Part shown: positions 1 to 64,000 of the stretch, one piece after another | How the letters are laid out: each line of letters starts with the position of its first letter | Numbering within the stretch: position 1 is the first letter of the stretch | From: Patescibacteria group bacterium | Lineage (GTDB): Bacteria > Patescibacteriota > Patescibacteriia > JAHIZJ01 | Direction: 5' to 3' | Length of the DNA: 64,000 nt | Assembly: GCA_041650335.1 (NCBI GenBank) | Contig: JBAZLK010000004.1 | Span: forward strand, 15,990-79,989 | Program-made: the position numbers and the translations under genes | Notes under the pieces: model-generated | Databases searched by the model: none | What the model was told of the DNA's origin: nothing | The model's input: only the letters and a program-made list of their open reading frames with translations

Positions 1-39
1 CGCCGCTGAGAAGGAAAAAGAAATAACCACCGTCTAACT

Positions 40-1149
40 ATGATTATAACCATCATCACATTTGTCGTTATCCTTGGGCTGATCGTTTTTGTCCATGAAC
101 TAGGTCATTTTTTAGCAGCGCGAAGAATGGGCGCGGCAGTTGAGGAATTTGGCTTTGGCTTGCCGCCGAAGATTATCGGCATAAAGAAAAAAGATACCTT
201 GTATTCACTGAACTGGATACCCGTCGGCGGCTTTGTGAAGATAAAAGGCGAGGACGGTGCCGATCCAAACGATCAGAAAAGCTTCGCCTCAAAAAAAGTC
301 TGGCAGCGCATATTTATGCTCTCCGCCGGCGTGGCTATGAACGTGGTGCTGGCGATGGTCCTATTTTCAATCGGTTTTGGCGTTGGTTTGCCCAGTACGC
401 TCGGCGATAATATGGGCTCAGCCAAGGTACGAGATCAGAAGGTTCAGATTATCGAAGTGGCCAAGAACACACCGGCCGAAAAAGCCGGGCTTGTTTCGGG
501 CGATCAGATTGTAAAAATTGACAACGTGTCGATTGCCACAGTCGACCAGGTCCAAAATTACAACCGCGATAAGGTTGGGCTAACCGAGACGCTGACCTAT
601 AAACACTTAAACAAGGAAAAAACCGTTACCTTAACGCTTGAAAACCTTGATGCCACCGGTGAAGGGAAAATGGGCGCCACGTTGGTTGAAACAGGCATTA
701 TCTCATATCCTTGGTATGACGCGATTTGGCGCGGCATAAAGACCACTTTTGAAATAATCTGGGTAATATTAGTAGCCTTCTACCAGTTGATTAATAATTG
801 GCTGACCGGACAACCGACCGGCGCGGATGTCTCTGGCCCGATCGGAATTGCGGTCTTAACCGGACAAGTCGCTCAGTTGGGCTTTGCCTATTTAATACAA
901 TTTACCGCCCTCTTATCGCTGAATCTCGCGATTATTAATTTTATCCCGTTCCCGGCACTTGACGGCGGCCGCGTCCTTTTCGTTGTGATCGAAAAAATAC
1001 GTGGCAAGCAGATTAATCGGCGGGTTGAAGCAATGATTCATAATGTCGGGTTTACCGTCCTGATGCTGCTGATCGTACTCATTACATTGCGTGATCTTAA
1101 TCGTTTTAAAGACAACATTTTCGGATTTATTAAGAATATCTTTGGCTGA
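40..1149 (+). CDS. rseP: RIP metalloprotease RseP (site-2 protease, M50 family) with PDZ domain
   Basis: HELGHF zinc-binding motif near N-terminus, multiple TM helices, internal PDZ-like segment, LDGG motif near C-terminus; 369 aa typical length. Confidence 0.85.
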   Translation: MIITIITFVVILGLIVFVHELGHFLAARRMGAAVEEFGFGLPPKIIGIKKKDTLYSLNWIPVGGFVKIKGEDGADPNDQKSFASKKVWQRIFMLSAGVAMNVVLAMVLFSIGFGVGLPSTLGDNMGSAKVRDQKVQIIEVAKNTPAEKAGLVSGDQIVKIDNVSIATVDQVQNYNRDKVGLTETLTYKHLNKEKTVTLTLENLDATGEGKMGATLVETGIISYPWYDAIWRGIKTTFEIIWVILVAFYQLINNWLTGQPTGADVSGPIGIAVLTGQVAQLGFAYLIQFTALLSLNLAIINFIPFPALDGGRVLFVVIEKIRGKQINRRVEAMIHNVGFTVLMLLIVLITLRDLNRFKDNIFGFIKNIFG

Positions 1150-1400
1150 AGCACCTTGGCATTTCTTTATTCCGACGAAAATTATCGATTGCTGGCCAAA
1201 AAAATGTATGACTTGCGCGAAAAAGGGCAATGAGATACTATTCGGTGACTGAAATATAGACCCGTGCGAGAAGCTGTAAGTTGCTGATTTGTAGGGAATT
1301 CCGCATCGGCTGGCAGTATTCCACAAAAACAGAAAATCAAATTGGGGTTAAAGACGATCAGCGCATCAGCCCAGAATGAAGTAATGAATTTACTGGATCC

Positions 1401-2453
1401 ATGATCAATATCTTCAATCGTTTTTTCGGGCGCTTCTCAAAAGACATGGGAATTGATTTGGGTACCTCAAATACGCTTGTCTATATAAAGGACAAGGGGA
1501 TTGTGATCAATGAACCGTCAATTGTCGCGATAAACACGCGCACCGATCAAATCGTTGCCGTCGGCGAAGAAGCACGCCGGATGGTCGGAAAAACGCCCGC
1601 CCATATCGTGGCTAGCAAAGCCTTGATTCATGGCGTAATTTCTGACTTTGAAATTACCGAACGGATGCTCCGTCATTTTATCGAAAAGGTCCATCGAGAA
1701 ACCTATACCGTGGTGCCTCGGCCGAGAATAGTGATTGGAGTGCCGCAAGGGATAACCGAAGTGGAACTAAAAGCCGTTGAAGACGCGACGCTGAACGCTG
1801 GCGCGCGCCAGGTTTTCTTGATTGAGGAACCGATGGCGGCGGCGATCGGGGCGCGGTTACCGATTCAAGACGCTTCCGGGAACATGATTGTCGATATCGG
1901 TGGGGGAACGACGGAAATAGCCGTAATTTCACTGGGCGGCATCATCACCTGGCGCTCGCTCAGGATTGCCGGGGACGAGCTGGACCAAAACATCATTCAG
2001 TACGCCCGCGAAAACTTCAATCTACTCCTGGGTGAACAAACGGCTGAAAACGTAAAAATAAAGGTTGCCATGGTTGGCGATATCTCCGAACCGCTCGAAA
2101 CGAAGATGCGCGGCCGCGATCTCTTATCGGGTTTACCCCGAGAGGTTACAATCAATAGTTATCATGTTCAGGAAGCGATCCAGCGCTCAATTCGGATGAT
2201 AATCGAAAATATTAAAGACACCATTGAATCAACGCCGCCAGAATTAGTAGCCGATATCTTCGAGCGTGGCTTAGTATTGACCGGCGGCGGCGCATTGCTG
2301 CGGGGGCTCGACCGTGTCATCCAACATGAAACACAAATACCGGTTCATATTGCCGACGATCCCTTGACCTGCCTTGTCCGGGGCACCGGCATCGTGCTTG
2401 AGGATCTTGATAATCTCAAAGGCATTCTTTCGTTGTCTACTCACGAGGAATAG
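1401..2453 (+). CDS. mreB: Rod shape-determining actin homolog MreB
   Basis: DMGIDLGTSNTLVY phosphate-1 motif, DIGGGTTE phosphate-2, LTGGGALLRGLD; 350 aa; followed by mreC/mreD. Confidence 0.9.
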   Translation: MINIFNRFFGRFSKDMGIDLGTSNTLVYIKDKGIVINEPSIVAINTRTDQIVAVGEEARRMVGKTPAHIVASKALIHGVISDFEITERMLRHFIEKVHRETYTVVPRPRIVIGVPQGITEVELKAVEDATLNAGARQVFLIEEPMAAAIGARLPIQDASGNMIVDIGGGTTEIAVISLGGIITWRSLRIAGDELDQNIIQYARENFNLLLGEQTAENVKIKVAMVGDISEPLETKMRGRDLLSGLPREVTINSYHVQEAIQRSIRMIIENIKDTIESTPPELVADIFERGLVLTGGGALLRGLDRVIQHETQIPVHIADDPLTCLVRGTGIVLEDLDNLKGILSLSTHEE

Positions 2454-2459
2454 ATTCCT

Positions 2460-3275
2460 ATGAAAAAAAGATATACCCTTATCGGCGGTATTATTATTCT
2501 GGCTCTGATTGTCGTTTTTTTATTTCGAACAAGCGGCATCTTTAATCCGCTGACCGATCTTGTGACGGTTATCTTGAAACCGATCCAGGGCAATACGTTT
2601 ATCTTTTCGAGCACGATTCACAAATATCTGGAAAAGAGGCAGTCGTACGAAGACCTCCGGAAAGAAAACGAAAGTCTGCGCGCTGAGCGAGACAAATTGA
2701 TCCAAGATAAGAGTCTTTTGGACTCAGAAATACGAGAACTCACAATCACGCGTCAAGAAGAAGAGTTTCTAAAAAATAAAGGGTATCATGGAGTTGTTTC
2801 GCGAATCATCGGACGTACCAGCGACTCGATGACGGAGGAGATACTGATAAACATCGGAAAGAATAATGGTATCAACGAGGGGTATGCCGTTATTTCACAA
2901 AACGGCTATTTAATCGGCAAGGTCATAGAATCACGCGATTCAATCTCAAAAGTGCGTCTCATCATCGACCGGCAAAGTGAGGTTGCCGCAACCGTTCAGA
3001 ATGATACGAGCGCGCCCGGCATCGTCATTGGACAACACGGTCTCTCGCTCGAAATGCAACTTATTCCGCAAAATGAAGTAATCACGCGCGATCAGGTTGT
3101 TATTACCTCCGGACTAGAGTCCAATATACCGCAGGGGATCGTGATTGGAACGATCAGTTCCACGGCCATTAATCCAGGCGATATCTTTCAGAGTGCGGTT
3201 GTGACATCGCCAATCAGGTTTGACCACCTCCAGATTACCTCAGTTATTATTCCGCAAACGATAATCAATGATTAA
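2460..3275 (+). CDS. mreC: Rod shape-determining protein MreC
   Basis: N-terminal TM, coiled-coil (LRKENESLRAERDKL), C-terminal beta domain; position between mreB and mreD. Confidence 0.7.
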   Translation: MKKRYTLIGGIIILALIVVFLFRTSGIFNPLTDLVTVILKPIQGNTFIFSSTIHKYLEKRQSYEDLRKENESLRAERDKLIQDKSLLDSEIRELTITRQEEEFLKNKGYHGVVSRIIGRTSDSMTEEILINIGKNNGINEGYAVISQNGYLIGKVIESRDSISKVRLIIDRQSEVAATVQNDTSAPGIVIGQHGLSLEMQLIPQNEVITRDQVVITSGLESNIPQGIVIGTISSTAINPGDIFQSAVVTSPIRFDHLQITSVIIPQTIIND

Positions 3276-3789
3276 ACAACTCGGGATATTATTACTCGTT
3301 TTGTTTTTCGTAATTGCGCAAACATCGATTGTGCCAATATTTTTTCCGCTTCCCTCGGGCATCAATGTGTTGATTATTGCCATCCTGTATTTTCTCATCA
3401 CGTTGAAAACGAGGAATTATTTTATTTGGACGGCGATACTCGGCTTACTGGCAGACATATTTTCAAGCCTACCGGTCGGTGTCATTACCATTTCGTTGCT
3501 TGGCACGGCCTTGGTAGCGTATCTTCTCTATTTGAATTATTTTTCACATCGCACCGGACTGACGCTTATCTTATTGGTAGTTCTGATGTGCGCTGTCTAT
3601 GCCCTTTTATTATATGGCATTTCGCAAGCCTGGATCTTTATCGCCTCGAACCCGACGCATCTCGTATTCAACCCGTTGGCGATACTGAGTCAGACGTTTG
3701 CCACGACGGTGACATGTGTTTTGTGTTACCTGGTTTTCAACCAGGCCGTAAAGCGTTTTCGTGATCGATTCCTTATTCAGAAATCATAA
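3268..3789 (+). CDS. mreD: Rod shape-determining protein MreD (polytopic membrane protein)
   Basis: 173 aa, about 5 TM helices, 8-nt overlap with mreC, followed by PBP2. Confidence 0.55.
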   Translation: MIKQLGILLLVLFFVIAQTSIVPIFFPLPSGINVLIIAILYFLITLKTRNYFIWTAILGLLADIFSSLPVGVITISLLGTALVAYLLYLNYFSHRTGLTLILLVVLMCAVYALLLYGISQAWIFIASNPTHLVFNPLAILSQTFATTVTCVLCYLVFNQAVKRFRDRFLIQKS

Positions 3790-3795
3790 TTCCTT

Positions 3796-5748
3796 ATGTC
3801 ATCAAACCCGTTTGAAATATACGGTCAAACTGACGATATAAAGAAACGTCTGGTCAGAGACTATAATTTTAATCATTCGCAAGGCGACGAATACCGGCCC
3901 GAGGACGCGGAACGGGAATCACTACGCCTTCATGTTCCCTTTGGAAAGCTGAATATTATCATTTACATCATCATTGCTTGTTTTGTTACCCTTGGAGTGC
4001 GCACGATCGAATTGCAGATGGCTCAGGGCGCCCAGTACCGTGAAATTGCCGAAGGCAATCGCGTCCGCATTCAGTGGATTAAACCGCCCCGGGGATTAAT
4101 CCTTGATCGAAACGAAAAGCCGCTAGTTGAAAACGTCCCAAACTTTACCCTTTTTGTCGTTCCGGGCGATTTGCCCAAGGATATTACTGAACGCGTCCAC
4201 GTGCTCACCAGCGTCTCAAAAACTCTGGATTTAGATGAAAAGGCCATCCAGGAGAAGGTTGAAAGCTATTTAACCGAGGTGAGCAAAAACGATCAGAAGA
4301 AAATGACTGTTTATCAGCCGCTCATGGTCGCGGAGCATATTGATATCAATCATGCGATCAAGCTGAAAATCGAAAGTAATCAACTGCCGGGTATTGCGAT
4401 CTCGGCTGAATCAGGCAGAAAATATCTCGGCGGAAACATATTTTCAAATATTCTTGGGTATACCGGAAAAATAAACGAAGCGGAACAAACGAACTATCTC
4501 GATAAAAATTATCAAGCGGATGACGTTATCGGCAAGGTTGGGGTAGAAAAATATTATGAAGATGTGCTGCGAGGCACCTATGGACGTAATCACGTTGAGG
4601 TCGACTCAATGGGCAAAGTAAAAAAAGTGATCGCCTCAGAACAGCCGCAGCCAGGCCAGAACCTTATTTTGTCGATTGACAAAGATTACCAAGGCAAGCT
4701 TCAACAATTACTCGATGATCAGGTGAATCGTCTCCAAAAAACTGGCGGGGCCGCGATTGCCCTCGATCCGCGCAATGGTGAGATTCTCGCCCTCGTTACC
4801 TCGCCCACCTATGATAACAATATTTTTTCGGGTGGCCTGACGAATGAAAAGTATCAGCAATTAATTTCCGATCCGAGGCAACCCTTGTTTAATCGGCCGC
4901 TCAGCGGCGAATATCCATCCGGCTCGACGATCAAGCCTCTCATTGCAAGTGCAGCGTTAAACGAGGGAAATATCACGTCGAGCACGACGGTCACGAGCAC
5001 TGGCGGTATTAAGGTCGACAAATGGTTCTTCCCCGATTGGAAGGCTGGCGGCCACGGTGTCACGAACCTGTCAAAGGCATTATCAGAATCAGTCAACACA
5101 TTCTTCTATGCGATCGGTGGCGGCTACGAAGATATTAAGGGCTTAGGCGTGGAGAAGATAAAAGAATATGCCGATACGTTTGGTTTCGGGAAGACGCTCG
5201 GCATCGATGTCAGCGGTGAGGCGACTGGATTTCTACCGGATAAAGAATGGAAAGAAAGAGTCAAGAATGAAAGCTGGTACATCGGCGATACCTACCACCT
5301 CGCCATCGGCCAAGGCGATCTGCTCGTGACGCCGCTCCAAATTGCAAATCTGACGGCGATCATGGCAAATGGCGGCACTTTTTACCAGCCGCACGTGGTT
5401 CGATCAACCGTCGATCCGATAACTCATGCTGTTACGTATCAAAATCCTCGGGTTATTGAAGAACAAATATTGCCAAAATCATCGATCCAGCCGGTCCGGC
5501 AGGGATTACGTGAAGGCGTGCTGACAGGCAGTTCCCGCTCACTTCAGGATTTGCCAGTAACGTCAGCTGGAAAAACAGGCACGGCTCAGTATTCTGACGA
5601 TAAAACGCACGCTTGGTTTACTGGTTTTGCGCCGTATGATAATCCAGAGATTGTCATAACTGTTTTGGTTGAGGGGGGCGGTGAAGGAAATGCCGTTGCC
5701 CTGCCTGTTGCCAAGGATTTTCTTACTTGGTATTATGGTAAACGATAG
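3796..5748 (+). CDS. mrdA: Penicillin-binding protein 2 (peptidoglycan D,D-transpeptidase)
   Basis: N-terminal TM anchor, SxxK (GSTIKP), SxN (SESVN), KTG(T) (AGKTGTA) transpeptidase motifs; 650 aa; mreBCD context. Confidence 0.85.
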   Translation: MSSNPFEIYGQTDDIKKRLVRDYNFNHSQGDEYRPEDAERESLRLHVPFGKLNIIIYIIIACFVTLGVRTIELQMAQGAQYREIAEGNRVRIQWIKPPRGLILDRNEKPLVENVPNFTLFVVPGDLPKDITERVHVLTSVSKTLDLDEKAIQEKVESYLTEVSKNDQKKMTVYQPLMVAEHIDINHAIKLKIESNQLPGIAISAESGRKYLGGNIFSNILGYTGKINEAEQTNYLDKNYQADDVIGKVGVEKYYEDVLRGTYGRNHVEVDSMGKVKKVIASEQPQPGQNLILSIDKDYQGKLQQLLDDQVNRLQKTGGAAIALDPRNGEILALVTSPTYDNNIFSGGLTNEKYQQLISDPRQPLFNRPLSGEYPSGSTIKPLIASAALNEGNITSSTTVTSTGGIKVDKWFFPDWKAGGHGVTNLSKALSESVNTFFYAIGGGYEDIKGLGVEKIKEYADTFGFGKTLGIDVSGEATGFLPDKEWKERVKNESWYIGDTYHLAIGQGDLLVTPLQIANLTAIMANGGTFYQPHVVRSTVDPITHAVTYQNPRVIEEQILPKSSIQPVRQGLREGVLTGSSRSLQDLPVTSAGKTGTAQYSDDKTHAWFTGFAPYDNPEIVITVLVEGGGEGNAVALPVAKDFLTWYYGKR

Positions 5749-5764
5749 TTATGTGGATAAGTCT

Positions 5765-5793
5765 ATTGACAAAAGACGGTATTTGTTTTAAAT
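5765..5793 (+). promoter_or_regulatory. Candidate sigma70-type promoter for greA (TTGACA-17 nt-TAAATT)
   Basis: TTGACA at 5765-5770, 17-nt spacer, TAAATT at 5788-5793, about 70 nt upstream of greA start. Confidence 0.35.
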
Positions 5794-5864
5794 TATCTTC
5801 TGCTTAAATTTCCGAATAAAATATTTTAGTTGCATGAAGGGCTTTTTTTAAAAAACGAAATATC

Positions 5865-6341
5865 ATGGCTGACAAAAAAACATATATAACGAGCGAAGGC
5901 TTTATTAAGTTGAAGAAGGAGCTCGATGATTTAAAGAACATCAAGCGGAAAGAAATTGCCGATCGTATTCAGGATGCGAAAGAGTTGGGGGATCTATCGG
6001 AAAATGCGGAATATGCCGAGGCAAAAAACGAACAGTCGTTTGTTGAAGGAAGAATCGCTCAATTAGAGAATCTCTTGAAAAACGTGACTATTATCGATAA
6101 TAGCAGCGTCGTTCAAGGCAAGGACAATACTGTCCATGTTGGCTGTCACGTCGAACTGGAGGCTCACAACAAAAAGCTTTCCTATACAATCGTCGGATCA
6201 AATGAGGCTGATCCGGAAAAGGGCTTAATTTCAAACGAATCACCCCTTGGTCAGGCTTTTCTGGGACACAAGATCGGCGAACAAATAGAGATAGAGGTAC
6301 CGTCCGGAAAGGTTATCTATAAAATTCTCGGGATCAAATAG
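5865..6341 (+). CDS. greA: Transcription elongation factor GreA
   Basis: 158 aa; N-terminal coiled coil with conserved acidic tip (LSENAEYAEAK), C-terminal FKBP-like domain. Confidence 0.85.
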   Translation: MADKKTYITSEGFIKLKKELDDLKNIKRKEIADRIQDAKELGDLSENAEYAEAKNEQSFVEGRIAQLENLLKNVTIIDNSSVVQGKDNTVHVGCHVELEAHNKKLSYTIVGSNEADPEKGLISNESPLGQAFLGHKIGEQIEIEVPSGKVIYKILGIK

Positions 6342-6404
6342 ACAGACAACAAAAAAAGTCATCCAAATCGGGTGATTTTTTTTGATTTCATAGCCCAAAA
6401 TAGG

Positions 6405-6433
6405 TACGTTTTTCTTGAAAAAATTCGACAAAT
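6405..6433 (+). promoter_or_regulatory. Candidate promoter (TTGAAA-17 nt-TAAAAT) for downstream sensor-like gene
   Basis: TTGAAA 6405-6410, 17-nt spacer, TAAAAT 6428-6433, about 35 nt upstream of ATG 6469. Confidence 0.35.
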
Positions 6434-6468
6434 GAAGTAAAATATGGGTATTATCCTAAACCAAAAAA

Positions 6469-7371
6469 ATGGCACAATCGTTCCACGCCGATTCCAGCGA
6501 GACCGCCTATCGTTTTTATAATCGTCACACATTTTATCGACTAATACTGCTTTTTATCGGAATTACGATTATTGTTGATTTTGCGATCTACATTGCCCAA
6601 ACAAAGAACCTCATGAATGAAACGCAAGAGGACCTGAGGAATATCGCCGTCGTCGTGGCGAAAAATATTCCAGTCGAACAGCACGAGCGGCTTAGGCAAT
6701 CATCCCAGCAAGATTCAACCGATTACAAAACCATCGAATTTTATTTCAAATCCGTCATTGACGGAAATCCGAAGATCGACGACGTCTACACCCTCCGGCC
6801 GACGAGCAAAAATCATGTCATGACTTTTGTCGTCAGCGGCATGACCACGCATGATAAAAACGGGGATGGCACGATTGACGAATCCGAGCAAAAACCAGTC
6901 TTAGGGGAAGCATACAACACCGCTGATTATCCTGATTTGGAAAAGGGCCTTACAGAGCCGAGCGTCGATAAAGAAGTGACCTATGATAAATGGGGGACGT
7001 GGCTTTCCGGCTATGCTCCGATACGGAATACAGCTGGCAATTCGGTCGGCCTGGTTGGGGTTGATATGTCGGCCCAATATCTATCCGAACAACGGATGTC
7101 TATGTTGATGTCCATCGTCTGGTCAAACTGTGCGATCCTTCCTTTGTTACTTGTGGCTGGCTACTTTATGAGCCGGCGGATCAGCCGCCCGTTTTCACTC
7201 CTGGCTGACGGCATGGAAAAAGTTTCGCATGGCAATTATGATTATCAATTGCCCATAAAAGGGAAAGGGGATGCGAACGTTTTTGCTCATCTCTTTAACA
7301 ATATTGTTAACATGTGCAATGATATAAAGCGCGTTGACCCGTCTGCACCTAAGAATAAAATGTCCAAATAA
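6469..7371 (+). CDS. Membrane sensor-like protein: TM - Cache-like periplasmic domain - TM - HAMP, no output domain
   Basis: two hydrophobic segments flanking a segment with Cache-like signature (YAPIRNTAGNSVGLVGVDMS); HAMP-like helix after second TM (SRRISRPFSLLADGMEKVSHGNYDY); ORF ends right after HAMP. Confidence 0.4.
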   Translation: MAQSFHADSSETAYRFYNRHTFYRLILLFIGITIIVDFAIYIAQTKNLMNETQEDLRNIAVVVAKNIPVEQHERLRQSSQQDSTDYKTIEFYFKSVIDGNPKIDDVYTLRPTSKNHVMTFVVSGMTTHDKNGDGTIDESEQKPVLGEAYNTADYPDLEKGLTEPSVDKEVTYDKWGTWLSGYAPIRNTAGNSVGLVGVDMSAQYLSEQRMSMLMSIVWSNCAILPLLLVAGYFMSRRISRPFSLLADGMEKVSHGNYDYQLPIKGKGDANVFAHLFNNIVNMCNDIKRVDPSAPKNKMSK

Positions 7372-7373
7372 AT

Positions 7374-8855
7374 ATGAGCCGTTTAGATGAAAGCCGCGTT
7401 CTCCGGCTAGAAAAATTACACTCGCTTGAAAAAGCCGGCGTCCAGCCCTATCCGGCGAAGAGTGAACGGACGACAACGATTGTTCAAGCAATCAATAATT
7501 TTCAGGCATACGAGGACAGTAAAAAAATGATTACCGTGTCGGGACGCATCAGATCGGTTCGTCGACACGGCGGTTCGTCTTTTTATGATCTCGAAGACGG
7601 GACGGGCAGCTTCCAAATATTTTGTAAACTTGACCGTCTCGGCAAAGAGAAGTATGAACAGCTACGCGATTGTATTGATACGGGTGACATCGTTGAATTT
7701 ACCGGCACCGTATTTAAGACGAAGCAGGGGCAACCGACACTCGACGCGACGACGTACCATTTGTTAGCCAAGGCGTTGCGCGCAATGCCCGAGGCCCATT
7801 TCGGGCTCAAAGATGTCGAAACACGTCTCCGGAAGCGGTATCTCGATCTGGCGGTAAACCCAAAAACACGTGACCTTTTTGTTAAGAAATCCATCTTTTG
7901 GCAAGCGATCCGTTCGTTCATGATAAAGAATGGTTTTCTAGAAGTTGAAACACCAGTGCTGGAAAACGTACCGGGTGGCGCCGAGGCCGAGCCGTTTATC
8001 ACGCATCACAATACGTTGCATCGCGATCTCTTTTTACGCATTTCACTTGAACTGCCGTTAAAAAGACTCCTGGTTGGCGGCTATGAAAAAGTGTTTGAGA
8101 TCGGCCGCATTTTCCGGAACGAAGGCATTTCGACGGAACACCTCCAAGACTATACGCAACTGGAATTTTATTGGTCGTATGCCGACTATCATCAATTGAT
8201 GGAGTTTGTTCAGCGTTTGTATCGAGAGGTGATAAAGAAAGTGACGGGCTCGCTGGTCGTGGTGAACAACAATCAAACCATTGATTGGAAAAAGGCCTGG
8301 GTAAAATACGACTACTACAACGAATTTAAGAAGTATACCGGATGTAATCTCGAGAAGGCCACTGACGAAGAACTACGTCAATTTGCCAAAAAGCAAGGCA
8401 TTACCCTTGAAACGTATGTTGGCCGTGGCCGATTGATCGACGCAATTTACAAAAAATGCGTCCGGCCAAAACTGGTCCAGCCCGGTTTTCTCATGGATCC
8501 GCCGGCGGTCGTCGAACCATTGGCGAAACGACGCGTTGACGCGCCTGATCGCGTTCAACGGTTTCAGGTTGTCGCCTGGGGCACGGAGCTTGGCAAAGGA
8601 TTTTCCGAATTAAATGATCCGCTTGATCAGCGGAAACGTTTTGAAGAGCAGATGTCGCTCCGCGCGGCCGGTGATAAGGAGGCGCAACGCCTCGATGAAG
8701 ACTATTTAGAGGCGTTGGAATATGGAATGCCGCCAGCGGCCGGCTTTGGTCTATCGGAACGCCTTTTCGCCGTCATCATGGATAAGCCGGTTCGCGAAAC
8801 TGTTCTTTTTCCGCCGATGAAAGAATACGAAAAAGAAACACATGAATCGAACTGA
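7374..8855 (+). CDS. lysS: Lysyl-tRNA synthetase, class II
   Basis: N-terminal OB anticodon-binding domain, class II motifs (FRNEG, GGGLGIDRL-like GFGLSERLFAV), 493 aa. Confidence 0.9.
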   Translation: MSRLDESRVLRLEKLHSLEKAGVQPYPAKSERTTTIVQAINNFQAYEDSKKMITVSGRIRSVRRHGGSSFYDLEDGTGSFQIFCKLDRLGKEKYEQLRDCIDTGDIVEFTGTVFKTKQGQPTLDATTYHLLAKALRAMPEAHFGLKDVETRLRKRYLDLAVNPKTRDLFVKKSIFWQAIRSFMIKNGFLEVETPVLENVPGGAEAEPFITHHNTLHRDLFLRISLELPLKRLLVGGYEKVFEIGRIFRNEGISTEHLQDYTQLEFYWSYADYHQLMEFVQRLYREVIKKVTGSLVVVNNNQTIDWKKAWVKYDYYNEFKKYTGCNLEKATDEELRQFAKKQGITLETYVGRGRLIDAIYKKCVRPKLVQPGFLMDPPAVVEPLAKRRVDAPDRVQRFQVVAWGTELGKGFSELNDPLDQRKRFEEQMSLRAAGDKEAQRLDEDYLEALEYGMPPAAGFGLSERLFAVIMDKPVRETVLFPPMKEYEKETHESN

Positions 8856-9393
8856 GTCATATACATTACTTCAGGAGTACACAAAAACGCCAAACCTGCT
8901 GAAGCATGGTTTGGCGGTTGAGGCAGCAATGCGCTGGTATGCAATAAAAAACAATGCGAACGAAGAGCTTTGGAGTATTACCGGACTGTTGCATGATTTT
9001 GACTATGAAATGTTTCCGCTGGCGCCGGATCACCCGCTCAGAGGGGCGGAAATTCTCCGGGCGCGCGGATATCCGGACGAAATCATTGATGCTATCCTCG
9101 GCCATGCTGATTATTCCGGCGTTCCGCGTTTAACCAAAATGGCGAAAACGTTATTTGCCTGTGACGAATTGTGCGGCTTGATTGTCGCCGTCGCCCTGGT
9201 TCGGCCTTCGAAAAAACTCGCCGACGTTACCTTTGAATCGGTCAAGAAAAAGATGAAGGACAAGGCGTTCGCGCGCCAAATACGGCGCGAGGATATTATT
9301 CAGGGCGCGAACGAAATAGACGTTCCGCTCGATGAGCATATCAATAATTGCCTGACCGCCCTCCAATCAGTCTCCCAAGAATTAGAGTTATAA
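8842..9393 (+). CDS. HD/HDIG-domain phosphohydrolase
   Basis: 183 aa; H..LLHDFD metal-binding HD motif, GHAD motif. Confidence 0.55.
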   Translation: MNRTESYTLLQEYTKTPNLLKHGLAVEAAMRWYAIKNNANEELWSITGLLHDFDYEMFPLAPDHPLRGAEILRARGYPDEIIDAILGHADYSGVPRLTKMAKTLFACDELCGLIVAVALVRPSKKLADVTFESVKKKMKDKAFARQIRREDIIQGANEIDVPLDEHINNCLTALQSVSQELEL

Positions 9394-9399
9394 AATACT

Positions 9400-10695
9400 A
9401 TGCTCGACATAAAAAAAATTCGTTTAGAGCCTGACCGCTATGCTGACGGTTTAAAAAATCGTGGCTGTACCGTTGCAATACCGAAATTGCTAAAAATTGA
9501 CGATGAGCGAAAACTCCTTATCGCCAAGGTAGACGATTTGCGCGCGGCCATGAATAAATCGGCTCGGGAAATCAGCGCGGCGAATGCATCGGAAAAACAA
9601 GCCAAGATTTTGACTGCCCAGAAACTCAAGGAGTCTTTAAAGTCTTCTGAGAAAGCCCTAGAGCTCGCCAGCGAAGAGTTTACAGCCATTATGTATAAAT
9701 TGCCGAACCTCCCCTTTGGTGATGTGCCGGTGGGCAAAAATGAGGCCGATAATAAGGTTTTACGTAACGTTGGCCAAAAAAAGACATTTTCGTATAAACC
9801 AAAGGATTATTTTGAAATAGCGACCAATCTTGATCTGATCGATACTGATCGCGCTGCCCGCGTTTCGGGAACGCGTTTTGGCTACCTCAAAGGACAGCTT
9901 GTCATGGCACAGTTCGCCCTGATCCAATTCACGCTGTCTCGATTAACAAACGAAGCGTGGCTGTCAAAGGTTATCAAGAAGGCAAAATTGTCCGTGCCAT
10001 CACAGGCATTTGTTCCGGTTCTGCCGCCTGACATGATTCGCATGGAAGTGTTCAGAGCCATGGGCAAACTCGATCCCGGACAAGAAGAAGAACGCTATCA
10101 TCTCCCAAAGGACAACCTCTATCTCATCGGCAGCGCGGAACATACACTCGGTCCATACTTTCTAAACGAAACCCTCAAAGCAGAACAACTGCCGGTACGG
10201 TTCATTGGGTACTCGACAAATTTCCGGCGTGAAGCGGGTAGCTACGGTAAGGACACCAAGGGCATATTGCGCGTTCATCAATTCGACAAGCTGGAAATGT
10301 TTTCATTCTCCCGACCTGATTTATCGAGAGAGGAACATCGCTTTTTCCTCGCCATCCAGGAAACGCTGATGCAGGAGTTGAAACTACCATATCGCGTTGT
10401 TCATGTCTGCACCGGCGACATGGTTTCAACGGACGCGGAACAATTTGACATTGAGAGCTGGCTGCCTGGTCAAAACAACGGAACAGGGGAGTACCGAGAA
10501 ACCCATTCAACGTCAAACTCAACTGACTTTCAAGCCCGGCGTTTGAATACCAAATATTCAGACGGTAAGCATTCCGAACTGGTCCACACCATCAACGGGA
10601 CGGCTTTTGCCATGGGACGGACGCTGGTCGCCCTTATCGAAAACTATCAAACGGAGAAGGGCGGCCTGGCGTTGCCAAAGATATTAATGAAATAA
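9400..10695 (+). CDS. serS: Seryl-tRNA synthetase
   Basis: N-terminal long coiled-coil arm, class II core (FRREAGS, GSAEHTLG-like), 431 aa. Confidence 0.9.
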   Translation: MLDIKKIRLEPDRYADGLKNRGCTVAIPKLLKIDDERKLLIAKVDDLRAAMNKSAREISAANASEKQAKILTAQKLKESLKSSEKALELASEEFTAIMYKLPNLPFGDVPVGKNEADNKVLRNVGQKKTFSYKPKDYFEIATNLDLIDTDRAARVSGTRFGYLKGQLVMAQFALIQFTLSRLTNEAWLSKVIKKAKLSVPSQAFVPVLPPDMIRMEVFRAMGKLDPGQEEERYHLPKDNLYLIGSAEHTLGPYFLNETLKAEQLPVRFIGYSTNFRREAGSYGKDTKGILRVHQFDKLEMFSFSRPDLSREEHRFFLAIQETLMQELKLPYRVVHVCTGDMVSTDAEQFDIESWLPGQNNGTGEYRETHSTSNSTDFQARRLNTKYSDGKHSELVHTINGTAFAMGRTLVALIENYQTEKGGLALPKILMK

Positions 10696-10696
10696 C

Positions 10697-11701
10697 ATGC
10701 GAATACCCGGAGAAAGCGAACCCTCGTCGATAGAATCCGGGGATGAAACCTTCGCCATCCAATTGCGTGAATTGGGCCTTGAGGCGAATCGTGAAAATAT
10801 CGCCGCCGCACAAGAAATGCAGCGTGTTCCAAACCTGCCTCGCGGCTATGCTGACATCGAAGACTCGCTTGACGATCTGGAACGATTGAGGATTGCCATG
10901 GAAAAGGCGGGGATAACGTCCATCACGCATTCCGAGGGAAAAACCGTCTGGGACCATACGCGACGGTGTATACATGAATTGGAAAAACTCGGCTTGCCGG
11001 CTGATCAGAACGAAGAGCTTCGGCTGATACTTTTATACCATGACCTCGGAAAAACCGAGGCGATTCGTTTTCCCTGGAATATAAGCAGAACGCGGGAGCG
11101 CGCCGAGAAAGGGAAGCTCCAAGTGGCGATGATGGGACACCCGGAGGCGCGGCTCGATGATATCAATCGTTCATTGGCGTCGAACGGCCTGGCGGGTGAA
11201 CGGCTTGATCGGGCCATGACGGTCATTCAAAACCATATGCGGACGGATCTGTTGATCATGAATCCTGTTAAGATTGTGCCGATTATAGAGTCGTTCGGTG
11301 CTGACGATGGCCAACGCCGCGAAACGCTCAACCTCTTGGCTTTAGTGATAAAAATCGACGGTTTGGGGACCCAGTACACGACATTGGCAGAGGGCAAGCT
11401 CTCTGTTGTCCATGATGTTGAAAAAGAGCATTTTGAACCTGAAGCGGTCTGGAAACGATACGAGGAAGGGAAAATATTAGCTGAACAGGCCAAGGTTGAG
11501 GCTGAACTTTGTGCGGCTCGTGCCAAGCGCGAAGGTGAAATTTTCGGATCTTCGCTTTACGACTATTTGATTACTCGCGGATTTGAAAAAGGACCAGGAA
11601 TGGGACTGGTGATGAAGCGGGTCAGAGATATCATTTCCAAAAACCCCGACGCTGAGCCAGCCGACATAAAAAAGAAAATCGATAAAACCGAACTGCCATA
11701 A
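10697..11701 (+). CDS. Hypothetical HD-domain-containing protein
   Basis: LILLYHDLGK motif; 2-nt gap after serS and ATGA-type overlap with next gene; no other recognisable domain. Confidence 0.4.
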   Translation: MRIPGESEPSSIESGDETFAIQLRELGLEANRENIAAAQEMQRVPNLPRGYADIEDSLDDLERLRIAMEKAGITSITHSEGKTVWDHTRRCIHELEKLGLPADQNEELRLILLYHDLGKTEAIRFPWNISRTRERAEKGKLQVAMMGHPEARLDDINRSLASNGLAGERLDRAMTVIQNHMRTDLLIMNPVKIVPIIESFGADDGQRRETLNLLALVIKIDGLGTQYTTLAEGKLSVVHDVEKEHFEPEAVWKRYEEGKILAEQAKVEAELCAARAKREGEIFGSSLYDYLITRGFEKGPGMGLVMKRVRDIISKNPDAEPADIKKKIDKTELP

Positions 11702-12696
11702 TGTCACGACATATTACAGATCGGATATACGGAAATATTGAAATCACTGAGCCGGTGCTGCTGGAACTGGTCCAGAGTCCGGCCCTTAAACGTCTGGAGG
11801 GAGTAGATTCGGCCGGATATTTTGAGCCTCATTTTCCGGGTACATCTCGCACGCGGTTCGAACACTCGATCGGCGTCATGCACCTTCTAAAAATGTACGG
11901 TGCCTCGATTGAGGAACAGGTCGCCGGCCTCATTCATGATGTATCGCACTCCGTTTTTTCGCACGCCATTGATTACGTGCTGTTTGAAGGTTCCGGGGCA
12001 AAGCAGCATCATCAAGATAACTCGCACGTTCAATACGTGAAGTCATCAGGCATACCTGCGATCATTGAAAAATACGCTCTGTCAATTGACTACATCCTTG
12101 ACGACACAAACTTTCCGTTAAAAGAGCGCGAGCTTCCCGACCTTTGCGTCGACCGGATCGATTATTCGTTCCGTGAAGGCGTTCTCTTTGGAGAAATATC
12201 CAACTCTGAAGCCCTGGAATTTCTCAATGCCTTGCGCGTTCATGATCGCCAGTGGGTATTTACCGACCAAGAAGTTGCGCGCCGATACGCCGATGTTTTT
12301 TATGCCATGAACAGCAAATATTATTCCAATGTGCAATCGGCCGTCATGTTTTACTCGGTTGGTAGTTACCTCAAACATGGCTTGAAGCAACGTTATATAA
12401 CCCTCGATGACCTCTATACAACGGATGATGAAGTGCTGAAAAAAATAAATTCGCATCTATCGACTGACACCCAGCTGCAAAAACTCTGGACGAGAATGAA
12501 TAATAAAATACCGTATGCAAATGACCCACATGATTATGAAGCGGAAGTACACGTAAAATCACGCATCGTCGATCCACTCTATCAGGCTGATGGCGCCCTG
12601 CAGCGATTGTCAGACAGCGATCCTATCTGGAAAACGGTCGTCCACAACGAACTCAGGCCAAAAACATATTATCTAAAATTTAGCGATACAGAATGA
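11701..12696 (+). CDS. HD superfamily phosphohydrolase (dNTP triphosphohydrolase-like)
   Basis: RFEHSIGV ... LIHDVSHSVFSH motifs resembling dGTPase/SAMHD1-type HD domain; 331 aa. Confidence 0.6.
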   Translation: MSRHITDRIYGNIEITEPVLLELVQSPALKRLEGVDSAGYFEPHFPGTSRTRFEHSIGVMHLLKMYGASIEEQVAGLIHDVSHSVFSHAIDYVLFEGSGAKQHHQDNSHVQYVKSSGIPAIIEKYALSIDYILDDTNFPLKERELPDLCVDRIDYSFREGVLFGEISNSEALEFLNALRVHDRQWVFTDQEVARRYADVFYAMNSKYYSNVQSAVMFYSVGSYLKHGLKQRYITLDDLYTTDDEVLKKINSHLSTDTQLQKLWTRMNNKIPYANDPHDYEAEVHVKSRIVDPLYQADGALQRLSDSDPIWKTVVHNELRPKTYYLKFSDTE

Positions 12697-13136
12697 AAGA
12701 CAATTCTGCAATTATGAACGGCGCGATCGCCATAATATATCGCGAGACCCCGCGCGGACGACTTTACTTAGTTACCCATAACGTATTTAGCGGCAATCAC
12801 ACGTTTCCCGGGGGCGCCAGTGCCAGCGGCGAAGAGATGCGTGACACCATAAAACGCGAATTGCAGGAGGAAATTAATTTACAGCCGGCCGACGAACAAA
12901 TAGAGGAACTTCCTCTGACCAATTCATTCGTTTTTTCGATCCAAGGATCAGCACGGTACAAGCAGCCGGCGAAATACAACGTGTTTCTTATTAAAACCGA
13001 GGTGGAAGAAATAAGGCCGAATACCCAACAGGTGAGTCACGCCTATTGGCTTCCGTATGAACAAGCCCGGGAAATGGTAAAACACGAGATCCTGAAGATA
13101 AACCTCGACTGGGTGGAGCGAAAGTTAAACAAGTAA
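12693..13136 (+). CDS. NUDIX hydrolase
   Basis: Nudix box GGASASGEEMRDTIKRELQEEINL (GX5EX7REUXEEXGU pattern); 147 aa. Confidence 0.6.
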   Translation: MKDNSAIMNGAIAIIYRETPRGRLYLVTHNVFSGNHTFPGGASASGEEMRDTIKRELQEEINLQPADEQIEELPLTNSFVFSIQGSARYKQPAKYNVFLIKTEVEEIRPNTQQVSHAYWLPYEQAREMVKHEILKINLDWVERKLNK

Positions 13137-13200
13137 CAAGCATATTTCACAAAATGTTGGGAATCCATTATAATTCATTGGAAGCCTTTTTTATTTTTCT

Positions 13201-14337
13201 ATGGCAAACAACCATCTGACATGGCTGGAAATCAGCAAATCAGCCTTATTAAACAACCTCGCCGCCTTTCATGAACTGCTTGGAGCAGGCGTTTCAATAA
13301 TGCCGATTGTGAAAAGCAATGCCTACGGACATGGCGTTCTTGAGGTAGCAAAGATTGTCGCGCCGACGTCTGATTGGCTCGGCGTCGTGAGTTTGGATGA
13401 GGCGCTGGTAATACGAAAGTCTGGAATTAAAACGCCCATACTCGTCCTGAGTTTTTTTAACGAGAAGAATATTTCCCTAGCAGCAGGCAAAAATATTGTT
13501 CTCCCAGTTTTTGACCTTGAAGGAGCCAAGACGATTTCTCGGGTAATGAAAAATCTTCACAAAACCATTTCGGTGCATTTGAAAGTTGACGTCGGCACAA
13601 CGCGCCTCGGAATTTTACCAAAAGACGTATTCAGGGTTGCGAAAGCCGTACAGAAGCTCCCTGGTCTAAAAATTACAGGCATTTTTTCCCACCTGGCTGA
13701 TTCGGAAAACTTTAACCAAGAGTATACCAATAAACAAATCAAGACTTTTAACAGCATTTGCCAAGCACTAGAAAAGAATGGTTACGATACTAAAGTCCGA
13801 CATCTCGCGTGTTCAGCCGCGACGATCATAAATCCAAGCTCTCGAAACAACCTTGTTCGAATCGGCATAAGTCTGTATGGTCTATGGCCGTCAAAAGATA
13901 CAAAAGCCCTGTATGAACGGCATTTTAATGGTTTCAAACTTCGGCCGGCCCTGAGTTGGCATACGTCAATAATCCAGCTAAAAAATGTTCCGATAAATAC
14001 CTACGTGGGCTATGGCTGTACCTACAAAACCAAGCGCCGCACCAAGATTGCTGTTTTGCCGATCGGGTATTGGGACGGATATGATCGAAAATTATCGAAT
14101 CACGGGGAAGTGCTGATACGCTCGCGCCGGGCACGCGTGCTGGGCAGAATTTGCATGAATATGACCATGGTTGACGTTACCGATATTCCTGGCGTCAGAA
14201 TAGGGGAGCGGGCGACGCTCATCGGCGTGCAGGGGAAAGAAATGATCAGCGCTGAAGAACTTGCCGAAAAAGCCGGAACGATAAATTATGAAATTGTGAC
14301 AAGAATAAATCCATTATTGAAGAGAAGGGTAGTCTAA
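13201..14337 (+). CDS. alr: Alanine racemase
   Basis: PLP-lysine motif VKSNAYGHG, 378 aa, adjacent to ddl. Confidence 0.85.
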   Translation: MANNHLTWLEISKSALLNNLAAFHELLGAGVSIMPIVKSNAYGHGVLEVAKIVAPTSDWLGVVSLDEALVIRKSGIKTPILVLSFFNEKNISLAAGKNIVLPVFDLEGAKTISRVMKNLHKTISVHLKVDVGTTRLGILPKDVFRVAKAVQKLPGLKITGIFSHLADSENFNQEYTNKQIKTFNSICQALEKNGYDTKVRHLACSAATIINPSSRNNLVRIGISLYGLWPSKDTKALYERHFNGFKLRPALSWHTSIIQLKNVPINTYVGYGCTYKTKRRTKIAVLPIGYWDGYDRKLSNHGEVLIRSRRARVLGRICMNMTMVDVTDIPGVRIGERATLIGVQGKEMISAEELAEKAGTINYEIVTRINPLLKRRVV

Positions 14338-14352
14338 CATTTTACGACACAT

Positions 14353-15456
14353 ATGAGACAACCGGATAAATTAACGGTCGGCGTCATATTCGGTGGACAA
14401 TCGGGCGAACACGAGGTTTCGCTTGTTTCCGCGCAGGCTGTCATGGCCGGACTTGATCGAAAAAAATACCGTGTTGTACCGATTGGGATAACGAAGACTG
14501 GTCATTGGTTGATTGGTACTGACGCGATGAAGTATCTAAAAACCGGAAAAGGTTCGCGATATAAGGAAGAAGCGATTTTGCCGGAAGTGGTAAAAAAACG
14601 ACGCCAGCTACCGCAATCAACAATTGACGTGATTTTTCCGGTTTTACACGGTCCCTACGGCGAGGACGGCACAATCCAGGGCTTGCTCGAACTGGCCCAT
14701 CTGCCATATGTTGGGGCGGGCGTTCTTGGTTCGGCCTGTGGTATGGATAAAGTAATCATGAAAGCGCTTTTCCAGAATGCCAAACTGCCTGGCCCAAAAT
14801 ATGTCCCGCTGACAAAATCGGAATGGAGCAAGAAACGCAAGGATATTATTTCAAAGATACGTTCACAGATAGGTTTTCCAAACTTTACAAAACCGGCTAA
14901 TCTCGGCTCAAGCGTTGGGATAATGAAATGCCGGAGTCTTAATGAAACTGTCCGCGGGCTCAATACCGCTTTTACCTATGATCGAAAAGCCCTGGTCGAA
15001 GAGGCGATTGACGGCCGCGAAGTCGAGTGTTCAGTCTTGGGTAATAATAATCCTATCGCTTCGGTCCCCGGAGAAATCGTGCCGAATCGCGAGTTTTACG
15101 ATTATGAGGCGAAATATATTGACGGCGATTCAGAATTGCTGCTTCCGGCGCCGATCACGCCAACCCAAAAGAAAATCGTCCGGCAGCTTGCTGTGAAGGC
15201 CTTTTTGGCGATTGATTGTGCTGGACTGGCTCGTGTCGACTTTTTTATCGAAAAGGGAACCAACCGGGTTTTGGTCAATGAAATTAACACGTTACCCGGA
15301 TTCACAAGCATCAGCATGTATCCAAAGTTATGGTCCGCCTCCGGCCTGGCGTATCCGAAATTGCTCGATCGACTCATTACGCTCGCACTTGAACGCCATC
15401 GTGAGCGCGAACGGATTATTTCATCGTACCAGCCTTCAAAAAATTGGTATTTATAA
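14353..15456 (+). CDS. ddl: D-alanine--D-alanine ligase
   Basis: ATP-grasp fold signatures (FPVLHGPYGEDGTIQGLLE, ARVDFF, EINTLPGFT); 367 aa. Confidence 0.85.
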   Translation: MRQPDKLTVGVIFGGQSGEHEVSLVSAQAVMAGLDRKKYRVVPIGITKTGHWLIGTDAMKYLKTGKGSRYKEEAILPEVVKKRRQLPQSTIDVIFPVLHGPYGEDGTIQGLLELAHLPYVGAGVLGSACGMDKVIMKALFQNAKLPGPKYVPLTKSEWSKKRKDIISKIRSQIGFPNFTKPANLGSSVGIMKCRSLNETVRGLNTAFTYDRKALVEEAIDGREVECSVLGNNNPIASVPGEIVPNREFYDYEAKYIDGDSELLLPAPITPTQKKIVRQLAVKAFLAIDCAGLARVDFFIEKGTNRVLVNEINTLPGFTSISMYPKLWSASGLAYPKLLDRLITLALERHRERERIISSYQPSKNWYL

Positions 15457-15459
15457 GAC

Positions 15460-16506
15460 ATGGCAGACTATCACGATTGGACGTCATCACGAAGATTCGT
15501 CACGAAACAATTGAATTACCGGAATCCGTATTTTCCGAGAGAATCGTTTTCTGAGAAAAGAAAGCGCCGCCAGCGATTTATTGTTATCGGCATAATCATT
15601 GTCTGTCTGGCAATTCTGTATTTCCTGTTTATTTCGCCGGTGTTCCAAATACGGGAAATAACGGTTGAAGGCGGAACAACTGATCGGATCTCATTTATTG
15701 AGGGCCGGGTAGACGAGTACTTACGGGGAAAAATGCTGGGCGTCATAAAAAACGACAACTGGTTTCTCGTGTCGTCAAGCCGCCTGAAAAACTGGCTTGA
15801 TTCCGATCTCATGAATAAAATATCGTTAGAAACATTGACAATAGAGAAGACTTTTCCTCGCACGATCCACATTACGTTTCGTGAACGGACCGCCCAGCTC
15901 ATCTATCAAGCAAATAATCAGTCATATCTTTTAGATCGCCAGGGATATGTGATAAGCGAGCAATACCTTAATCCCGTTGTGGAAACACAAGAAGGCGATC
16001 AAGCTGCGGAAGAACCGCCGAAAACTGTTTATCCGATATTGCGTGATGAGACAAAATCAACCGTCTCAATCGGTCAACAAATTATACCGGCGGCCTTAGC
16101 GCAATCCATACTTGAGACAAACCGCATGTTTCTCGAAAAATACCAGGAGATATCAATTGATCATTTTGAAACGATTGTCCGAGACTGCCCGGATTTACCG
16201 AAAACAGATGAGACGGAGACAGCAACAAACGAAAATACCAATTCTGATGATGCGGAAAACGTAAATAGTGAGACAAACGTCAACGAGGAGGTAATCGAAA
16301 GAGAAATTGTGCCGTGTACGGAGCAACCAATGGTCGAATATGCCTTGGTTGTACCATCGGGTGTAAAGTTGTACTTTTCATCAAAGTACTCACCAAACGA
16401 TCAAATCGGTGCATTTACCGTGTCATATAACGATAAAATTGGCGGCCTATTTGATAGATTGACGTATATTGACCTTCGATACCCGGGAAGGGTGTATTAC
16501 AAGTAA
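15460..16506 (+). CDS. ftsQ: Cell division protein FtsQ/DivIB-like (POTRA domain), with acidic low-complexity insert
   Basis: single N-terminal TM followed by POTRA-like IREITVEG segment; position after ddl; acidic insertion ETETATNENTNSDDAENVNSETNVNEE. Confidence 0.55.
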   Translation: MADYHDWTSSRRFVTKQLNYRNPYFPRESFSEKRKRRQRFIVIGIIIVCLAILYFLFISPVFQIREITVEGGTTDRISFIEGRVDEYLRGKMLGVIKNDNWFLVSSSRLKNWLDSDLMNKISLETLTIEKTFPRTIHITFRERTAQLIYQANNQSYLLDRQGYVISEQYLNPVVETQEGDQAAEEPPKTVYPILRDETKSTVSIGQQIIPAALAQSILETNRMFLEKYQEISIDHFETIVRDCPDLPKTDETETATNENTNSDDAENVNSETNVNEEVIEREIVPCTEQPMVEYALVVPSGVKLYFSSKYSPNDQIGAFTVSYNDKIGGLFDRLTYIDLRYPGRVYYK

Positions 16507-16566
16507 TAATGAGTATAGGGTCTTAAATTGTATATTGTGCGACGCATTAACAATCCTCCCCTATAA

Positions 16567-16593
16567 CAAAAAGGGCTTCATGCCCTTCTTTTG
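16567..16593. terminator. Rho-independent terminator (AAGGGC-TTCAT-GCCCTT + T-run) between convergent ftsQ and M23 peptidase genes
   Basis: perfect 6-bp GC-rich stem 16571-16587 followed by CTTTTG; preceded by A-run so usable bidirectionally. Confidence 0.55.
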
Positions 16594-16609
16594 ATACGGA
16601 ATTGTTTTT

Positions 16610-17893
16610 TTACGGTAGGTAGTCGATTGGATTTACCGGTATGCCGTCTTTGCGCACACCGAAATGCAAATGCGCACCAGTTGTCCATGGTCCTGCGCCT
16701 GATGTTCCGGGAATACCCCCGCTTAGTCCAATAACTTGACCTCGGTTTACATACGCCTCAACCTGTACATTTATCTTAGTAAGATGGCCATACAATGTCG
16801 AAACTCCGTCACCGTGTATTATCATTACATAACTATATCCAAGGCCAGCGTCTCTAGCTATTGCAACATAACCAGCGGCAGCTGCTTTAACAGGGGTCCC
16901 CTGCTTAGCGCGTATATCGATAGCATCATGAACAAAATAACGTTTAAAGATATACGACGGATCATGAAATGAAGCTGTTATTCCTCCCAGCGGACTAACT
17001 GGCCACGAGAGAACGTCTGTATTATCCGTCAGTGTGTCATCACCGGCCAGCTTTCTTTTAAGTAAGTCTTCGGCCGAAGTAATTTCATAGCTAACAGACG
17101 CCTGCTCCCTTTTTATGGAGTCAATTAATTCTTGGTATTGTGCTTCGCTTGAACGTGTTTCTTCAAGAAGATTTGATTTATATATTTTTTGGCTTTCTGC
17201 CTCGGCCTGTTCAGCTTCCAGCTTATCCTTTGTCTGCTGGAGCTCATCCTCTTTTCCGTTCAGTTCGGTGTTCACCGTCTCCAGCTCGGTTTTGAGCTTT
17301 TTCACGTCATCCAGAGATTTTTTCAACTTATGCTCCAGCTCCTCGAGATAATTCATTTGCGAGAAAAAGTCCGAGAAGGTGTTTTCCTTAAAGAAAATAA
17401 CGAGCGGGCTGACGTTTTTTGATTTATTCAGAACCCGGATCAATTCCGATAAACGAGTTTTTTGATCATTAATCTGGTTTTCACGATCGGCAATCTTTGA
17501 TTCAACCTCGCGTATTTGAAGTTTTAAGGTATCAATTTCAGTTTCGGCAATCTGTATTTCGAGTTCAGTTTTTGCAATCTGATCGTCGATAACCTCTACT
17601 TGGTTTGAGAGGGTCAGTGTTTCCTGCTGCTTCAGGGCAAGCGCCTGCTGGTACGCCTTATTTTGCTCGTTTAATTGGTCCAGGGCCTGCCGGCGTTCTT
17701 GAATCTGCCGATTAAGCTCAATTATTTCGTCATCAGTAAGCTTACTTTTCTCAGTGTTCGTATTCTGATTCGAATTTTGGGTCGGATCGTCAATCGCCCA
17801 GACGGTATATTTTCCAGATATGAAAACGCCCACTCCAAGAAGAAGCAGGATGACGAGAGAAAATAGGAGTTTTCTTTTATTTCGTGTAGGCAA
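16610..17893 (-). CDS. M23 family metallopeptidase with long N-terminal coiled coil (EnvC-like)
   Basis: N-terminal TM/signal, ~250 aa coiled coil, C-terminal M23 motifs HxxxD (HDAID) and HLHFGV. Confidence 0.75.
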   Translation of the reverse strand: MPTRNKRKLLFSLVILLLLGVGVFISGKYTVWAIDDPTQNSNQNTNTEKSKLTDDEIIELNRQIQERRQALDQLNEQNKAYQQALALKQQETLTLSNQVEVIDDQIAKTELEIQIAETEIDTLKLQIREVESKIADRENQINDQKTRLSELIRVLNKSKNVSPLVIFFKENTFSDFFSQMNYLEELEHKLKKSLDDVKKLKTELETVNTELNGKEDELQQTKDKLEAEQAEAESQKIYKSNLLEETRSSEAQYQELIDSIKREQASVSYEITSAEDLLKRKLAGDDTLTDNTDVLSWPVSPLGGITASFHDPSYIFKRYFVHDAIDIRAKQGTPVKAAAAGYVAIARDAGLGYSYVMIIHGDGVSTLYGHLTKINVQVEAYVNRGQVIGLSGGIPGTSGAGPWTTGAHLHFGVRKDGIPVNPIDYLP

Positions 17894-17950
17894 AGCGAAA
17901 TATTTTATATTACAATAGTATACTACAAATTTAAAAAATAAGCAAATATT

Positions 17951-19417
17951 CTATTCCATTTTCCGTATCGCCAGATCAAGACGCCGGAGCGACTCTTGCT
18001 TGCCCAATACCTCACTAATTTCAAAGACGTCGGGTGAAGCTTTTAGGCCAGACAAAGCAACCCGGATCGGCCACAAGAGATCGCCTGTCTTTATCGCCAA
18101 TGCTTTGATTTTATTGATGCAGAGTTCTTTAAGTTCTGAAGCCACGAAGTTGTCCTCCCCTGCTCCGGCATACATTTCCTTTGCCAGCAATAGATTTTTT
18201 AGCGTATCAGCTTGGTTACTTTTTTTTGGAATTAATATTGCCGGATCATAGTCGCCGAGTTCAACAATAAATTTTGTCAGCGGGACAGCCTCGGCCAGAG
18301 TTACCATGCGATCCTGGGCGAGCCTGACTATTTTTTCGAGAGGCGCTTTTTCCAATGACGGCCAATTTGATTTTTCAAAATACGGCCGACAGCGCCGGGC
18401 TAATTCCGTCGCGTCCAACAAACGGATCTGACGGCCATTGATGAAATTCAGCTTATCGAGATTAAAAATCCCGCCGGATTTATTTGTTTTGTCGAGCGAA
18501 AATTGTTCAATCAACTCTGACATGGTAAATATTTCCTGCTCGGTTTTCGGATTCCAGCCCAATAAGGCAATGAAGTTTACGATCGCCTCTGGCAGATATC
18601 CCATGTCACGGTACTCAAGGGTTGAAACTGCTCCGTCGCGCTTGCTTAATTTTCCTCCCTGAGGGCTCAGGATCAAAGGCAGATGCGCAAATTGCGGCAG
18701 TTCCCAACCAAACGCTTGATAGAGAAAAACATGCTTCGGCGTGCTTGGCAACCACTCCTCTGCCCTGATTACGTGACTGATGCGCATGAGATGGTCATCA
18801 ATAACGTTGGCTAGCTGATAGGTTGGAAAACCGTCCGTCTTCATAATGACCGCGTCATCGAGATAGCGATATGAAAATTCTACCTGGCCGCGAACAAGAT
18901 CATCGACAACAATTGTCCCTTCGTTCGGCAGTTTCATCCGAATAACGTGCGGCTCGCCGGCCTGAACCCGTTTTTCGGCCTCGACCGAATCGAGCGAACG
19001 GCAGTGCTGATCATACCGTGGCGCTAATTTTTGTGCCGCTTGCTGCGCCTTCAGTTCAGACAGACGCTCAGTCGTGCAAAAACAATAATATGCCTTATCG
19101 TTTTGAACCAATTCTTTGGCATATTTTCTGTATATTTCCAGGCGTTGCGATTGAATATACGGACCGCAATCCCCTTCCTTGCCTGGACCTTCGTCATAAT
19201 GCAAGCCGCACCAAGCTAACGATTCGGTGATGGCTTCAACGCTTTTTTCAACATAGCGCTGCTGGTCGGTGTCTTCGATTCGCAAGATAAATGTACCCTT
19301 GTGTTTTTTGGCAAAAAGCCAATTAAACAGGGCGGTTCGCAAACCCCCGATATGGAGAAAACCGGTCGGGCTCGGGGCAAATCGAACGCGGACATTTTCG
19401 GTCGTTGTTTTTGGCAT
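17951..19417 (-). CDS. gltX: Glutamyl-tRNA synthetase
   Basis: class I HIGH motif (PTGFLHIGGLRTALFNW) and KMSKS (KLSKR); 488 aa. Confidence 0.9.
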   Translation of the reverse strand: MPKTTTENVRVRFAPSPTGFLHIGGLRTALFNWLFAKKHKGTFILRIEDTDQQRYVEKSVEAITESLAWCGLHYDEGPGKEGDCGPYIQSQRLEIYRKYAKELVQNDKAYYCFCTTERLSELKAQQAAQKLAPRYDQHCRSLDSVEAEKRVQAGEPHVIRMKLPNEGTIVVDDLVRGQVEFSYRYLDDAVIMKTDGFPTYQLANVIDDHLMRISHVIRAEEWLPSTPKHVFLYQAFGWELPQFAHLPLILSPQGGKLSKRDGAVSTLEYRDMGYLPEAIVNFIALLGWNPKTEQEIFTMSELIEQFSLDKTNKSGGIFNLDKLNFINGRQIRLLDATELARRCRPYFEKSNWPSLEKAPLEKIVRLAQDRMVTLAEAVPLTKFIVELGDYDPAILIPKKSNQADTLKNLLLAKEMYAGAGEDNFVASELKELCINKIKALAIKTGDLLWPIRVALSGLKASPDVFEISEVLGKQESLRRLDLAIRKME

Positions 19418-20160
19418 TATTGAAAAAATTTAGAAATAATTACTTTCATCGGGAACACGATTACGGCACGGTAGATGCGGCGGATGCGCCAGGGCTGTTT
19501 CATGAGCCGGTAGAGCCATTCTAATCCCAGCGAACGCATCACTACCGGTGCGCGACGCACCTGACCTGATAAATAGTCGAATGAACCGCCGACGCCGACA
19601 GCGATCTTTACCGTTTCAAAGTATTGAAGATTCCGCGCCAGCCATTTTTCTTGGGCGGGCGCGCCGAACGCGAGAAACAGGATGGCGGGTTTTTTTCTGT
19701 TTATCCTCGCGACCAGAGCGTTGTCAGACCGTTTCCGGCCGAGAAAATCGTATTCGTTTTCCGCGCCGACTACGTGAAGTCCGGGATATTTTTCCATCAT
19801 GTTAACCGCCGTGCGATGCGCGATATTGTTAAGCGCGCCCAGGAAAAAGACGCTGAGATTCTTATCGCGCGCCTGGCGGCATAATTCTTCAACCAGCGAA
19901 ACCCCGGTTACCCGCCGCGCGATCGGCTGGCCGAGATACCAGCCGGCAAATTTTAAGCCGACGCCGTCCGGGATGGCCAGGCTGGCGGAATTAAGGATAT
20001 CACGAAATTCATGATCGCGGGTAGCTTGGATGCAGAATTCCGGATTTGGCGTAACGATTAAATGAGGCTTTTGATCAAACAAATACTGCTCGAGTTTTTG
20101 TTTTAATTCCTCGTTCGTAAAGCTGTCGATCTGAACGCCTAGTATCGTTACTTTATGCAT
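19417..20160 (-). CDS. WecB/TagA/CpsF family glycosyltransferase
   Basis: 247 aa, family-typical GT26 pattern (FFLGA, ILFLAFGAPAQEKW); 1-nt overlap with gltX. Confidence 0.7.
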   Translation of the reverse strand: MHKVTILGVQIDSFTNEELKQKLEQYLFDQKPHLIVTPNPEFCIQATRDHEFRDILNSASLAIPDGVGLKFAGWYLGQPIARRVTGVSLVEELCRQARDKNLSVFFLGALNNIAHRTAVNMMEKYPGLHVVGAENEYDFLGRKRSDNALVARINRKKPAILFLAFGAPAQEKWLARNLQYFETVKIAVGVGGSFDYLSGQVRRAPVVMRSLGLEWLYRLMKQPWRIRRIYRAVIVFPMKVIISKFFQ

Positions 20161-20695
20161 GAGAAAAATTACAGCGACCTAAAATATCATATGTCGAACC
20201 CGTTGATGACAGCGCGCTCCGCATGAGGTCAATGGTGGTGGCGAAAAACGATTTTTGTTCCAACACGGGCAGGGTATTCTTTATCTCGCGTTGCTTTTTT
20301 ATTTTCCCAAGCGTTATATGCGGATAATACTCTCTTTCTCCGATTAGTCCAATCGCCGCGGCTCGTAATCTGTGATGAAGATCCTTTTGTATATTCATGA
20401 GCTGTTTTGTTTTCTCAATTGACAACACAAGTCTATTGAAATTTCTATTTTGTAATATTGTAACGTTATTTATTGTTATCATGGGTGACTGATGATTTTT
20501 TGAAACTATTTGTAATATTTCAATCGCCCTCTTCGATTGCTCCTCAGTAATATTCCCGAGAAACACCAGCGTACAATGGACTTTTTCTTCGGATTGTAGG
20601 TAGAAATCATTGTTACTGAAACTTCCTCGGATAATTTTTCCATATTCCGTCAAAAAGTTTTTCGGAACAGGTATAGAAACGAATGCCCGTATCAT
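20153..20695 (-). CDS. thpR: RNA 2',3'-cyclic phosphodiesterase / 2'-5' RNA ligase (2H phosphoesterase)
   Basis: two H-x-T/S-x motifs (HCTLVFLG and HITLGK), 180 aa. Confidence 0.6.
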   Translation of the reverse strand: MIRAFVSIPVPKNFLTEYGKIIRGSFSNNDFYLQSEEKVHCTLVFLGNITEEQSKRAIEILQIVSKNHQSPMITINNVTILQNRNFNRLVLSIEKTKQLMNIQKDLHHRLRAAAIGLIGEREYYPHITLGKIKKQREIKNTLPVLEQKSFFATTIDLMRSALSSTGSTYDILGRCNFSHA

Positions 20696-20770
20696 GAATA
20701 GTAACTTGACATATTAATAAAAAACTGTCCTTTTCATCTTGAATTATAGCATATAATCAGGTATACTTTA

Positions 20771-21793
20771 ATGCGAATGAAAGAAGCACTTTTGTATTCA
20801 AAGCTAGAAAATAATAGTGTCCGATGTCATGTTTGCGCACACAACTGCCGAATAAACACTGGTCGTCGCGGTATTTGTGCGGTCAGAGAAAACATTGACG
20901 GTACGCTTTTTGCGCTAAATTACCGAAAAGCCATCGCTGAGGCTGTCGATCCAATTGAGAAAAAGCCTTTTTTTCATTTTTTTCCGGGAACGGCCGCACT
21001 TTCCATCGCAACGTTAGGCTGTAATCTTCGGTGCGATAATTGCCAAAATTGGGATATTTCACAGGGTTCCAAGGGCGGGAAAACCATTTCTGGGCACGAC
21101 CTCTCCCCTGAAGCGATCGTTGACCACGCGGTTGCGCGCAATTGCCAAAGCATCGCTTATACCTACACCGAGCCGACTATTTTTCTCGAGTACGCGCTTG
21201 AGACGATGAAATTGGCTCGCTCGGCCGGCCTGAAAAATGTCTGGGTTTCAAATGGCTACATGAGCGAACAAACGGTTGAACTGATCCAGCCGTATCTCGA
21301 CGCGATAAACATCGATCTGAAGTTCTTTGACGATAAAACATATTTGAAAAATTGCGGTTGTCATCTCCAGCCGGTTCTCGATAACATTGTCCGTTTCAAA
21401 AAGATCGGTTGCTGGGTAGAAGTAACGACACTGGTCATACCGGGCTTAAGCGACAGCCTGAGTACCTTTGACGGTATCTCAAAATTCCTTGCAAAAAAAG
21501 CCGGACCGGAAACACCCTGGCATCTGTCGCGCTTTGATCCCGATATCTCCTATCGTCTGACTGATGGCGTTGAGACTCCGGTTGAGACGCTTGAGCGCGC
21601 GATTGATGTCGGACAAAGGAACGGACTACGCTACGTCTATATCGGAAATATCCCGGGCCATAAAAGTGAGCACACCTATTGCCCGAAGTGTGGCGACATT
21701 GCCATCCAGCGCGACGGCTACCGCGTTACCCGACATGACAAAAACGGCCTCTGTCCAAAATGTAAGATGAACATAAATATTATTCAACAATAA
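20771..21793 (+). CDS. amrS: AmmeMemoRadiSam system radical SAM enzyme
   Basis: N-terminal Cys cluster (CHVCAHNCRI ... RGICAVR) plus CX3CX2C radical SAM motif (CNLRCDNC); C-terminal CPKC...CPKC; 340 aa. Confidence 0.7.
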   Translation: MRMKEALLYSKLENNSVRCHVCAHNCRINTGRRGICAVRENIDGTLFALNYRKAIAEAVDPIEKKPFFHFFPGTAALSIATLGCNLRCDNCQNWDISQGSKGGKTISGHDLSPEAIVDHAVARNCQSIAYTYTEPTIFLEYALETMKLARSAGLKNVWVSNGYMSEQTVELIQPYLDAINIDLKFFDDKTYLKNCGCHLQPVLDNIVRFKKIGCWVEVTTLVIPGLSDSLSTFDGISKFLAKKAGPETPWHLSRFDPDISYRLTDGVETPVETLERAIDVGQRNGLRYVYIGNIPGHKSEHTYCPKCGDIAIQRDGYRVTRHDKNGLCPKCKMNINIIQQ

Positions 21794-23215
21794 ATGACCA
21801 TTATAAAACGAATCGTTGTCTCACTCATCATCCTGAATTTTATTATGCCGGCTCCGTTGCTGGCCGCCGTTTGTCATCCAAACAACCTCCTGTCCGATGA
21901 GGACCTCTTGAATTATCAATCAATGTCAAAGGACAGGATTCAAAAGTTCCTCGAGTCAAAAACTGGCGTTCTCGATACCTATACAACATCGGTTTTTGGC
22001 ACGAATATGTCCGCGGCTCAAATTATCTACGACGTTGCGCAGAAGTATAAGATTAATCCGAAGTATCTGCTCGTGCGCCTCGAAGTTGAGCAAGGATTAA
22101 TTTCTGATTCAAGCCCGACTCAAAACCAAATTGATTACGCGGCCGGATTTGGCTGCCCGGACGGCACCGGGTGTTCAAGCACCTATAAGGGTTTTTCCAC
22201 CCAAGTGATGTGGGCCGCAAAAATATTTCTCAATACGGAACTGGACAGCTATGGAAATCCCAAAGGCTATATTACCCGGATACGAAAGCTTGGCAGAACG
22301 GTCAGCGGCTGGGGTCCGTTCATCACCAAAAATACGTTGGATGGCATCGCGGTTACACCCGAGAATGCTGCCACCGCAGCACTCTACACCTATACACCCT
22401 GGGTTGGAAAATACGGCGGTGGCGACCTGCGTTGGGGCGGCAGTTCGCTCGTCTGGAAGAAATGGACCGATTGGTTTGGCAAGATTTACCCAGACGGCAG
22501 TTTGCTCCAGGTCATCGGCCAGCCAGCCGTCTATTTGATTAAAAACGGGCGTAAGCGGGCTTTTTGGTCCAAATCCGCGTTCCTGGCCAACTATAACCCA
22601 AAGAACATCCTGACGGTCTCTCAGAACGATATTGACGCGTACGAAGACGGACCGCCAATCAAGTTTCCTGAGTATAGCCTCCTCCAGGGTCCGGACGAAA
22701 AAACGTATCTCATAGCAGACAACGAAAAACATCTGATCGAATCTGATTCGGTCTTTCGCAAGATTGGCTATAATCCGGAAGAAGTTATCCCGGTCGAGTC
22801 CAGCGACATAAAAAGTTATCCGACCGGATACGCCATCACGATGGATAGCGTCTATCCAACCGGCGTGCTCTTGCAGTCAAAACAATCCGGCGCCGTTACG
22901 TATGTGAAGAACGGCACCCGATACGGCATCGTTTCGAGAGAGATACTGCTCTCTAACTTTCCGAAACCCCACCTCATCCAGGTAGACGAGTCCGAGATTC
23001 AGCAATACCGAGCCGGTCCGCCGCTAAAATTCAAAGATGGTACCTTAATTACTTCAAAAGAATCACATGCCGTTTTTGTCATCTCGAACGGCAAGCGGAA
23101 GCGCATTGCCTCGGCCGAGGCGTTTAACCAGCTTGGCTACAAATGGGAAAATATCGTCACCACGACGGATTTCGCTGTCCGCATCCATCCGAGCAGTCGG
23201 GTCTTAAACCCTTAG
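21794..23215 (+). CDS. Secreted hypothetical protein with four ~65-aa tandem repeats
   Basis: signal peptide (IILNFIMPAPLLAAV), repeated Y-[LV]-I/K-NG-x-[KR]-[RY]-x-I pattern four times in the C-terminal half. Confidence 0.4.
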   Translation: MTIIKRIVVSLIILNFIMPAPLLAAVCHPNNLLSDEDLLNYQSMSKDRIQKFLESKTGVLDTYTTSVFGTNMSAAQIIYDVAQKYKINPKYLLVRLEVEQGLISDSSPTQNQIDYAAGFGCPDGTGCSSTYKGFSTQVMWAAKIFLNTELDSYGNPKGYITRIRKLGRTVSGWGPFITKNTLDGIAVTPENAATAALYTYTPWVGKYGGGDLRWGGSSLVWKKWTDWFGKIYPDGSLLQVIGQPAVYLIKNGRKRAFWSKSAFLANYNPKNILTVSQNDIDAYEDGPPIKFPEYSLLQGPDEKTYLIADNEKHLIESDSVFRKIGYNPEEVIPVESSDIKSYPTGYAITMDSVYPTGVLLQSKQSGAVTYVKNGTRYGIVSREILLSNFPKPHLIQVDESEIQQYRAGPPLKFKDGTLITSKESHAVFVISNGKRKRIASAEAFNQLGYKWENIVTTTDFAVRIHPSSRVLNP

Positions 23216-23219
23216 GCTC

Positions 23220-24017
23220 ATGGCACTCGTTGTTGCCGGTTTTGTCCCGCATCCGCCGATTATTGTTGCCGGTATCGGTCAGCCAAACGATCTCACGCTG
23301 GTTACGAAAACGCGCCAGGCAATGTCACGCTTGGCCGTTTTATATCGCGAGGCGAAACCAGACATCACGATCATTGTCTCACCTCACAGCCAGCTTCGGC
23401 CGGATTTTTTTCTGATCAATACAGCGAATAATTTTTACGGTTCTTTTGCGCCATTCGGTCATGACGAAATCCACCAGGAATACGCTGGTTCGCCGAAGGA
23501 AGGCGCTGAATTATATACTTTGGTAGTAGCTAAGAATATCCCCGTTAATCTCTATAAAGAGCCAGAGCTTGATCACGGCATTCTCGTACCATTATCGTTT
23601 CTTGAAAGTGGTTCAAAGCCGGCGCAACTTATGCCGCTCAGTTATTCATTTTGCTCGATTGAACAACATCTCGAGCTTGGCCGCTGCCTGGGTGAATATT
23701 GTCGGACGTCACAGCAACGAATTGCGCTCATCGCGTCAGGTGATTTATCGCACCGTCTTTTCAAAGGCGCACCAGCCGGTTTCTCTCCGCGCGGAAAAGA
23801 ATTCGACCAAGAAATCATTGAGCTTATCGGACAGCGTAAGTATGAGGCAATCGCGTCGCTTGATCCGGACTTTGTTGAAGACGCCGGTGAATGCGGATAC
23901 CGATCGCTGTGCATCCTGATGGGAGCGCTTGAGTCTGAGTTAGCCCAGCCGAACATTTTATCATATGAAGGCCCGTTCGGCGTCGGGTATGCGGTTATTC
24001 ACTTTCCAATCTCATGA
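23220..24017 (+). CDS. amrB: AmmeMemoRadiSam system protein B candidate (Memo-like / class III extradiol dioxygenase subunit B superfamily)
   Basis: N-terminal VAGFVPHPPIIV and SPHS motifs typical of LigB/Memo superfamily; 4-nt overlap with AMMECR1 gene. Confidence 0.5.
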   Translation: MALVVAGFVPHPPIIVAGIGQPNDLTLVTKTRQAMSRLAVLYREAKPDITIIVSPHSQLRPDFFLINTANNFYGSFAPFGHDEIHQEYAGSPKEGAELYTLVVAKNIPVNLYKEPELDHGILVPLSFLESGSKPAQLMPLSYSFCSIEQHLELGRCLGEYCRTSQQRIALIASGDLSHRLFKGAPAGFSPRGKEFDQEIIELIGQRKYEAIASLDPDFVEDAGECGYRSLCILMGALESELAQPNILSYEGPFGVGYAVIHFPIS

Positions 24018-24526
24018 ACTATTACGTTTCTCTCGCCCGCCAAGCGATACGATCATTCTTGCAATCAGGGATGATCCTGGCTGTCCCCGACGACACGCCT
24101 GAAGCGTTACGCCACGATCGAGCAGCGGTTTTTGTTTCGCTCCATAAAAACGGTGAATTGCGCGGCTGTATCGGTACGCTCGAACCGACGACGGATTGCG
24201 TGGCTGAAGAAGTAATCGCGAATGCCATCGCCGCGGCAACCCGCGATCCTCGGTTTGAACCAATGAAACTGTCCGAATTGTCACAGACAGATATAAAAGT
24301 TGATCGTTTGAATACCCCTGAGCCGGCGACACGTGGATCCCTGAATCCACAAAAATACGGAGTCATCGTCCAATCGCGTCAGCAACGAGGTGTTTTGTTG
24401 CCGGATATAGAGGGCGTTAACACGGTTGCTGAACAGGTTTCCATTGCCGCTTCGAAAGCCGGCATCGATGTAACAAAGGACAAATATTCCCTCCAACGCT
24501 TCACCATTACAAGATTTTCTGAATAA
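24014..24526 (+). CDS. amrA: AMMECR1-domain protein (AmmeMemoRadiSam system protein A)
   Basis: AMMECR1 signature AVFVSLHKNGELRGCIGT; 170 aa. Confidence 0.75.
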   Translation: MNYYVSLARQAIRSFLQSGMILAVPDDTPEALRHDRAAVFVSLHKNGELRGCIGTLEPTTDCVAEEVIANAIAAATRDPRFEPMKLSELSQTDIKVDRLNTPEPATRGSLNPQKYGVIVQSRQQRGVLLPDIEGVNTVAEQVSIAASKAGIDVTKDKYSLQRFTITRFSE

Positions 24527-24527
24527 T

Positions 24528-26408
24528 ATGTACGCCTACGTCATACCGAGTCTACGAATGCCCAGAACACTGTCGAGTTTTGATTATCGTGTTCCTGACA
24601 CCTTGCGATGCCAGCCTGGCGACATTGTTTTCATCCCCTTTCGTAACCGAAAAGTATTTGGTGTGATCGATGAAATATCACAATCTCCTCGGAAAAAAAC
24701 TGGCGCCATAAAGACGATAACAAGCGTCTATCCCGGTATTTCATTGCAACAGCAGCAATTAGAGCTTATCCATGAATTCGCACGAAAATTCTTCGTCTCT
24801 CCGGCGACCGTCGTGAATTCAATCCTGCAAACGCTCCCCCGCCGGACTTTTTCTCAAATCACTCCTGATCGAAAACCGCCGGCGAGCCCTGGCCACGATT
24901 TCCAACCAGCCCTAAAAAATGACTGTTTACTTTTGTATAATACCGATCAAGGAAAATTTGACTACATTCATTCCATAGTGAAAACGTATCTAGAAAGCAA
25001 TCAAGGCGTTTTAATTGTCGCGCCGGAAATATCACGGGTGCGCGATTGGGAACGGCGCCTGAAACAATATCAACCGATCATTTTTCATCGGCAGCTCCCG
25101 CCAGCTCTGTACTGGACGCAGTACAAAGACCAGGCCAGACGTCCGCACGGTCTAACCATCGGGACCCGGTCCGCTTTATTTACACCCCTCGCGTCTGTCC
25201 GCTTGATTATCATCGACGAGGAGGATAATCAAAATCACCGTCAGGCCGAAATGAATCCCCGCTATCATACCGAGGACGTCGCCCGGATGATCGTGCGATC
25301 CACCAGGGCCACCATCCTCATGACAAGCCGCGCTCCGCGAACGACGACTATGTATCAGATTGAAAACCATTCGCTTGACCTGATCGATGTACGAATGAAA
25401 TTGCCTACGGTGACACCGGTGATCATTGATTTGAATGAAGAAAAGCGGCTTGGCAATTACACCTTAATCAGCGCGAAAATGCGCGCCTATATATTTCAAG
25501 CGCTTCAGAAGAAGCAGCGCGTCTTGCTATTTCATAACAAACTCGGCGAAGCGCGCTCCTTCCAATGCCTTGATTGTCACAATCCGTTCCCCTGCCCGCG
25601 CTGTCAGAAGAACCTCATCATCGAAAAGGTTTCAAAAAGTCATCAGCAGCTGCATTGCACCCTGTGCGGCTATACCAGCGATCTGCCGCTCGCCTGCCCG
25701 GTTTGTCATGGCGTCCGGCTAAAACAGCGCGGGGCTGGTTTGCAAAAGATTGCTGCTGAAATAAGCGCCTCATTTCCGTCAGCAAAAACTCACGTGATTA
25801 CGGATGCGGGCTCGCGTTCGGTCCCGGCGAAGACTGATATTATTATCGGCGCCCAGCGTGCACTCGGTTCGGCGATTCTCCGGTCCGTTCAAGGCATTAT
25901 CGTTATTTCAGCGGACACGATCTTGCGTTTGCCTGATTTTTCAGCACCGGAATCAACCTATCGACAACTCTCGTTTATCACTCAGTTCGCGGCTGAGCAT
26001 GGAACCAATATGATGGTCCAAACGTCATTTCCCGATCATTATGCTATTCGCTCAGCCGTTACACAAAATTCGGATCTTTTTTATCAAAGTGAGTTCCAGC
26101 AGCGGGCTGAATATCACTATCCACCGGCGACGGAGTTAGTTCGCCTGTTTATCAAGGGGGGAAAAAAGCAAACGATTTCCGACCAGGCGGACCGGCTTTA
26201 CCAACAAATTTTAGAAAAACACAATTTGCCTTCGTCAATTGAGATTGTCCAGCCGGGACCATCATTTATCGAAAAAATCCGCGGCCAGTTTTCCTGGCAG
26301 CTAATCATTAAATTTCACAAAAAAGATTGGCCAACGGTCAAATCTTTGATATCATTAACAACTGACGACTGGCTCGTCGATATTAATCCATTAAATCTCT
26401 TATCATAG
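24528..26408 (+). CDS. priA: Primosomal protein N' (PriA) homolog with degenerate Walker A/B motifs
   Basis: Cys4-Cys4 zinc-binding region (CLDCHNPFPCPRCQ...CTLCGY...CPVCHG) diagnostic of PriA; helicase core present, but Walker A position reads YNTDQGKFDYI instead of GVTGSGKTEVY and Walker B reads DEED instead of DEEH. Confidence 0.75.
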   Translation: MYAYVIPSLRMPRTLSSFDYRVPDTLRCQPGDIVFIPFRNRKVFGVIDEISQSPRKKTGAIKTITSVYPGISLQQQQLELIHEFARKFFVSPATVVNSILQTLPRRTFSQITPDRKPPASPGHDFQPALKNDCLLLYNTDQGKFDYIHSIVKTYLESNQGVLIVAPEISRVRDWERRLKQYQPIIFHRQLPPALYWTQYKDQARRPHGLTIGTRSALFTPLASVRLIIIDEEDNQNHRQAEMNPRYHTEDVARMIVRSTRATILMTSRAPRTTTMYQIENHSLDLIDVRMKLPTVTPVIIDLNEEKRLGNYTLISAKMRAYIFQALQKKQRVLLFHNKLGEARSFQCLDCHNPFPCPRCQKNLIIEKVSKSHQQLHCTLCGYTSDLPLACPVCHGVRLKQRGAGLQKIAAEISASFPSAKTHVITDAGSRSVPAKTDIIIGAQRALGSAILRSVQGIIVISADTILRLPDFSAPESTYRQLSFITQFAAEHGTNMMVQTSFPDHYAIRSAVTQNSDLFYQSEFQQRAEYHYPPATELVRLFIKGGKKQTISDQADRLYQQILEKHNLPSSIEIVQPGPSFIEKIRGQFSWQLIIKFHKKDWPTVKSLISLTTDDWLVDINPLNLLS

Positions 26409-26409
26409 T

Positions 26410-26886
26410 ATGAAGCTGAAAGTAATCACGCTCGGCGATAAACGCCTCCGTCAAAAATCCGTTCCAATTGCTGATCCGAGTGATCCAAAAATACGCGAGT
26501 TTACTAAAGATCTGGCTAACACGATGTACCAATCAGACGGGGTCGGTATTGCCGCCCCTCAGGTTGGTAAAAATATCCGCGTCGTTGTTATTGGCGTAAA
26601 AAGCGGCCCACTGGTGATGATCAATCCATCCATATCACGGAAATCATGGCGACAAGTCGAGGCTGAAGAGGGCTGTTTGAGCGTGCCCGGAGTTTTCGGA
26701 TTAGTCCGACGGAGTCGATCATTATTGGTTTCATTTTATGATGCGCATGGTACAAAGCAAAAATTGAAGGCTGAAGGAATGTTCGCCCGTGTGATCCAGC
26801 ACGAGGTGGACCATTTAAACGGCGTGTTATTCATCGACCGGACAAAAAAATACACCAAAACGGTAAACAATCGTAAAAAAATATGA
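26410..26886 (+). CDS. def: Peptide deformylase
   Basis: motifs GIGIAAPQVG, EGCLSVPG, HEVDHLNG; 158 aa. Confidence 0.9.
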   Translation: MKLKVITLGDKRLRQKSVPIADPSDPKIREFTKDLANTMYQSDGVGIAAPQVGKNIRVVVIGVKSGPLVMINPSISRKSWRQVEAEEGCLSVPGVFGLVRRSRSLLVSFYDAHGTKQKLKAEGMFARVIQHEVDHLNGVLFIDRTKKYTKTVNNRKKI

Positions 26887-27839
26887 CGCTAGAGAATAGC
26901 CGATGCGTATTTTTCGGTACTCCGGAATTAGCAGTTCCTTTTTTAAAATTCCTGGAAGAAAAAAATATTCACATCGTCGGGGTTGTCACGCAACCCGACA
27001 AACCGCACGGACGACACCGGGCGCTCCAACCGACGCCGGTCAAAGTCGCCGCCCGGAAGTCATCGTTAACAGTTTTTACATTTGACTCATTACGAAAGGC
27101 TGAATCGGTTACCGCGTTATCGGAACTGAAGCCGGATCTATTTATCGTTGTCGCGTATGGTCTGATCATTCCGAAAAAAATACTTGGCCTGCCACGACTT
27201 GGCTCGATCAACGTTCACCCTTCCCTTCTGCCAAAATATCGCGGCCCCACTCCTATTCCAGCGCCAATCTTGGAGGGCGACACTGAAACCGGCATCACGA
27301 TCATGAAAATGGATACCGGTATGGACACTGGCCCGATATTGCGGTCAATCAAAATTGCGCTTGATAAAAATGAGACCGCCTCGTCCCTGACGCAGAAAAT
27401 CATGAACCGCGGTCCAGAATTTTTATTTCGAGTTTTGAATGATTATGTTGCTGGATCGATAAAACCAATCCCACAACAGGCGTCTGGCGCGTCATATACG
27501 AAGATGCTATCGAAAGCAGACGGCTTGATCGACTGGCATCAATCAGCGTCCGTCATTGAACGGAAGATCCGCGCCTACCAGCCGTGGCCAGTCGCCTTTA
27601 CCTATTGGAACGGCAGAAAACTGGACATTTTAGAGGCTGAGCATTCCCCGCTGGTGACTTCGTTATACCCGGGCGCGCTGACTGACCAAGACGGCCGGGC
27701 CGGGATTGTGACCGGCGGCGGGCAAGAAGGAAATGTTCTGGTATTGAAGAAAGTGCGGCTGGAATCAAAAAAAGAAATGTCAATTGAGTCATTTCTTCGC
27801 GGTTACCCGGATTTTTTGAAAGGCTCGATCGGAAAATAA
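26883..27839 (+). CDS. fmt: Methionyl-tRNA formyltransferase
   Basis: N-terminal formyltransferase domain (FFGTPELAVPFL, SLLPKYRG), C-terminal domain; overlaps def by 4 nt. Confidence 0.85.
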   Translation: MTLENSRCVFFGTPELAVPFLKFLEEKNIHIVGVVTQPDKPHGRHRALQPTPVKVAARKSSLTVFTFDSLRKAESVTALSELKPDLFIVVAYGLIIPKKILGLPRLGSINVHPSLLPKYRGPTPIPAPILEGDTETGITIMKMDTGMDTGPILRSIKIALDKNETASSLTQKIMNRGPEFLFRVLNDYVAGSIKPIPQQASGASYTKMLSKADGLIDWHQSASVIERKIRAYQPWPVAFTYWNGRKLDILEAEHSPLVTSLYPGALTDQDGRAGIVTGGGQEGNVLVLKKVRLESKKEMSIESFLRGYPDFLKGSIGK

Positions 27840-29330
27840 TTACTCTTTCTTCCTCATTTTTTCCGTTACCCGAAAACCGAGGTATTTGCCGAGCATGAGA
27901 CGCGTTTGCGCCTCGGTCGCCGGGGCAGATCCAAACGCAATCATGCAGATTGGAAACAATGCCCACTGCAGCAGCATGATTAAGACCCGCGGACCCCGGA
28001 AGCGTTTGGTTTTATCAGGCAGAAAATAGACGCTCATCATTGCGCTGACGAGCAAACCGATCATGGCGGCCGACATTAATATCTGTAAGACGTGGGGCGC
28101 ATTCTGGCTGATGACGCTGTTCCGCACCTCCCAATCAGGCATCCGAAACGGGAAATTACCTAAAATAAAGATAATGATCGGGGCAGTGGCCCACGAATAC
28201 ATCCCCTCGGTCAAATTCCAGAGATAGCGCAGCTTCGTCACGAAGGCTATTTTTTTATTCTTTGAGAAATTCCAGACTAAGTACGGAAAATGTTCAACGC
28301 CCCAGGCCCAGCGCCGCTGTTGTTTGTACAGATTGACGAACCCATGCCAGATATTTTTGCCCGCGACCGCATCCATCGAAATTGGAATGTGCATTGATTT
28401 TACGCGGTAATCACCGTCATAAAACAAAAGGCACTGCAAAAAAATCCGCGAGTCTTCGGTCACGATATCATTCTGCCAAAAACCGACGTCGGCCAGCGCC
28501 TTGAAGCTCATGCTGTGCGAAGAAAACGTGAAGAGCCGTTCGGGGCGCAGCTGTTCGCTCATCAGCCAAAAGGTCGTACTATTCGAGACGACGCGCATGA
28601 TCGCCGGCACTTCCCAAATGTTGTTATTAAACAAGGGCACCGGCTGGTAGCTTTGGCGGGTCGGATTCTCCGACGTTAAATAATGATAGGTAACATAACT
28701 GAAGTATTGGGGGTGGGCGCACGAATCGACGTCAAACGAGGAAACGATAATATTTTCGTATGGTATTTTTTCCTGGTCAATCGCTTTCTTCGCTTCCTGC
28801 GCCGCCCAGGCAGTGTTTGACCCCTTGCCAGGCACTTCCCCAGGCAAGCCCTTTGGATGGAGAGTCACGATGAATTTATGGAAGGCATCGCCAAATTCCT
28901 GGCGAAGCACTTCCGCATTTCTCAAGGCGTTTTCCTTATCCCCTTCTTCCAGGCAGAAAACAACAATCATCCGTTCTTTCGGAAAGTTAACGTTTACGAG
29001 GCTAGAAAAACTCATGCGCAAAACATCAAGCGGCTCTTTGTACGTCGGCATGAAAATGCAATGATAAATTTTCTCCCAGCCCGGTATTTTCTGACAACGC
29101 TCGCGCCAGTCAATCTTTGAATCCTTGTGATATTGTTTAAACGATAAAACAATATAGATAATGAGATAGACCACGCGGATCAGCCAATACAGATCAAAAA
29201 TGACAATAAAATAGACAGCGATGATCGGTCGCACTAATGTCAGGACAATAATGCCAACAAATGTTCCCCAGGTAAGTGCCCCGGGGATCATTTCTAAGAA
29301 TCTGTATTTTGTGTAATCAGAAAGCGCCAT
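27840..29330 (-). CDS. Membrane-embedded family 2 glycosyltransferase (processive type, QxxRW motif)
   Basis: N- and C-terminal TM clusters, central cytoplasmic GT-A domain, QQRRW motif (LYKQQRRWAWG) typical of cellulose/chitin/hyaluronan-synthase-like GT2. Confidence 0.55.
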   Translation of the reverse strand: MALSDYTKYRFLEMIPGALTWGTFVGIIVLTLVRPIIAVYFIVIFDLYWLIRVVYLIIYIVLSFKQYHKDSKIDWRERCQKIPGWEKIYHCIFMPTYKEPLDVLRMSFSSLVNVNFPKERMIVVFCLEEGDKENALRNAEVLRQEFGDAFHKFIVTLHPKGLPGEVPGKGSNTAWAAQEAKKAIDQEKIPYENIIVSSFDVDSCAHPQYFSYVTYHYLTSENPTRQSYQPVPLFNNNIWEVPAIMRVVSNSTTFWLMSEQLRPERLFTFSSHSMSFKALADVGFWQNDIVTEDSRIFLQCLLFYDGDYRVKSMHIPISMDAVAGKNIWHGFVNLYKQQRRWAWGVEHFPYLVWNFSKNKKIAFVTKLRYLWNLTEGMYSWATAPIIIFILGNFPFRMPDWEVRNSVISQNAPHVLQILMSAAMIGLLVSAMMSVYFLPDKTKRFRGPRVLIMLLQWALFPICMIAFGSAPATEAQTRLMLGKYLGFRVTEKMRKKE

Positions 29331-29340
29331 ACACTGTCAA

Positions 29341-30567
29341 TTATTCGTACCGGAGAGCTTCGATCGGATTTTTTAGCGCGGCCTTTGCCGCTGGGGCTAA
29401 ACCGAAGATGACCCCAACGGCCAGCGCAAATCCCATGGCAATAATGACTGATTGCGTGTCTACGATGATCGTTAAATCAAATTGCTTTTTCACGACAACG
29501 CTCGCAACCGTGGCGAGGCCAACGCCGATTGCCCCGCCGAACAGCGAGAGGACGATGGACTCCGTTAAAAACTGAAGCATGATATTCCCGCCGGTCGCGC
29601 CGACCGCTTTTCGCAGGCCGATCTCCCGCGTCCGTTCCATGACCGCAACCAGCATGATATTCATGATGCCAATCCCACCAACCAGCAAGGAGATCGAGGC
29701 CAAACCGACAATTGCCTTGGTAATGAGGCCGAGAATATTATCAACGACTTTTAACAGATCCTCCTGCGTAAATACGCTGGTATCGTTCGTGCCATGAAGC
29801 TCGTTTAATTTTTCCTGAACAACGCGCGATACAACCTTAACATCGGCGCTATCGTTCGCTTTCAGACCGATACGGAATATTTGTGTGTTTGGATTTACGC
29901 TTTTTGCCGTGGAATATGGGACAATGACCACCCCGATTTGCGTGCTGCTATTCCCAAAAAATGACGATTGTTGGGCCATTTCAAAAACACCGACGATCGT
30001 AAAGTTTTGTTTGCTTATCATTACCGTCCGACCGATGACAGCGGCCGGGTCGACGCCCGGAAAAAGCAGTTCTCGCGTGTAGTTTCCGATCACGATGACT
30101 TTTTCGTTTTGCTGGCTCTCGGTCTCGTTAAAAAATCGCCCAGTCACAATTTGATAGGTGTTTGTATATTGGAAAAAACTCGGATCCACCGCCATAATCA
30201 TGGCCCCATCCGCCTGTTTTCCATCAGCTGTTGGCACAGCGGAAAGCAATCCGATCCTGGTGGCATCGATTATGTCGGGCAGTTTTTTTAATTCCGAAAA
30301 ATCACTTTCGGTCAAGGTCGAGGCGCCGACCGAGGCACCGGGATTGAAACCGCCTTGGCTGGTCTGCACCTTGCCCGACAAGACAATGAGAACATTTGAG
30401 CCCAGCTGCGTGATCTCGCTAGTAATGTCTTTCTTTATCCCCTGCCCGAGTCCGATTAAAACGATTATCTGCGCCACGCCGATGATAATCCCGAGCATCG
30501 TTAAAAACGACCGTAACTTGCTTGAACGAAGGCTCAGAAAGGCATTTGAAATATTTTCACCGATCAT
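29341..30567 (-). CDS. ABC transporter permease, FtsX/MacB family
   Basis: N-terminal TM, large extracytoplasmic domain, C-terminal 3-TM FtsX-like module; overlaps ATPase gene by 4 nt. Confidence 0.75.
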   Translation of the reverse strand: MIGENISNAFLSLRSSKLRSFLTMLGIIIGVAQIIVLIGLGQGIKKDITSEITQLGSNVLIVLSGKVQTSQGGFNPGASVGASTLTESDFSELKKLPDIIDATRIGLLSAVPTADGKQADGAMIMAVDPSFFQYTNTYQIVTGRFFNETESQQNEKVIVIGNYTRELLFPGVDPAAVIGRTVMISKQNFTIVGVFEMAQQSSFFGNSSTQIGVVIVPYSTAKSVNPNTQIFRIGLKANDSADVKVVSRVVQEKLNELHGTNDTSVFTQEDLLKVVDNILGLITKAIVGLASISLLVGGIGIMNIMLVAVMERTREIGLRKAVGATGGNIMLQFLTESIVLSLFGGAIGVGLATVASVVVKKQFDLTIIVDTQSVIIAMGFALAVGVIFGLAPAAKAALKNPIEALRYE

Positions 30568-31280
30568 TTGGTAATCGTTATTTCCGTTAATTCTCCGTCC
30601 GACATCCGAAAATGTCGCTGGGCATATGCGTCAATAGTGGCGTCATGGGTAACAACAATTATTGTCCGTCCCTGCTGATTGAGCCATTGAAGGGCTGCCA
30701 TAATGTCCTTGCCGGATTTACTGTCCAGGTTTCCCGTCGGTTCGTCAGCCAGTATTATCGAGGGATCGTTTACCAGGGCTCGGGCGATAGCGACGCGCTG
30801 CTTCTCGCCGCCGGAGAGAAGCGCCGGTTTATAATTTCTCCTATTTTCCAATTTTACGGTGCGGAGCATCTCGTTAATACGATCAACCTGCTTCTTTCTC
30901 GGGTAACGACTGTAAATAAGAGGCAATTGAATGTTTTGAGCAACCGTCAGCCTAGCCAGCAGGTTAAATGTTTGAAAAATAAAGCCAATTTCCTTCCGGC
31001 GCAGGAATGGCAATTGTTTTTTCGGCACTTTACTGATCTCAATATTATTCAAAATATACCCTCCCGAATCGGGCACGTCGAGTAAACCGAGAACATTGAG
31101 CAAGGTGCTTTTCCCCGAGCCGGACGGCCCCATGATCGATATGAACTCTCCCCGCTCAATCGTAAAATGAACCCCTTTCAGGGCTGTGACCGGATTTGGC
31201 AAATCGGGTGAAAACGTTTTATTGATATTTTGGAGTGTGATCAACGGCATAGAATAATGGTCATAGTGTAGCAGAAACAA
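30564..31280 (-). CDS. ABC transporter ATP-binding protein (MacB/LolD-like)
   Basis: Walker [10 protein letters not shown], signature [15 protein letters not shown], Walker [13 protein letters not shown]-loop VTHD. Confidence 0.85.
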
Positions 31281-31339
31281 GCGTATTTATCAATAAATAC
31301 ACCGGAAAACCTTATTTCCGGCGTATTTTGCTATCTTTA

Positions 31340-31465
31340 TTAAATTGTTTCTTCGTCTGTGTCAGTATCTTCAGAATCATCTTTTTCATCGTCAGTCATT
31401 TCTTCATCATCCGGCTCTTCGGTATCATTCATATTTTGGTCGTCGTCATCCATTAATCGAAGCAT
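31340..31465 (-). CDS. Putative 41-aa extremely acidic small protein (MLRLMDDDDQNMNDTEEPDDEEMTDDEKDDSEDTDTDEETI)
   Basis: not in ORF track (<60 aa); strong SD AAGGAGGTG 6 nt upstream of ATG (plus-strand 31466-31480); lies between membrane protein gene and ABC ATPase gene on same strand; 22/41 residues Asp/Glu. Confidence 0.3.
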   Translation of the reverse strand: MLRLMDDDDQNMNDTEEPDDEEMTDDEKDDSEDTDTDEETI

Positions 31466-31490
31466 TCTCTTCACCTCCTTTTCTCAGCGA

Positions 31491-31994
31491 TTATTGTTTA
31501 TTACCCCGTAATATTTCACGTACATGCTGAGGCGACTGCGTTGAGAAAACATAAATTGCCCGGCTGTTTTTCATGCCGATCCGCAGACCTGAACCATTGA
31601 AAGCGGCGTAAATAGTCAGACTTTTTCTCGGTTGCCGGAAAAAACCATAATTAAAAAATCGTTTTGACGTGATTGTAACTATGTCGATTTCGGCGATTTC
31701 CTTGATATCTATTTTTTTCTTAAACAGACCAAAACCAAAATGCAGATATCCGTCTCGGATAATAACACTAAACTTCCAAAATGAGTGCGTGATAAGTAAA
31801 ACCGCTAGCCATTCAACAATCAAGAGGATCCGAAACCATGCCAGCTGGCCGTGATTTAACAACGTTATCCAGAATGCGATCACCAGCAGAATCGTCATGA
31901 CGCTGAAAAAGACCGTCAGAACACCACGATAGAATGGCTTCGCTTCGTAATAATTCATACTCGTATTGTACCAAAGACGCAAATGTCGGCGCAA
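31491..31994 (-). CDS. Hypothetical membrane protein (2 TM + bacterial PH-like C-terminal domain)
   Basis: two hydrophobic helices, followed by soluble ~80 aa domain; start codon uncertain (alternative ATG at 31958). Confidence 0.35.
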   Translation of the reverse strand: MRRHLRLWYNTSMNYYEAKPFYRGVLTVFFSVMTILLVIAFWITLLNHGQLAWFRILLIVEWLAVLLITHSFWKFSVIIRDGYLHFGFGLFKKKIDIKEIAEIDIVTITSKRFFNYGFFRQPRKSLTIYAAFNGSGLRIGMKNSRAIYVFSTQSPQHVREILRGNKQ

Positions 31995-32003
31995 GCCGTC
32001 GTT

Positions 32004-34637
32004 TTACTGAGCTTTCACGACTATTTTTGCCCCCTGGGCGTCAATCGTTATTTTTTCACCCGTCTTCACGCGGCCGCTAATCATGTCCATGGCCAACGGA
32101 TCCAATATTTGTTGCTGGATGACGCGCTTCAGCGGCCGGGCGCCAAATTGCGGATCATAGCCCTTTTCGATCAATAGTTTTTTCGCCTTTTCCGTAATCG
32201 ATAACGAGATATTTTTCTCTTTCAGACGAAGGACGGTGCGCTGCAATTGTAGCTCAACGATACTCATAAGCTGCTTTTTGTCGAGACTGTGAAATGTTAT
32301 GATTTCATCGACGCGATTAAGGAATTCCGGCTTGAAGTGGTTGCGCAACAAGACCATGACTTTCTCTTTTATCAGGTCGTCCAGGCTCTTGTGTTTTTGG
32401 GACTCCGCCTCAAAGCCGAGATCGCCTTTTGTCGACAGATCGAGAATGACATCTGAACCGATATTTGAGGTCATGACGATAATGGTATTCTTGAAATTCA
32501 CCACCCGCCCCTTTGCGTCCGTCAGTCGCCCGTCGTCGAGAATTTGCAAGAGCATATTAAAGACGTCGGGATGTGCCTTTTCAATCTCATCAAATAGAAT
32601 GACTGAATATGGGCGCCGTCTGACTAATTCCGTCAACTGGCCTCCCTCATCATAGCCGACATACCCGGGCGGTGAGCCGATCATTTTTGAAGCGGCGTGC
32701 CGTTCCATGTATTCAGACATGTCTAAACGGATCATCGCGTTTTCATCATTGAACATAAATTCAGCAATGGCGCGGGCTAATTCGGTTTTTCCCACACCGG
32801 TCGGACCGAGAAAGATAAACGAACCAATCGGGCGATTTTCTTCGGATATGCCGGCACGCGATCGGCGGACCGCATTCGAGACTGCGATAATCGATTCCTC
32901 CTGGCCAATAACGCGTTTTTTTAAGGCGCCTTCCATGTGGGCCAGTTTTTCGATCTCGCTTTCGAGCATTTTTGACACAGGAATGCCCGTCCAGCGCGAA
33001 ACAACGCCGGCGATATCTTCCTCGGTCACCTCCTCCTTCAAGATCGGGCTGTTCTTCTGTATCTTCTGTAATTTTTCTTGATTGCGTTTGATCTTTTTCT
33101 CAAGCAATGGGATCTTGCCATAGCGTATCTCAGCCACGCGCTCCAGTTCCGCTTTTCGCTCGGCCACCTCGGCCTCTGACCGCAAGGCCTCAATTTCTGA
33201 TTTCCCCTTCCGAATATCAACAATGATATCTTTTTCCGTTTTCCATTTAATTTCCAATATGCCCGCTTCTTCTTGAAGGGCGGCGATCTGCCTTTTCAGT
33301 TGCTGAAGCTGTCCTTTCGACTGGGCGTCATTTTCCTTTTGGAGGACGCGTTTTTCAATTTCGAGCTGGCGAAGCCGGCGTTTCATTTTATCAAGTTCCG
33401 AGGGCATTGAATCAATTTCCAATCTGAGAGCGGAGGTTGCCTCGTCAATGAGATCTACGGCTTTATCCGGCAAAAACCGGTCCGTGATGTACCGCTGCGA
33501 CAATTCGGCCGCCGCAACGATGGCCGGGTCTGTTATCCGTACGCCATGATGAACCTCGTACTTTTCTTTGATCCCGCGAAGAATCGCGATCGTGTCTTCG
33601 AGTGACGGTTCAGTTACATAGATTGGCTGAAAGCGACGTTCCAGGGCGGCGTCCCGTTCGATGTATTTCTGATATTCTTTCAAGGTTGTCGCGCCGATCG
33701 CATGAAGCTCGCCTCGGGCCAGCATCGGCTTTAACATATTGGCCGCGTCAATCGCCCCCTCTGCTCCGCCGGCGCCGACGATCGTATGAAGCTCGTCGAG
33801 AAAAAGCACGATTTGCCCCTCAGATGCTTTTACCTCTTTCAGTACCGCTTTTAAGCGGTCTTCAAACTCGCCCCGAAATTTTGAGCCCGCCACCAGGGAT
33901 CCCATGTCGAGCGCGACGACTTCCTTTTTCTTTAAACTTTCAGGTACATCACCGGCTACGATCCGTTGCGCCAGTCCCTCAACGATCGCGGTTTTACCGG
34001 TTCCCGGCTCACCGATCAAAACGGGATTATTTTTCGTCCGACGTGACAATACTTGCATAACGCGTCGCACCTCGTCATCGCGTCCGATCACCGGATCGAG
34101 CTTTTTCGCTCGGGCAAACTGCGTCAGATTCGTTCCATATTTTTCTAGGGCTTGATATTTACTTTCCGGTTCCTGATCGGTGATGCGCTGCGTGCCCCGG
34201 ACGTCTTTCAAAACCTTCAAGACTGACTCAGTCGTTATGCCCTGTGCATTGAGTAGTTGTTTTACGCGTTTGTCTGCCTCCAACATCGCCAAAAACATGT
34301 GCTCAGTGCTGATGTATTCATCTTTCAGCTTTTCCGCTTCCTTGATCGACTGGTCAAGGACGTCCTTCAAATTTTTTGTAATGAATATTTGGGCAATACC
34401 GCCGGTCGGCAATTGGACGTTTGGTATTTTTTCTATCTCGCCAAACACATTTGTTTCCAGCTTGGCCGGCTCAATACCTATTTTCTGAAGGATTGACGGC
34501 ACAACCCCGTCAGTCTGGGTAATTAAGGCGGCCAGCAGATGATAGGTATCGATTTGCTGCTGCTTTTTTTCTGAAGCGATTCGCTCGGCACGCTGGATCG
34601 CCTCTTGGGCGCGAAGAGTGAAATTATTTGGATTCAT
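32004..34637 (-). CDS. clpB: ATP-dependent chaperone ClpB
   Basis: 877 aa; Clp N domain, two AAA+ modules ([16 protein letters not shown]; [13 protein letters not shown]) separated by long coiled-coil M-domain, characteristic of ClpB rather than ClpA/C. Confidence 0.9.
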
Positions 34638-34680
34638 CGGTTTGATTGATAATGCTTATAAAGACAGTGTAAAAGCTAAA

Positions 34681-34707
34681 TTAGCACTTGTCAAGTGAGA
34701 GTGCTAA
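34681..34707. promoter_or_regulatory. CIRCE operator (HrcA binding site) upstream of clpB
   Basis: TTAGCACTT-N9-GAGTGCTAA matches CIRCE consensus TTAGCACTC-N9-GAGTGCTAA at 17/18 positions; on clpB strand a TTGACA -35 hexamer lies inside the element with a TACACT -10 17 nt downstream, ~45 nt before the clpB ATG. Confidence 0.6.
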
Positions 34708-34818
34708 TTTGAGTACATCACCAGGCTTCGCGCGATGATTTACAAGCCTGTCTTGATTATGATAACCTGTTAGTACGCGCGGCTTCAGATATCAGCGCGC
34801 TGTGCAGTATTTATTCCG

Positions 34819-35589
34819 ATGAACCAACCAGCGACAATGAAAAAATCACGAGACAATGCCGACGAACGAATCTTCGCGCCTCCCTGGGGGCCGAGTAACA
34901 ATATCTTTCGGGAACACAAGGCTCGCTACGCATTCGTTAAACCGCACGTGAAGGGTTGCGACGTCTTGGACGTGGCGTGCGGCACCGGTTATGGAAGTCA
35001 TGCCCTTTCGCGGCTGGCAAAAAGTGTTATCGGGCTGGACATATCATCGGCGTCCATTCAATTTGCAAATCAGCACTATCACTCGCCGAACCTCAAATAC
35101 GTAGTCGGTGACGCTCTGGCATTGCCGTTTCCTGATCAATGCTTTGATGCGGTTGTATCATTTGAAACCATTGAACACTTGTCTGATCAGAATACGTTTC
35201 TGAATGAGATCCGTCGGGTTTTGAAAAACAATGGTACCCTTTTCATGTCAACGCCGGATCGTGAAGTGATACCGCTTTTTATGATCAACCCTAGTGAATA
35301 CAAAAATCCTTTTCACGTCCGCGAGTTGTCCAGAAAAGAATTTGCCGATCTATTATCGAAATACTTCACGATTACCTCGTGGCATGGCCAGGGCCGCTAT
35401 CTGGGCCAACCGAATCGAAATAAACCCGCGCTTTCCCCGGTCAAAAAGTTTTTTCGCTGGGTGCCGGAGCGAATCCGACTGAAATTAATATCCTGGATCA
35501 TCCGAACCGGACCAGCGGACGTTATCTTTGAACTCGGCGACAATAAGTCGAAATACCTCATCGCCCATTGTCAGAAATACATGAAATAA
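34819..35589 (+). CDS. Class I SAM-dependent methyltransferase
   Basis: motif I VLDVACGTGYGS, motif post-I/II; 256 aa. Confidence 0.7.
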   Translation: MNQPATMKKSRDNADERIFAPPWGPSNNIFREHKARYAFVKPHVKGCDVLDVACGTGYGSHALSRLAKSVIGLDISSASIQFANQHYHSPNLKYVVGDALALPFPDQCFDAVVSFETIEHLSDQNTFLNEIRRVLKNNGTLFMSTPDREVIPLFMINPSEYKNPFHVRELSRKEFADLLSKYFTITSWHGQGRYLGQPNRNKPALSPVKKFFRWVPERIRLKLISWIIRTGPADVIFELGDNKSKYLIAHCQKYMK

Positions 35590-35630
35590 GGACGTCGAGC
35601 GACGCCATGGCACGATTCGTGAATTAAAAA

Positions 35631-35662
35631 TAAAACAACCCCTCTACGCAGGGGCCGTTTTA
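35631..35662. terminator. Bidirectional intrinsic terminator between convergent methyltransferase and GT4 genes
   Basis: AAAACAA-CCCC-tctacgca-GGGG-CCGTTTTA: GC stem flanked by A-run and T-run. Confidence 0.5.
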
Positions 35663-35679
35663 TTATAAACTGATTGTTT

Positions 35680-36807
35680 TTATGAAACGCTATACAGTTT
35701 TTCGGTCTCGTAGGCGATTGACTGCCAGTTGAAATGCTGAAGGACAACCTTCCGGGCGCGCTGGCCGACTTTCTTTGTCGCCTCGGGCCGTTTTAAAAGC
35801 TCAGCCAGTTTTATCTGTAAATCCTTTACGTTCTTGTTTTTAAAGACATAGCCGATGACTTCATTATTGGCTCGTAAAACTTCAAGGTTTTCTGGAATAT
35901 TACTCGCCAACGAGCAACGGCCGAAGCCAGCCGCCTCAAGCAGCGCCAGTGGCAGACCCTCGATCTCCGATGGAAAGACGAAGAGATAGGCGTTTGAATA
36001 TAGCTCAGCCAATGTTTTTCCTTTTTGAAAACCAGTAAAGATAATGCGAGGATCGCCGGCTGCCAGTTCTTTCAACTTTTTTACATAGCTATCAGTATAG
36101 GCGGAATCGCCGGCAATCACCAATCGCTTCTTCGTGTTGAGGCGTTTATACGCGGCGATCAAATAATGGATGCCCTTTGGCGGTATCAGCCGAGCAACTG
36201 TCAGAATATATTGATCAGCAATTAAGCCGAATTGTTTTGTAATTACCTTGGCCTTTTGCGACCGCGTAAATTCGCTCGAAACGCCGTTCGGTATATAGAT
36301 CGTTTTCTTACGATACGTTTTTTCGCAGTATTTCTGCAGCGGCCGTGAAATCGCGATTGTTTGATGGGGAAAAGTGACGCACGCCCACTCTCCCAGCCTG
36401 AGCACGAAACGAGCGAATAGACCCCATTTTTGGTGTTTCCGCTCAATGCTATGAAAGGTAGCGATAACCTTTATGCCTGGGCGGAAGAGACGCGGAATAA
36501 ATGAGAGCAAAGACGGTCCCCCGCTATGGTAATGGATAACGTCATAATCCTGAAACAACGCATGGATAGTCGCCAAAAACGTATGGCTGATCGCGTCAAA
36601 GTGCTTGGTCGGCAGGCTGGGCAAAGAAACTAAACGTACCCCATGATAGTTCTTCCGGTTTGGGTTCGTATGATTGGGCCGTGTGTATACTGTTACAGTA
36701 TGTCCGCGTTTAGCCAATCGAACAGACAGCTCTTCGACGTGTCGTTCCACCCCGCCGAAAAGTGCTGGAATCCCTTTTTGGCCAATCATCGCTATTTTCA
36801 TTGTCAT
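35680..36807 (-). CDS. Glycosyltransferase family 4 (GT-B)
   Basis: C-terminal EGLPLALLEAAGFGRCSLASN motif (E-X7-E region) typical of GT4; 375 aa. Confidence 0.75.
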   Translation of the reverse strand: MTMKIAMIGQKGIPALFGGVERHVEELSVRLAKRGHTVTVYTRPNHTNPNRKNYHGVRLVSLPSLPTKHFDAISHTFLATIHALFQDYDVIHYHSGGPSLLSFIPRLFRPGIKVIATFHSIERKHQKWGLFARFVLRLGEWACVTFPHQTIAISRPLQKYCEKTYRKKTIYIPNGVSSEFTRSQKAKVITKQFGLIADQYILTVARLIPPKGIHYLIAAYKRLNTKKRLVIAGDSAYTDSYVKKLKELAAGDPRIIFTGFQKGKTLAELYSNAYLFVFPSEIEGLPLALLEAAGFGRCSLASNIPENLEVLRANNEVIGYVFKNKNVKDLQIKLAELLKRPEATKKVGQRARKVVLQHFNWQSIAYETEKLYSVS

Positions 36808-36928
36808 ATGCGTGGGAATAGTAGATAACGGGAAAGCATAGCAAGTTCTTTTGTTTATGTCAATAGCGTCTCAGTGCAAACACAACAGTACCAAAAAACA
36901 AGCGTCGTCTGATGGTATAGTACCGTTT

Positions 36929-38383
36929 TTATTTTTGCACAATCCCCTGTCCGGCGACCTGACTGTCGCGTACCTGGGTTGTAGTGATATTCGGAAATGT
37001 TGAAATTGATTTTACCGCTGTCCCGGCATGCTCCAATACTCTGGCTGTCTGGCAGAGCGTCATGAATTTTTCCAGGTCGTTCACGGTCGGGGTAATCGTG
37101 ACTTCATAGCTGGCAGTGATATCCGGCTGGTCTCCTGTGAATTTACCAACTGGCCATGTTACTGTGCGGGTTTTTTCATCGTAGGTAAGCGGCTGCCCAA
37201 AAGAGACGCTGCTGTTTCCAGCCCACGTGGCTGTTTCTGGCAGGCTCGCTTCAACCGTGAGATTTTCATATGATTCCGTGCCCTTTTTTATTCTCCAAAA
37301 AACGCGATAACCGGTTGTCTCTCCAACCCTCGGCGGGAGCGGACCGTAACCGAATTGCACGCCGGAATCACTGTAATAGATCGCCTCGGCCACGAATTGG
37401 CTTTTTGTGGTGGGAGTTCCGGGCTCAGTATTTGTATTAGTGGACCCACTTGAGCCAAGTATAGTAACCGTTTCTTTGGCGGGTGTCTGTGAAAATTCAA
37501 GACTGTTATTGAGCATTACTGCCGTAATTTCAAACACGCTTGTTTGATTATTTGCGGCCGTCGTGTAGCCACTCACCCGGACGTTCCATTCTGAGTGTGG
37601 CTTCAGGTTGTTAATCGCCCACCGCGTAATGTCTTTTTCAAATGGCCATGTAACATTGGTTTGGATAAACTCTCTGGGCATTTTTATTTCAATGGCCGCA
37701 GTCGATAATTCATATTCGCTGTTATTTACCGCTTGTATTGTCAATGAGTATTCCTGGCCGCTCCGGACTGTTTCTGGCGCCGAAATCGTAAGTGATACGA
37801 GCTCGCCTGAAATAGTAAATGTCCTGGATAAAGACTGGCTCATCGATTGATCGCCGCTTAGATATTGGACCAGCGCCTTAATATTTGGTTGTGAATTTGG
37901 AACACCAATGATATGGCCGATTATTACTAGGTGGGTGACTTGTCCGCCGTTAAGCTCTGGTATCTCCCAAAGTAGGCTATCGGACTGGCTTGGTTCAAGG
38001 CTGGCGGATTCGTAAACAAACTCAGCCGGAAAATTCATGTGCACCTCAATACTTCGGACGTTCAGAGTGCCATTATTGCTCAAGCGAATATCTATTTCCG
38101 AACGCCCGCCGTTTGTCGCTACTTCGGATGTTGACATTGTTGCTTCTACCACGGGCGCGGGCAGTAGTTGCTTGCTCGTCAGAAAATAGAGAACGGTCGC
38201 GATCAAAAAAAACAAGATCAGCGTAAAAAGCGTGTCGATAAACAAGAGCCAGCGGCGTTGATCGTAGCGCCGGTGGTATTTGCCGGCAATCGGTGGCGCC
38301 ACAATGTTAAACGTGGCCAGCGTTAGGCTTTTCCATCCCCGGAGAAACCAGTGCTTCTTTTGGTGTAATTCTTCTTTCATCAA
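36929..38383 (-). CDS. Hypothetical membrane-anchored protein with large extracytoplasmic beta-rich region
   Basis: N-terminal TM helix (LFTLILFFLIATVLYFL), rest hydrophilic, Thr/Ser-rich linker; no catalytic motif recognised. Confidence 0.35.
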   Translation of the reverse strand: MMKEELHQKKHWFLRGWKSLTLATFNIVAPPIAGKYHRRYDQRRWLLFIDTLFTLILFFLIATVLYFLTSKQLLPAPVVEATMSTSEVATNGGRSEIDIRLSNNGTLNVRSIEVHMNFPAEFVYESASLEPSQSDSLLWEIPELNGGQVTHLVIIGHIIGVPNSQPNIKALVQYLSGDQSMSQSLSRTFTISGELVSLTISAPETVRSGQEYSLTIQAVNNSEYELSTAAIEIKMPREFIQTNVTWPFEKDITRWAINNLKPHSEWNVRVSGYTTAANNQTSVFEITAVMLNNSLEFSQTPAKETVTILGSSGSTNTNTEPGTPTTKSQFVAEAIYYSDSGVQFGYGPLPPRVGETTGYRVFWRIKKGTESYENLTVEASLPETATWAGNSSVSFGQPLTYDEKTRTVTWPVGKFTGDQPDITASYEVTITPTVNDLEKFMTLCQTARVLEHAGTAVKSISTFPNITTTQVRDSQVAGQGIVQK

Positions 38384-38385
38384 CG

Positions 38386-40443
38386 TTAATATAGCGTTTG
38401 ACTTGAGACTATTATTTCAGGCTTATTGTCTCGGTTGATATCAGCGGTTGTGACCGTAATTCCTGACCGCCAGCTCTCTTTATAGGCAAAGAAACCAGCC
38501 ATCACCGCCTTGCCAAACTGGTTGAAAATACGGACATGCGGGCCGCCACCTGGCCCGGCCCCTGTAATAATTTCATCTTTTCCATCATTATTCAAATCAT
38601 CCGAGGCGACCGATACCCCGCCGCGGAAGTTTTTGTCGTAGGCAAAAAAGCCAGACAACGGACGGCCAAAACGACTGAAGACCCTGACGTGCGGCCCGCC
38701 ACCAAAGCCCGCGCCGGTGATTATCTCATCCTTTCCGTCGCCATTCATATCGCCGACGGCTACGTGGACGCCGCCGCGGAAGTTTTTGTCGTAGGCAAAA
38801 AAGCCAACATTTACTAACCCGCCGCGGGCGTTAAATATCCTGACATGCGGACCGCCACCGGGCCCAGTGCCGGTTACAATCTCCTTTTTTTTGTCGCCAT
38901 CCAAGTCGCCAACGGCCAGATTGATGCCGCGATTGTACGACGTTCCGTAGGGATAAAACTCACGAATTAAAAAGCCAGCCTGATTGTAAACTTGAACTTT
39001 ATTATTCCACGCAACAACAGTTTCAATTGTTCCGTTGTCTGTTAAATCGGTCTTAATAATATTTACGCCGCCGGCATATTCGGTCGTATAGGTAAAAAAG
39101 CCTTGGCGGACTTTCCGACCGGTGGCGGAGAAGGCTTCGGCTAACCACCCGTTCGTGTACTGACCTTCGGCTATTTCAAACTGGCGTTTATAGACGATGA
39201 GTCCGTCGCGTGCCGGCAGCGTTACCGAACTGACGATTTCACCAGTGTTGATTGTCGGCGCTTGCTTGCCTTTTATTTTTTCATAACCAGCGCCTAAATT
39301 CACCCGCTGGCTCGTATTGGTAGAATTAATCAAGACTACCCCGTTCGTGAAATCGCGGCGCCAGACGCCAGCCGTTGTAATCGGAGCGGCGGCGTTCTGA
39401 ACGTTGTAGGCGGAGCCGTTCGGCCGTCCGAGCGAAACGTCGTATTCATCATACCACCAGAGATCAGCGTGCCGATACATCCCAAAGTCAAAGCTGGCAA
39501 AGCCGTTTCCCAGCAGTACGCTCGCCAAGGAATAGCGTAACGAGCGATAATCGTCCGATGTGCCCGTGGTTGTGCTGCTATTGATAATTATTACCGACGG
39601 CGCCTGGGCTCGATCCTGAGCGTCAAGATATTTTTCCATTGAGCCGCCCCAGCCGCCGTCGAGATTTGTCGGAAATCCTTCAAATAGCCGCCCGTTGATC
39701 GAATCAAAATATTGACCACCACCACCACCGACAATAATTTTTTCGTCGCCTTCTAATTGCCGAGAGTAGCGAAGCATGGCGCTCATTCCGTCGCGCCAAG
39801 CCCGGTCGAGCACAGCAGCGCTCTCTTTCTGACCGTCACGGTTGAGATCAAGGTTGCCGCTATGTAACCAGGAAACGTCGTTCCACATATTGTCGTAGTA
39901 GATGCCGTCCCATAAGCCGGTCGACATGACGTTTTCGTGCACAAACTCCGGCAGATACGTATTCCAGCGCAAGCCATTAACGCGCGCTGCGGCATTCGTT
40001 ACGTTCATCATCCTCGTGCCCGGCCAAAAGACAACCTGTCCACCCTGGGCATCACGCAAAAACCACTTACTTGATAGGCCGTGCGTTAATTTGTAGTTTG
40101 GGTGGTTTTTGTCTGTTATTTCAAACATGCTGTCTGGCAATTCCTGCGATGACATGTAGGCTAAAATGATGATATCCGGATTTATCAGGCGCATCAGCCG
40201 AATGGCATCAGGGCTCGTGTACTGATTCTCCATGCTGATAATGACCGCATCCCACCGCGCCAGGCCTTGCGCTTCGCTGATTGTCAACTTCGGAGTGTAA
40301 AATATGTTGGCCAGTCTCGGGTAGGGATTATCTAGCGTTCGCGCGTCAACGCTTTTTGGCAAACCAAATAAAAACGCAGTTATCGCAATGAGGGCGATCA
40401 CGCAATGATAGCCGAGTCTATTTTTTGCCAACCAGCGATTCAT
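38386..40443 (-). CDS. Secreted protein: N-terminal glycoside-hydrolase-like domain + C-terminal FG-GAP/VCBS-type repeats
   Basis: signal peptide; C-terminal half contains at least 4 repeats GD[LMI][ND][GN]DGK[DK]EI[IV]TG[AT]G[PF]GGGPHVR[IV]F; same DNA repeat (gccgccgcggaagtttttgtcgtaggcaaaaaagcc) appears twice in 38600-38810. Confidence 0.55.
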   Translation of the reverse strand: MNRWLAKNRLGYHCVIALIAITAFLFGLPKSVDARTLDNPYPRLANIFYTPKLTISEAQGLARWDAVIISMENQYTSPDAIRLMRLINPDIIILAYMSSQELPDSMFEITDKNHPNYKLTHGLSSKWFLRDAQGGQVVFWPGTRMMNVTNAAARVNGLRWNTYLPEFVHENVMSTGLWDGIYYDNMWNDVSWLHSGNLDLNRDGQKESAAVLDRAWRDGMSAMLRYSRQLEGDEKIIVGGGGGQYFDSINGRLFEGFPTNLDGGWGGSMEKYLDAQDRAQAPSVIIINSSTTTGTSDDYRSLRYSLASVLLGNGFASFDFGMYRHADLWWYDEYDVSLGRPNGSAYNVQNAAAPITTAGVWRRDFTNGVVLINSTNTSQRVNLGAGYEKIKGKQAPTINTGEIVSSVTLPARDGLIVYKRQFEIAEGQYTNGWLAEAFSATGRKVRQGFFTYTTEYAGGVNIIKTDLTDNGTIETVVAWNNKVQVYNQAGFLIREFYPYGTSYNRGINLAVGDLDGDKKKEIVTGTGPGGGPHVRIFNARGGLVNVGFFAYDKNFRGGVHVAVGDMNGDGKDEIITGAGFGGGPHVRVFSRFGRPLSGFFAYDKNFRGGVSVASDDLNNDGKDEIITGAGPGGGPHVRIFNQFGKAVMAGFFAYKESWRSGITVTTADINRDNKPEIIVSSQTLY

Positions 40444-41635
40444 ATATTGTAATGAGTTTCTGATAATATTTTTCGGCTAGGAATTGATCAGAAAACGCCG
40501 TTGCGTTCTGTCCCATTTCATCGACCCGGCTGATATTTTCTGTCACGAGTTGAATTTTCTTTCTCAGGTCGTTTGGCGAGCCGAGCTTGAAAGTATACCC
40601 CGTTTGGCCCTCGTGAACAAGCTCGGGAATACCGCCGATTTCAGTGGCGATAACGGGCTTGCCATGCTGATAAGCTTCTAATATTACGAGTGGGCAATTT
40701 TCATACCATTGCGACGGCACAATAACCGCCAATGATTTACTAACCAAATCTGATAATTCGTCGCCTTCGCGATAACCAAGGAACGCAACATTCTCCATCT
40801 TTTCGGTTTCAACGCGATGCTTCAGTTCTTTTTCTAATGGGCCGGTACCGACAATTTTTAGTTTTGACGGCAATCCCGCAAATGCCTCGAGTAATAGCGG
40901 CAGCCCCTTTTCTTCAGACAGTCGCCCGACGTATAAGAAGTAGTCGCCGGTGACTTTTTTCGTTGGCGCGGTCTCCGTTACAAAATTGTATATTTGCTCA
41001 ATCCGCTTGGCGCGTATCCCCCAGCGTTTCAGCTGTTCCGCCATGAACATACTCGGACAAATGAAAACATCGACATTTTTTTCGTACAGTTGTAGTGACT
41101 TATGAAGGTACATCTCAAGCGCAGACAAGGTCGAGGCGACGGTTGAATCTTTTATACATCGGTGCCGGATACACTTATAGTATGCACCACCAAACGCGCA
41201 TTCGCAGATCTTACCGTGGCAGAACAGGGCATAATTCGGCGACAGTAATTTATAATCATGAAGCGTCTGTACGATCGGAATATTTCGTTTCTTTATCGCT
41301 GATAATATTGAGGGGGATATTTGGTGGTAAATATTGTGGACGTGCACAAGGTCCGGTTTCTCAGCGTCCAGCAACCGACTGATTTTCCGGCGCGCCTCGA
41401 ACGAATACAGCATCCTACCGGCCGTGCGTAATCCTTGCCAATTCAAGGTGACGTTTTCGAAGTTAACGTTTGAAACAAAATACTTCGAATAGGCTGACGG
41501 GATGTTTTTCTCGTCGCGCATAGAAAAAACGACAACCTCGTGGCCATGCCGTTCGAGCATTTCTTTCAGCTCAAAGAAGTGTTTTTCGGCCCCACCCTTC
41601 AGGTAGTAAAACTTGTTGATCAGCAATATTTTCAT
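40418..41635 (-). CDS. Glycosyltransferase family 4
   Basis: GT-B fold signatures (LLYVGRLSEEKG, EGFGLV-like LVILEAYQHGKPVIAT); 405 aa. Confidence 0.75.
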   Translation of the reverse strand: MKILLINKFYYLKGGAEKHFFELKEMLERHGHEVVVFSMRDEKNIPSAYSKYFVSNVNFENVTLNWQGLRTAGRMLYSFEARRKISRLLDAEKPDLVHVHNIYHQISPSILSAIKKRNIPIVQTLHDYKLLSPNYALFCHGKICECAFGGAYYKCIRHRCIKDSTVASTLSALEMYLHKSLQLYEKNVDVFICPSMFMAEQLKRWGIRAKRIEQIYNFVTETAPTKKVTGDYFLYVGRLSEEKGLPLLLEAFAGLPSKLKIVGTGPLEKELKHRVETEKMENVAFLGYREGDELSDLVSKSLAVIVPSQWYENCPLVILEAYQHGKPVIATEIGGIPELVHEGQTGYTFKLGSPNDLRKKIQLVTENISRVDEMGQNATAFSDQFLAEKYYQKLITIYESLVGKK

Positions 41636-41794
41636 ATTGATATCATACCATTAGTAAAACAACACAGTATAGCAATTATTATACTTCTTGTCAATGCCTC
41701 CTGGCCATACGGATTGACAAAAAATCATTTCAGTGTATATTTATACGTCCGGTTACTGATAGCTTTTCGACAACCTTTGCCATGGGGGTATCCA

Positions 41795-43141
41795 ATGAGA
41801 GGAACCTGGGTATTTGTAGCTGCCTTTCTCATGCTTGCTGGAGTCTGCTGCGCGCCGACATCGCCGCCGCTGACTTCTCAGCAGCCCGCGACCGTGTCGA
41901 CCCAGTCAGTTACTCCTCTCAAGCTGGACTTTGGTTCGGTTTCACCAGGTTGCTCGAACTCGTTGAGCCTCAGGGTGAACAACCTGACGGCCAACCCGAT
42001 CGAGAGCTCGGTGAAGTCGTCGAACAAACACTTCTCGGTCAATCCGTCGGTTATCACTCTCCAGCCGTTCGAGTCTCGGCTGCTCACCGTTACGTACTCG
42101 CCTCTGAAGCACGGTCGGCACAAGTGCACGATCAGCTTCGGGGCGAGGAACCTGAAGACGGTGAAATGCCAAGGCCGCGGCGGCGAGAACAAACCGACCC
42201 GCGACAAGTACTACTGGCCGTTTTCGATCAGCAGCATCTGGAACACGCCGATCGGATCCGAGGCGCACTATGTCTCGGCCGGCCTGCGGCCCAGTCTCTG
42301 GATCGCGCCCGACAAGGAGTATCTGTACTTCGAAGGACGCGAGCGACTGCTCTACGGAAACGGGAAGTGGCCAGGAGAATGCAGCGGCAGCAACGAACTG
42401 GCCAAGATCATCGTGCCGGACGGTGCCTTGATCCCCGCGAACGACGGCAACACGACCTCGGCCTTTGTCTTGGCTGACGGAAACACCGTCTACCAGGCAA
42501 ATCCGACCGCCCGCTGTGATCCCACCGGCCCCGCCTATGCCGGCTGGAAAGCGCCCACCGTCAACTTGTATGGAGATGGGATCGGCGGCGGTCATGGCGG
42601 ATCGAGCCTGGCTACGCTCGGTGGTTCTATCCGCCTGGGCGAGCTATTTAGCCTCGCCCCGATTCGGCACGCGCTGAAGATCGACATCTGGATGGCCCGG
42701 CACGGATCGAAAACCCAGTCAGGCTTCCGCTGGCCGGCCGCGCGCGCCGATCATTACTACCTGCGGGAGTACGACAAGGAGGGCGTCGCCAAGCCGGCCG
42801 TACGCATGGGTTGTCTACTCGCCATTCCGTCCAACATGAACCTCGATTCGCTGGGGCTGAAAACCGACCCGGCAATGAAGATCGCCCAAGCGTTACGCGA
42901 TTACGGGGCCTACGTCGTCGACGACTCATACTGGGATGCCGTCAACCTGTGCGTTGAGAGCGGTGTCCCGGCCGAATTCGCGACTCGCTGCGGCTACGAC
43001 TTCAGCCAACAGTCCGGTGACTGGTACGACGACATGATGAAGCTCTTCCAGCTCCTTTGCGTCGTCGACAACAACACTCCGACAACCGTCGGTGGCGGCG
43101 GACTGCCGCTCGTACCGCCAGCACCGCCGATCGGCAACTGA
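41795..43141 (+). CDS. High-G+C secreted hypothetical protein (signal peptide + Ig-like N-domain + unknown C-domain)
   Basis: start refined to ATG 41795 (MRGTWVFVAAFLMLAGVCC signal/lipoprotein-like peptide) because the longer ORF-track start would overlap the upstream GT4 gene and the AT-rich promoter TTGACA(41725)-N16-TATATT; markedly higher G+C than flanks; spurious overlapping ORFs in all frames. Confidence 0.5.
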   Translation: MRGTWVFVAAFLMLAGVCCAPTSPPLTSQQPATVSTQSVTPLKLDFGSVSPGCSNSLSLRVNNLTANPIESSVKSSNKHFSVNPSVITLQPFESRLLTVTYSPLKHGRHKCTISFGARNLKTVKCQGRGGENKPTRDKYYWPFSISSIWNTPIGSEAHYVSAGLRPSLWIAPDKEYLYFEGRERLLYGNGKWPGECSGSNELAKIIVPDGALIPANDGNTTSAFVLADGNTVYQANPTARCDPTGPAYAGWKAPTVNLYGDGIGGGHGGSSLATLGGSIRLGELFSLAPIRHALKIDIWMARHGSKTQSGFRWPAARADHYYLREYDKEGVAKPAVRMGCLLAIPSNMNLDSLGLKTDPAMKIAQALRDYGAYVVDDSYWDAVNLCVESGVPAEFATRCGYDFSQQSGDWYDDMMKLFQLLCVVDNNTPTTVGGGGLPLVPPAPPIGN

Positions 43142-43166
43142 TCCCCTACTCGAACCTTCTGCCTAC

Positions 43167-43198
43167 GCCTGGCCACATTCGTGACCAGGCATTTTTTT
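43167..43198 (+). terminator. Intrinsic terminator after high-GC gene (GCCTGGCCAC-attc-GTGACCAGGC + T7)
   Basis: 10-bp stem with one bulge immediately followed by ATTTTTTT. Confidence 0.5.
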
Positions 43199-43238
43199 AT
43201 TAAAAAAGAGGCTTTGCCCTCTTACTATTTTATCATAA

Positions 43239-43898
43239 TTAAAACACAACCACGAAGTCCAACGGAATGAAGACCAATCGATTTTTTATTATCGTATAGT
43301 TTGTATACCCAGCCGCTTGCAATAATTTTCGCAGCGCACGTTCTGACAACAGATGCATATAGTCGCCGGCCGCCCATTTCCGATTTGTTCTTTTGATAAT
43401 CGCGTCGAACCACGGTTTTGGCAGATAGTGCAGTAATGGCAGACGCGTATGCACTTCAAACGGAAACATTCTATTAGGCGTGGTCAGATAACCATGCTTG
43501 GCCACGCGGCGTATTTCTTGTAAAAACACCAGTTGTTTCTGTGAATTACCAACGTGTTCGATTACCGCATTTGACCAACAAATATCGAACTGACGTTCGT
43601 CAAAAGGAAATTTTCCGCCACGATACGTTACGACGTTTACGGCCGGATAGCGATGCCTGAATTCGTCCGCCTGATCAACTCCGAGCGCGGTAATATTATG
43701 CTGATATGGAAAATGTTTTTCTAAATAATTATCGGTCTCGCTATACTCGCGTTCAGTGAAACCGACGTCGAGTATCTTTACATTCGGCGAAAGGGTGAAC
43801 GTTTTGATAAAAGCGCGCCACTTCCGGTTTCTATTGTATTCTGATATTTTGTAGGCTAGCGACATTTGATGATTTTCTAACTGCTTCTCAGTATACAC
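43239..43898 (-). CDS. Class I SAM-dependent methyltransferase
   Basis: KILDVGF motif I, ~219 aa, methyltransferase type 11-like. Confidence 0.65.
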   Translation of the reverse strand: MYTEKQLENHQMSLAYKISEYNRNRKWRAFIKTFTLSPNVKILDVGFTEREYSETDNYLEKHFPYQHNITALGVDQADEFRHRYPAVNVVTYRGGKFPFDERQFDICWSNAVIEHVGNSQKQLVFLQEIRRVAKHGYLTTPNRMFPFEVHTRLPLLHYLPKPWFDAIIKRTNRKWAAGDYMHLLSERALRKLLQAAGYTNYTIIKNRLVFIPLDFVVVF

Positions 43899-44011
43899 GC
43901 CACCGGTGGCGCTGACAATTATGTCGACACCCGCCTACCGTCCGATGATTGACAATAGCGTCAAAATTGTGTACCATATTCAGATTCCTATTTTTACGCT
44001 AAGATACATAC

Positions 44012-45211
44012 ATGCGCTTGGCATTTATCACGAACAGCCTTCCCTATCCGCCCGAAAAGGACGGGCAAGCCTTAATCGCCTATCATTTATTGACGCGCCT
44101 GTCTCAACGGCACCAGATCCGATTGCTTTGTTTTGGCGACAAACACGATCTCCCGAATATCAAGCGTTTTACCGACCTCGGCATCAGTGTGAAGCTTTTT
44201 GACCGCCCGAAGCGCCTGCTTCCCTTCTACTATCTCTCGCCGAAGTCGCGTTCAATGGCCTGGTTCCAATACCAGCTGTACACGCCCGAAATGATCTGGG
44301 AAATCGAAACGCTCGACGGTCGCCCCGATGTCGATCTCGTCTATTTCCACTCCCCGTTCATTTCGGCCTACCTGAAACATATCTCACACACACCCGTTGT
44401 TTTTGGTTATATTGACGCGTATTCCTCGTGGTATGAACAATTCCGGGCCATCACGAAAAATCCGTTAAAAAAAATCCATTATCGCTTCGAGCGTGAAAAA
44501 GCTATCGCTCTTGAGCAACACGTCCTGCCGACATTGTCGGAAACTATTGTTGTCTCAGCTGTTGACCGCAAAACCATCCAGCAGCTCGCCCCGACGGCCA
44601 ACGTATCCGTTATTGCCAACGGCGTGGATCTAAAATTCTTCCGTCCCTCGGAATCACAACCTGATAACGAAACGATTGTCTTCACCGGGACCATGAATTT
44701 TCCGCCGAACGTCCGGGCCGTCCTCGATTTCAATAAGAATGTCTGGCCGTTGCTCAAGCAAGCGCACCCGCGAGTCCAATGGTATATCGTCGGAAAGAAT
44801 CCGACCCTCGATATTTTCGAGCTTCAGTCGCTCGATCCACAAATCACCGTTACCGATTATGTAAAGGACATCCGCTGTTATTTATGGCGCTCGGCTGTGT
44901 ATGTCTCGGCCATAACGCTTGGTGCCGGCTTTAAAAACAAAATTGTCGAGGCGATGGCCTGCGGCAAGGCGATCGTCGCCACGCCAACCAGCATCGCTGG
45001 ATTACCGATCTCTGACGGCGAGAATATCTTCGTGGCAAATTCTTCCCATGAAATGTATGAAAAAATACACCGGCTCTTTGAGTCGTCCGATCTACGTCAG
45101 AAGGTTGAACGCCAAGCCCGGATCTTTGCCGAGCAGTATGATTGGAACATAGCTATTCAAAAATACGAATCAATTTTTATTAAACATGCCCGTCCCAATG
45201 CAGAGGTATAG
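44012..45211 (+). CDS. Glycosyltransferase family 4
   Basis: GT-B pattern, C-terminal VYVSAITLGAGFKNKIVEAMACGKAIVAT motif; 399 aa. Confidence 0.7.
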   Translation: MRLAFITNSLPYPPEKDGQALIAYHLLTRLSQRHQIRLLCFGDKHDLPNIKRFTDLGISVKLFDRPKRLLPFYYLSPKSRSMAWFQYQLYTPEMIWEIETLDGRPDVDLVYFHSPFISAYLKHISHTPVVFGYIDAYSSWYEQFRAITKNPLKKIHYRFEREKAIALEQHVLPTLSETIVVSAVDRKTIQQLAPTANVSVIANGVDLKFFRPSESQPDNETIVFTGTMNFPPNVRAVLDFNKNVWPLLKQAHPRVQWYIVGKNPTLDIFELQSLDPQITVTDYVKDIRCYLWRSAVYVSAITLGAGFKNKIVEAMACGKAIVATPTSIAGLPISDGENIFVANSSHEMYEKIHRLFESSDLRQKVERQARIFAEQYDWNIAIQKYESIFIKHARPNAEV

Positions 45212-46583
45212 CTTTCAACGAATCGGACAAACTCTTTTTCTGACGGTGTTGATCGCGGCGCCGCTCTTATATGCCATTACGCGGCATCCGACCTACGAAA
45301 ATATCTTACAAATTTTGATTTTAACGGTATTATTACCGATATTTTTAATTGACTATGAGCTGGGCTTTCTTGCTCTCATCGTCCTTCGCCCAGCCATGGA
45401 CACATTCAGCCAGATTGATTTTCTCAACGTCGGACAATTTTCCCTGAATCTGTCATCCGTGGTCGGTTTGCTGGTCATCGCCTGGATACTATTTTACCTT
45501 ATTCGCCGTCAAGAACGCGTTTGGAAACAGCCGTTGTTTTGGCCCTTTTTTGTCTTTGTCATTATCAGCGTCATCTCATTATTCTACACCCCGTCACTCT
45601 CCGCCACGATCCGGGAAGTCGTCAGGATCGCCAGCATATTCTTTATCTATTTAATGGCTGGCGCCATGGTCGTCAATAGAAAAGGCGCCGCTCGCTTTCT
45701 GAAGGCCATCGCGCTTTCTAGCATCATACCCATAACGGTTGCTTTGTATCAATTTTTCACGCAAACGGGATTGAGCTTTGCCGGATTGAATAACCGCGTC
45801 TACGGCACGCTGGTTCATCCCAATGCCTTTGCTACCTATTTACTCATTATTTTCATTCTCGGATTCGGTTATTTTTTATCCCATCGTCAAGAGGGAATAA
45901 AAAAACACGGTTGGCTCATCATCGGCCTACTTCTTACAATCGGTCTACTGATCTTGACTTATACGCGCGGCGCCTGGATTTGTTTCGGAATTATTGTTTT
46001 CATCATGGGCCTGAAATACTATAAGAAAGTGTTGGTGGCGCTTTTTGGCCTGGCTGTGTTCCTGTTGCTTTTTGGTCCAACGCTTAACCGTTTCATCTTT
46101 ACGAATTTTGACTATGATTTTTCCCGCAATCCTGTCATCCAGCGTCTGACGGAAAAGAATTCCGACGCCGAAAGCTCGATCGATTGGCGCTTCAAGGTCT
46201 GGACGGAAATGAGCCGTAAAATCGCCGACCGGCCGTATCTGGGTTATGGCTTTGGCGCGTTTCCGGTGATCCGCCAGCAATTCGTGAAGGGTATGTACGA
46301 GAGCACCGAGGCTCATAACGACTATCTCCGCCTGGTGATCGAGCTTGGCCTGGTGGGCATACTGGCGTACTTGGTAATTTTAGGTAAGCTTGTTTACAAT
46401 ATTTTCCAACATTTACGAGCCAAGCTTCCAGCGACGGATAAAGCCTGGCTGTATTCCGGCTTATCGCTGATCGCGGCCGTTCTGGTGATGAGCATTTCGG
46501 ACAATGTTCTGCAGGGAACGGCGAATATGTGGCTTTTCTGGGCGGGCATGGCCGTATTGCAAAAACTTCCGACATTAAAGTAG
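45186..46583 (+). CDS. O-antigen ligase / Wzy-like polymerase family polytopic membrane protein
   Basis: ~10-12 TM helices, periplasmic loop with YTRGAW...H motif region typical of Wzy_C/O-antigen ligase family. Confidence 0.6.
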   Translation: MPVPMQRYSFQRIGQTLFLTVLIAAPLLYAITRHPTYENILQILILTVLLPIFLIDYELGFLALIVLRPAMDTFSQIDFLNVGQFSLNLSSVVGLLVIAWILFYLIRRQERVWKQPLFWPFFVFVIISVISLFYTPSLSATIREVVRIASIFFIYLMAGAMVVNRKGAARFLKAIALSSIIPITVALYQFFTQTGLSFAGLNNRVYGTLVHPNAFATYLLIIFILGFGYFLSHRQEGIKKHGWLIIGLLLTIGLLILTYTRGAWICFGIIVFIMGLKYYKKVLVALFGLAVFLLLFGPTLNRFIFTNFDYDFSRNPVIQRLTEKNSDAESSIDWRFKVWTEMSRKIADRPYLGYGFGAFPVIRQQFVKGMYESTEAHNDYLRLVIELGLVGILAYLVILGKLVYNIFQHLRAKLPATDKAWLYSGLSLIAAVLVMSISDNVLQGTANMWLFWAGMAVLQKLPTLK

Positions 46584-46606
46584 TCTTCTTTTTACGCACT
46601 AAACGG

Positions 46607-46635
46607 TTGCCCGAACATTTGGGCAATATTTTATT
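46607..46635 (+). terminator. Intrinsic terminator after O-antigen-ligase-like gene (TTGCCC-gaacattt-GGGCAA + T-rich tail)
   Basis: 6-bp stem, 8-nt loop, followed by TATTTTATT. Confidence 0.45.
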
Positions 46636-46646
46636 ACAAAGAAAAA

Positions 46647-46683
46647 GAGCCCGTTCGTCTCGAGATGAGACTACTAGGGCTCT
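46647..46683 (-). terminator. GC-rich intrinsic terminator of the high-GC minus-strand operon
   Basis: AGAGCCC...GGGCTCT 7-bp outer stem with inner GTCTC/GAGAC stem; on minus strand followed by CUCUUUUUCUUU. Confidence 0.5.
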
Positions 46684-46714
46684 AAAGAGCTGCCGCTTGG
46701 TAGCGGCCTACTGA

Positions 46715-47275
46715 CTACTGCTTCCCGACCCAGGTCCAGGTGCCGTCGGCGTTCCAGATGGGCCGATACCCGCCGAACTGCTGGCCCTTGTCGTTCTTGG
46801 CCCGACTCGGGTGGTTCCAGGTCCACGGCCAGGCCGTGACGCCGTCGGCCGAGGGTCGGCACCAGAGGTAGCACCCCTCGTCCTGGCACTTGCATTCCTT
46901 CAGCGGGATGACGAACTCGACCGCCTGGCTGCCATTGCCCACGTTCGCCACCGTGGGATCGGTTTCGACGCAGAGCAGGCCGCTCAGTCCGACCGTGTAG
47001 GGGCCGGGAACGGGGGTCTGGCCCGACCATTCGATGGCCTTCGGAAAGCTGACGAAGATGCGGATGTGCCACCCGTCAGCAGCCAGATACGAGTCGATCG
47101 GGTTCTTGTCCGACAGGGTCGGACGCGCCGGAGCCGCGGGAGCCGGGGTGACCGCCGCCTTCGCGCTGTCAGCCGGCGGCGGAGCCACCTGGCTGTCCTT
47201 GATCTCGGCCAGCGCGGGCTGGACGAGCGCGAACGTGACAACCGCGACCATGAGCACGAGCATGAGCTTCTTCAT
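46715..47275 (-). CDS. High-G+C secreted hypothetical protein, Cys-containing (186 aa)
   Basis: start refined to ATG at 47275 (MKKLMLVLMVAVVTFALVQPALA signal peptide) with SD GGAGGAATGGAGAA upstream; Ala/Pro-rich linker then domain with CxC...C...C (KECKCQDEGCYLWC). Confidence 0.45.
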   Translation of the reverse strand: MKKLMLVLMVAVVTFALVQPALAEIKDSQVAPPPADSAKAAVTPAPAAPARPTLSDKNPIDSYLAADGWHIRIFVSFPKAIEWSGQTPVPGPYTVGLSGLLCVETDPTVANVGNGSQAVEFVIPLKECKCQDEGCYLWCRPSADGVTAWPWTWNHPSRAKNDKGQQFGGYRPIWNADGTWTWVGKQ

Positions 47276-47333
47276 TTCTCCATTCCTCCGTGGGTTTGAG
47301 TTTCCGAACTTGCTACTAGGTCGTGGCGGGAAC

Positions 47334-48221
47334 TCAGGGGTTCCCGCCGATGTGGATGCCGTAGAGCCGTTCATCTCCGTCCCTGGGGTTCTTGAACTCC
47401 CCGGAGCCGGTGATCGCGTACTCGAAGGCACAGTACCCATTACCCAGATCGTGGATACACTTCAGGAGCGTCGCCTGTTCGAAGTTGTCTTCCGGACCGA
47501 AGTAGACGCCGGCCCGGAGTTCTTCGCCGGTGAGCTTCTGAAGCCTCAGGTAGCCCTTGGACGCCTTCTTGACCATCACCTTCTCGTTCTCGGTGGTCCA
47601 TCGCCCGCTGACGAACTCCATTGCGTGAGCACGATCGCGGAAGCCGGTCCATGTCCCCAGCCATTCGACCGGCTGGGTAGGATCGGCGGGCCAGTTTCGC
47701 CCGTCCGGCAGTCCGGTACCGGTGTACCAGATCTGCGCCGAAATCAGGGAATCAGGTCCGTCTGGGGACACCGCGATCGCCCCGTTCTCGAGGTAGACCG
47801 AGAAGGAACGACAGGTCTCCCACTCATTGGAGCCCGCCGATCCCTGAATCCGAGTGCCGCCGACCGAGATGTCGACCATCCGGTAGTAGCGGCTGTCGGC
47901 CGGATTCTTGGCCCAGAACCAGACTGGGATGCCCTTCTCGTTGCCCCACGACCACCAGAGGTAGTCCCCCTCGACGTGGCCGTCGGCATAGGTGGCAAAC
48001 GGCATCCTGATGTTCCGATCCTGTTCGTATCCAGGCACGACCGGACCGCTGATATACACCGGCCAGCCGTCCTCGGCCACCGCGCACGTCGCGGAAAAGC
48101 CGAGCGTCATCTGTTCCTGCTCGGACAGCCCGGGCGCGGTCATCGTCCACTCGTCACGGCTGCAGCCCAGGGGCATGATCGCCACCAGGACCAGCAGTGC
48201 CACCAACACATACCTGCGCAT
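47334..48221 (-). CDS. High-G+C hypothetical lipoprotein/secreted protein (295 aa)
   Basis: start refined to ATG 48221 (MRRYVLVALLVLVAIMPLGC - signal peptide ending in Cys) with SD GGAGGAAACCGAAG upstream; Trp/Gly-rich beta-type sequence. Confidence 0.45.
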   Translation of the reverse strand: MRRYVLVALLVLVAIMPLGCSRDEWTMTAPGLSEQEQMTLGFSATCAVAEDGWPVYISGPVVPGYEQDRNIRMPFATYADGHVEGDYLWWSWGNEKGIPVWFWAKNPADSRYYRMVDISVGGTRIQGSAGSNEWETCRSFSVYLENGAIAVSPDGPDSLISAQIWYTGTGLPDGRNWPADPTQPVEWLGTWTGFRDRAHAMEFVSGRWTTENEKVMVKKASKGYLRLQKLTGEELRAGVYFGPEDNFEQATLLKCIHDLGNGYCAFEYAITGSGEFKNPRDGDERLYGIHIGGNP

Positions 48222-48244
48222 CTTCGGTTTCCTCCTTCTTCCTT

Positions 48245-50068
48245 CTACCAGCTGTGGTCGAGGCTGATCCCCGCCCACTGCCGGTCCGTGTGGTACACCT
48301 TGCCGTTGACCAGATCCCGGTCGACGGCATCATTCAGGTACTTGAAGTTCCCCTTCAGACGCCACCACCGGTTGATCCGATACTCAATTCCGATCCCGGG
48401 GCCACGCCAGTCGAATGACCAGCTCGGGTTGTCGTACGACCAGGAGTCGTACGAGGCGTAGACGATGATGTAGTGGTTGAACTTGTACCCGATCCGTCCC
48501 TCGAACACCTGCATGGTGTCGGCCGGGAAGGACAGGGTCTGGTTGTCGAAGTGCCGTGACTGTCCGCGGCGGTACTGGACGTCGTACGACGCCCGGAAAT
48601 ACAACGGGTGCGGTTCAATCGAGAAGCTCCCCCCGATCTCGCGATCAAGGTTTGTTCCGCGCTTGAACATCGCCTCGTAGTACCCCAGCTTCGGGGTAAT
48701 GCCGAGCACTCTCGCGTATCCTCCGTAACCATCGAAGTACCGTGCGTCCTCGCGCGCCTTGATGGTCGTGGGCGAAATCTGCCGGTAGTTGATGAACTCG
48801 CGCTGGCCGGCCAGATACCAGGCGCCGGCTTCAAAGCCCGTACGCCAGGCACCCGCCTCGTCGCCGAGGATCCACCCCCGGCCGCCGAGCCGGTAATCGC
48901 CGGACACGTGATTCTTGTCCAGCGACGCCTGCTCGATTCGGATGACAGTCGAGAGATCGCGTAGGCGACCCCAGCCGTCGTAGCCGGAAATCCGTGGCAG
49001 CCACTCCAGTCCTCCCAGGAACGAATGCTGTCGGTCAAGGTTACCCTTCCGGTCTTTCCCGCCCTGGGAATACCGGTAGTCGAGCCACCAGACGCCGCCC
49101 GAGACGAACTCGTGAGACACCTCAGGCTCTTGGGCGTAGAACGGCCCTTCCACCTTGGGCTGTCGAGCCGACTCAGGCGGCGACACCGTCACCTGGCTTT
49201 CGGCTTCGTCCACGAACGCTCGCCTGACATAGGCGGCGTTGCCGCAGACGACGAACCGATACAGGTGGTACCGGTAACCCTCGTAGTCCACAAAGGGATA
49301 TTCGAGGGCAACGGTCCGGTCGACCGACTGTCGCGACTTCGGGTCTTTCCAGAAGCAGGCCGTCCTGCCCCAGGAAATGTTCTTGCCAAAACACAGGCCG
49401 TCGACGATGAGCGGTGACGCCTCAGTTGAGTACATCCAGACACTGTCCGGCGTACTCGCTTCAACGAGGCTCACCCACTCCGCCCGAACCTGGTCCGGTA
49501 CCTTGAAGGACTTGATCTGGTCCTTGAGCGGCGTCCGAGCCGGATCACCGCCGAGGAATTCCCAGCGACGGATGACCTGTTCGGGCTTCTGCGTGAAGAG
49601 ATGCTCGCCCGGCAGGACATACCGTCGATCAAGACCATTCCAGGCTCGAAGAGTATCAGCCGGAACGCCCAGCTCCTTCGAGAGGGCTTTCCAGCCTTCA
49701 CCCGGCTTTACGACTCTGGTGGGTGGCAACCGGATGGGTTCCGGCTGCTTTTCCGAGCGTTTCAGTTCGAGCTTGGTATCCTGGACGGCGACCCAGTTGG
49801 TTGAGTCGCAGTAGGCCAAGACCCGGTACTTCACCCAGAAGGCGTCCTTCCCCGTCTGTTCGACGCAGAAGTCCGTGGCCTTGGGCACCTGTATCCTGAC
49901 CACGCGGTCGTTCACCAGAACGCCCACGTCAACCGTGTTCCTGCCATTCGGCAAGCTCACGGCCTTCAGGTTGATAACGGTGCCCACCGGGGGCTGCGTG
50001 CACTGAGCCAGTGCATTGGTCGAGAAGACCAGCGCGCAGACGAACAACAGAACCGTGAACTGCTTCAT
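48245..50068 (-). CDS. High-G+C secreted protein with LysM-like domain and C-terminal beta-barrel-like region (outer-membrane-protein-like)
   Basis: signal peptide MKQFTVLLFVCALVFSTNALA; LysM-like segment VKPGEGWKALSKELGVPADTLRAWNGLDRRYVLPGEHLF; C-terminal ~300 aa with alternating hydrophobic/aromatic pattern rich in Y/W/G/R ending in ...ISLDHSW (terminal aromatic); SD GGAGGATTCGGTC before ATG. Confidence 0.5.
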   Translation of the reverse strand: MKQFTVLLFVCALVFSTNALAQCTQPPVGTVINLKAVSLPNGRNTVDVGVLVNDRVVRIQVPKATDFCVEQTGKDAFWVKYRVLAYCDSTNWVAVQDTKLELKRSEKQPEPIRLPPTRVVKPGEGWKALSKELGVPADTLRAWNGLDRRYVLPGEHLFTQKPEQVIRRWEFLGGDPARTPLKDQIKSFKVPDQVRAEWVSLVEASTPDSVWMYSTEASPLIVDGLCFGKNISWGRTACFWKDPKSRQSVDRTVALEYPFVDYEGYRYHLYRFVVCGNAAYVRRAFVDEAESQVTVSPPESARQPKVEGPFYAQEPEVSHEFVSGGVWWLDYRYSQGGKDRKGNLDRQHSFLGGLEWLPRISGYDGWGRLRDLSTVIRIEQASLDKNHVSGDYRLGGRGWILGDEAGAWRTGFEAGAWYLAGQREFINYRQISPTTIKAREDARYFDGYGGYARVLGITPKLGYYEAMFKRGTNLDREIGGSFSIEPHPLYFRASYDVQYRRGQSRHFDNQTLSFPADTMQVFEGRIGYKFNHYIIVYASYDSWSYDNPSWSFDWRGPGIGIEYRINRWWRLKGNFKYLNDAVDRDLVNGKVYHTDRQWAGISLDHSW

Positions 50069-50278
50069 GACCGAATCCTCCCCTTTTCAAACCGTGTGAC
50101 TGTCTATGCCGTTTGGTTAGCCGTCTATCTGTAGAACCAGTGACTTGGATCCGTAGATGAAATGTCAATTTGCATCAGTGAGCTTGCGTTGTCGCTTCCT
50201 ACCGCGTGCAAGAGAGCTCACACGTCCAGTACGATTCGCATCGTCCTAAACGTGGCAAGACCTCTTGCGAGGTTTGCC

Positions 50279-51193
50279 TTATTCGAAATTTTGAAATTCC
50301 TCTTCCGGGCCATTCCAAAGCGGTCGGTTCGGGATCGTTTCCGGCGTATCCTTCAGATGGTCGTAGATCGTTCGAATTTTCGTATTGCCTGTATCTTTAT
50401 TCGGTGCAATCGGCTTGCCTTGCCGAACGGTTTCTGGAGTAATTTCGTTTATCGGTTCGAGCGGTTGTGCTTTTGGTATGTATTCTTGAAACATAAAATT
50501 GTTTTCGGCCGGCAACGGCTGTTCAAACGGCTGCTCAGGTACCGCTTCAGCAGGTGCCCTGTCGGCAGTCAACGGCACCGTTTCTTGATTTTTTGATCGC
50601 ATGGCGAGCAGTACCGAGTAGCCGATTGAGCCGCCCAAGCCGAGTAAGATACCGGCGGCCAGATTCAAGGCGATGTTCGGCCGGACCGGCTGATTGCTCG
50701 TGGTCGGATAATCAACGATTTTCAAGACGATTGAATTTCCGCCACCGAGATACTCCGTGCCATTCTCAGACAAGACCATGGCGATGGCATTGGACAGGCT
50801 TTCTGCTTGAGAACGGTTTTGATTATATACCGCCATCTTTATTACTCCGATATCCGGTGAAACGCGAGTTTCAATCTGTCGTTTCCATTGCTCGCGACGC
50901 TTAATTTCGTCTGACGGAAATTTTATATCGGAACTCAGGTAGCCTGAATTCACAACCTTATCGTAGAACGAGGTTGTGTAAATCATTTGGCCAAGCGAAA
51001 CGCTCAGACGTTCGGCTGATTTGGCCGCAGAATAGGCGTCGAGATTCGGATCCTTTTCAATGACAAGCAATGAAAAAGAAGACCGGTATTCGAACGGCTG
51101 TACAAACGTGAATATTACGGCCAAGGCCAGCGTCGTAACCGATACCAGCGTTATCATTAGCCAATTTTGCTTGATCTTCGCTAAATAGTTCAT
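50279..51193 (-). CDS. Wzz-like polysaccharide chain-length determinant / PCP family protein
   Basis: N-terminal TM (LMITLVSVTTLALAVIF), extracytoplasmic domain, second TM (LNLAAGILLGLGGSIGYSVLL), Pro/Glu-rich C-terminal tail. Confidence 0.45.
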   Translation of the reverse strand: MNYLAKIKQNWLMITLVSVTTLALAVIFTFVQPFEYRSSFSLLVIEKDPNLDAYSAAKSAERLSVSLGQMIYTTSFYDKVVNSGYLSSDIKFPSDEIKRREQWKRQIETRVSPDIGVIKMAVYNQNRSQAESLSNAIAMVLSENGTEYLGGGNSIVLKIVDYPTTSNQPVRPNIALNLAAGILLGLGGSIGYSVLLAMRSKNQETVPLTADRAPAEAVPEQPFEQPLPAENNFMFQEYIPKAQPLEPINEITPETVRQGKPIAPNKDTGNTKIRTIYDHLKDTPETIPNRPLWNGPEEEFQNFE

Positions 51194-51245
51194 AGTGTTT
51201 TAGTCACAAACAAATTTAGTAGCTAAGTTGTCGTAAAAACATAAT

Positions 51246-51274
51246 ATACTAGCATACTAGATTAATCTTGTCAA
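51246..51274 (-). promoter_or_regulatory. Candidate promoter for Wzz-like gene (minus strand TTGACA-17-TAGTAT)
   Basis: reverse complement reads cTTGACAagattaatctagtatgcTAGTATatt, ~50 nt upstream of the minus-strand ATG at 51193. Confidence 0.35.
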
Positions 51275-51290
51275 GGCTTTCATGACAATA

Positions 51291-51316
51291 AAAGAACAGA
51301 CTCCAGAGTCTGTTTA
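51291..51316. terminator. Perfect palindromic hairpin (AACAGACTC-cag-GAGTCTGTT) acting as terminator of GT2 gene
   Basis: 9-bp perfect stem, 3-nt loop; on minus strand followed by CUUUUAUUGU. Confidence 0.5.
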
Positions 51317-51393
51317 CTTTAGTTTATTTCTCCGTGAATTACAAGACGAATTCGAACAAATATATTGGCCAATCCACACACATTCTTGCTTTT

Positions 51394-52359
51394 TTACCCT
51401 TTCCTTTTTCTCAGTCCCGAAATGGCGAATATCGGGAAATAGCTGGCAATGTAATAGAGCAGCATTTTATTCATTAGTCCCTTTTTCCTAAAATATTTTC
51501 GGCAAAATTCCCTTACCCGGGGAAATCGGTTCAGCCGAAAGGCAGCTTGTATTTCTCCCCGCAGGATCGTTGGGTTATCTGTGTTTTCCGGATCCAGACT
51601 TAAGATGGCCTGGGGCTGGAACGATTCGTACGTATCCTGTCCGCCCTTTTGCCTTTCGTGGTAGAACTGACGGGCTTTTTCTGCAAACATTTCCACTTTT
51701 CCTAAATTTCGCAGCGTCTGCGTATTGGCTCCAGAGCGGTATTGGATAAGGGTCTGCGGCAGACATACAAACTTCTTCTTTTGTGTCAGCAGTCGCAACA
51801 GTAAATCGTAATCATCGACAAAGTGCATTTTCGGACGGTAAAAAATATTTCCCGGATCATTGCGGTACATTACGCTTGAGTGGATGAAAATGTTTCTTTG
51901 CAGCAATTGTTTCGCAATAGTTTCGTGATCGAACGGCGGTCTGACAGAATCAACAACGTGTCCAGAGTCATCAATCCGATCTGCAATCGAAGCAACAAGA
52001 AATATATCAGGATGACTTTCCAAATACGCCACCTGATCATGAAGTCGATCCGGCAGCGATATGTCGTCGTGATCGTTGATGGCGATATACTTTCCCGTAG
52101 CCGAACGCAAGGCTTCGTTACGGCTAACCACCTGGCCAGTGTTTTGTGAATGTTTGTAAACGATAATGCGCCGATCACGAGCCTGGTATTTTTCAATGAC
52201 CGCGACGGTTCGATCGGTTGAGGCGTCATCAATAATAAGCAGCTCAAAGTTTTGATAGGTTTGTTTTACGAGCGCCGATATCGTCTGGCTGATAAATCGT
52301 TCGGCGTTATAGGCCGGAATGATCACTGAGACTAACGGCGTCTTGGTAACATTTTCCAT
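51394..52359 (-). CDS. Glycosyltransferase family 2
   Basis: N-terminal VSVIIPAYNAERFISQTISALVKQTYQNFELLIIDDASTDRT (GT-A DxD region); 321 aa. Confidence 0.8.
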   Translation of the reverse strand: MENVTKTPLVSVIIPAYNAERFISQTISALVKQTYQNFELLIIDDASTDRTVAVIEKYQARDRRIIVYKHSQNTGQVVSRNEALRSATGKYIAINDHDDISLPDRLHDQVAYLESHPDIFLVASIADRIDDSGHVVDSVRPPFDHETIAKQLLQRNIFIHSSVMYRNDPGNIFYRPKMHFVDDYDLLLRLLTQKKKFVCLPQTLIQYRSGANTQTLRNLGKVEMFAEKARQFYHERQKGGQDTYESFQPQAILSLDPENTDNPTILRGEIQAAFRLNRFPRVREFCRKYFRKKGLMNKMLLYYIASYFPIFAISGLRKRKG

Positions 52360-52540
52360 GAACTCTGAATTTATCCTGTTATTTCGATAATACTTTGACG
52401 ATCAAGTTAAAAAATATCACCACGAGCCCCGCCAGAATCACGAGCAGCGCCAAACAGCCGATCCCGGCGATATACATCAAACGACTCCGGTGTTTCCGGC
52501 GTTCGAGCTCAAGAGACCGTGAGTCAAGCCTTTGGTCCAT

Positions 52541-54034
52541 TTATCGAATGGAAAATATTTTTATCTTACGCAGAGCCTGGATGGCCAGCTGGAGGCGCTC
52601 CGTGCTTTGCGCGTAAATCGTGTATGTCGGATCGCCTTTTTTGATTTTGTTCCCGATGCGCTGATGCAAATGCAAACCGGCAAGTTTTTCCTCAGGGGCA
52701 CCAAGAAAGCGCGCAACATCATCAATCACCGCGTCGTCGATATCTTCCAGCGTTCCGCTCCGGTTGGCATAATATCTCTTTTTATACGCGCCGAGGGTGA
52801 CACGGTCGGCTTTGATATTTGGGTTGCCGCCTTGAAGGGCGATGATTTTCTGCATCTTCTTCCAGGCGCGGCCAGAATCTAAAATTTGATAGGCGACCTC
52901 ACGGCCCTTCCCTTTCCGGCACTGACCGCACAGTTCCAGGAGTTCGCCGGCTAACGCAATCGACTTCCGTTCCAGGTCACGCGGCCGCAAGGGATGCCGT
53001 TGCAAAACGCGCAGGACATCGCGCGCTTCCAGGGCCGGACCGACGCCGCGGCCGACCGGTTCGCGCGCCTCACGCATTTGAACTTTTATTTTCATGCCGA
53101 ACCGTTTTCCAAGATAGAGGAATTTCCGCTCGACCTCCCAGGCCAGCTTAACATTCGGGATCTTCGTCGTCGGCCCAACCGGCATATCGATAATCAAATA
53201 CTTGATCCCCATGGCGACTTTCTTGGCCATGATGCTGACAATCATCTTGTTGTAGGGCTCGATACCGAGCGGATGCGAAGCCCGGATAATCCGGTCGTCC
53301 GCCGGCGCGACGTTCAACTCGCCACCCCAAACCAAGCAGCAATTATTCTTCTTCACAAAGTTCGTTATTCGCCGAACCGTATGCTCAACAGGCGCCAGGA
53401 CTTCCATCGTATCGGCTGTGCCGGCGGCTGAGGTGACCGCACGCGACGATGTTTTTGGTATGACCAGGCCGGTCGAGGCGACAATCGGCACGACGATCAT
53501 TGAGGTGCGGTTGCCCGCTAATCCGCCGACGGAATGTTTATCTACTACCTTGCCCCGAAAATTCAAGCGTTCACCCGTTTCAGCCATAGCCTTTGTAAGG
53601 TAATACAGTTCCTCGTCTGAATAGTGGCGGGCAAAACTGCTGGCGATAAAATAGCTGATTTCGCTTTGCCCGAGCCGGCGATCAACAATGTCTTTTATAA
53701 TCGAGTATATTTCTTTGTATGACAGCCTTTTCCCGAGCAGCTTTTTAATAATGGCCTGGATCGAGGCGGGCCGCGCCAGCACCTTTACCTGGACGATTTC
53801 ACGCTGGCGCAATGGGTATTCCTCCCAGATCTCGCGAAACAACCCGATTTCCCCCGGCCGCACTTTTGAGTTCGTAAAGTCGGCTTCGGCAATGACCCGA
53901 CGCTTGCCCCAGCGTATCTCTAAATCATCGCCTGGTTGAACGCCAAAATTTCGCGCTTCTGATTCGCGCAACACCGCGACAAGCGCTCCCTCTGCTTTAA
54001 AGTCAAGTTTCTTGCTTTTTAAGAAAAATGGCAT
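52541..54034 (-). CDS. AMP phosphorylase (thymidine phosphorylase family, archaeal-type)
   Basis: 497 aa with N-terminal extension relative to thymidine phosphorylase; DKHSVGGLAGNRTS phosphate-binding motif; immediately downstream of RuBisCO and R15P isomerase genes. Confidence 0.8.
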   Translation of the reverse strand: MPFFLKSKKLDFKAEGALVAVLRESEARNFGVQPGDDLEIRWGKRRVIAEADFTNSKVRPGEIGLFREIWEEYPLRQREIVQVKVLARPASIQAIIKKLLGKRLSYKEIYSIIKDIVDRRLGQSEISYFIASSFARHYSDEELYYLTKAMAETGERLNFRGKVVDKHSVGGLAGNRTSMIVVPIVASTGLVIPKTSSRAVTSAAGTADTMEVLAPVEHTVRRITNFVKKNNCCLVWGGELNVAPADDRIIRASHPLGIEPYNKMIVSIMAKKVAMGIKYLIIDMPVGPTTKIPNVKLAWEVERKFLYLGKRFGMKIKVQMREAREPVGRGVGPALEARDVLRVLQRHPLRPRDLERKSIALAGELLELCGQCRKGKGREVAYQILDSGRAWKKMQKIIALQGGNPNIKADRVTLGAYKKRYYANRSGTLEDIDDAVIDDVARFLGAPEEKLAGLHLHQRIGNKIKKGDPTYTIYAQSTERLQLAIQALRKIKIFSIR

Positions 54035-54042
54035 CGGTTATA

Positions 54043-55284
54043 TTATCTCCAATAATGTAATGCGGTCTGTAATTCTGGATGCGTTTTCGCGTAATCCGAC
54101 AATCGTTGATGCGACGTGACGGCCTCAACGGCCTGTTTCGCCGCCCGAGCGCCAGCCAATGTCCCGCCGGGGTGGCCGTGAATGCCGCCGCCAAAGTTAA
54201 TGATCACGTCCGGTCCAATAATTTTGAGCAATTTCGGCACCAGCCGAGGATGGAGTCCGCCGGAAGCGATCGGCATGACCGGTTTTATATTTCCCCAGGG
54301 TGACTTCAAAAAGGTATTGATAGCGACTGTCTCCCGCGCCGAACCTTCCATTTTTCCAACGACTGTGCCGCTATGGAGTTGATCAACGCCAGCCAAACGG
54401 GCGAGTTTTGCGATCACGAGCATGGAAATACCGTGCTTCGGATCGCGGGTCATGACCGAATGCATGGCTCGATGAGCATGGATGATCAGTCCGGTCTTCG
54501 CCTGCCGGACCGCCTGAACACCGGCGAAACCCGCTGTCATAATATCTATCATCGCGCAGTTGCCGCCAGATTGCTTAATGAAACGCGCCCGTCGGATCAT
54601 TTCGCTGGCCGGAGCAGTAATATTAAACACACACATTTTTCGCTCACCGGTTTTCTTTTCAATTTCCTTTGCTAATCGTAGTGTTTCGCGAACCCTTTTT
54701 TGAAACGGATTAAATCGTTGATCGGTTAAATTCTCGTCGTCCTTCACGAGATCGGCCCCGCCCAGAAAACAGTCAGCGGCAAATTTCGCATGTTCGCGCC
54801 ACGACAAACCCATTTTCGGTTTCATGATCGCGCCGATGAGCGGCCGTCTTGGTACACCGAGCAGGCGCCGAATGCCAACGATACCGTGCGCCGGTCCCAG
54901 GAACGAATGAAGGAACGCCGCCGGCATTTTTAAGTCCTCAAGACGAAGCTTGGTAATGAGTTTCATCGAAAATACGTTCCCAGCGACACTCGATAAGAGT
55001 TGCGGGATATTACCAGGCTCGAAGAGTTCGAGCGGATAGGCGATCCGGACAAGCTTGTCGTTCGGCGATACGGAAATAACTTTTGCTGAGAGTCGACGAA
55101 ACATTGCCGCCTTCATCGTCTTGGTTGTCGTCCACGTGCCGACTGACGATTCGGCGGCCACGATTTGGGCACTGTCTCGCAATGGAACGGGTGATTCAAT
55201 TCGAAATGTGACGATAATATGAGTCGCCGTGTTTATGCGTTTTCCGAGGGCGAGATAATTTTGTTTGAGGTAACCGCTCTTCAT
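54043..55284 (-). CDS. rbcL: Ribulose-1,5-bisphosphate carboxylase/oxygenase large subunit, form III-like
   Basis: 413 aa; GTWTT, KPKMGLS, GGADLVKDDEN (carbamylated Lys region), RAMH, SGGLHP...FGGGIHGHP motifs; no small subunit gene; AMP-pathway neighbours. Confidence 0.9.
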   Translation of the reverse strand: MKSGYLKQNYLALGKRINTATHIIVTFRIESPVPLRDSAQIVAAESSVGTWTTTKTMKAAMFRRLSAKVISVSPNDKLVRIAYPLELFEPGNIPQLLSSVAGNVFSMKLITKLRLEDLKMPAAFLHSFLGPAHGIVGIRRLLGVPRRPLIGAIMKPKMGLSWREHAKFAADCFLGGADLVKDDENLTDQRFNPFQKRVRETLRLAKEIEKKTGERKMCVFNITAPASEMIRRARFIKQSGGNCAMIDIMTAGFAGVQAVRQAKTGLIIHAHRAMHSVMTRDPKHGISMLVIAKLARLAGVDQLHSGTVVGKMEGSARETVAINTFLKSPWGNIKPVMPIASGGLHPRLVPKLLKIIGPDVIINFGGGIHGHPGGTLAGARAAKQAVEAVTSHQRLSDYAKTHPELQTALHYWR

Positions 55285-56195
55285 TTCAGTAACCAGGGGT
55301 AATGCTTATTTACATACGCCCGCACCCGGCTCGGCTCAATCAAGCCGAATTCAGTAACAAGTCGGGTAATATTCTTCGCTGGTACGCGGTCAAATGCGAA
55401 ATTAATGATATTGACACCGACCGGCGCATCGGCCCAGACTTCTTTTGCCGACCGACGCTCAATAGGGGTGGCGGCCGATCGGCTGTATTTTAATAAACTG
55501 CAAACGATATAGACCGGGACCCCTTGTTCGGACGCCGCCAGTGTCAGGCCATAACTCCCAATTTTGTTTATTATTGATCCATCGGCGGAAATGACGTCAG
55601 CGCCGATGACAACCGAATCCATCATGAGCTCTTTGCCGGAAGCCTCGCTGACCAAAAACGGACCGGCACCGTCGACGACAATCGTAACCGGTATTCTTTT
55701 TGCCTGTAACTTCTTCGCAGTAATATGCCCCTGATACAGCGGCCGTGTTTCGGACGCGAAGACGTGAAATTTCTTTTTTTCGTGCGTTTTAACGAGAAGC
55801 TGTTCGACGGTTGACGAATGACAATGGGTGTAGACTTTGTCACCTGTTTGAATGAGGGCCCGGCCAAGGAGACTGATGCGTTCTTGGGTTTGCACCAGCA
55901 AGAGAAGGAATTCAGCGGTTGATCTTTTGAGAATGAATTTTGTCGGTTGGCGCCGGACGCGGTCCCAAACGAACCGCAGGCCGTTCTGAGCCAGTGGTTC
56001 GGTCGGCCGGTTGTTCCGCCAGAGATAGTTCCGAGCGGCCTTCATTTGAGACAGCCAGTTCGTGGTCCGTCTCAGTTGCAACCGAACGCCAAAGTCGCAA
56101 TAGGCGTTGAGCGTTGCCCGGGCAACCTCGGTGGCGCCTTGATATTTGAACGTTTGGATATCTCGCAAAACTCGATCAAGCTGTCCGTATGACAT
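55281..56195 (-). CDS. Ribose-1,5-bisphosphate isomerase (eIF-2B alpha/beta/delta-like, e2b2 family)
   Basis: 304 aa; eIF2B-like fold signature (VYTHCHSSTV, VIGADVISADGSIINKIGS); 4-nt overlap with rbcL. Confidence 0.75.
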   Translation of the reverse strand: MSYGQLDRVLRDIQTFKYQGATEVARATLNAYCDFGVRLQLRRTTNWLSQMKAARNYLWRNNRPTEPLAQNGLRFVWDRVRRQPTKFILKRSTAEFLLLLVQTQERISLLGRALIQTGDKVYTHCHSSTVEQLLVKTHEKKKFHVFASETRPLYQGHITAKKLQAKRIPVTIVVDGAGPFLVSEASGKELMMDSVVIGADVISADGSIINKIGSYGLTLAASEQGVPVYIVCSLLKYSRSAATPIERRSAKEVWADAPVGVNIINFAFDRVPAKNITRLVTEFGLIEPSRVRAYVNKHYPWLLK

Positions 56196-56222
56196 TGGCG
56201 ATACCGCAACAATTATTATGTA

Positions 56223-56588
56223 TTAGCCGAGCAGATTCTTAATCTTTTCGCACAGGTCGGCGAGTTTAAGGTTTGCCTTGACGAAATAATCCTGGGCGCC
56301 AAGCGCCTTTGCTTTCGTCACCTCGTTTGCCTCGCCAAAATTCGAAAGCATAATAACGGGAATATCCTTCGTGGCTGGGGCGCTCTTTAATTCCCGGATC
56401 ACTGAAAAACCGTCTTTTTTCGGCATCCGAATATCAAGCAGGATGAGTTCGGGCTTAAACGGCCCAACCTTTGCTAAAGCTTGGACGCCGTCCATCGCCG
56501 TTTCAACGGTATGTTTCGTTTTCCGAAGCTTATTTGTTAAGGCTTCAGATAAAAATATCTCGTCCTCAACCACGAGTATTTTCGCCAT
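56223..56588 (-). CDS. Single-domain response regulator (CheY-like receiver)
   Basis: 121 aa; acidic pocket DE...D (VVEDE, LLDIRMP), conserved K (KPF... S/T) pattern. Confidence 0.8.
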   Translation of the reverse strand: MAKILVVEDEIFLSEALTNKLRKTKHTVETAMDGVQALAKVGPFKPELILLDIRMPKKDGFSVIRELKSAPATKDIPVIMLSNFGEANEVTKAKALGAQDYFVKANLKLADLCEKIKNLLG

Positions 56589-56592
56589 CGTT

Positions 56593-56973
56593 TTAGCGTT
56601 TAGCGTATTCGTGAATCTTGTTCTTCAGTTCGTCCAGATTGGTGCGGGTTTTCACGAGATATTCAGCCGCGCCTAGATCCATGGCTTTTTTTTGGTAGCT
56701 TGTGTCGTCAAGATTCGTTAAGACGATCGCCGGGATACTCTTTAGCTCGCTGTTTTCTTTCAACCGTCGCAAAAACTCAAAACCGCTTACCCTCGGCATC
56801 AAGAGATCAACGAGAATAACATCCGGCTTCGCTGAGGCCGCCATGGCCAAACCCGCCTCACCTTCTCGAGCGACGTGAATGCTAAAGTTGTTCTTTTCTA
56901 GTTTCGTTTGCAGCGCTTTGCTGATAATCTCCTCATCCTCGACCACCAGTACGGTAATGGGTTGAGTAGACAT
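56593..56973 (-). CDS. Single-domain response regulator (CheY-like receiver)
   Basis: 126 aa; VVEDEE, ILVDLLMP phospho-acceptor Asp context. Confidence 0.8.
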   Translation of the reverse strand: MSTQPITVLVVEDEEIISKALQTKLEKNNFSIHVAREGEAGLAMAASAKPDVILVDLLMPRVSGFEFLRRLKENSELKSIPAIVLTNLDDTSYQKKAMDLGAAEYLVKTRTNLDELKNKIHEYAKR

Positions 56974-56980
56974 AGTATTG

Positions 56981-59413
56981 TTAGATTAATGTTTTTTCGC
57001 CTTCGCGTCGCTTACTGCCGGCCAAGGGGAGCGTAAAGAAAAAGCTTGTCCCCTGCCCTTCGACAGATGTAAACCAGATTTTGCCGCCAGACGCGTCAAC
57101 GACTGATTTCGCCACATAGAGGCCAAGTCCCGTGCCTTCCGTTTGGAGCGTGATCACATTGTCGGCCCGGAAAAACTTCTTAAATACTTTTGACTGCTGG
57201 GCTTTTGGTATACCGACGCCGGAATCAAATATTTCAAATTGGAGATACTTACCGGCTTTCGTGATCCGCACGCCGGTCGTACCGCCTTCCGGCGTATATT
57301 TTACGGCATTAGAAAGGAGGTTTTGAAAGACCTGACGAATAAGCTTTGAGTCGATTTTAATCTTCGGCGTGCCGCCCGGCAGTGTCTTGAAAACCGTTTT
57401 GATATTCTTCTGTTTGATGAGCGGAGTCAATTCGAAGAGAACGCTTTTGACCATGCCGTCCATATCGCTGCTGACCGGCTCGATGGCGATCGTGCCGGAC
57501 TCGATCCGAGAAACATTGAGCAGGTCATTGACCAACGCGATCATCCGCTCGTTCGATTTATAGGTATGGTCAAGATACTCGTGCTGCTCGTCGTTGAGCT
57601 TGCCGGCGTCGCCATCGAGCAACATCTCCAAAAACCACTTTGAGGCCGATAACGGCGTCCGTAATTGGTGCGAGGCGACGGAGACAAATTCTGACTTCAT
57701 TTTATCAATTTCCTGTTCTTTTGTCACATCCCGGAGCACGACAACGCCTCCTTTAATGACGCCGTGCGCGTCGATCAGCGGCGCGGCCGTAATGGTGACC
57801 GGAATTTCTTTCTTTGCTTTGTTTATGATGGCGTAGTCACCGGTTCCCGTCACGATGATCTGGCCGGTTTTAATCGACTCCATGATCGGCGAATATTCTT
57901 TATTGGCATCGATGAGTTTCAGACTCTTTAAGACAATAATATTATCAAGCTGCGAACCGATGACCTCGGTATTTGCATAGCCGAGCAGTTCACTGGCCGC
58001 TTCGTTGCAGGCGATAAAGGAGAGATTTTCGTCCAATGCCAAGACGCCATCGCCGACATTCGCCAAAATTGATTCCGATTTATTTTTTTCCCGTTCAATC
58101 GAATGTTGGGCGCGTTCAAGATCTTTCACTTTTTGGCGCAACTCCTGCGTCCGCTTCGCCACCAGATCCTCCAGTTTCGTGTAATATTCCAAGAGCTTAT
58201 CTTTCATGATAATAAAGCTGTGGGTAAGATCGCCGATTTCATCGTCCCGTTCGGGCGCCTTGATGTCGATATCCAGGTTGCCACGGCTGATCCGATAGGC
58301 ATTCGCAGCCAGCTTCTTTAATGAATTTACAATCTGCCGCGTGATGATGCTCGTGACAATAAAAACGATGATCAAGGCTATTCCGCCAACAATAATATAC
58401 CGCCACTGGAGTCCCGAAATATTTTTTTGTATTTCTGATTCAACGATGCCCCGGGCAATGCTTCCAACAACCTCATTGTTGCTGTCGCGTAAAGGAATAT
58501 ACGACATTAAATACCAATCGTTCACCTCAAATGCCCGGCCTGAAAAATTATTTTGCGAGACGTAAACGGTATTGACGACGTCTTCCGAGGCGAGAGTGCC
58601 TTCGGCCGATTCGTTCCGGTCGCGATACGTTTGGGTAGTCGCAACCCGGGCGTCGTATAAATAGATGGTGGCGATGCCGCCGCTTTTTTGGGTAACGTCC
58701 TCGAGAAGCGTTACGTCATTGTTCATAAGGATGCCGCTGACGACCGCGCCAATCACCGCGTTGTCTTTCTTTATCACCGATACCGCCGTCATGAATAACC
58801 CGTCCGTTTCCGCCTTTTTATCACGCCAGCCGGTTTTCTGAAGTTCAGTCGTCCGACGAGTTACCTTCGCTTGTTCTAATAATTCTGGGCTCAGAACAGC
58901 CAGTTCGGCGCTGGGAATGACTTCAATTGATTTAACCGGGAGACCGCTCTTTATAACACCATCTACGAATCCCCTGATCGATAATTTTTTCCCTGTTTGG
59001 GCGTTCGTGCTTGCAGCCAGTATTTGCGCTTTGGTATTGACGATGGCGATGAAACTTGCGTCTCGCGCGCTCTGTTCATCGATAAGCGCTTCCTTCAGCG
59101 ACGCATACTCCGCCAGGTTACCGATGGTTGCCAGGTCAGGCTGATTGCTTAATGTTTGACTTCCATTTTTGATGGCTGTTCGCTGGGCAAAAGAATCAGT
59201 ATCAAAATAGAGTCTCTCAAGGCTATTATTAAAAATAAGGGACAATGCTTCCCCCTGCTGATTGACCCGCAGTTGTATTTCTTTTTTTAAACTCGCCGAG
59301 GTGTTTGATAGTGAAACGTAAATCAATGCTCCAAGCATAATAGTCGCTAACAGCGACACTTGGAATATCACCCGACGCGTTAAACTACTGCTAAACGGTT
59401 TCCACATATTCAT
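56981..59413 (-). CDS. Sensor histidine kinase (TM - Cache-like - TM - HAMP - PAS - HisKA - HATPase_c)
   Basis: 810 aa; two TM segments flanking ~280-aa periplasmic domain; H-box SHQLRTPL; N, G1 (DSGVGIP), G2 (GTGLGL) boxes. Confidence 0.85.
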   Translation of the reverse strand: MNMWKPFSSSLTRRVIFQVSLLATIMLGALIYVSLSNTSASLKKEIQLRVNQQGEALSLIFNNSLERLYFDTDSFAQRTAIKNGSQTLSNQPDLATIGNLAEYASLKEALIDEQSARDASFIAIVNTKAQILAASTNAQTGKKLSIRGFVDGVIKSGLPVKSIEVIPSAELAVLSPELLEQAKVTRRTTELQKTGWRDKKAETDGLFMTAVSVIKKDNAVIGAVVSGILMNNDVTLLEDVTQKSGGIATIYLYDARVATTQTYRDRNESAEGTLASEDVVNTVYVSQNNFSGRAFEVNDWYLMSYIPLRDSNNEVVGSIARGIVESEIQKNISGLQWRYIIVGGIALIIVFIVTSIITRQIVNSLKKLAANAYRISRGNLDIDIKAPERDDEIGDLTHSFIIMKDKLLEYYTKLEDLVAKRTQELRQKVKDLERAQHSIEREKNKSESILANVGDGVLALDENLSFIACNEAASELLGYANTEVIGSQLDNIIVLKSLKLIDANKEYSPIMESIKTGQIIVTGTGDYAIINKAKKEIPVTITAAPLIDAHGVIKGGVVVLRDVTKEQEIDKMKSEFVSVASHQLRTPLSASKWFLEMLLDGDAGKLNDEQHEYLDHTYKSNERMIALVNDLLNVSRIESGTIAIEPVSSDMDGMVKSVLFELTPLIKQKNIKTVFKTLPGGTPKIKIDSKLIRQVFQNLLSNAVKYTPEGGTTGVRITKAGKYLQFEIFDSGVGIPKAQQSKVFKKFFRADNVITLQTEGTGLGLYVAKSVVDASGGKIWFTSVEGQGTSFFFTLPLAGSKRREGEKTLI

Positions 59414-59709
59414 TAGGCATGAATGCCAAACCGCATGATGATCTTTTCATACCAGCGCTGCTGTTTCGACAGATTATCTTCCGAATGTAGCGTTGGCATA
59501 ATAAAAACCCACTCAGCTCGCTGGGCGGGATTACATACTCTAAACCGTTGTGAATTTCTTTTTATATTTATTTTCATATTATAATTATAGCATATCTACT
59601 GATTTTTGTCTAGCAAAAATTCGATATTCACATATTCCTGTATCTAGCCAAAAAATAATAAACCCTGTAGGATACCGATGGAGTACGACTTGCCCAAGAG
59701 GAGGTGTCC

Positions 59710-60060
59710 ATGAAACGTCTTGTCGGTCACGCGATCGCGTTCTGGACCTGTAACGCCATCGCTCTGATACTCGCTGTTTTGACTCTCTGGCACTTCATTT
59801 ACCGCTCTGACACATCCCCCACGCCCTGGCTTCTGCTGTTCGGCTGGATGGCGTTCACGGTCGTGGCAACGTTTGTTCTGCAGGAAACAGCGCAATCAAT
59901 GATCATGGGGCTTTCGTCCTCCCTCGGGTCACAGACCTTTGCGCCGCTGCTCATCTGCCTCCTCGTGCTCTTTCTCCCTGGCCTGGTCTTCTTCGGCCTG
60001 TACCATTGGGCGCGGCACGCCTACCAACAACGCACCCTGGAACATCACTCTCACGGGTAA
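59710..60060 (+). CDS. Small hypothetical membrane protein (3 TM)
   Basis: start set to ATG 59710, 7 nt after AGGAGG (59697-59702); three hydrophobic helices. Confidence 0.4.
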   Translation: MKRLVGHAIAFWTCNAIALILAVLTLWHFIYRSDTSPTPWLLLFGWMAFTVVATFVLQETAQSMIMGLSSSLGSQTFAPLLICLLVLFLPGLVFFGLYHWARHAYQQRTLEHHSHG

Positions 60061-60094
60061 ACGCGTCCCAACTATCGCTCGCGCCCTTCATCGT

Positions 60095-60122
60095 AAGCAC
60101 CCCTCTCGGTGCTTTTTGTTTT
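60095..60122 (+). terminator. Rho-independent terminator (AAGCACC-cctctc-GGTGCTT + TTTGTTTT)
   Basis: 7-bp stem, 6-nt loop, T-run; 35 nt after stop of upstream gene. Confidence 0.6.
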
Positions 60123-60171
60123 AAAAACTTCCATAATTAGGGGTTTTTCGCTTTTGTGGATAACTACCCCT

Positions 60172-60199
60172 TGACGTTCGGTTTTTGTTCGGTATAATG
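60172..60199 (+). promoter_or_regulatory. Strong sigma70-like promoter (TTGACG-16 nt-TATAAT)
   Basis: TTGACG 60172-60177, TATAAT 60194-60199; ~70 nt upstream of four-helix-bundle gene. Confidence 0.5.
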
Positions 60200-60268
60200 A
60201 AAATAGCCCGAAATTAAAAATGTAAAATTCAAAAGGAAGGAAGACGGCAAGGAACAGAAAAGCCTTTT

Positions 60269-60616
60269 ATGGCTACTGTTACTATTCATCAACGGACACT
60301 GAAATTTAGTATCACCCTTGCCCATTTTCTTCAATCGGTCACTCTGACACCGGAATCAAGAGTCGTCAGAAGCCAAGTTATGCGTTCAGGGTGTTCAATC
60401 GGGGCAAATATTGTTGAGGCGCAACACGGTGCAACAAAGAAAGAGTTCCGGCGTTATATGAGCATTGCCTTGCGCTCTGCCAGAGAAACTGAATATTGGT
60501 TGACGATATTGAGATCACTATTTCCTATCAACTATTCCCAAATAGAGAACATTAATAGAGAAAACAATGAACTTTCAAAAATTATCGCAACGATCATACT
60601 CAAGTCAAAAAGGTGA
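60269..60616 (+). CDS. Four-helix-bundle protein (23S rRNA intervening-sequence protein family)
   Basis: 115 aa; family pattern QVMRSGCSIGANIVEAQ...KKEF..YMSIALRSARETEYWL; no SD near ATG so start uncertain. Confidence 0.65.
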   Translation: MATVTIHQRTLKFSITLAHFLQSVTLTPESRVVRSQVMRSGCSIGANIVEAQHGATKKEFRRYMSIALRSARETEYWLTILRSLFPINYSQIENINRENNELSKIIATIILKSKR

Positions 60617-60655
60617 ACTGCTGTCCTTTAATTCCGTATTTTATAATTTTACATT

Positions 60656-60683
60656 TTAAATTTTGAATTATTAATTCTAAATT
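60656..60683. promoter_or_regulatory. 28-bp imperfect palindrome overlapping lexA promoter (candidate operator)
   Basis: AAATTTTGAATTAT|TTAATTCTAAATTT, 12/14 arms match; directly downstream of TATAAT (60640-60645); 13-mer TAAATTTTGAATT recurs exactly at 61431-61443. Confidence 0.3.
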
Positions 60684-60692
60684 TCCAACCAT

Positions 60693-61349
60693 ATGACCGA
60701 ACGCCTTACTAAAAAACAAAAAGAAATCCTCGACTTCGTCGTCGAGTTTATTAAGGTTAATGATTTTTCTCCTAGCTACCGAGAGATCGCCGACCACCTT
60801 GGCCTCTCCTCCCCCGCTACTATTGCCGAGCATATCCGCGGCCTGGAGGACAAAGGGTTTCTCAAGGCCGACGCCGGCAAGGCCCGTTCGCTCGAACCGA
60901 CCCGCGTGGCCCGTTTCAAAAAAGCGATTGAGTTACCCCTGGCCGGCTTGATTACGGCTGGCGCGCCGATTGAGGCGATCGAAGAGCGGGAAACGATCAC
61001 CGTCCCGGCTGAGATCGTACGCGACGAGAACTCCTACGTTTTGAAGGTTAAGGGCGAATCAATGATTGATGATGGCATTCTCGATGGCGACTTTGTGATC
61101 GTTGAGCGGAGCTTCTACCCGCGGAATGGTGACGTCGTCGTGGCCCTGCTCGACAATACGTATGCCACCTTAAAACGCTACTACCGCGAACGCGACCGCA
61201 TTCGGCTCCAGCCAGCCAACGCGAAGATGAAACCGATTTACGCGAAGAACCCGGCCATCCAGGGTATTGTCCGGGCGATTTTCCGGACGTTCGAACACAA
61301 CTGGCAGAATTATAAGACGTACACCAGAAACTTTCAGCCGGCAAAATAG
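60693..61349 (+). CDS. lexA: LexA repressor (S24 peptidase)
   Basis: N-terminal wHTH (FSPSYREIADHLGLSSPATIAEHIRGLEDKGFL), cleavage-site region (LAGLITAGAPIEA), catalytic Ser in KVKGESM and Lys in TLKR; 218 aa. Confidence 0.85.
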   Translation: MTERLTKKQKEILDFVVEFIKVNDFSPSYREIADHLGLSSPATIAEHIRGLEDKGFLKADAGKARSLEPTRVARFKKAIELPLAGLITAGAPIEAIEERETITVPAEIVRDENSYVLKVKGESMIDDGILDGDFVIVERSFYPRNGDVVVALLDNTYATLKRYYRERDRIRLQPANAKMKPIYAKNPAIQGIVRAIFRTFEHNWQNYKTYTRNFQPAK

Positions 61350-61447
61350 AACACTGAAATTAAAAATTAAGGATTCAAAATTAAAAATAAAAGAATTTTA
61401 TTTCCGGCAGATACCATAATTTTGCATTCTAAATTTTGAATTCTTTT

Positions 61448-61702
61448 ATGTACGAAAAGATAAACGAACCGGTTCACGTTCTGGCTTCCTTTGTCGGGCG
61501 GAAAATCACGCCTCATGCCTTCACCTGGGGACGGAAGCGATACACCGTGAAAAGGCTGAACCTCGTTCATACGAACCGGGTCGGCCGCGAGCTTGTTTTT
61601 TTCTTTTCCGTATCAGACAGTTCAAACACGTTCGTTCTGTCGTTTTCCCCTTCCGCGCTTGCCTGGAAATTAGAGGATCTCTACACGGACGGGTCAAATT
61701 AA
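61448..61702 (+). CDS. Hypothetical small protein downstream of lexA (84 aa)
   Basis: ORF-track start is a TTG; first ATG is 61448; moderately higher G+C than neighbours; no recognised motif. Confidence 0.3.
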   Translation: MYEKINEPVHVLASFVGRKITPHAFTWGRKRYTVKRLNLVHTNRVGRELVFFFSVSDSSNTFVLSFSPSALAWKLEDLYTDGSN

Positions 61703-62129
61703 AAGCCCGCACTCCGAAGAGCCGGGCAAGGACAGAAACGAGAGAAACAATGGAGGAGGGGGCGTCAGACGGACGGCGAAGGACAACCAGCCGAAAGGCT
61801 TTGGTCGTCAGGTGGCTTCTGACACGGTCAGTCTCCGGAAAGACTCGGGAACGGTCAGTTTCCGGAAAACGCCGCCGCGGACGGGCTGCGGGTGCGCGTC
61901 TCAGCGATGGTCCCCTATAGAACCGGAATGTAGCGTCGGTTCTCTCGGCGACGCCCTCCCTCCTCGCTCTCAGTTTTTATCCTTTCGTGGTACAGACCTT
62001 TAGAATATCATTCTCTATTAAAGTGTCAAGAAAATGTGTGGATAAAAACGCAGCCAGCGAAGGCGAGATGGGTGGCTAAAGAAAGTAAAAACCAAAAACC
62101 CACCTCCGCTGTCTCGATTCAGAATACTG

Positions 62130-62520
62130 GGACGGCTCTTTGTAAAGAAAAAGAGCCCGCTCCCAGATGGGATTGGGCCCTGCGCCTGTAACCGGTGAAG
62201 GCCGGGCGCTTGGAGTTCGGACTGAACATAGGCCATGCGCGTAAGCGCTGAACGTCCAACGGAAGGCCGTTGCGTATGAAGCTCCTGGTGGAGCCGTCCA
62301 ACACTCAGCCATGCAGCCACCTCGACCAGCAGTCCGGTCCGGCCGAGGATTTCCTCCCCCACGGAGGTGGCGGAGACGAAAGAGAGCGATGGTGTGAGAG
62401 AGAAGCGAACGTACTTACAGGGTGGAAGCGTGGATGGCGCGGTGCAGACATGAATGACGACGCGATCGGTGGCGCAGGTTCTCCCCGCTTACGAACCACT
62501 GACGGCCGTCTCCCGCGACC
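62130..62520 (+). ncRNA. rnpB: Candidate RNase P RNA (bacterial type A-like, possibly reduced)
   Basis: plus-strand motifs resembling conserved RNase P regions: GGTGAAGGCCGGGCGCTT (cf. GGAAAGUCCGGGCUCC, P4 5' strand), AGGGTGGAAGCGTGGATGGCGCGGTGC (cf. AGGGUGAAAGGGUGCGGUAAGAGCGCACC), GATGAATGAC (exact E. coli-like), CAGGTTCTCCCCGCTTACGA (cf. ACAGAACCCGGCUUAUCG, P4 3' strand); GNRA hairpin GCGC-GTAA-GCGC; boundaries approximate. Confidence 0.45.
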
Positions 62521-63027
62521 CGAGAAAAGCGCTTCCAATCCGACCAGTGTTGGCCAAGAGGTGTCGGATCAGCCTTTGGATAGACCGGCCGGAAGGCAAC
62601 AGATGTCGCACTTCCCCGGAGGCTTACCCTGACGCAAGATCTCGCTTTGGTATCAGAACCAGCTGCAGCCTTTGATGATGCGCGACAGGATCCGCCTAGA
62701 CCTCTTGCGAGATCACCCGGAGAAATCGCCATCACCTGTTCTGAATTTGGAAGGCACTTGAGAATGCCCGTCTCGGCCTTCCTGCGCACCGTAGCGAAGT
62801 TCTTCTTGAGCGCGTGGCCCAGTGCCAAGTACACCGGAGCCCGTCCTGCCGACATTCGCCGGCGTAGACAGGAGTCCGGGCTTTTACGCCTGGGCAGAAC
62901 ACGGCGCCCTCCCCGCTCCTCTCTCACACACGTGTTATCAAAAACGCAGACTTTCATACTACCACGCCCTGTTTGCCTGTCAAGAAAAGAGATTGCATAA
63001 GGTGTGGAAAGATTATTTAAATGGCTT

Positions 63028-64000
63028 ATGTTAGAACAAAATACGGATAAAATCATCCTCCATATCGACATGAACAGCTATTTCGCCTCGGTTGAGCAGC
63101 AGGCAAATCCGTTTTTGCGCGGCAAGCCGGTCGGCGTCTGCGCCTATCTGAGCGAGAATGGCTGTATTATTGCCTCGTCAATCGAAGCAAAAAAGGTCGG
63201 CATCAAAACCGGCTGCCGCGTCCGCGACGCCCGCCAGCTTTATCCAAAGGTCGTTCTGATCCAGAATGAACCGGCCAAGTATCGCTCGACGACCGAAAAG
63301 ATATTCACGATTTTAAAACGGCATACGAATGACGTTGAGCCGTACAGCATCGACGAAGCCTTCCTCGATCTGACCGGCCACGTCCCGAGCTTGTTTGAAG
63401 CCGGCCGTTTGGCGTCTCGTATTCAACACGAAATTACTACCGAGGTCGGCGAATGGTTACGTTCATCAATCGGCCTCTCCTTCACCCGCTTTCTGGCCAA
63501 GCTGGCCTCTGATTACACCGGTCCACAGAGCGTTTTATCGCTTCCAAAGGATAATCTGGTTGATTTTTACGAACGTATTTCGCTGACTGACATCTGGGGC
63601 ATTAACCATCGCCTCGAAGCGCGGCTGAACGCCCTCGGCATCTTCACGCCCGGCCAGCTGTATCGCTATCCGGTTGCTAACCTCCTGCAATCCCTAGGCA
63701 AACCCGGCTATTATCTCTGGGCCAATCTCCACGGTCTCGAACTGGGCGGCGTTCAGCGGCCCGCCGAGCCAAAATCGATCGGCCACTCATACTGTGTTCC
63801 GATCAAAACTGCCGATCCCGCCTATCACCGTAAAATTTTTATGAAGCTGTGCGAAAAAGTCGGCCGTCGCCTGCGCCAGCAAAAACGCGTCGCCCGCGGC
63901 ATTAGCGTCTATTGGAGCTACAGCACGGGCGGAGGGTTCAGCGGCCACCAAACTCTGCCGCATCCAATCGCCGACACCACTGACATCTTTCACCAGGCGG
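63028..64000 (+). CDS. dinB: DNA polymerase IV (Y-family, DinB), 5' partial - runs off window end
   Basis: MLEQNTDKIILHIDMNSYFASVEQQANPFLRGKPVGVC (cf. HIDMDAFFASVE...LRGKPVAV), SIDEAFLDLTG catalytic motif; no stop before 64000. Confidence 0.85.
   Translation, partial: MLEQNTDKIILHIDMNSYFASVEQQANPFLRGKPVGVCAYLSENGCIIASSIEAKKVGIKTGCRVRDARQLYPKVVLIQNEPAKYRSTTEKIFTILKRHTNDVEPYSIDEAFLDLTGHVPSLFEAGRLASRIQHEITTEVGEWLRSSIGLSFTRFLAKLASDYTGPQSVLSLPKDNLVDFYERISLTDIWGINHRLEARLNALGIFTPGQLYRYPVANLLQSLGKPGYYLWANLHGLELGGVQRPAEPKSIGHSYCVPIKTADPAYHRKIFMKLCEKVGRRLRQQKRVARGISVYWSYSTGGGFSGHQTLPHPIADTTDIFHQA

Follow-up and report, generated by a model that had tools for sequence, protein, structure and literature searches.

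A G+C-rich operon for a LysM and predicted beta-barrel protein is an ancient fixture of the surface-glycan locus in one clade of Patescibacteria

Proteins that join a wall-binding module to a transmembrane barrel are exemplified by OmpA, with a barrel of about 8 strands, and by OmpM (the SLH-porins of diderm Terrabacteria), whose barrel has more; the barrel of OPX-type polysaccharide translocons has 16-18 strands. A composite OPX/beta-barrel translocon for polysaccharide export has been described for Wzx/Wzy pathways (PMC9601211, PMC9603273). Patescibacteria (CPR bacteria) are described as monoderm (PMC8871954; bioRxiv 10.1101/2021.05.31.446380), and have been placed in a clade that lost OmpM-type tethering (bioRxiv 10.1101/2021.05.31.446380). 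Here we describe a CPR operon that shares traits with each of these systems, and also with the OmpG/CymA/FadL class of barrels and with Sus-like systems.

The operon lies in a 64,000-nucleotide stretch of a Patescibacteria contig (the window), where three minus-strand genes (the trio) occupy 46.7-50.07 kb in the order P1-P2-P3. The features, by position in the window, are as follows.

41795-43141, plus strand: 'island 2', a second G+C-rich gene, encoding a 448-aa lipoprotein-like secreted protein
45186-46583, plus strand: Wzy_C (O-antigen ligase/polymerase family) membrane protein (Pfam Wzy_C, E 7e-22)
46606-46637, plus strand: convergent terminator of the Wzy-type gene (fold at 46606-46627; z -3.3)
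46641-46683, minus strand: the operon's intrinsic terminator, with a nested G+C-rich hairpin and UUUUUC after it
46715-47275, minus strand: P3, 186 aa (from translations and alignment)
47285-47289, minus strand: Shine-Dalgarno (SD) site of P3, GGAGG
47334-48221, minus strand: P2, 295 aa, a lipoprotein with two beta-sandwich domains
48231-48236, minus strand: SD site of P2, AGGAGG
48245-50068, minus strand: P1, 607 aa
50077-50081, minus strand: SD site of P1, GGAGG, 8 nt ahead of the ATG at 50068 and kept in most orthologues
50208-50268, minus strand: conserved 24-bp RNA hairpin in the Wzz-P1 leader (alignment of 5 sequences)
50279-51193, minus strand: Wzz-like polysaccharide co-polymerase gene (Pfam Wzz, E 5e-6; weak GNVR)

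A preliminary description of this DNA had given the start codons, SD sites and intergenic gaps (23 and 58 nt) correctly. It had also read the block as a self-contained transcription unit with a dedicated terminator, next to an intact terminator of the neighbouring gene, and both readings stand: the terminator of the operon has a folding energy of -21.9 kcal/mol (z -2.4), and its hairpin is also present in the relative L007, with a compensatory change from GUCUC/GAGAC to GUUUC/GAAAC, while the convergent Wzy terminator is listed above. The leader between Wzz and P1 is 210 nt long, and its hairpin begins about 10 nt past the Wzz stop and lacks a U-run. Across the five aligned sequences 94% of cells are paired, with compensatory double changes in 12 of the 24 pairs and numerous G-U pairs on the sense strand; 0 of 500 shuffles reach this level, and slid controls are 28-45% paired. 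The hairpin has no match in Rfam at E<=1; it may serve in processing, stabilisation or attenuation.

The block differs strongly in composition from its surroundings, as the preliminary description had claimed. In 400-nt windows, G+C is 0.59-0.69 between about 46.65 and 50.07 kb and 0.43-0.53 in both flanks. Per gene, G+C and GC3 are 0.613 and 0.80 in P1, 0.630 and 0.82 in P2, and 0.672 and 0.89 in P3, as compared with 0.38-0.55 and 0.39-0.68 in 47 other genes of the window. The tetranucleotide distance to the remaining window is about 0.037 for the block and 0.011-0.019 for each other 3.4-kb chunk. Stop-free overlapping ORFs in other frames are present as described, and we read them as by-products of high G+C. 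GC1 and GC2 of the trio are raised in addition to GC3; codon choice alone is therefore not the whole account of its composition.

The island-2 gene, which had been overlooked, is similar (G+C 0.612, GC3 0.77). Its product carries an ASH/choice-of-anchor-D Ig domain (Pfam ASH 5.5e-12; NCBIfam choice_anch_D 4e-6) and a C-terminal domain resembling a phage minor-tail protein (phrog_17388, 4e-16). In relatives, the slot between two GT4 genes is always taken by a G+C-rich secreted gene, which varies in identity (GHL15 or unknown proteins).

With its deviant G+C, codon usage and k-mer profile and its sharp borders, the block looks like a classical genomic island, and it had been proposed to be either a horizontally acquired, non-ameliorated envelope module or foreign DNA mis-joined by assembly or binning. 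The latter proposal, for which the sharp composition breaks at both ends could speak, fails on the assemblies. Different pipelines and different runs give the same junctions, which are found on a 368-kb MEGAHIT contig and, in another run, on a Logan contig; in a sister species they recur on contigs from at least 5 samples, with 0-15 differences in 12-21 kb. Moreover, the composition changes exactly where genes end, and the terminators as well as the leader hairpin have been kept across species. We consider a chimera to have practically no chance of being correct.

A recent acquisition would fit the G+C, codon usage, tetranucleotide profile and SD usage of the trio, all of which look foreign to the host, but it conflicts with the distribution and history of the genes. 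Searching other genomes for the trio as a conserved neighbourhood, as had been suggested, revealed the arrangement Wzz - P1 - P2 - P3 - Wzy in 13 of 13 related loci of one CPR clade, down to about 25% P1 identity. The Wzz-like gene, which has host-type G+C and no SD site, is the immediate upstream neighbour of P1 in all related loci (42-95% identity), and the Wzy-type gene is always the convergent downstream neighbour. The locus order in the clade is Wzz-like gene, P1-P2-P3, convergent Wzy, glycosyltransferases and GHL15 proteins. The block thus does lie between O-antigen-ligase-like and Wzz-like genes, as described, but rather than being inserted there it is a fixed component of the glycan locus. 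The family occurs only in this setting: four matches were found among 5.8 billion proteins, and a profile search yielded about 27 true matches among 1.84 billion representatives; the nine members whose context was looked up, and the extra loci from contig scans, all follow the Wzz-trio-Wzy order.

The trio has also diverged together with its neighbours. P1 distances correlate with those of Wzz and Wzy (r 0.92-0.93), with congruent groupings. Against the sister species dS is 0.33-0.74 for the trio and 0.25-1.03 for the neighbours, and against L007 the synonymous sites of the trio are saturated. Synonymous turnover (20% versus 23% of comparable codons) proceeds at a normal rate in the trio, and synonymous changes between strong and weak bases are balanced (106 versus 90), which implies that the high GC3 is a maintained equilibrium. 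No mobility genes, tRNA or bracketing repeats, and no integrase, were found flanking the trio, which has no phage family match; no viral contigs were found. Together, the independent junctions, the synteny across 13 loci, the co-divergence and the normal synonymous turnover rule against both a chimera and a recent, un-ameliorated transfer. The latter, for which no relatives outside the clade were found either, is in our view very improbable, and of the original proposal the self-contained envelope operon stands while the recent acquisition does not. In contrast to a classical genomic island, the three-gene operon is ancient and has been inherited vertically; it is fixed in its surface-glycan locus, with orthology and synteny throughout a deep clade.

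The trio evolves faster than its neighbours (dN/dS 0.21-0.27 versus 0.02-0.14), which could mean that G+C is kept high by local GC-biased gene conversion, at a hot spot where variable surface genes recombine. The internal spacers of the trio are somewhat G+C-rich as well (0.595 pooled, a figure inflated by one uncalled stretch). However, G+C drops where the genes end, leader and trailer included; dS is not raised, the trees agree with those of the neighbours, and conversion would leave the SD sites unexplained. We therefore regard this explanation as improbable.

The SD sites indicate instead that the trio belongs to a distinct class of genes. Genes of the host genome have A/U-rich leaders and are essentially without SD, and in the window SD sites precede 3 of 3 trio genes and 0 of 48 others, even when alternative in-frame starts are allowed. 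In nine relatives the trio has them on 19 of its 27 genes and island 2 on 5 of 8, as against 3 of 75 for the remainder. Both traits, SD and G+C-rich codons, are kept by the trio and one more secreted gene. Across relatives the trio holds its G+C at 0.55-0.67 while the background spans 0.39-0.63. In the G+C-rich relative L020 the contrast between trio and background is gone; SD sites are found there on P2 and on two function-unknown genes (one in the island-2 slot), with none on Wzz, Wzy, TopA or DprA, and the called P1 and P3 starts score none. In L017 a cytoplasmic-type M29 peptidase has SD and G+C-rich codons together.

SD sites and GC3-rich codons have thus been retained through many synonymous replacements and a genome G+C drift of 0.39-0.63. 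The odd composition is a maintained signature of a gene class, not a scar of transfer; its most likely cause would be selection tied to translation of the mRNA, for high or separately regulated expression. Against such a link to expression, ClpB, GreA, RRF and RuBisCO in the window have neither trait. Translation in Bacteroidota is SD-independent, the anti-SD being sequestered, and rpsU is among the few SD-led genes. The present genome is similar in its genome-wide absence of SD, its A/U-rich leaders and its handful of strong SD genes, but here the SD-led genes encode envelope proteins and are also G+C-rich. A part of the Parcubacteria lacks the anti-SD motif (PMC9297842). No 16S rRNA gene was present in the window, nor in eight related loci that were scanned.

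Signal peptides are visible in all three products, as had been noted, and none of the three belongs to a curated family. In P1, a signal peptide (1-22) is followed by a beta-sandwich (~30-106), a LysM segment (117-158), a family-specific alpha/beta domain (~160-295) with invariant C275 and N277, a disordered Pro-rich linker (299-320) and a 14-stranded beta-barrel (323-606) whose final residue is Trp. The LysM-like segment that had been suspected is well supported: P1 alone scores 19.4 bits against Pfam LysM (PF01476), just under the 20.9 cut-off, but the family profile matches the LysM of LytE among PDB LysM domains with E 3.4e-11, 13 of 25 family members match Pfam LysM (best 3.9e-10), and the predicted structure shows strand-helix-helix-strand at 117-158. 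This domain probably binds peptidoglycan.

Structure prediction and fold search likewise confirm the beta-barrel-like C-terminal half that had been proposed. The predicted barrel is closed and antiparallel, of transmembrane type, with an even strand number, and 19 of 25 family members end in W, F or Y, typically in a beta-signal-like G-L-x-Y-x-[WF]. Sequence matches are sub-threshold: Pfam OMP_b-brl gives E 0.005 for P1 and matches 3 of 25 members (best 3.5e-4), and LptD, OmpA_membrane and Porin_4 each match one member.

The lipoprotein-like character attributed to P2 is confirmed by its signal peptide and its lipobox (...LGC): 10 of 10 orthologues have Cys20, preceded by G, A or S at position -1. 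Its beta-sandwich domains are CBM20/CBM48-like in fold, and a C-terminal NPRxxDER motif is conserved. P3, the fastest-evolving of the trio, combines a signal peptide with a linker rich in Ala and Pro and a Cys-containing domain (about 110 aa) in which a GWPW motif is conserved, and has no match to any family or PDB entry. Its cysteine cluster, previously given as CxC-x3-C-x3-C, reads CxC-x4-C-x3-C and is not conserved among orthologues.

Typical inventions of diderms include lipoproteins and barrels of outer-membrane type whose C-terminus resembles a beta-signal. The operon may thus go back to an ancient transfer, in which the clade ancestor received it from a G+C-rich diderm that used SD, its donor-style features then being locked in; for example, a structured G+C-rich mRNA would need an SD for translation in this cell. 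The co-occurrence of SD and G+C-rich codons, including in the M29 peptidase of L017, is consistent with such a transfer. However, the profile search of 1.84 billion proteins revealed no homologues outside the clade beyond the LysM domain, and the G+C-rich relatives L020 and L017 suggest that the clade ancestor may itself have been G+C-rich. We consider this scenario, which concerns origin and is compatible with our main explanation, possible but rather unlikely.

We propose that the trio is likely to form a wall-tethered glycan channel or anchor. All three proteins would leave the cytoplasm via Sec; LysM would hold P1 on the peptidoglycan, and the flexible Pro-rich linker would bear a 14-stranded transmembrane barrel of OmpG/CymA/FadL type, serving as channel or anchor in an outer lipid layer. 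P2 would be lipid-anchored and contribute CBM20/48-like sugar-binding folds, and P3 may be a small accessory subunit. Most likely, the trio together with the co-polymerase and the polymerase/ligase would be the outermost station at which surface glycan is passed, bound or anchored, either in export of the cell's own polymer or in oligosaccharide uptake.

Each of the known systems accounts for a part of this arrangement. The P1 barrel shares only 7-9% identity with the OmpG/CymA/FadL class, with Pfam OMP_b-brl below its cut-off, and unlike these proteins it is joined to three further domains (beta-sandwich, LysM and a private alpha/beta domain) and is encoded by a bacterium of a group described as monoderm. 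Like OmpA and OmpM, P1 joins a wall-binding module to a transmembrane barrel, and as in OmpM the module is N-terminal and the barrel C-terminal; here, however, the module is LysM and the barrel has 14 strands, and Pfam finds no SLH or OmpA_C domain in P1-P3 or in 25 P1 homologues. As with the OPX/beta-barrel translocon, the barrel gene adjoins PCP (Wzz-like) and Wzy-type genes in every locus examined and has accessory periplasmic or lipid-anchored partners. It differs in that no Poly_export or SLBB (OPX) domain occurs in P1, P2 or P3 (Pfam, E<=1) or in the 25 homologues, in the 14 strands of the barrel, and in a host without a documented outer membrane. The pairing of a barrel gene with a lipoprotein of starch-binding-type beta-sandwiches recalls Sus-like systems, at fold level only, but the trio lacks the 22-stranded TonB-dependent barrel, the plug and a SusD-like protein.

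No Bam, Lol or Lpt genes were seen within the 74 kb read, and we know of no membrane in CPR bacteria that a beta-barrel could occupy. Several traits could suit a device delivered into the outer membrane of the episymbiont's bacterial host, where it would act as a port for docking or feeding: the transmembrane barrel lacks a known membrane of its own, the wall-binding part is followed by a long flexible linker, dN/dS is raised and the signals are diderm-style. An extreme version would have the genes tuned to the host's translation system. Yet the operon is strictly linked to Wzz and Wzy genes of the cell itself, which speaks for the symbiont's own envelope; it carries a conserved leader and terminator of its own, and the SD/G+C-rich class takes in the cytoplasmic-type M29 peptidase. 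No mechanism for such delivery is known, and we find the idea hard to credit.

As a whole, the data are in our judgement probably best explained by an old, clade-fixed operon of the glycan locus, with a role in surface glycan and a composition maintained through its link to expression. An outer-membrane-type pore protein of this kind would be unexpected in bacteria described as single-membraned.

The preliminary description had noticed a sharp rise in G+C over a three-gene minus-strand operon, and had offered two explanations for it, a recently acquired envelope module or foreign DNA joined by error. The rise is real: G+C climbs from 0.43-0.53 in the flanks to 0.59-0.69 at about 46.65-50.07 kb, and in tetranucleotide profile this block is about twice as distant from the rest of the window as any other 3.4-kb chunk. 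The operon is not the only G+C-rich unit, as a second such gene (island 2) had been missed. The features are as follows.

46715-47275, minus strand: P3, 186 aa, G+C 0.672, third-position G+C (GC3) 0.89
47334-48221, minus strand: P2, 295 aa, G+C 0.630, GC3 0.82
48245-50068, minus strand: P1, 607 aa, G+C 0.613, GC3 0.80
50208-50268, minus strand: 24-bp hairpin in the operon's 210-nt leader, which separates Wzz from P1; it lies close behind the Wzz stop
41795-43141, plus strand: island 2, G+C 0.612, GC3 0.77, 448-aa lipoprotein-like secreted protein
52541-56195, minus strand: archaeal-type AMP salvage operon, adjoining the glycan locus

The 47 other genes of the whole window have a G+C of 0.38-0.55 and a GC3 of 0.39-0.68. 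First- and second-position G+C of the trio (P1, P2 and P3) are likewise elevated, and codon usage has moved most in the two-fold families, with shares in the trio versus the host genes of 0.92 versus 0.37 for AAG, 0.98 versus 0.48 for CAG and 0.86 versus 0.32 for TTC. As had been described, stop-free overlapping ORFs do run across the block; we located them at 46.7-50.0 kb (up to 475 aa, among them 47034-48461 on the plus strand). High G+C alone suffices to yield them, and we read these long antisense and overlapping ORFs as artefacts rather than genes.

Unusual G+C, codon usage and ribosome-binding sites usually count as signs of recent transfer or contamination. The window's exact protein and its junctions also occur on an ENA contig of 368 kb and, from another run, on a Logan contig of 10 kb. 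The sister-species version, 81% identical, lies on 21 contigs from many samples, and four sister-species loci show 0-15 differences from the reference across 12-21 kb that take in the junctions. A chimera, and with it the mis-joining, was rejected on these independent assemblies of the same junctions.

A word-indexed search of 5.8 billion proteins returned only four relatives for P1, two to three for P2 and none for P3, whose relatives were taken from the loci. A P1 profile search of 1.84 billion representatives found about 27 true full-length relatives, the remaining matches being multi-LysM proteins aligned only over residues about 100-185, and a contig search with an 8-sequence alignment supplied additional loci. 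The trio was borne out as a conserved neighbourhood, since every retrieved context (those of the P1 relatives P0002, P0003, P0004, P0011, P0012, P0013, P0016, P0021 and P0024, and the loci L013, L025 and L026) keeps the identical order of a Wzz-like gene, P1, P2 (286-367 aa), P3 (123-260 aa) and a convergent Wzy_C gene. The last is usually followed by a GT4 gene, a variable secreted gene, another GT4 gene, a GHL15+FG-GAP gene and a CLIPPER-like gene. P2 homology is recognisable in all loci tested, and P3 similarity dwindles to non-significance in the most distant one.

Pairwise P1 distances are correlated with the Wzz distances (r 0.93) and the Wzy distances (r 0.92), and the well-resolved groupings of the three proteins agree. 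Relative to the sister species, dS spans 0.33-0.74 in the trio and 0.25-1.03 in 13 neighbours, with dN/dS of 0.21-0.27 and 0.02-0.14, respectively; judged by these substitution rates, the trio consists of real genes, which purifying selection maintains and which change faster than the genes beside them. Synonymous sites are saturated against the related locus L007. Synonymous third-position differences affect 20% of comparable codons in the G+C-rich genes versus 23% in host genes, and the changes are balanced (106 strong-to-weak versus 90 weak-to-strong). As this turnover is both normal and balanced, the high GC3 represents a maintained equilibrium. Conserved gene order, co-divergence and balanced synonymous turnover thus speak against recent transfer. 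A phage or mobile origin was also rejected, there being no viral-contig relative, no PHROG match for P1-P3, no tRNA and no bracketing repeats. These results show an operon that is ancient and under selection, specific to the clade and part of a glycan locus of Wzy/Wzz type.

Coding G+C of background genes and of the trio in the window and in related loci of other genomes
L013, L025: background about 0.39-0.45, trio 0.55-0.57
L007: background about 0.39-0.50, trio 0.56-0.61
Window, L003: background about 0.42-0.53, trio 0.60-0.67
L010, L015, L022: background about 0.45-0.56, trio 0.59-0.64
L018, L017, L023: background about 0.51-0.63, trio 0.59-0.65
L020: background 0.62-0.66, trio 0.58-0.64

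The contrast dates back as far as the clade itself, and its size depends on the background G+C; in the G+C-rich locus L020 none is left. No further G+C-rich gene occurs in the 10 kb upstream of the window.

The preliminary description was right on the start codons, the three Shine-Dalgarno (SD) sites and the 23- and 58-nt gaps. An SD (GGAGG, AGGAG or GAGGT, 4-12 nt before the start) precedes all three trio genes and none of the 48 other window genes, even when any in-frame start from -30 to +150 is allowed; host gene leaders are A/U-rich and G-poor (69% A+T, 13% G). In nine related loci, counted on database gene calls, an SD was found for 19 of 27 trio genes, 5 of 8 island-2 genes and 3 of 75 others, and some of the trio misses look like miscalled start codons (e.g. 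P2 in L003 and L007). Among the three SD-led genes outside the trio and island 2, an M29 aminopeptidase in the G+C-rich locus L017 (1762-2883, minus strand), has a 7-nt SD and a GC3 of 0.81 versus a background of ~0.65, so that the SD-led, G+C-rich class extends beyond envelope genes. In L020, Wzz, Wzy, TopA and DprA have no SD despite their high G+C; SDs are present at P2 and at two genes of unknown function, one of them in the island-2 slot, and the called P1 and P3 starts score none. This pattern indicates that SD use belongs to the gene class and not to G+C.

Judging from the window and its relatives L003-L023, the organism seems to manage without SD sites generally. The anti-SD motif of 16S rRNA is reported to be missing in part of the Parcubacteria (Tsurumaki et al., PMC9297842); neither the window nor the eight related loci scanned contain rRNA genes, 16S included, and we found no account in the literature of SD usage for a clade like this one. 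Selection on translation fits the composition better than biased gene conversion does, because SD sites and G+C-rich codons are paired, because this holds independently of background G+C, and because the G+C of the trio falls off at gene ends. Within-species polymorphism (0-15 differences) is too little for testing biased gene conversion.

The island-2 protein carries an ASH/choice-of-anchor-D Ig domain, and its C-terminal half matches the phage 'minor tail protein' family phrog_17388 (E 4e-16). The slot between two GT4 genes is in relatives always occupied by a G+C-rich secreted gene of varying identity (ASH-domain lipoprotein, GHL15 or unknown proteins).

All three trio proteins fall outside every curated family. 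The beta-barrel suspected in P1 was supported by structure prediction and fold search, and its LysM segment at profile level (E 3.4e-11; 13 of 25 members). The AlphaFold2 model, built on a 25-sequence alignment (mean pLDDT 87.3), places after the signal peptide a beta-sandwich (about 30-106), the LysM (117-158), a family-private alpha/beta domain (about 160-295; invariant A254, C275 and N277), a disordered Pro-rich linker (299-320) and an all-beta domain (323-606). Foldseek against the PDB returned outer-membrane barrels only (FadL, E 6e-9; OmpG, TM-score 0.56), the top matches being 14-stranded, and the strands show hydrophobicity of period 2. The C-terminal residue is W, F or Y in 19 of 25 members, inside a G-L-x-Y-x-[WF] motif that resembles, in sequence, the signal read by the Bam machinery. 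The model thus shows P1 as a putative peptidoglycan-binding module joined to a predicted 14-stranded transmembrane-type barrel. The P1 gene call in L010 begins late, and tblastn extends the match upstream (L014 2789-4660).

P2, whose lipobox Cys is invariant, is modelled as two beta-sandwiches (pLDDT 79, pTM 0.74), which shows a lipoprotein with predicted sugar-binding-type folds. P3 consists of a signal peptide, the Ala/Pro linker described earlier and a small domain that contains Cys residues and a conserved GWPW motif; the Cys spacing needed correction, the cluster being CxC-x4-C-x3-C, and it is restricted to the window and the sister species. The P3 orthologue at L010:5631-6413 (plus strand) has an additional Cys-rich stretch at the N-terminus (CCVEDGTCKVTTNADCAGAWTDGGVCDPNPCP) and a long linker rich in Lys, Glu and Pro.

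Both of the convergent terminators described downstream of the operon fold well, and the one behind P3 recurs in L007, where it carries a compensatory double change. In the leader hairpin, 94% of cells are paired across five sequences, with compensatory changes in 12 of 24 pairs; none of 500 shuffles matched this pairing, and slid controls were 28-45% paired. The hairpin has no U-run, and its many G-U pairs on the sense strand mark it as an RNA feature of the Wzz-to-P1 transcript. A known RNA in the leader was rejected, as Rfam gave no match even at E<=1.

The window is a stretch of ordinary chromosome, encoding MreBCD, PBP2, Alr, Ddl, GreA, ClpB, Def/Fmt, PriA, LexA, several aminoacyl-tRNA synthetases and a TagA/WecG-type transferase. 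The AMP salvage operon comprises AMP phosphorylase, a form II/III-like RuBisCO and ribose-1,5-bisphosphate (R15P) isomerase; a Cache/PAS histidine kinase lies at 56981-59413, and the contig's gene calls then place two response-regulator genes in the 56.2-57.0 kb gap. Upstream of the window, L024:1-5094 holds a Wzy_C gene, two GT2 genes, a DUF4012 protein and an extra MreB-like gene, all of host-type G+C; with this second Wzy_C gene the genome has at least two Wzy-type glycan loci. NCBI records with identical or orthologous proteins carry the name 'Patescibacteria group bacterium', and the sister species is found on 0.9-1.18 Mb contigs. Two species-representative MAGs, L011 (CAYJKP010000001.1) and L013 (CAZQLY010000007.1), are labelled 'uncultured Gammaproteobacteria bacterium', probably wrongly, since they share the neighbourhood typical of CPR (Patescibacteria). 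The clade could be Peregrinibacteria-like; for Peregrinibacteria, a genome size of about 1.2 Mb, a form II/III RuBisCO and a G+C that can reach about 0.6 are described (PMC4736985).

The signal peptides suggest that all three products are exported. Most probably the three together make up a channel or anchor that is tethered to the wall and sits in the outermost layer, where it would handle a glycan made or processed by the neighbouring genes, in export or in uptake. The P1 barrel can be likened to OmpG/CymA/FadL-type channels and its architecture to OmpM/OmpA-type wall tethers, and the neighbourhood is reminiscent of composite OPX/beta-barrel exporters (PMC9601211, PMC9603273); membership in these families nevertheless fails, as the channel matches in sequence are sub-threshold only, P1 has no SLH or OmpA_C domain and an OPX domain is absent here.

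CPR bacteria are described as monoderm (PMC8871954; bioRxiv 10.1101/2021.05.31.446380). We found no report in the literature of outer-membrane barrels in Patescibacteria, and no Bam, Lol or Lpt genes among the 74 kb read. A far-reaching reading, which we regard as improbable, is that the clade owns or exploits a second lipid bilayer, with P1 a true peptidoglycan-tethered outer-membrane protein (a relic of diderm CPR/Terrabacteria ancestry, or a pore in the outer membrane of a host) and the SD-led, G+C-rich genes a separate translation regime.

Two things make the operon unusual: a barrel of outer-membrane type occurs in a CPR clade, and the 'foreign-looking' signature is actually ancient and maintained. 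Discussions of how the outer membrane was lost or gained among bacteria count CPR as monoderm, and a conserved, selected 14-stranded predicted barrel with a putative wall-binding domain makes the choice between an own outer bilayer and that of a host testable in named genomes. The deviant signature has here persisted as long as the clade, and screening by composition, whether to call islands or to clean bins, would wrongly drop core envelope genes. A few strongly SD-led genes in an SD-less genome hint at a second layer of translation control in reduced-genome bacteria.

Follow-up and report, generated by a model that had tools for sequence, protein, structure and literature searches.

The gene studied here lies in a 64,000-nucleotide stretch of DNA (referred to as the window) from contig JBAZLK010000004.1 of a Patescibacteria group bacterium (GCA_041650335.1). 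It occupies positions 48245..50068 on the minus strand and, from an ATG start codon, encodes a product of 607 amino acids, which we call the barrel protein. We confirmed this open reading frame and the aromatic C terminus attributed to it in a first-pass annotation; the last residues are ...AGISLDHSW. Upstream, an intergenic region (50069..50278, minus strand) separates the gene from its neighbor, a Wzz gene. As read from the sequence, it contains a hairpin past the Wzz stop codon and, a few bases 5' of the ATG, the ribosome-binding site (RBS) GGGGAGGA. The promoter of the cassette is presumed to be inside this region; a promoter scan detected no consensus sigma-70 site on the coding strand.

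Two more genes follow on the minus strand. The first of them (47334..48221) encodes a predicted lipoprotein of 295 amino acids, with the N terminus MRRYVLVALLVLVAIMPLG/C and a lipobox read by inspection. The second (46715..47275) encodes a secreted protein of 186 amino acids whose signal peptide was read from the sequence as ...QPALA/E and which combines an Ala/Pro-rich stretch with a Cys/Trp-rich C-terminal part. The spacers between the cassette genes measure 23 and 58 nucleotides, and each carries an RBS; the lipoprotein gene, with the RBS GGAGG, begins 23 nucleotides past the barrel stop codon. A terminator-like double hairpin followed by TTTTTC (46645..46715, minus strand; dG -31.8 kcal/mol, z -4.3) closes the unit. 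From this arrangement, the barrel gene is predicted to be the first of a three-gene operon encoding the barrel protein, the lipoprotein, and the small secreted protein. The lipoprotein gave no Pfam (E<=1), NCBIfam, PHROG, or PDB match, and the 186-amino-acid protein gave no Pfam (E<=1) or PHROG match and no informative match in NCBIfam or the PDB.

The cassette sits within a glycosyltransferase-rich surface-glycan cluster. The Wzz gene upstream (50279..51193, minus strand) encodes a polysaccharide co-polymerase (PCP) of 304 amino acids (Pfam Wzz, 27.1 bits, above the cutoff). On the other side, a convergent gene (45198..46583, plus strand) encodes a membrane protein of the Wzy_C family, which comprises O-antigen polymerases, ligases, and O-oligosaccharyltransferases (Pfam Wzy_C, 6.7e-22). 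A terminator scan placed the terminator of this Wzy gene at 46606-46627 on the plus strand.

We then divided the barrel protein into regions, all encoded on the minus strand. By inspection, its N terminus (residues 1-22; 50003..50068), MKQFTVLLFVCALVFSTNALA/QC, reads as a Sec signal peptide, and equivalent N termini were seen by inspection in most family members. Residues 23-105 (49754..50002) form an N-terminal beta domain, for which AF2 predicted beta strands with a pLDDT of 63-79. This domain is confined to the closer subfamily and shows 98% identity with member P0002. The AF2 model of the full-length protein, built from a 4-sequence input, had a pLDDT of 51.6, which is too low for use overall.

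The next region is a LysM peptidoglycan-binding domain (residues 117-160; 49589..49720), assigned from Pfam, AF2, and the family profile. In this protein, the Pfam LysM (PF01476) match covers residues 119-157 with an E value of 1e-3 and 19.4 bits, 1.5 bits short of the gathering cutoff of 20.9. Pfam matched LysM in 13 of the 25 family members, with a best E value of 3.9e-10. When compared with the PDB, the family profile matched solved LysM domains (LytE, 3.4e-11), and it also matched thousands of multi-LysM proteins in a HMMER search of 1.84 billion representatives. The segment has the beta-alpha-alpha-beta order and the length (about 44 residues) of a LysM domain; AF2 placed strands at 117-119 and 156-158 and helices at 126-133 and 137-144, with a pLDDT of about 80. 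The LysM-like segment proposed in the first-pass annotation is borne out by these family matches, by the LytE profile match, and by the predicted fold.

The family alignment delimits a middle domain (residues 161-292; 49193..49588) that defines the family. It carries the motifs W..GGDPAG...FGG...C.W.D...C.NGA, in which the two Cys are conserved, and it matched nothing in Pfam or the PDB. DNA comparison with a sister lineage (L003) revealed a hypervariable or replaced tract of 565 bp (49109..49673) that takes in the middle domain and has sharp boundaries: identity is 60-68% inside it and 92-97% on either side. At the protein level, the middle domain is 51% identical, compared with 94-98% in the adjoining parts. 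These comparisons show that the middle domain is a hypervariable module between sister lineages. It is followed by a Pro-rich spacer (residues 293-320; 49109..49192; family alignment), which is Pro/Ala-rich, differs in length among family members, and does not exceed about 30 residues.

The last 290 residues are predicted to be an outer-membrane-type (OMP-type) beta-barrel (residues 321-607; 48248..49108), as assigned by structure prediction, fold searches, and the family alignment. The predicted structure is a closed antiparallel barrel of the transmembrane type, with about 14 to 16 strands, that runs to the terminal Trp, W607. Together with the aromatic end, ...ISLDHSW, which has the form of a C-terminal beta-signal, it upholds the barrel recognized in the first-pass annotation. 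The last residue is F, W, or Y in 19 of 26 members, and the ending G-hydrophobic-x-[YH]-x-[FW] recurs. The domain contains 12.3% Gly, 7.5% Tyr, and 4.8% Trp. Averaged over the family, the hydrophobic fraction of the two strand faces is 0.55 versus 0.32, so that alternation is present but weaker than in textbook OMPs; strands S3, S8, S9, and S10 show it clearly and others only weakly, and this sequence-based measure is only moderately informative.

We also considered whether the C-terminal domain might instead be a soluble or wall-embedded beta structure, such as a glycan- or lipid-binding barrel, which AF2 and the fold searches merely map onto OMP geometry. The alternation of the strand faces is only moderate, and the domain is rich in Arg and Asp. 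Typical OMPs have long external loops, whereas the loops predicted here are short on both sides. Furthermore, all matches to OMP-family profiles are below the cutoff: OMP_b-brl (PF13505, clan MBB) scored 17.5 bits versus a cutoff of 28.7, and among the 25 members, matches to OMP_b-brl, LptD, OmpA_membrane, and Porin_4 were sporadic and all sub-threshold. In our assessment, a domain of this kind is very improbable.

The barrel is structurally closest to the 14-stranded channels FadL/TodX and OmpG. This similarity is structural only, as sequence identity is 8-10% and both the domain and the gene context differ; there was no Pfam match to the FadL/TodX family (PF03349, Toluene_X), and where that family has an N-terminal hatch, this protein has a Pro-rich spacer. 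The hallmarks of a classical autotransporter (type Va, PF03797), namely, a 12-stranded barrel with an alpha-helical linker in the pore and a profile match, were not found. In the intimin/invasin family (type Ve), the exported passenger is C-terminal to the barrel. The protein described here differs from these inverse autotransporters in that the barrel is its extreme C terminus and everything else is N-terminal.

The host belongs to the CPR, which are ultra-small bacteria. Every named SerRS relative among the 120 matches listed is from Patescibacteria, Sungbacteria, Yanofskybacteria, or Parcubacteria, and three NCBI MAGs that contain a family member are labeled Patescibacteria. These relatives bear out the CPR host proposed in the first-pass annotation, and the AMP-salvage operon cited there is also present, with genes for an IF-2B-family isomerase, a RuBisCO large subunit, and an AMP phosphorylase-like protein. 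As had also been stated, the precomputed Pfam annotation of the window (1-60 kb) contains no lpx, bam, or lpt genes; tol and lol genes are likewise absent from it. An OMP-type barrel is unexpected in such a host, since CPR are regarded as monoderm.

To place the protein in a family, we searched 1.84 billion representatives with a HMMER profile, which retrieved only about 25 proteins related in the middle and barrel domains. With the 25-sequence alignment as query, a word-indexed homology search recovered no relatives beyond four close ones that were already known, and a GTDB scan with a narrower alignment returned only the three known lineages. The family and the three-gene module are uncharacterized and unnamed in Pfam, NCBIfam, and PHROGs. 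The locus context was read for 9 of the approximately 25 relatives. Across the compared loci, host GC ranges from 0.30 to 0.62, and the barrels share between about 24% and 82% identity. Wzz is directly upstream of the barrel gene in all nine loci. In each of the eight loci with downstream sequence, the barrel gene is followed by a gene for a product of about 300 amino acids (a lipoprotein where inspected), a small gene, and the convergent Wzy gene. Wzz proteins encoded at distant loci share 38-45% identity with the one described here, and the lipoprotein is 27% identical (E=2e-13) to that of one distant locus (L017). A lipobox-type Cys was present in all eight loci in which the lipoprotein N terminus was read. 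The gene for the 186-amino-acid protein is conserved in position but poorly so in sequence. Some members (P0010 and P0011) have putative N-terminal membrane anchors, a possible alternative to LysM. Because cassette identity drops in step with that of the flanking genes and of SerRS, the arrangement is probably inherited vertically in CPR-type genomes.

The base composition of the cassette could be taken as a sign of foreign DNA, that is, either of DNA recently acquired by horizontal transfer from a diderm or of contaminating or misassembled DNA, both of which the first-pass annotation had raised. A sharp step in GC content, 0.60-0.66 versus about 0.47, coincides exactly with the three cassette genes, whose GC3 is 0.80 compared with about 0.5, and in codon usage these genes look like those of a high-GC genome. 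However, the identical protein with identical neighbors is found on three contigs from independent assemblies (368 kb from ENA, 10 kb from Logan, and 134 kb from NCBI), and contamination or a chimera is therefore unlikely. A recent transfer is contradicted by the synteny of the locus in nine of nine lineages, where divergence keeps pace with that of the flanking genes, and by the scaling of GC3 with host GC. The GC anomaly is seen in nearly every lineage; cassette GC3 is 0.30 in an AT-rich host and the same as that of the flanks in a GC-rich host. This scaling indicates that the cassette has equilibrated to each host, plus an offset, and the high GC3 appears to be actively maintained. No PHROG match was obtained, tblastn against phage and plasmid collections found nothing, and none of the nine loci has a recognizable diderm context. 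One GTDB record that carries the locus (CAYJKP010000001.1) is titled Gammaproteobacteria, a title that we reject as a mislabel since its named SerRS matches are all CPR among the 120 matches listed. Foreign origin is thus largely refuted, and we consider it extremely improbable; a very ancient transfer into the ancestor of the clade is possible.

The composite OPX/beta-barrel export translocons of Myxococcus xanthus, EpsX-EpsY and WzpX-WzaX, are among the closest known systems. These operate in Wzx/Wzy pathways of a diderm bacterium and consist of an 18-stranded, PgaA/AlgE-like barrel and a partner with Poly_export and SLBB domains (PMC9601211, PMC9603273). Like them, the barrel gene described here is coupled to a PCP (Wzz/Wzc-type) gene and to a periplasmic or lipoprotein partner in a Wzy-type glycan cluster, and in both cases the barrel and its partner are proposed to be the distal exit for a polymer. 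The systems differ in that the present host is a CPR bacterium, the barrel is closest to the 14-stranded FadL/OmpG, and a LysM and a novel middle domain are added to the barrel protein. Moreover, sequence searches recognized no OPX domain (Poly_export, PF02563, with SLBB) in the lipoprotein or in the small protein.

We tentatively favor a model, at a little less than an even chance, in which the barrel protein is a peptidoglycan-anchored barrel of an outer layer that works with Wzy-type glycan machinery. LysM would fix the N-terminal half to the cell wall, and some members may use an N-terminal membrane anchor instead; the alternative anchors of P0010 and P0011 fit an N terminus that grips the cell body. 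The Pro-rich spacer would extend outward from the wall, and the barrel would be embedded in a hydrophobic layer on the outside of the cell's own envelope. At this site, the barrel, the lipoprotein, and Wzz would form the distal exit or anchoring point for a Wzy-made glycan, a function analogous to that of the composite OPX/beta-barrel translocons in the Wzx/Wzy pathways of diderms. The variable middle domain may contact a strain-variable glycan or another variable partner, and the strong bias toward G/C-ending codons could reflect very high expression. Several observations count against this model. The precomputed Pfam annotation of the window contains no member of the Wzx flippase family, and BamA, Omp85, and other outer membrane biogenesis genes were found neither in the 64-kb window nor in about nine related 20-kb loci. 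The treatment of CPR as monoderm in the literature also counts against an outer layer. The same direction is indicated by the lipoprotein, in which no OPX domain was recognized, and by the strand-face alternation, which is weaker than that of textbook OMPs.

The same architecture could serve a structural role. The barrel protein might be a major unit from which an outer protein layer is assembled, one that resembles an S-layer or the Thermotoga toga, with LysM fastening the protein to peptidoglycan; its mode of action would be that of OmpM/SlpA, in which a barrel is joined to an SLH domain, or of OmpA, and the neighboring Wzy_C and glycosyltransferase genes would serve to glycosylate it, with no free polymer exported through the barrel. 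As here, the OmpM/SlpA and OmpA tethers combine a peptidoglycan-binding domain and an outer membrane barrel in one polypeptide, and OmpM has the same order, with the peptidoglycan-binding end N-terminal and the barrel C-terminal (10.1101/2021.05.31.446380). Terrabacteria, to which CPR belong, typically use OmpM as their tether, and OmpM porins and SLH domains are reported to be lost in the monoderm clade of Chloroflexi, CPR, and Dormibacteraeota (10.1101/2021.05.31.446380). The toga itself, a sheath with little lipid that dedicated tethers attach to peptidoglycan, shows that an outer layer composed chiefly of beta-barrel proteins already occurs within Terrabacteria (PMC10160955). The Thermotogae possess BamA, and they divide the two roles between separate proteins, namely, the barrels and the tethers (Ompalpha with SLH) (PMC10160955). 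Where OmpM relies on an SLH domain plus a coiled-coil stalk and OmpA on an OmpA_C domain, the barrel protein has LysM and a spacer that is Pro-rich, not helical, with no Pfam match to SLH. In addition, the adjacency of Wzz in nine of nine loci points more to control of polymer chain length or to export. A purely structural tether or sheath is compatible with the model that we favor, and on its own we regard it as rather unlikely.

A different location for the barrel could follow from the lifestyle of these cells, the prevailing view being that CPR bacteria live as obligate epibionts (PMC12102498). An epibiont might secrete the protein so that the barrel enters the outer membrane of a diderm host while LysM and the middle domain grip the host wall. 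A hypervariable middle domain would suit an arms race with a partner, and the BAM-type C-terminal signal would be recognized in the periplasm of a diderm host. Yet no delivery system is encoded nearby, and an effector would hardly be expected to keep a fixed place, between Wzz and Wzy, in the glycan cluster of the cell itself. We also know of no route by which a monomeric OMP-type barrel could enter the outer membrane of another cell. Overall, a host-directed pore or adhesin seems quite improbable.

If the barrel acts in the cell's own envelope, the clade may not be plainly monoderm. It would have kept or reinvented a hydrophobic outer layer, be it a lipid outer membrane or a sheath of beta-barrels like the toga, with the barrel embedded in it, tethered to peptidoglycan by LysM, and serving as the exit or anchor of the Wzy glycan. 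This extension is possible, and we consider it doubtful. Were it true, the barrel protein would be a surviving remnant of the diderm envelope within CPR, or a parallel development, and if BamA is truly absent, the clade would have its own route of barrel insertion. Current reconstructions of envelope evolution count CPR as monoderm and read the presence of an OMP-type barrel as a marker of an outer membrane. In the present case, a predicted barrel with a BAM-style C terminus is conserved and apparently inherited vertically; it is joined to a domain that binds the cell wall and keeps its place in the surface-glycan locus across a CPR clade. Three alternatives follow: an unrecognized outer layer, OMP-type barrels that work without a classical outer membrane, or barrels planted in hosts. 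The barrel family provides a concrete marker for imaging, metaproteomes, and whole genomes of CPR, and its conservation raises the question of how the CPR cell envelope is really built.

The barrel protein is encoded on the minus strand by an ORF of 607 aa (48245-50068), which starts with ATG a few bases 3' of a strong ribosome-binding site, GGGGAGGA, and ends in ...ISLDHSW. The ORF lies in a sharply bounded block of high GC content (approximately 46,700-50,100; GC of 0.60 to 0.66 versus about 0.47 around it) comprising three minus-strand genes, coding for 607, 295, and 186 aa. The second gene starts 23 nt past the barrel stop codon, and its product looks like a lipoprotein, judging by the N-terminus MRRYVLVALLVLVAIMPLGC. 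The product of the third gene begins with MKKLMLVLMVAVVTFALVQPALA followed by E, which was read as a Sec signal peptide. Since this gene is followed by a stable double hairpin and a T-run (dG -31.8 kcal/mol, z -4.3), we read the three genes (the cassette, 46715-50068) as one operon. A Wzz-type polysaccharide co-polymerase gene lies upstream, a convergent gene of the Wzy_C (O-antigen polymerase/ligase) family lies downstream, and glycosyltransferases are found around them. In the NCBI version (P0001, WC497_03810), the barrel protein has 529 aa and starts 78 codons downstream, so that the signal peptide is missing along with most of the N-terminal domain. This deposited annotation appears truncated, as the 607-aa start has the strong ribosome-binding site and is conserved in the homologues P0002 and P0003.

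The protein begins with a Sec-type signal peptide (residues 1 to 22; A-L-A cleavage site, assigned by inspection) and a small beta domain (residues 23 to 105; AF2 pLDDT 63 to 79). These are followed by a LysM domain (residues 117 to 160; Pfam, family profile, and AF2), a family-specific middle domain (residues 161 to 292) with the motifs GGDPAG and C.NGA and two conserved cysteines, a Pro-rich spacer of variable length across the family (residues 293 to 320), and the putative barrel (residues 321 to 607; AF2). The LysM-like segment proposed in the first-pass annotation was borne out. The Pfam score of the single sequence is 1.5 bits below the cutoff, but LysM was matched in 13 of 25 family members (best, 3.9e-10), and the family profile matches solved LysM domains (3.4e-11) and thousands of multi-LysM proteins. 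Moreover, AF2 gave the canonical strand-helix-helix-strand fold (pLDDT of about 80). Some family members carry an apparent N-terminal membrane anchor and a Pro-rich stretch in place of LysM. The middle domain had no Pfam or PDB match and, by sequence comparison, appears restricted to this family.

The same annotation had proposed an outer membrane protein (OMP)-type beta-barrel. Modeled at full length from four sequences, the protein gave a poor AF2 result (pLDDT 51.6). About 25 true relatives emerged when 1.84 billion representatives were searched with an HMMER profile, and with these, AF2 on residues 316 to 607 gave a mean pLDDT of 91.5 and a pTM of 0.84. All five models exceeded 90 and contained only long antiparallel strands with short connections, rather than a soluble beta-sandwich, the outcome named as refuting the barrel. 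Fold comparison matched the model to the COG4313 channel (15.5), PcoB (15.4), Omp33 (15.0), FapF (14.9), NanC/KdgM and autotransporter beta-domains (about 14.5), OmpG (13.8), PorV (13.7), intimin (12.7), and OmpM1 (10.6). Foldseek was independently concordant (FadL, 2.7e-9; OmpG, TM of about 0.55 to 0.58). The strand count of the model is given as 14 to 16, because DSSP shows 16 strand segments and the best structural matches are 14-stranded. The very last residue is F, W, or Y in 19 of 26 family members, usually within the ending G-hydrophobic-x-[YH]-x-[FW]. An aromatic last residue in such an ending is characteristic of the C-terminal signal for OMP insertion. Two results would fit a barrel that does not reside in a membrane: all sequence-profile matches to OMP families fell below their cutoffs, and the hydrophobic/polar alternation of the strands, calculated from sequence rather than model coordinates, is real but moderate (0.55 versus 0.32). 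We consider a non-membrane barrel very unlikely.

Several lines of evidence place the window in the CPR, as had been proposed. The annotation of an NCBI MAG includes an identical barrel protein; this MAG is labeled "Patescibacteria group bacterium," a label shared by the homologues P0003 and P0008. Among the 120 matches listed for the seryl-tRNA synthetase (SerRS), every named one belongs to Patescibacteria, Candidatus Sungbacteria (several), Yanofskybacteria, or Parcubacteria, and no proteobacterial match is named. The expected AMP-salvage operon is present, with genes for an IF-2B-family isomerase, for the large subunit of RuBisCO, and for an AMP phosphorylase-like protein. For window positions 1 to 60 kb, the precomputed Pfam annotation includes peptidoglycan and rod-shape genes (MreBC, PBP2, Alr, and Ddl). 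It contains no lpx, bam, or lpt families, in agreement with the earlier reading, and no tol or lol families. As CPR bacteria are treated as monoderm in the literature consulted, an OMP-type barrel would not be expected in this lineage, and the premise of the first-pass annotation holds. The same CPR locus, with a barrel 81% identical, occurs in L011, a GTDB species-representative MAG (CAYJKP010000001.1, 668 kb) titled "uncultured Gammaproteobacteria bacterium"; this title appears wrong, since the named SerRS relatives among those 120 are all CPR. Directly upstream of the AMP-salvage operon, a Cache/HAMP/PAS histidine kinase and two single-domain response regulators (56223-59413, minus strand) are arranged as in the related loci L003 and L007, so this sensor system appears to be conserved with the operon. 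Elsewhere, an AmmeMemoRadiSam-type set (20771-24526, plus strand) comprises radical SAM, LigB/Memo, and AMMECR1 genes; the first two are separated by the gene for a 473-aa protein that lacks annotation and whose N-terminus resembles a signal peptide.

The first-pass annotation had also suggested acquisition from a diderm donor or contamination. Foreign DNA of either kind would account for the sharp GC step at the three genes. However, the exact protein and identical neighbors were found on three separate contigs (368-kb ENA, 10-kb Logan, and 134-kb NCBI), which argues against contamination. We compared nine lineages, the window and relatives at 82, 57, 44, 29, about 27 (two), about 24, and about 23% barrel identity. 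In each of the nine loci, Wzz is immediately followed by the barrel gene, and Wzz itself is 38 to 57% identical even in distant ones. All eight loci with downstream sequence have the same order (a gene of about 300 aa, whose product carries a lipobox-type cysteine in each, the small gene, and the convergent Wzy_C gene), and six additionally carry glycosyltransferases, a conserved GHL15/FG-GAP protein, and a CLIPPER-like protein further on. Cassette identity declines in parallel with that of the flanking genes and SerRS, only somewhat faster. No relatives were found in phages or plasmids, and none of the nine loci examined, from about 25 representatives, has a recognizable diderm context. Computation thus shows vertical inheritance within a CPR clade, and foreign DNA, whether recently acquired or contaminating, is highly improbable. 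The GHL15 and FG-GAP protein (685 aa, 45 to 49% identical across distant loci; 38386-40443, minus strand) and the CLIPPER-like protein (36929-38383, minus strand), also present in L016, L017, and L018, always accompany the glycan cluster and probably belong to the same surface-glycan system as additional conserved components.

Base composition also bears on origin. Cassette GC3 is 0.80, compared with mostly 0.45 to 0.60 in other window genes, and the enrichment extends to codons ending in C as well as to those ending in G (AAG, 92% versus 39%; CAG, 98% versus 49%; TTC, 86% versus 31%). Across 46715-50068 and the homologous genes in L003, L007, L010, and L016 to L020, the offset recurs in every mid-GC lineage, disappears in a GC-rich host (0.81 versus flanks of 0.75 to 0.80), and is retained, at far lower absolute values, in an AT-rich host (0.30 versus 0.16 to 0.22). 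The cassette tracks the composition of its host but is shifted upward, which points to an actively maintained bias rather than a relic of foreign DNA. Candidate causes are very high expression and biased gene conversion, the latter at a surface locus undergoing recombination. A gene for an ASH/HYDIN-type Ig-domain surface protein (41795-43141, plus strand) ranks next in GC3 within the window (0.71); a 116-aa ORF (0.72; 59704-60060, plus strand) and the LexA gene (0.68; 60693-61349, plus strand) are also above background.

Compared with the closest sister lineage, the N-terminal domain (98% protein identity), LysM (89%), and barrel (94%) are conserved, whereas the middle domain (51%) and Pro-rich spacer (39%) are not; the middle domain diverges as much between these sisters as from far more distant lineages. 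At the DNA level, identity is 96% on one side of 49,109-49,673 and 92% on the other but only 60 to 68% within it, with sharp edges. The gene for the small secreted protein is also less conserved (70 to 79%). The middle-domain pattern reads as a signature of module replacement or diversifying selection, and this domain therefore probably contacts something strain variable. The RuBisCO and IF-2B-family isomerase genes (approximately 54000-55500) are only 74 to 82% identical to L003 at the DNA level, compared with 90 to 97% for the AMP phosphorylase, Wzz, and Wzy genes, which suggests mosaic divergence or recombination there too.

Computation thus supports predicted export, a LysM domain, an OMP-type barrel with an aromatic C-terminus, a three-gene operon, invariant coupling to Wzz/Wzy in the loci examined, and a variable middle module. 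In the model that we tentatively favor, LysM would hold the N-terminal half at the wall, the Pro-rich spacer would reach outward, and the barrel would sit within an outer hydrophobic layer. Barrel, lipoprotein, and Wzz would form the distal exit or anchoring point for the Wzy-made glycan, with the variable middle domain as the part contacting glycan or partner. In function, this model comes closest to the composite OPX/beta-barrel translocon of diderm Wzx/Wzy pathways (PMC9601211, PMC9603273). The cassette system falls outside that family, because its lipoprotein has no Poly_export or SLBB domain by Pfam, its barrel appears closer to FadL/OmpG than to PgaA/AlgE by fold comparison, and its host belongs to the CPR, which are regarded as monoderm. 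In the main rival, which is compatible with the exit model and which we regard as rather unlikely, the protein would serve as a structural tether or as part of a sheath, much like OmpM/SlpA (10.1101/2021.05.31.446380) or the Thermotoga toga (PMC10160955), and would be glycosylated by the neighboring enzymes. A host-directed pore is improbable.

The fold and the domains are known; the architecture, the unexpected lineage, and the conserved context are new. The barrel family and its three-gene module are uncharacterized and clade-wide in Sungbacteria-like CPR bacteria, and the module would place a predicted wall-tethered OMP-type barrel at the heart of a surface-glycan locus. That the clade has an outer layer of its own is possible, if doubtful; if true, it would bear directly on how diderm and monoderm envelopes relate.

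Follow-up and report, generated by a model that had tools for sequence, protein, structure and literature searches.

Genes and predicted signals of the locus

On the minus strand of the window (the whole 64,000-nt stretch of DNA that was analyzed, from a small, uncultivated member of the Patescibacteria/CPR), six ORFs occupy positions 52541–59413; the ORF listing of the window places each of them exactly where it was first assigned. As transcribed, they encode a histidine kinase, two response regulators (RR1 and RR2), a protein of the e2b2 family, a RuBisCO large subunit of predicted form III-c and an AMP phosphorylase. The gene identities, gene order and tight packing proposed in the initial annotation agree with the ORF coordinates and profile matches. 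The six genes and the features around them are listed below from the upstream to the downstream end.

59584–59612, minus: predicted sigma-70-type promoter (TAGACA, 17-nt spacer, extended −10 TGcTATAAT)
59413–59577, minus: leaderless small ORF, 54 aa (MKINIKRNSQRFRVCNPAQRAEWVFIMP...), with ATG 6 nt past the −10 element
56981–59413, minus: sensor histidine kinase, 810 aa
56593–56973, minus: RR1, receiver domain only, 126 aa
56223–56588, minus: RR2, receiver domain only, 121 aa
56196–56222, minus: RR2–e2b2 spacer, 27 nt (fold energy −5.9 kcal/mol, z = −0.16)
55281–56195, minus: putative ribose-1,5-bisphosphate (R15P) isomerase, divergent member of the e2b2 family, 304 aa
54043–55284, minus: RuBisCO large subunit (rbcL), predicted form III-c, 413 aa
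52541–54034, minus: AMP phosphorylase, 497 aa, full length including the N-terminal domain
52379–52540, minus: small ORF, 53 aa, with a single transmembrane (TM) segment at about aa 24–50, abutting the AMP phosphorylase stop codon
51394–52359, minus: family-2 glycosyltransferase, 19 nt past the 53-aa ORF
51295–51314, minus: terminator-like site, 8-bp stem and CTTTTATTGT

From the AMP phosphorylase side to the kinase side, the junctions of the six genes measure 8 nt, a 4-nt overlap (the start of rbcL overlaps the stop of e2b2), 27 nt, 4 nt and 7 nt. Overlaps and short gaps had thus been described correctly at the outset; the upper figure of the gap range, given as 33 nt, has to be lowered to 27 nt. 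The GC3 values are similar in all cistrons (0.55–0.62). As the same packing is found in relatives, we consider it real and not a chance arrangement.

Salvage enzymes and signalling proteins

The AMP phosphorylase scores 549.6 against the TIGR03327 equivalog model (cutoff 535), with residues 5–496 aligned to positions 2–492 of the 500-position model; it is an AMP phosphorylase of the archaeal type, N-terminal domain included. The RuBisCO large chain reaches 494.7 against the type III model TIGR03326, 2.8 bits under the cutoff of 497.45, and 485.9 against the subfamily model PRK04208 (cutoff 438). In alignment to 2cwx all of its motifs are intact (KPK, KDDEN, HRAMH, HSGT..GK, SGG and GGG); the carbamylated Lys, the metal ligands of KDDEN and the remaining motifs identify a true RuBisCO and not a RuBisCO-like protein. 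Its nearest named homologues are labelled Form III-c (P0033, 64%; P0052 and P0071, 54–57%), and structures of archaeal form III enzymes are less close. Going by these homologues, the label would be form III-c, a more precise one than the original ‘form III-like’, of which the family assignment holds.

The e2b2 protein matches PF01008 (E = 1e-46) and scores only 166, far under the cutoff of 314, against the equivalog model TIGR00511. In alignment with the P. horikoshii R15P isomerase, Cys125 and Asp200 coincide with the catalytic Cys/Asp column, in which a D-to-N mutant chain marks the Asp. The best relatives of solved structure are the R15P isomerases 5yfj and 3a11 (1e-32), ahead of MtnA (2e-21). 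These matches point to an R15P isomerase that is a divergent member of the family.

Together, the three enzymes are predicted to convert AMP, Pi and CO2 into adenine and two molecules of 3-phosphoglycerate. According to the works cited in PMC6389311 (Sato 2007, Aono 2015), this AMP pathway was first described in Thermococcus kodakarensis. The order e2b2-rbcL-deoA is on record for form III-c CPR genomes (PMC6389311; Jaffe et al. 2018, Mol Biol Evol): the same three enzymes appear in the same order, with RuBisCO between isomerase and phosphorylase, and catalytic residues are conserved here also. The consecutive metabolic trio being already known for CPR, the metabolic part of the locus is nothing new. 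Unlike in that cluster, the trio is here immediately preceded, on its own strand and within a single clade, by the genes for the kinase and both receivers and by the small ORF; a kinase or regulator beside the CPR AMP-pathway cluster has zero mentions in PMC6389311. What appears to be new is this signalling cassette adjoining the AMP salvage genes in one narrow Patescibacteria lineage, a link made by gene neighbourhood.

The kinase has Pfam domains sCache_3_3/Cache_3-Cache_2, HAMP, PAS, HisKA and HATPase_c, laid out as TM1 (about aa 14–36), double Cache (about aa 37–335), TM2 (about aa 337–360), HAMP, PAS, HisKA and HATPase. The boxes SH582QLRTPL (phospho-acceptor His582), NLLSNAVKYT, DSGVGI and GTGLGL are present; with its acceptor His and N, G1 and G2 boxes it is a classical two-component kinase. 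Hydropathy, the AF2 model of the sensor (pLDDT 90.8) and Foldseek matches to dCache sensors, among them DctB, PctA, Tlp3 and McpH, agree on two TM helices around two PAS-like modules carried on a long helix. The sensor is thus predicted to be an extracytoplasmic double Cache; its location between two TM helices had been anticipated, and the single Cache domain named at first is to be replaced by a double one.

With DctB (C4-dicarboxylates), PctA, Tlp3 and Mlp24 (amino acids) and McpH (purines) the modelled sensor shares the long stalk helix, the two PAS-like modules and the position between two TM helices, at a Foldseek probability of 1.0. Identity to these sensors is only 10–15% and the TM-score about 0.45–0.5; the modelled domain differs from them in extra helices at about aa 50–87. 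Modelling the Cache domain for its ligand class, as the initial annotation had proposed, gave no class, the matches being at the level of fold only.

Both regulators are complete receivers, with an acidic pocket, acceptor Asp, Thr/Ser and Lys (E12/D13, D56, T86 and K108 in RR1; E8/D9, D52, S82 and K104 in RR2), and are ∼41% identical to each other. Pfam detected Response_reg only and no output domain in these proteins of 121–126 aa, and the flanking spacers of 4–27 nt leave no space for a lost one. Having no DNA-binding domain, RR1 and RR2 are therefore not direct transcriptional regulators of the operon. In the HisKA kinase with intact H-box and N/G1/G2 boxes, and in stand-alone receivers of ∼120 aa whose Asp pocket is complete and which lack an output domain, the cassette resembles HK853-RR468 of Thermotoga, DivJ/PleC-DivK of Caulobacter and the CheY types. 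PDB matches of the receivers, which include the PleD receiver, RR468 (3dge) and DivK, are generic only (E = 1e-13 to 1e-21). Unlike those systems, this one has no chemotaxis, cell-cycle or flagellar partners nearby, and its kinase sensor is specific to the clade.

Predicted transcription unit

The promoter candidate agrees with the consensus at 11 of 12 positions and has TG ahead of the −10 element. The −35 segment GACAAA and TGCTATAAT show no variation between the window and seven relatives (alignment A1); the site was also located in L084 and L087. The leaderless ORF, whose stop codon overlaps the kinase start (TAATG), recurs with 49–54 aa in seven of eight relatives. Its core P-x-Q-x-x-E-W-V-F-I-M-P is conserved, third codon positions change synonymously, and gene callers report ORFs of 53–66 aa at this site in L083 and L088. 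It has no Pfam family, and its AF2 model is of low confidence.

At the downstream end, the 53-aa membrane ORF was called in L081, L082, L087 and L090 and detected by tblastn in L001, L084, L087 and L090; the family-2 glycosyltransferase at this position is limited to the window and L001. The site at 51295–51314 is the first intergenic minus-strand terminator-like site downstream of the 59.6-kb promoter, the remaining minus-strand matches between 59.4 and 51.4 kb being short stems within coding sequence. In the window the genes of the unit share one strand, their junctions are short or overlap, and no terminator lies between them, as in a single operon. Three junctions overlap or abut (TAATG, ATGA and TAAATG), which suggests translational coupling. 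The predicted unit exceeds six genes and would run from the promoter through the 54-aa ORF, the six genes, the 53-aa ORF and the glycosyltransferase to the terminator-like site. With co-transcription judged by spacing alone, the locus probably yields one transcript of ∼8.3 kb in the window, from 59612–59584 to 51314–51295.

An internal terminator or promoter between the regulators and e2b2 had been named as the feature that would separate the two sets of genes. A search of the 27-nt spacer in the window found no hairpin, terminator or strong promoter; a weak promoter-like match (9/12) at 56242–56215 overlaps the RR2 stop codon and the spacer, and its sequence is not conserved among relatives. 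In L001 and L083, as in the window, the spacer is short (25–27 nt) and hairpin-free. L084 and L087 have spacers of 61–63 nt with a stable hairpin and U-run (z = −2.85 and −3.33); the 53-nt spacer of L090 forms a weaker one that does not reach significance, and the 80 nt of L002 contain only a T-run. The hairpin of L084 and L087, absent from the hits of the terminator scan, could act as a terminator or attenuator and split the unit in those relatives; transcription of e2b2 onward may be separate in all four. In the sister lineage e2b2 follows its own strong promoter of leaderless type, and a similar internal promoter may exist within the clade.

Distribution and possible role of the signalling cassette

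The arrangement is not confined to one contig, the case that would have spoken against its significance. The kinase–regulator link to the AMP genes was found in at least seven related Patescibacteria lineages, at kinase identities down to 58%. The six-gene order is identical in L001, L002, L083, L084, L087/L088 and L090; L091 and L092, which are short contigs, extend from lexA through the kinase into the beginning of the regulator genes. Among 5.8 billion proteins, kinase orthologues formed only eight clusters (58–93% identity), beyond which identity drops to ∼30% over the kinase core only, with no close homologue outside the clade. The search with the sensor domain (1.84 billion representatives) and a metagenome scan likewise returned orthologues in this clade only.

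In a neighbour-joining tree built from three proteins only, the cassette-bearing lineages are monophyletic (96% bootstrap), with cassette-free L085 as sister (100%). The clade also shares a wider gene order: one flank holds lexA, dinB and a permease, the opposite flank Wzz, Wzy and a GT4 glycosyltransferase. In the sister lineage (L085/L086), lexA-e2b2-rbcL-AMP phosphorylase is retained without a two-component system, and no remnants of the kinase or regulators were found at the L085 locus. The cassette is also absent from ∼70 other form III RuBisCO loci, including distant CPR and archaeal ones, among which only L011 has a nearby regulator (an orphan of OmpR type with no kinase). The neighbourhood was not found in phylogenetically independent lineages, and independent recurrence of the kinase–AMP link was rejected, given one monophyletic clade with a shared wider gene order. 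Since all carriers fall in one clade, and the sister and ∼70 other loci have no cassette, the link represents a single evolutionary event. The clade's ancestor most likely acquired the cassette in one insertion between lexA and e2b2; alternatively, the sister lineage lost it once, the direction of the change being deduced.

With confidence slightly better than even, we favor a reading in which a known AMP salvage module and a lineage-specific signalling cassette are linked through co-expression from a shared promoter, not through demonstrated regulation. The cassette, directly upstream of the module, consists of the leaderless 54-aa ORF, the double-Cache/HAMP/PAS kinase and the two receiver-only regulators. 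The kinase would bind an extracytoplasmic ligand, autophosphorylate on His582 and donate that phosphate to RR1 (at Asp56) and RR2 (at Asp52). As the regulators have neither DNA-binding nor enzymatic output, they would have to work through protein contacts, or one of them as a phosphate sink; and as they are not transcription factors of the operon, shared-promoter co-expression would be what ties them to AMP salvage. Co-expression is plausible from the gene arrangement; control of the pathway by the sensor, i.e. the signal-dependent nucleotide-to-glycolysis flux suggested initially, is a hypothesis.

It is somewhat unlikely, in our judgment, that the two sets of genes are unrelated neighbours, with a cassette that is transcribed from a promoter of its own and stops short of e2b2, AMP genes on an internal promoter and a two-component system serving another process, e.g. 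cell envelope, attachment or division. The junction hairpins of L084 and L087, along with the weaker form in L090 and the T-run in L002, the promoter-like match in the window and the e2b2 promoter of the sister lineage fit such a division, as do the genes for envelope polysaccharides (Wzz, Wzy, glycosyltransferases) that follow closely downstream in every relative and the far higher expression that metabolic enzymes normally need compared with a kinase. However, the spacers of the window, L001 and L083 are short and free of hairpins, the internal match is weak and not conserved, and the hairpins escaped the terminator scan. More than co-expression would be implied by dedicated control, in which the kinase senses an external, possibly host-derived metabolite and the phosphorylated stand-alone receivers bind a salvage enzyme, any of the three, or else the small-ORF products, gating the flux from AMP to 3-phosphoglycerate post-translationally. 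Gene order was kept while kinase and RuBisCO each diverged to 58% identity, spacing is tight with coupled junctions in the window, and the receivers, whose phosphorylation sites are intact, lack any other output. Kinases are, moreover, rare in CPR (∼0.29 per 100 genes; PMC10805038), so one directly upstream of a given operon is not often to be expected. Yet a single event in a clade with shared wider order may leave conservation by mere inheritance; the sister lineage and ∼70 other form III loci, of which L011 alone has a regulator nearby, run the pathway without a two-component system; the nearest receiver homologues outside the clade lie within unrelated kinase clusters; and the sensor fold points to no ligand class. 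We regard dedicated control as improbable.

CPR/Patescibacteria have few regulators and obtain nucleotides from partner organisms. In its strongest form, which strikes us as decidedly improbable, the kinase and two receivers, perhaps with the leaderless 54-aa protein, would be a dedicated protein-level on/off switch of RuBisCO-dependent AMP salvage that takes an extracellular, possibly host-derived metabolite as its cue. Such a switch, if true, would be the first regulator described for the AMP pathway in bacteria and a case of receiver-to-enzyme control in a reduced-genome symbiont. If the sensor gates RuBisCO salvage, an external cue would be tied to a central carbon-gain pathway in CPR, giving a rare handle on host sensing by CPR/Patescibacteria. 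Mainly, the locus offers a well-delimited natural comparison between sister lineages with the same neighbourhood, one with the cassette and one without.

Gene content of the locus

Six ORFs occupy the minus strand at 52541-59413 and encode, in transcription order, a histidine kinase, two receiver-only response regulators (RR1 and RR2), a putative e2b2-family ribose-1,5-bisphosphate (R15P) isomerase, the RuBisCO large chain (rbcL) and an AMP phosphorylase (AMPpase). The ORF listing gave spacers of 7, 4, 27 and 8 nt and a 4-nt overlap of e2b2 with rbcL; together with Pfam and NCBIfam it bore out the positions and gene identities proposed in the initial annotation. AMPpase scored 549.6 with TIGR03327 (cutoff 535) in NCBIfam. 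The RuBisCO large chain scored 494.7 vs 497.45 with the type III model and 485.9 vs 438 with the PRK04208 subfamily, and all catalytic motifs were found on alignment to P. horikoshii RuBisCO. The e2b2 protein matched IF-2B/e2b2 (PF01008) at 1e-46 but scored only 166 with TIGR00511, below the cutoff of 314; its best alignments were to solved R15P isomerases, with the catalytic Cys and Asp retained.

The window, part of a 368-kb contig of ENA assembly ERZ27247363, encodes a RuBisCO that matches, at full identity, a protein annotated in a Patescibacteria MAG. The nearest named RuBisCO homologues carry the label 'Form III-c', a form defined in CPR bacteria by Jaffe et al. 2018 (PMC6389311). In form III-c CPR genomes e2b2, RuBisCO and deoA frequently occur in succession, with fusions in some cases (PMC6389311); one fusion protein (P0112) was among the RuBisCO homologues found here. 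As the metabolic trio is already known from that work, only the attached signalling genes are candidate novelty; the terms 'histidine kinase', 'regulator' and 'two-component' have zero occurrences in Jaffe et al. 2018 (PMC6389311). The new part is a clade-specific cassette (kinase, RR1 and RR2) with a leaderless small ORF, in the same predicted operon as the known pathway genes.

The kinase has Cache, HAMP, PAS, HisKA and HATPase domains (Pfam/NCBIfam), intact H-box (His582) and ATP-binding boxes, and ∼300 extracytoplasmic residues between two hydrophobic helices. RR1 and RR2 consist of a receiver domain only, each with a complete phosphorylation pocket. We modelled kinase residues 30-340 by AlphaFold with the orthologue alignment as input; in the confident model (pLDDT 90.8) a long helix leads into two PAS-like modules, and in a Foldseek search of the PDB it matched double-Cache sensors (10-15% identity, TM-score ∼0.5). 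On this model the sensor domain is a dCache. Modelling, suggested earlier as a route to the ligand class, thus yielded the fold and not the class, since the matches bind very different ligands: dicarboxylates (DctB), amino acids (PctA, Tlp3 and Mlp24) and uric acid (McpH).

Distribution and ancestry of the cassette

A scan of RuBisCO relatives (one genome per species) produced 80 loci. Among these, tblastn with the six window proteins located the full order kinase-RR-RR-e2b2-rbcL-AMPpase only in L001 (RuBisCO identity 84%) and L002 (67%), while loci L003-L011 and several archaeal loci had e2b2, rbcL, AMPpase or parts of this set and no kinase or regulator. Further RuBisCO and kinase homologues added loci with the same order: L083 (72%), L087/L088 (65%), L084 (63%) and L090 (58%); the contigs of L083 and L088 end before or within AMPpase. 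Two short contigs (L091 and L092) cover no more than lexA, the kinase and where the regulators begin. The arrangement is therefore not unique to the window's contig.

Cassette loci also have a wider gene order in common, with an amino-acid permease, dinB (IMS) and lexA on one flank and Wzz, two or three unknown genes, Wzy and a GT4 glycosyltransferase on the other. The sister loci L085/L086 (RuBisCO 63%) have this wider order as well; there, ∼1 kb after lexA, e2b2-rbcL-AMPpase follows directly, and remnants of kinase or regulators were not detected at E up to 0.01.

A neighbour-joining tree of concatenated e2b2, RuBisCO and AMPpase (1066 gap-free columns, 300 bootstraps) placed the cassette-bearing lineages in one clade (96%) with L085 as sister (100%) and other CPR loci outside. 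From this topology, the distribution of the cassette goes back to a single gain at the clade's base or a single loss in the L085 lineage. Orthologues of the kinase formed only eight clusters (58-93% identity) among 5.8 billion proteins; beyond these, matches drop to ∼30% identity and cover the kinase core only. The sensor domain, queried against 1.84 billion representatives, returned one orthologue cluster and then generic Cache sensors, and a metagenome scan with its alignment re-found L090 and no others. The origin of the cassette was also sought through receiver homologues; outside the clade, the nearest of these (42-46% identity) belong to unrelated kinase clusters. A recent foreign origin was considered and rejected: GC3 is no different from that of neighbouring genes.

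The gene order whose conservation the initial annotation proposed to check is present in relatives, all of them within one group. Its retention reflects descent inside a single family-level group, not independent recurrence, and therefore argues only weakly for a functional link. A search for an independent association of AMP genes with two-component genes turned up a regulator nearby in one locus only, L011, from a different Patescibacteria lineage. This is an orphan OmpR-family response regulator (14604-15269), ∼500 nt downstream of AMPpase, in a locus where rbcL and AMPpase are separated by a DNA methylase gene and one unknown gene. With an orphan regulator and no kinase, the case was judged incidental.

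Over 14 kb the window and L001 have 87% nt identity. The most diverged part of the locus in this comparison with its closest relative is the rbcL segment (54100-55600; 78-82% nt, 84% aa identity); AMPpase, RR1 and LexA are 97%, 95% and 100% identical at the aa level. Such divergence is a hint that rbcL underwent allelic recombination or was replaced laterally, which would agree with the lateral transfer published for CPR RuBisCO. Loci L001, L003 and L009 are of Patescibacteria type and are titled 'uncultured Gammaproteobacteria' (two) or 'Saccharibacteria' (one); these labels are probably taxonomic mislabels or binning artefacts.

Predicted transcription unit and its relation to AMP salvage

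Predicted features bearing on transcription (window coordinates unless a relative's locus is named)
59612-59584, minus strand: promoter upstream of kinase; 11 of 12 consensus matches, eight-genome alignment
59577-59413, minus strand: leaderless small ORF, 54 aa; core PxQxxEWVFIMP, many synonymous differences
56242-56215, minus strand: weak promoter-like match over the RR2-e2b2 spacer; 9 of 12
51314-51295, minus strand: first intergenic terminator-like site downstream; terminator scan
L084 ∼9053-9082, L087 ∼9048-9084, L090 ∼13175-13205: hairpin in the RR2-e2b2 spacer; significant in L084 and L087 only

In eight aligned genomes the promoter upstream of the kinase is invariant: a −35 element (T/G)GACAAA, a 17-nt spacer and an extended −10 element TGCTATAAT. 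Six nucleotides past it, a conserved ATG opens a reading frame of 49-54 aa. Because the frame is conserved amid synonymous differences, we consider it a genuine small gene of leaderless type. The kinase start overlaps the stop of this gene (TAATG), which suggests translational coupling of the two. The 54-aa product has no family in Pfam at E up to 10, and its single-sequence AF2 model was of low confidence (pLDDT 68) and was left out of the fold search. A conserved CCC..CAG..GAGTGGGTTTTT element upstream of the kinase was considered as an RNA terminator, and this role was rejected as the main constraint on it: it lies in the conserved frame with synonymous changes, and its T-run is lost in L090. 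The element may have a dual role, coding and terminator. In the L084 and L087 versions of the small ORF, a terminator-like hairpin and T-run were flagged by the scan. Across the whole window neither Rfam at its gathering thresholds nor the tRNA scans gave a hit, and no known riboswitch or leader RNA precedes kinase or e2b2.

Downstream, a conserved 53-aa single-TM ORF (noise alone in Pfam at E up to 10) abuts the AMPpase stop, and a GT2 gene comes next in the window and L001. From the promoter to the first terminator-like site, the predicted unit thus spans ∼8.3 kb and nine cistrons, longer than the six-gene locus first noted. Shine-Dalgarno sites are absent from most cistrons, consistent with reliance on translational coupling. 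The kinase gene itself contains a conserved promoter-like match, GTGACA-17-TAAAAT with TG (57699-57727, minus strand; L084 7530-7558; L087 7525-7553); it is probably a coding by-product, as it coincides with conserved VTKEQEIDKM codons before HisKA.

Co-transcription, claimed in the initial annotation, depends on the RR2-e2b2 junction. This spacer is 25-27 nt long and unstructured (z near 0) in the window, L001 and L083; the proposed check for a terminator or promoter turned up no hairpin in the window and just the weak match at 56242-56215. In the spacers of L084 and L087 (61-63 nt), a U-run comes after a stable hairpin (GCCUUCUCG ... GGGAGG; z = −2.85 and −3.33). This hairpin, not flagged by the simple terminator scan, could be a terminator, an attenuator or a structure masking the ribosome site. 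L090 (53 nt) has a weaker, non-significant hairpin (z = −0.23), and L002 (80 nt) a T-run only. In the sister lineage L085 (9040-9090) a strong TTGCAT-16-TGTATAAT promoter lies 7 nt before the e2b2 ATG, of leaderless type like the one preceding the 54-aa ORF. Taken together, co-transcription is likely in the window and not assured across the clade. Separate transcription units with unrelated functions, which the hairpins and the sister promoter would favour and the short unstructured junction in the window would not, are a minority possibility.

The best-supported reading is that a known salvage module shares a promoter with a lineage-specific signalling cassette in one clade. We regard shared transcription of the two, with no demonstrated control, as slightly favoured on the sequence data. 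As neither receiver can bind DNA, the cassette does not act as the operon's transcriptional regulator, and an influence on the pathway, if there is one, would need to be exerted at the protein level. CPR genomes have few kinases (∼0.29 per 100 genes; PMC10805038), which makes the adjacency noteworthy, with the counterweight that any kinase must neighbour something; dedicated protein-level control of the pathway is the least probable of the three readings, and rather unlikely. These readings overlap, and their probabilities do not sum to one. Direct tests are difficult in these uncultivated organisms.

Flanking genes

Between lexA and the kinase promoter lie genes for a 118-aa three-TM protein (59704-60060, plus strand) and a 23S-rRNA-IVP-family protein (PF05635; 60269-60616, plus strand). 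The window, L001 and L083 (whose 7-kb contig stops short of lexA) carry the two genes; L002 has the IVP gene only, and L084, L087 and L090 have neither.

On the other side, the 46-50 kb part of the window is unusually GC-rich (0.59-0.62 vs ∼0.47). Inside a 607-aa ORF (48245-50068, minus strand), identity to L001 drops locally to 62-72% nt at 49000-49600. Pfam found nothing for this ORF at default thresholds and a weak LysM match when relaxed; it may encode a rapidly evolving surface protein.

A direct repeat GAAC-N7-GAAC (CCGAACAAAAACCGAACG; 60171-60198, plus strand, exact repeat 60176-60191) sits in the spacer of a TTGACG-16-TATAAT promoter preceding the IVP-like gene and lexA. CGAAC-N6-CGAAC has one exact match in the whole window. 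The repeat is also found upstream of lexA in L002, L084, L085, L087, L090 and L092, and resembles the direct-repeat SOS box of Alphaproteobacteria.
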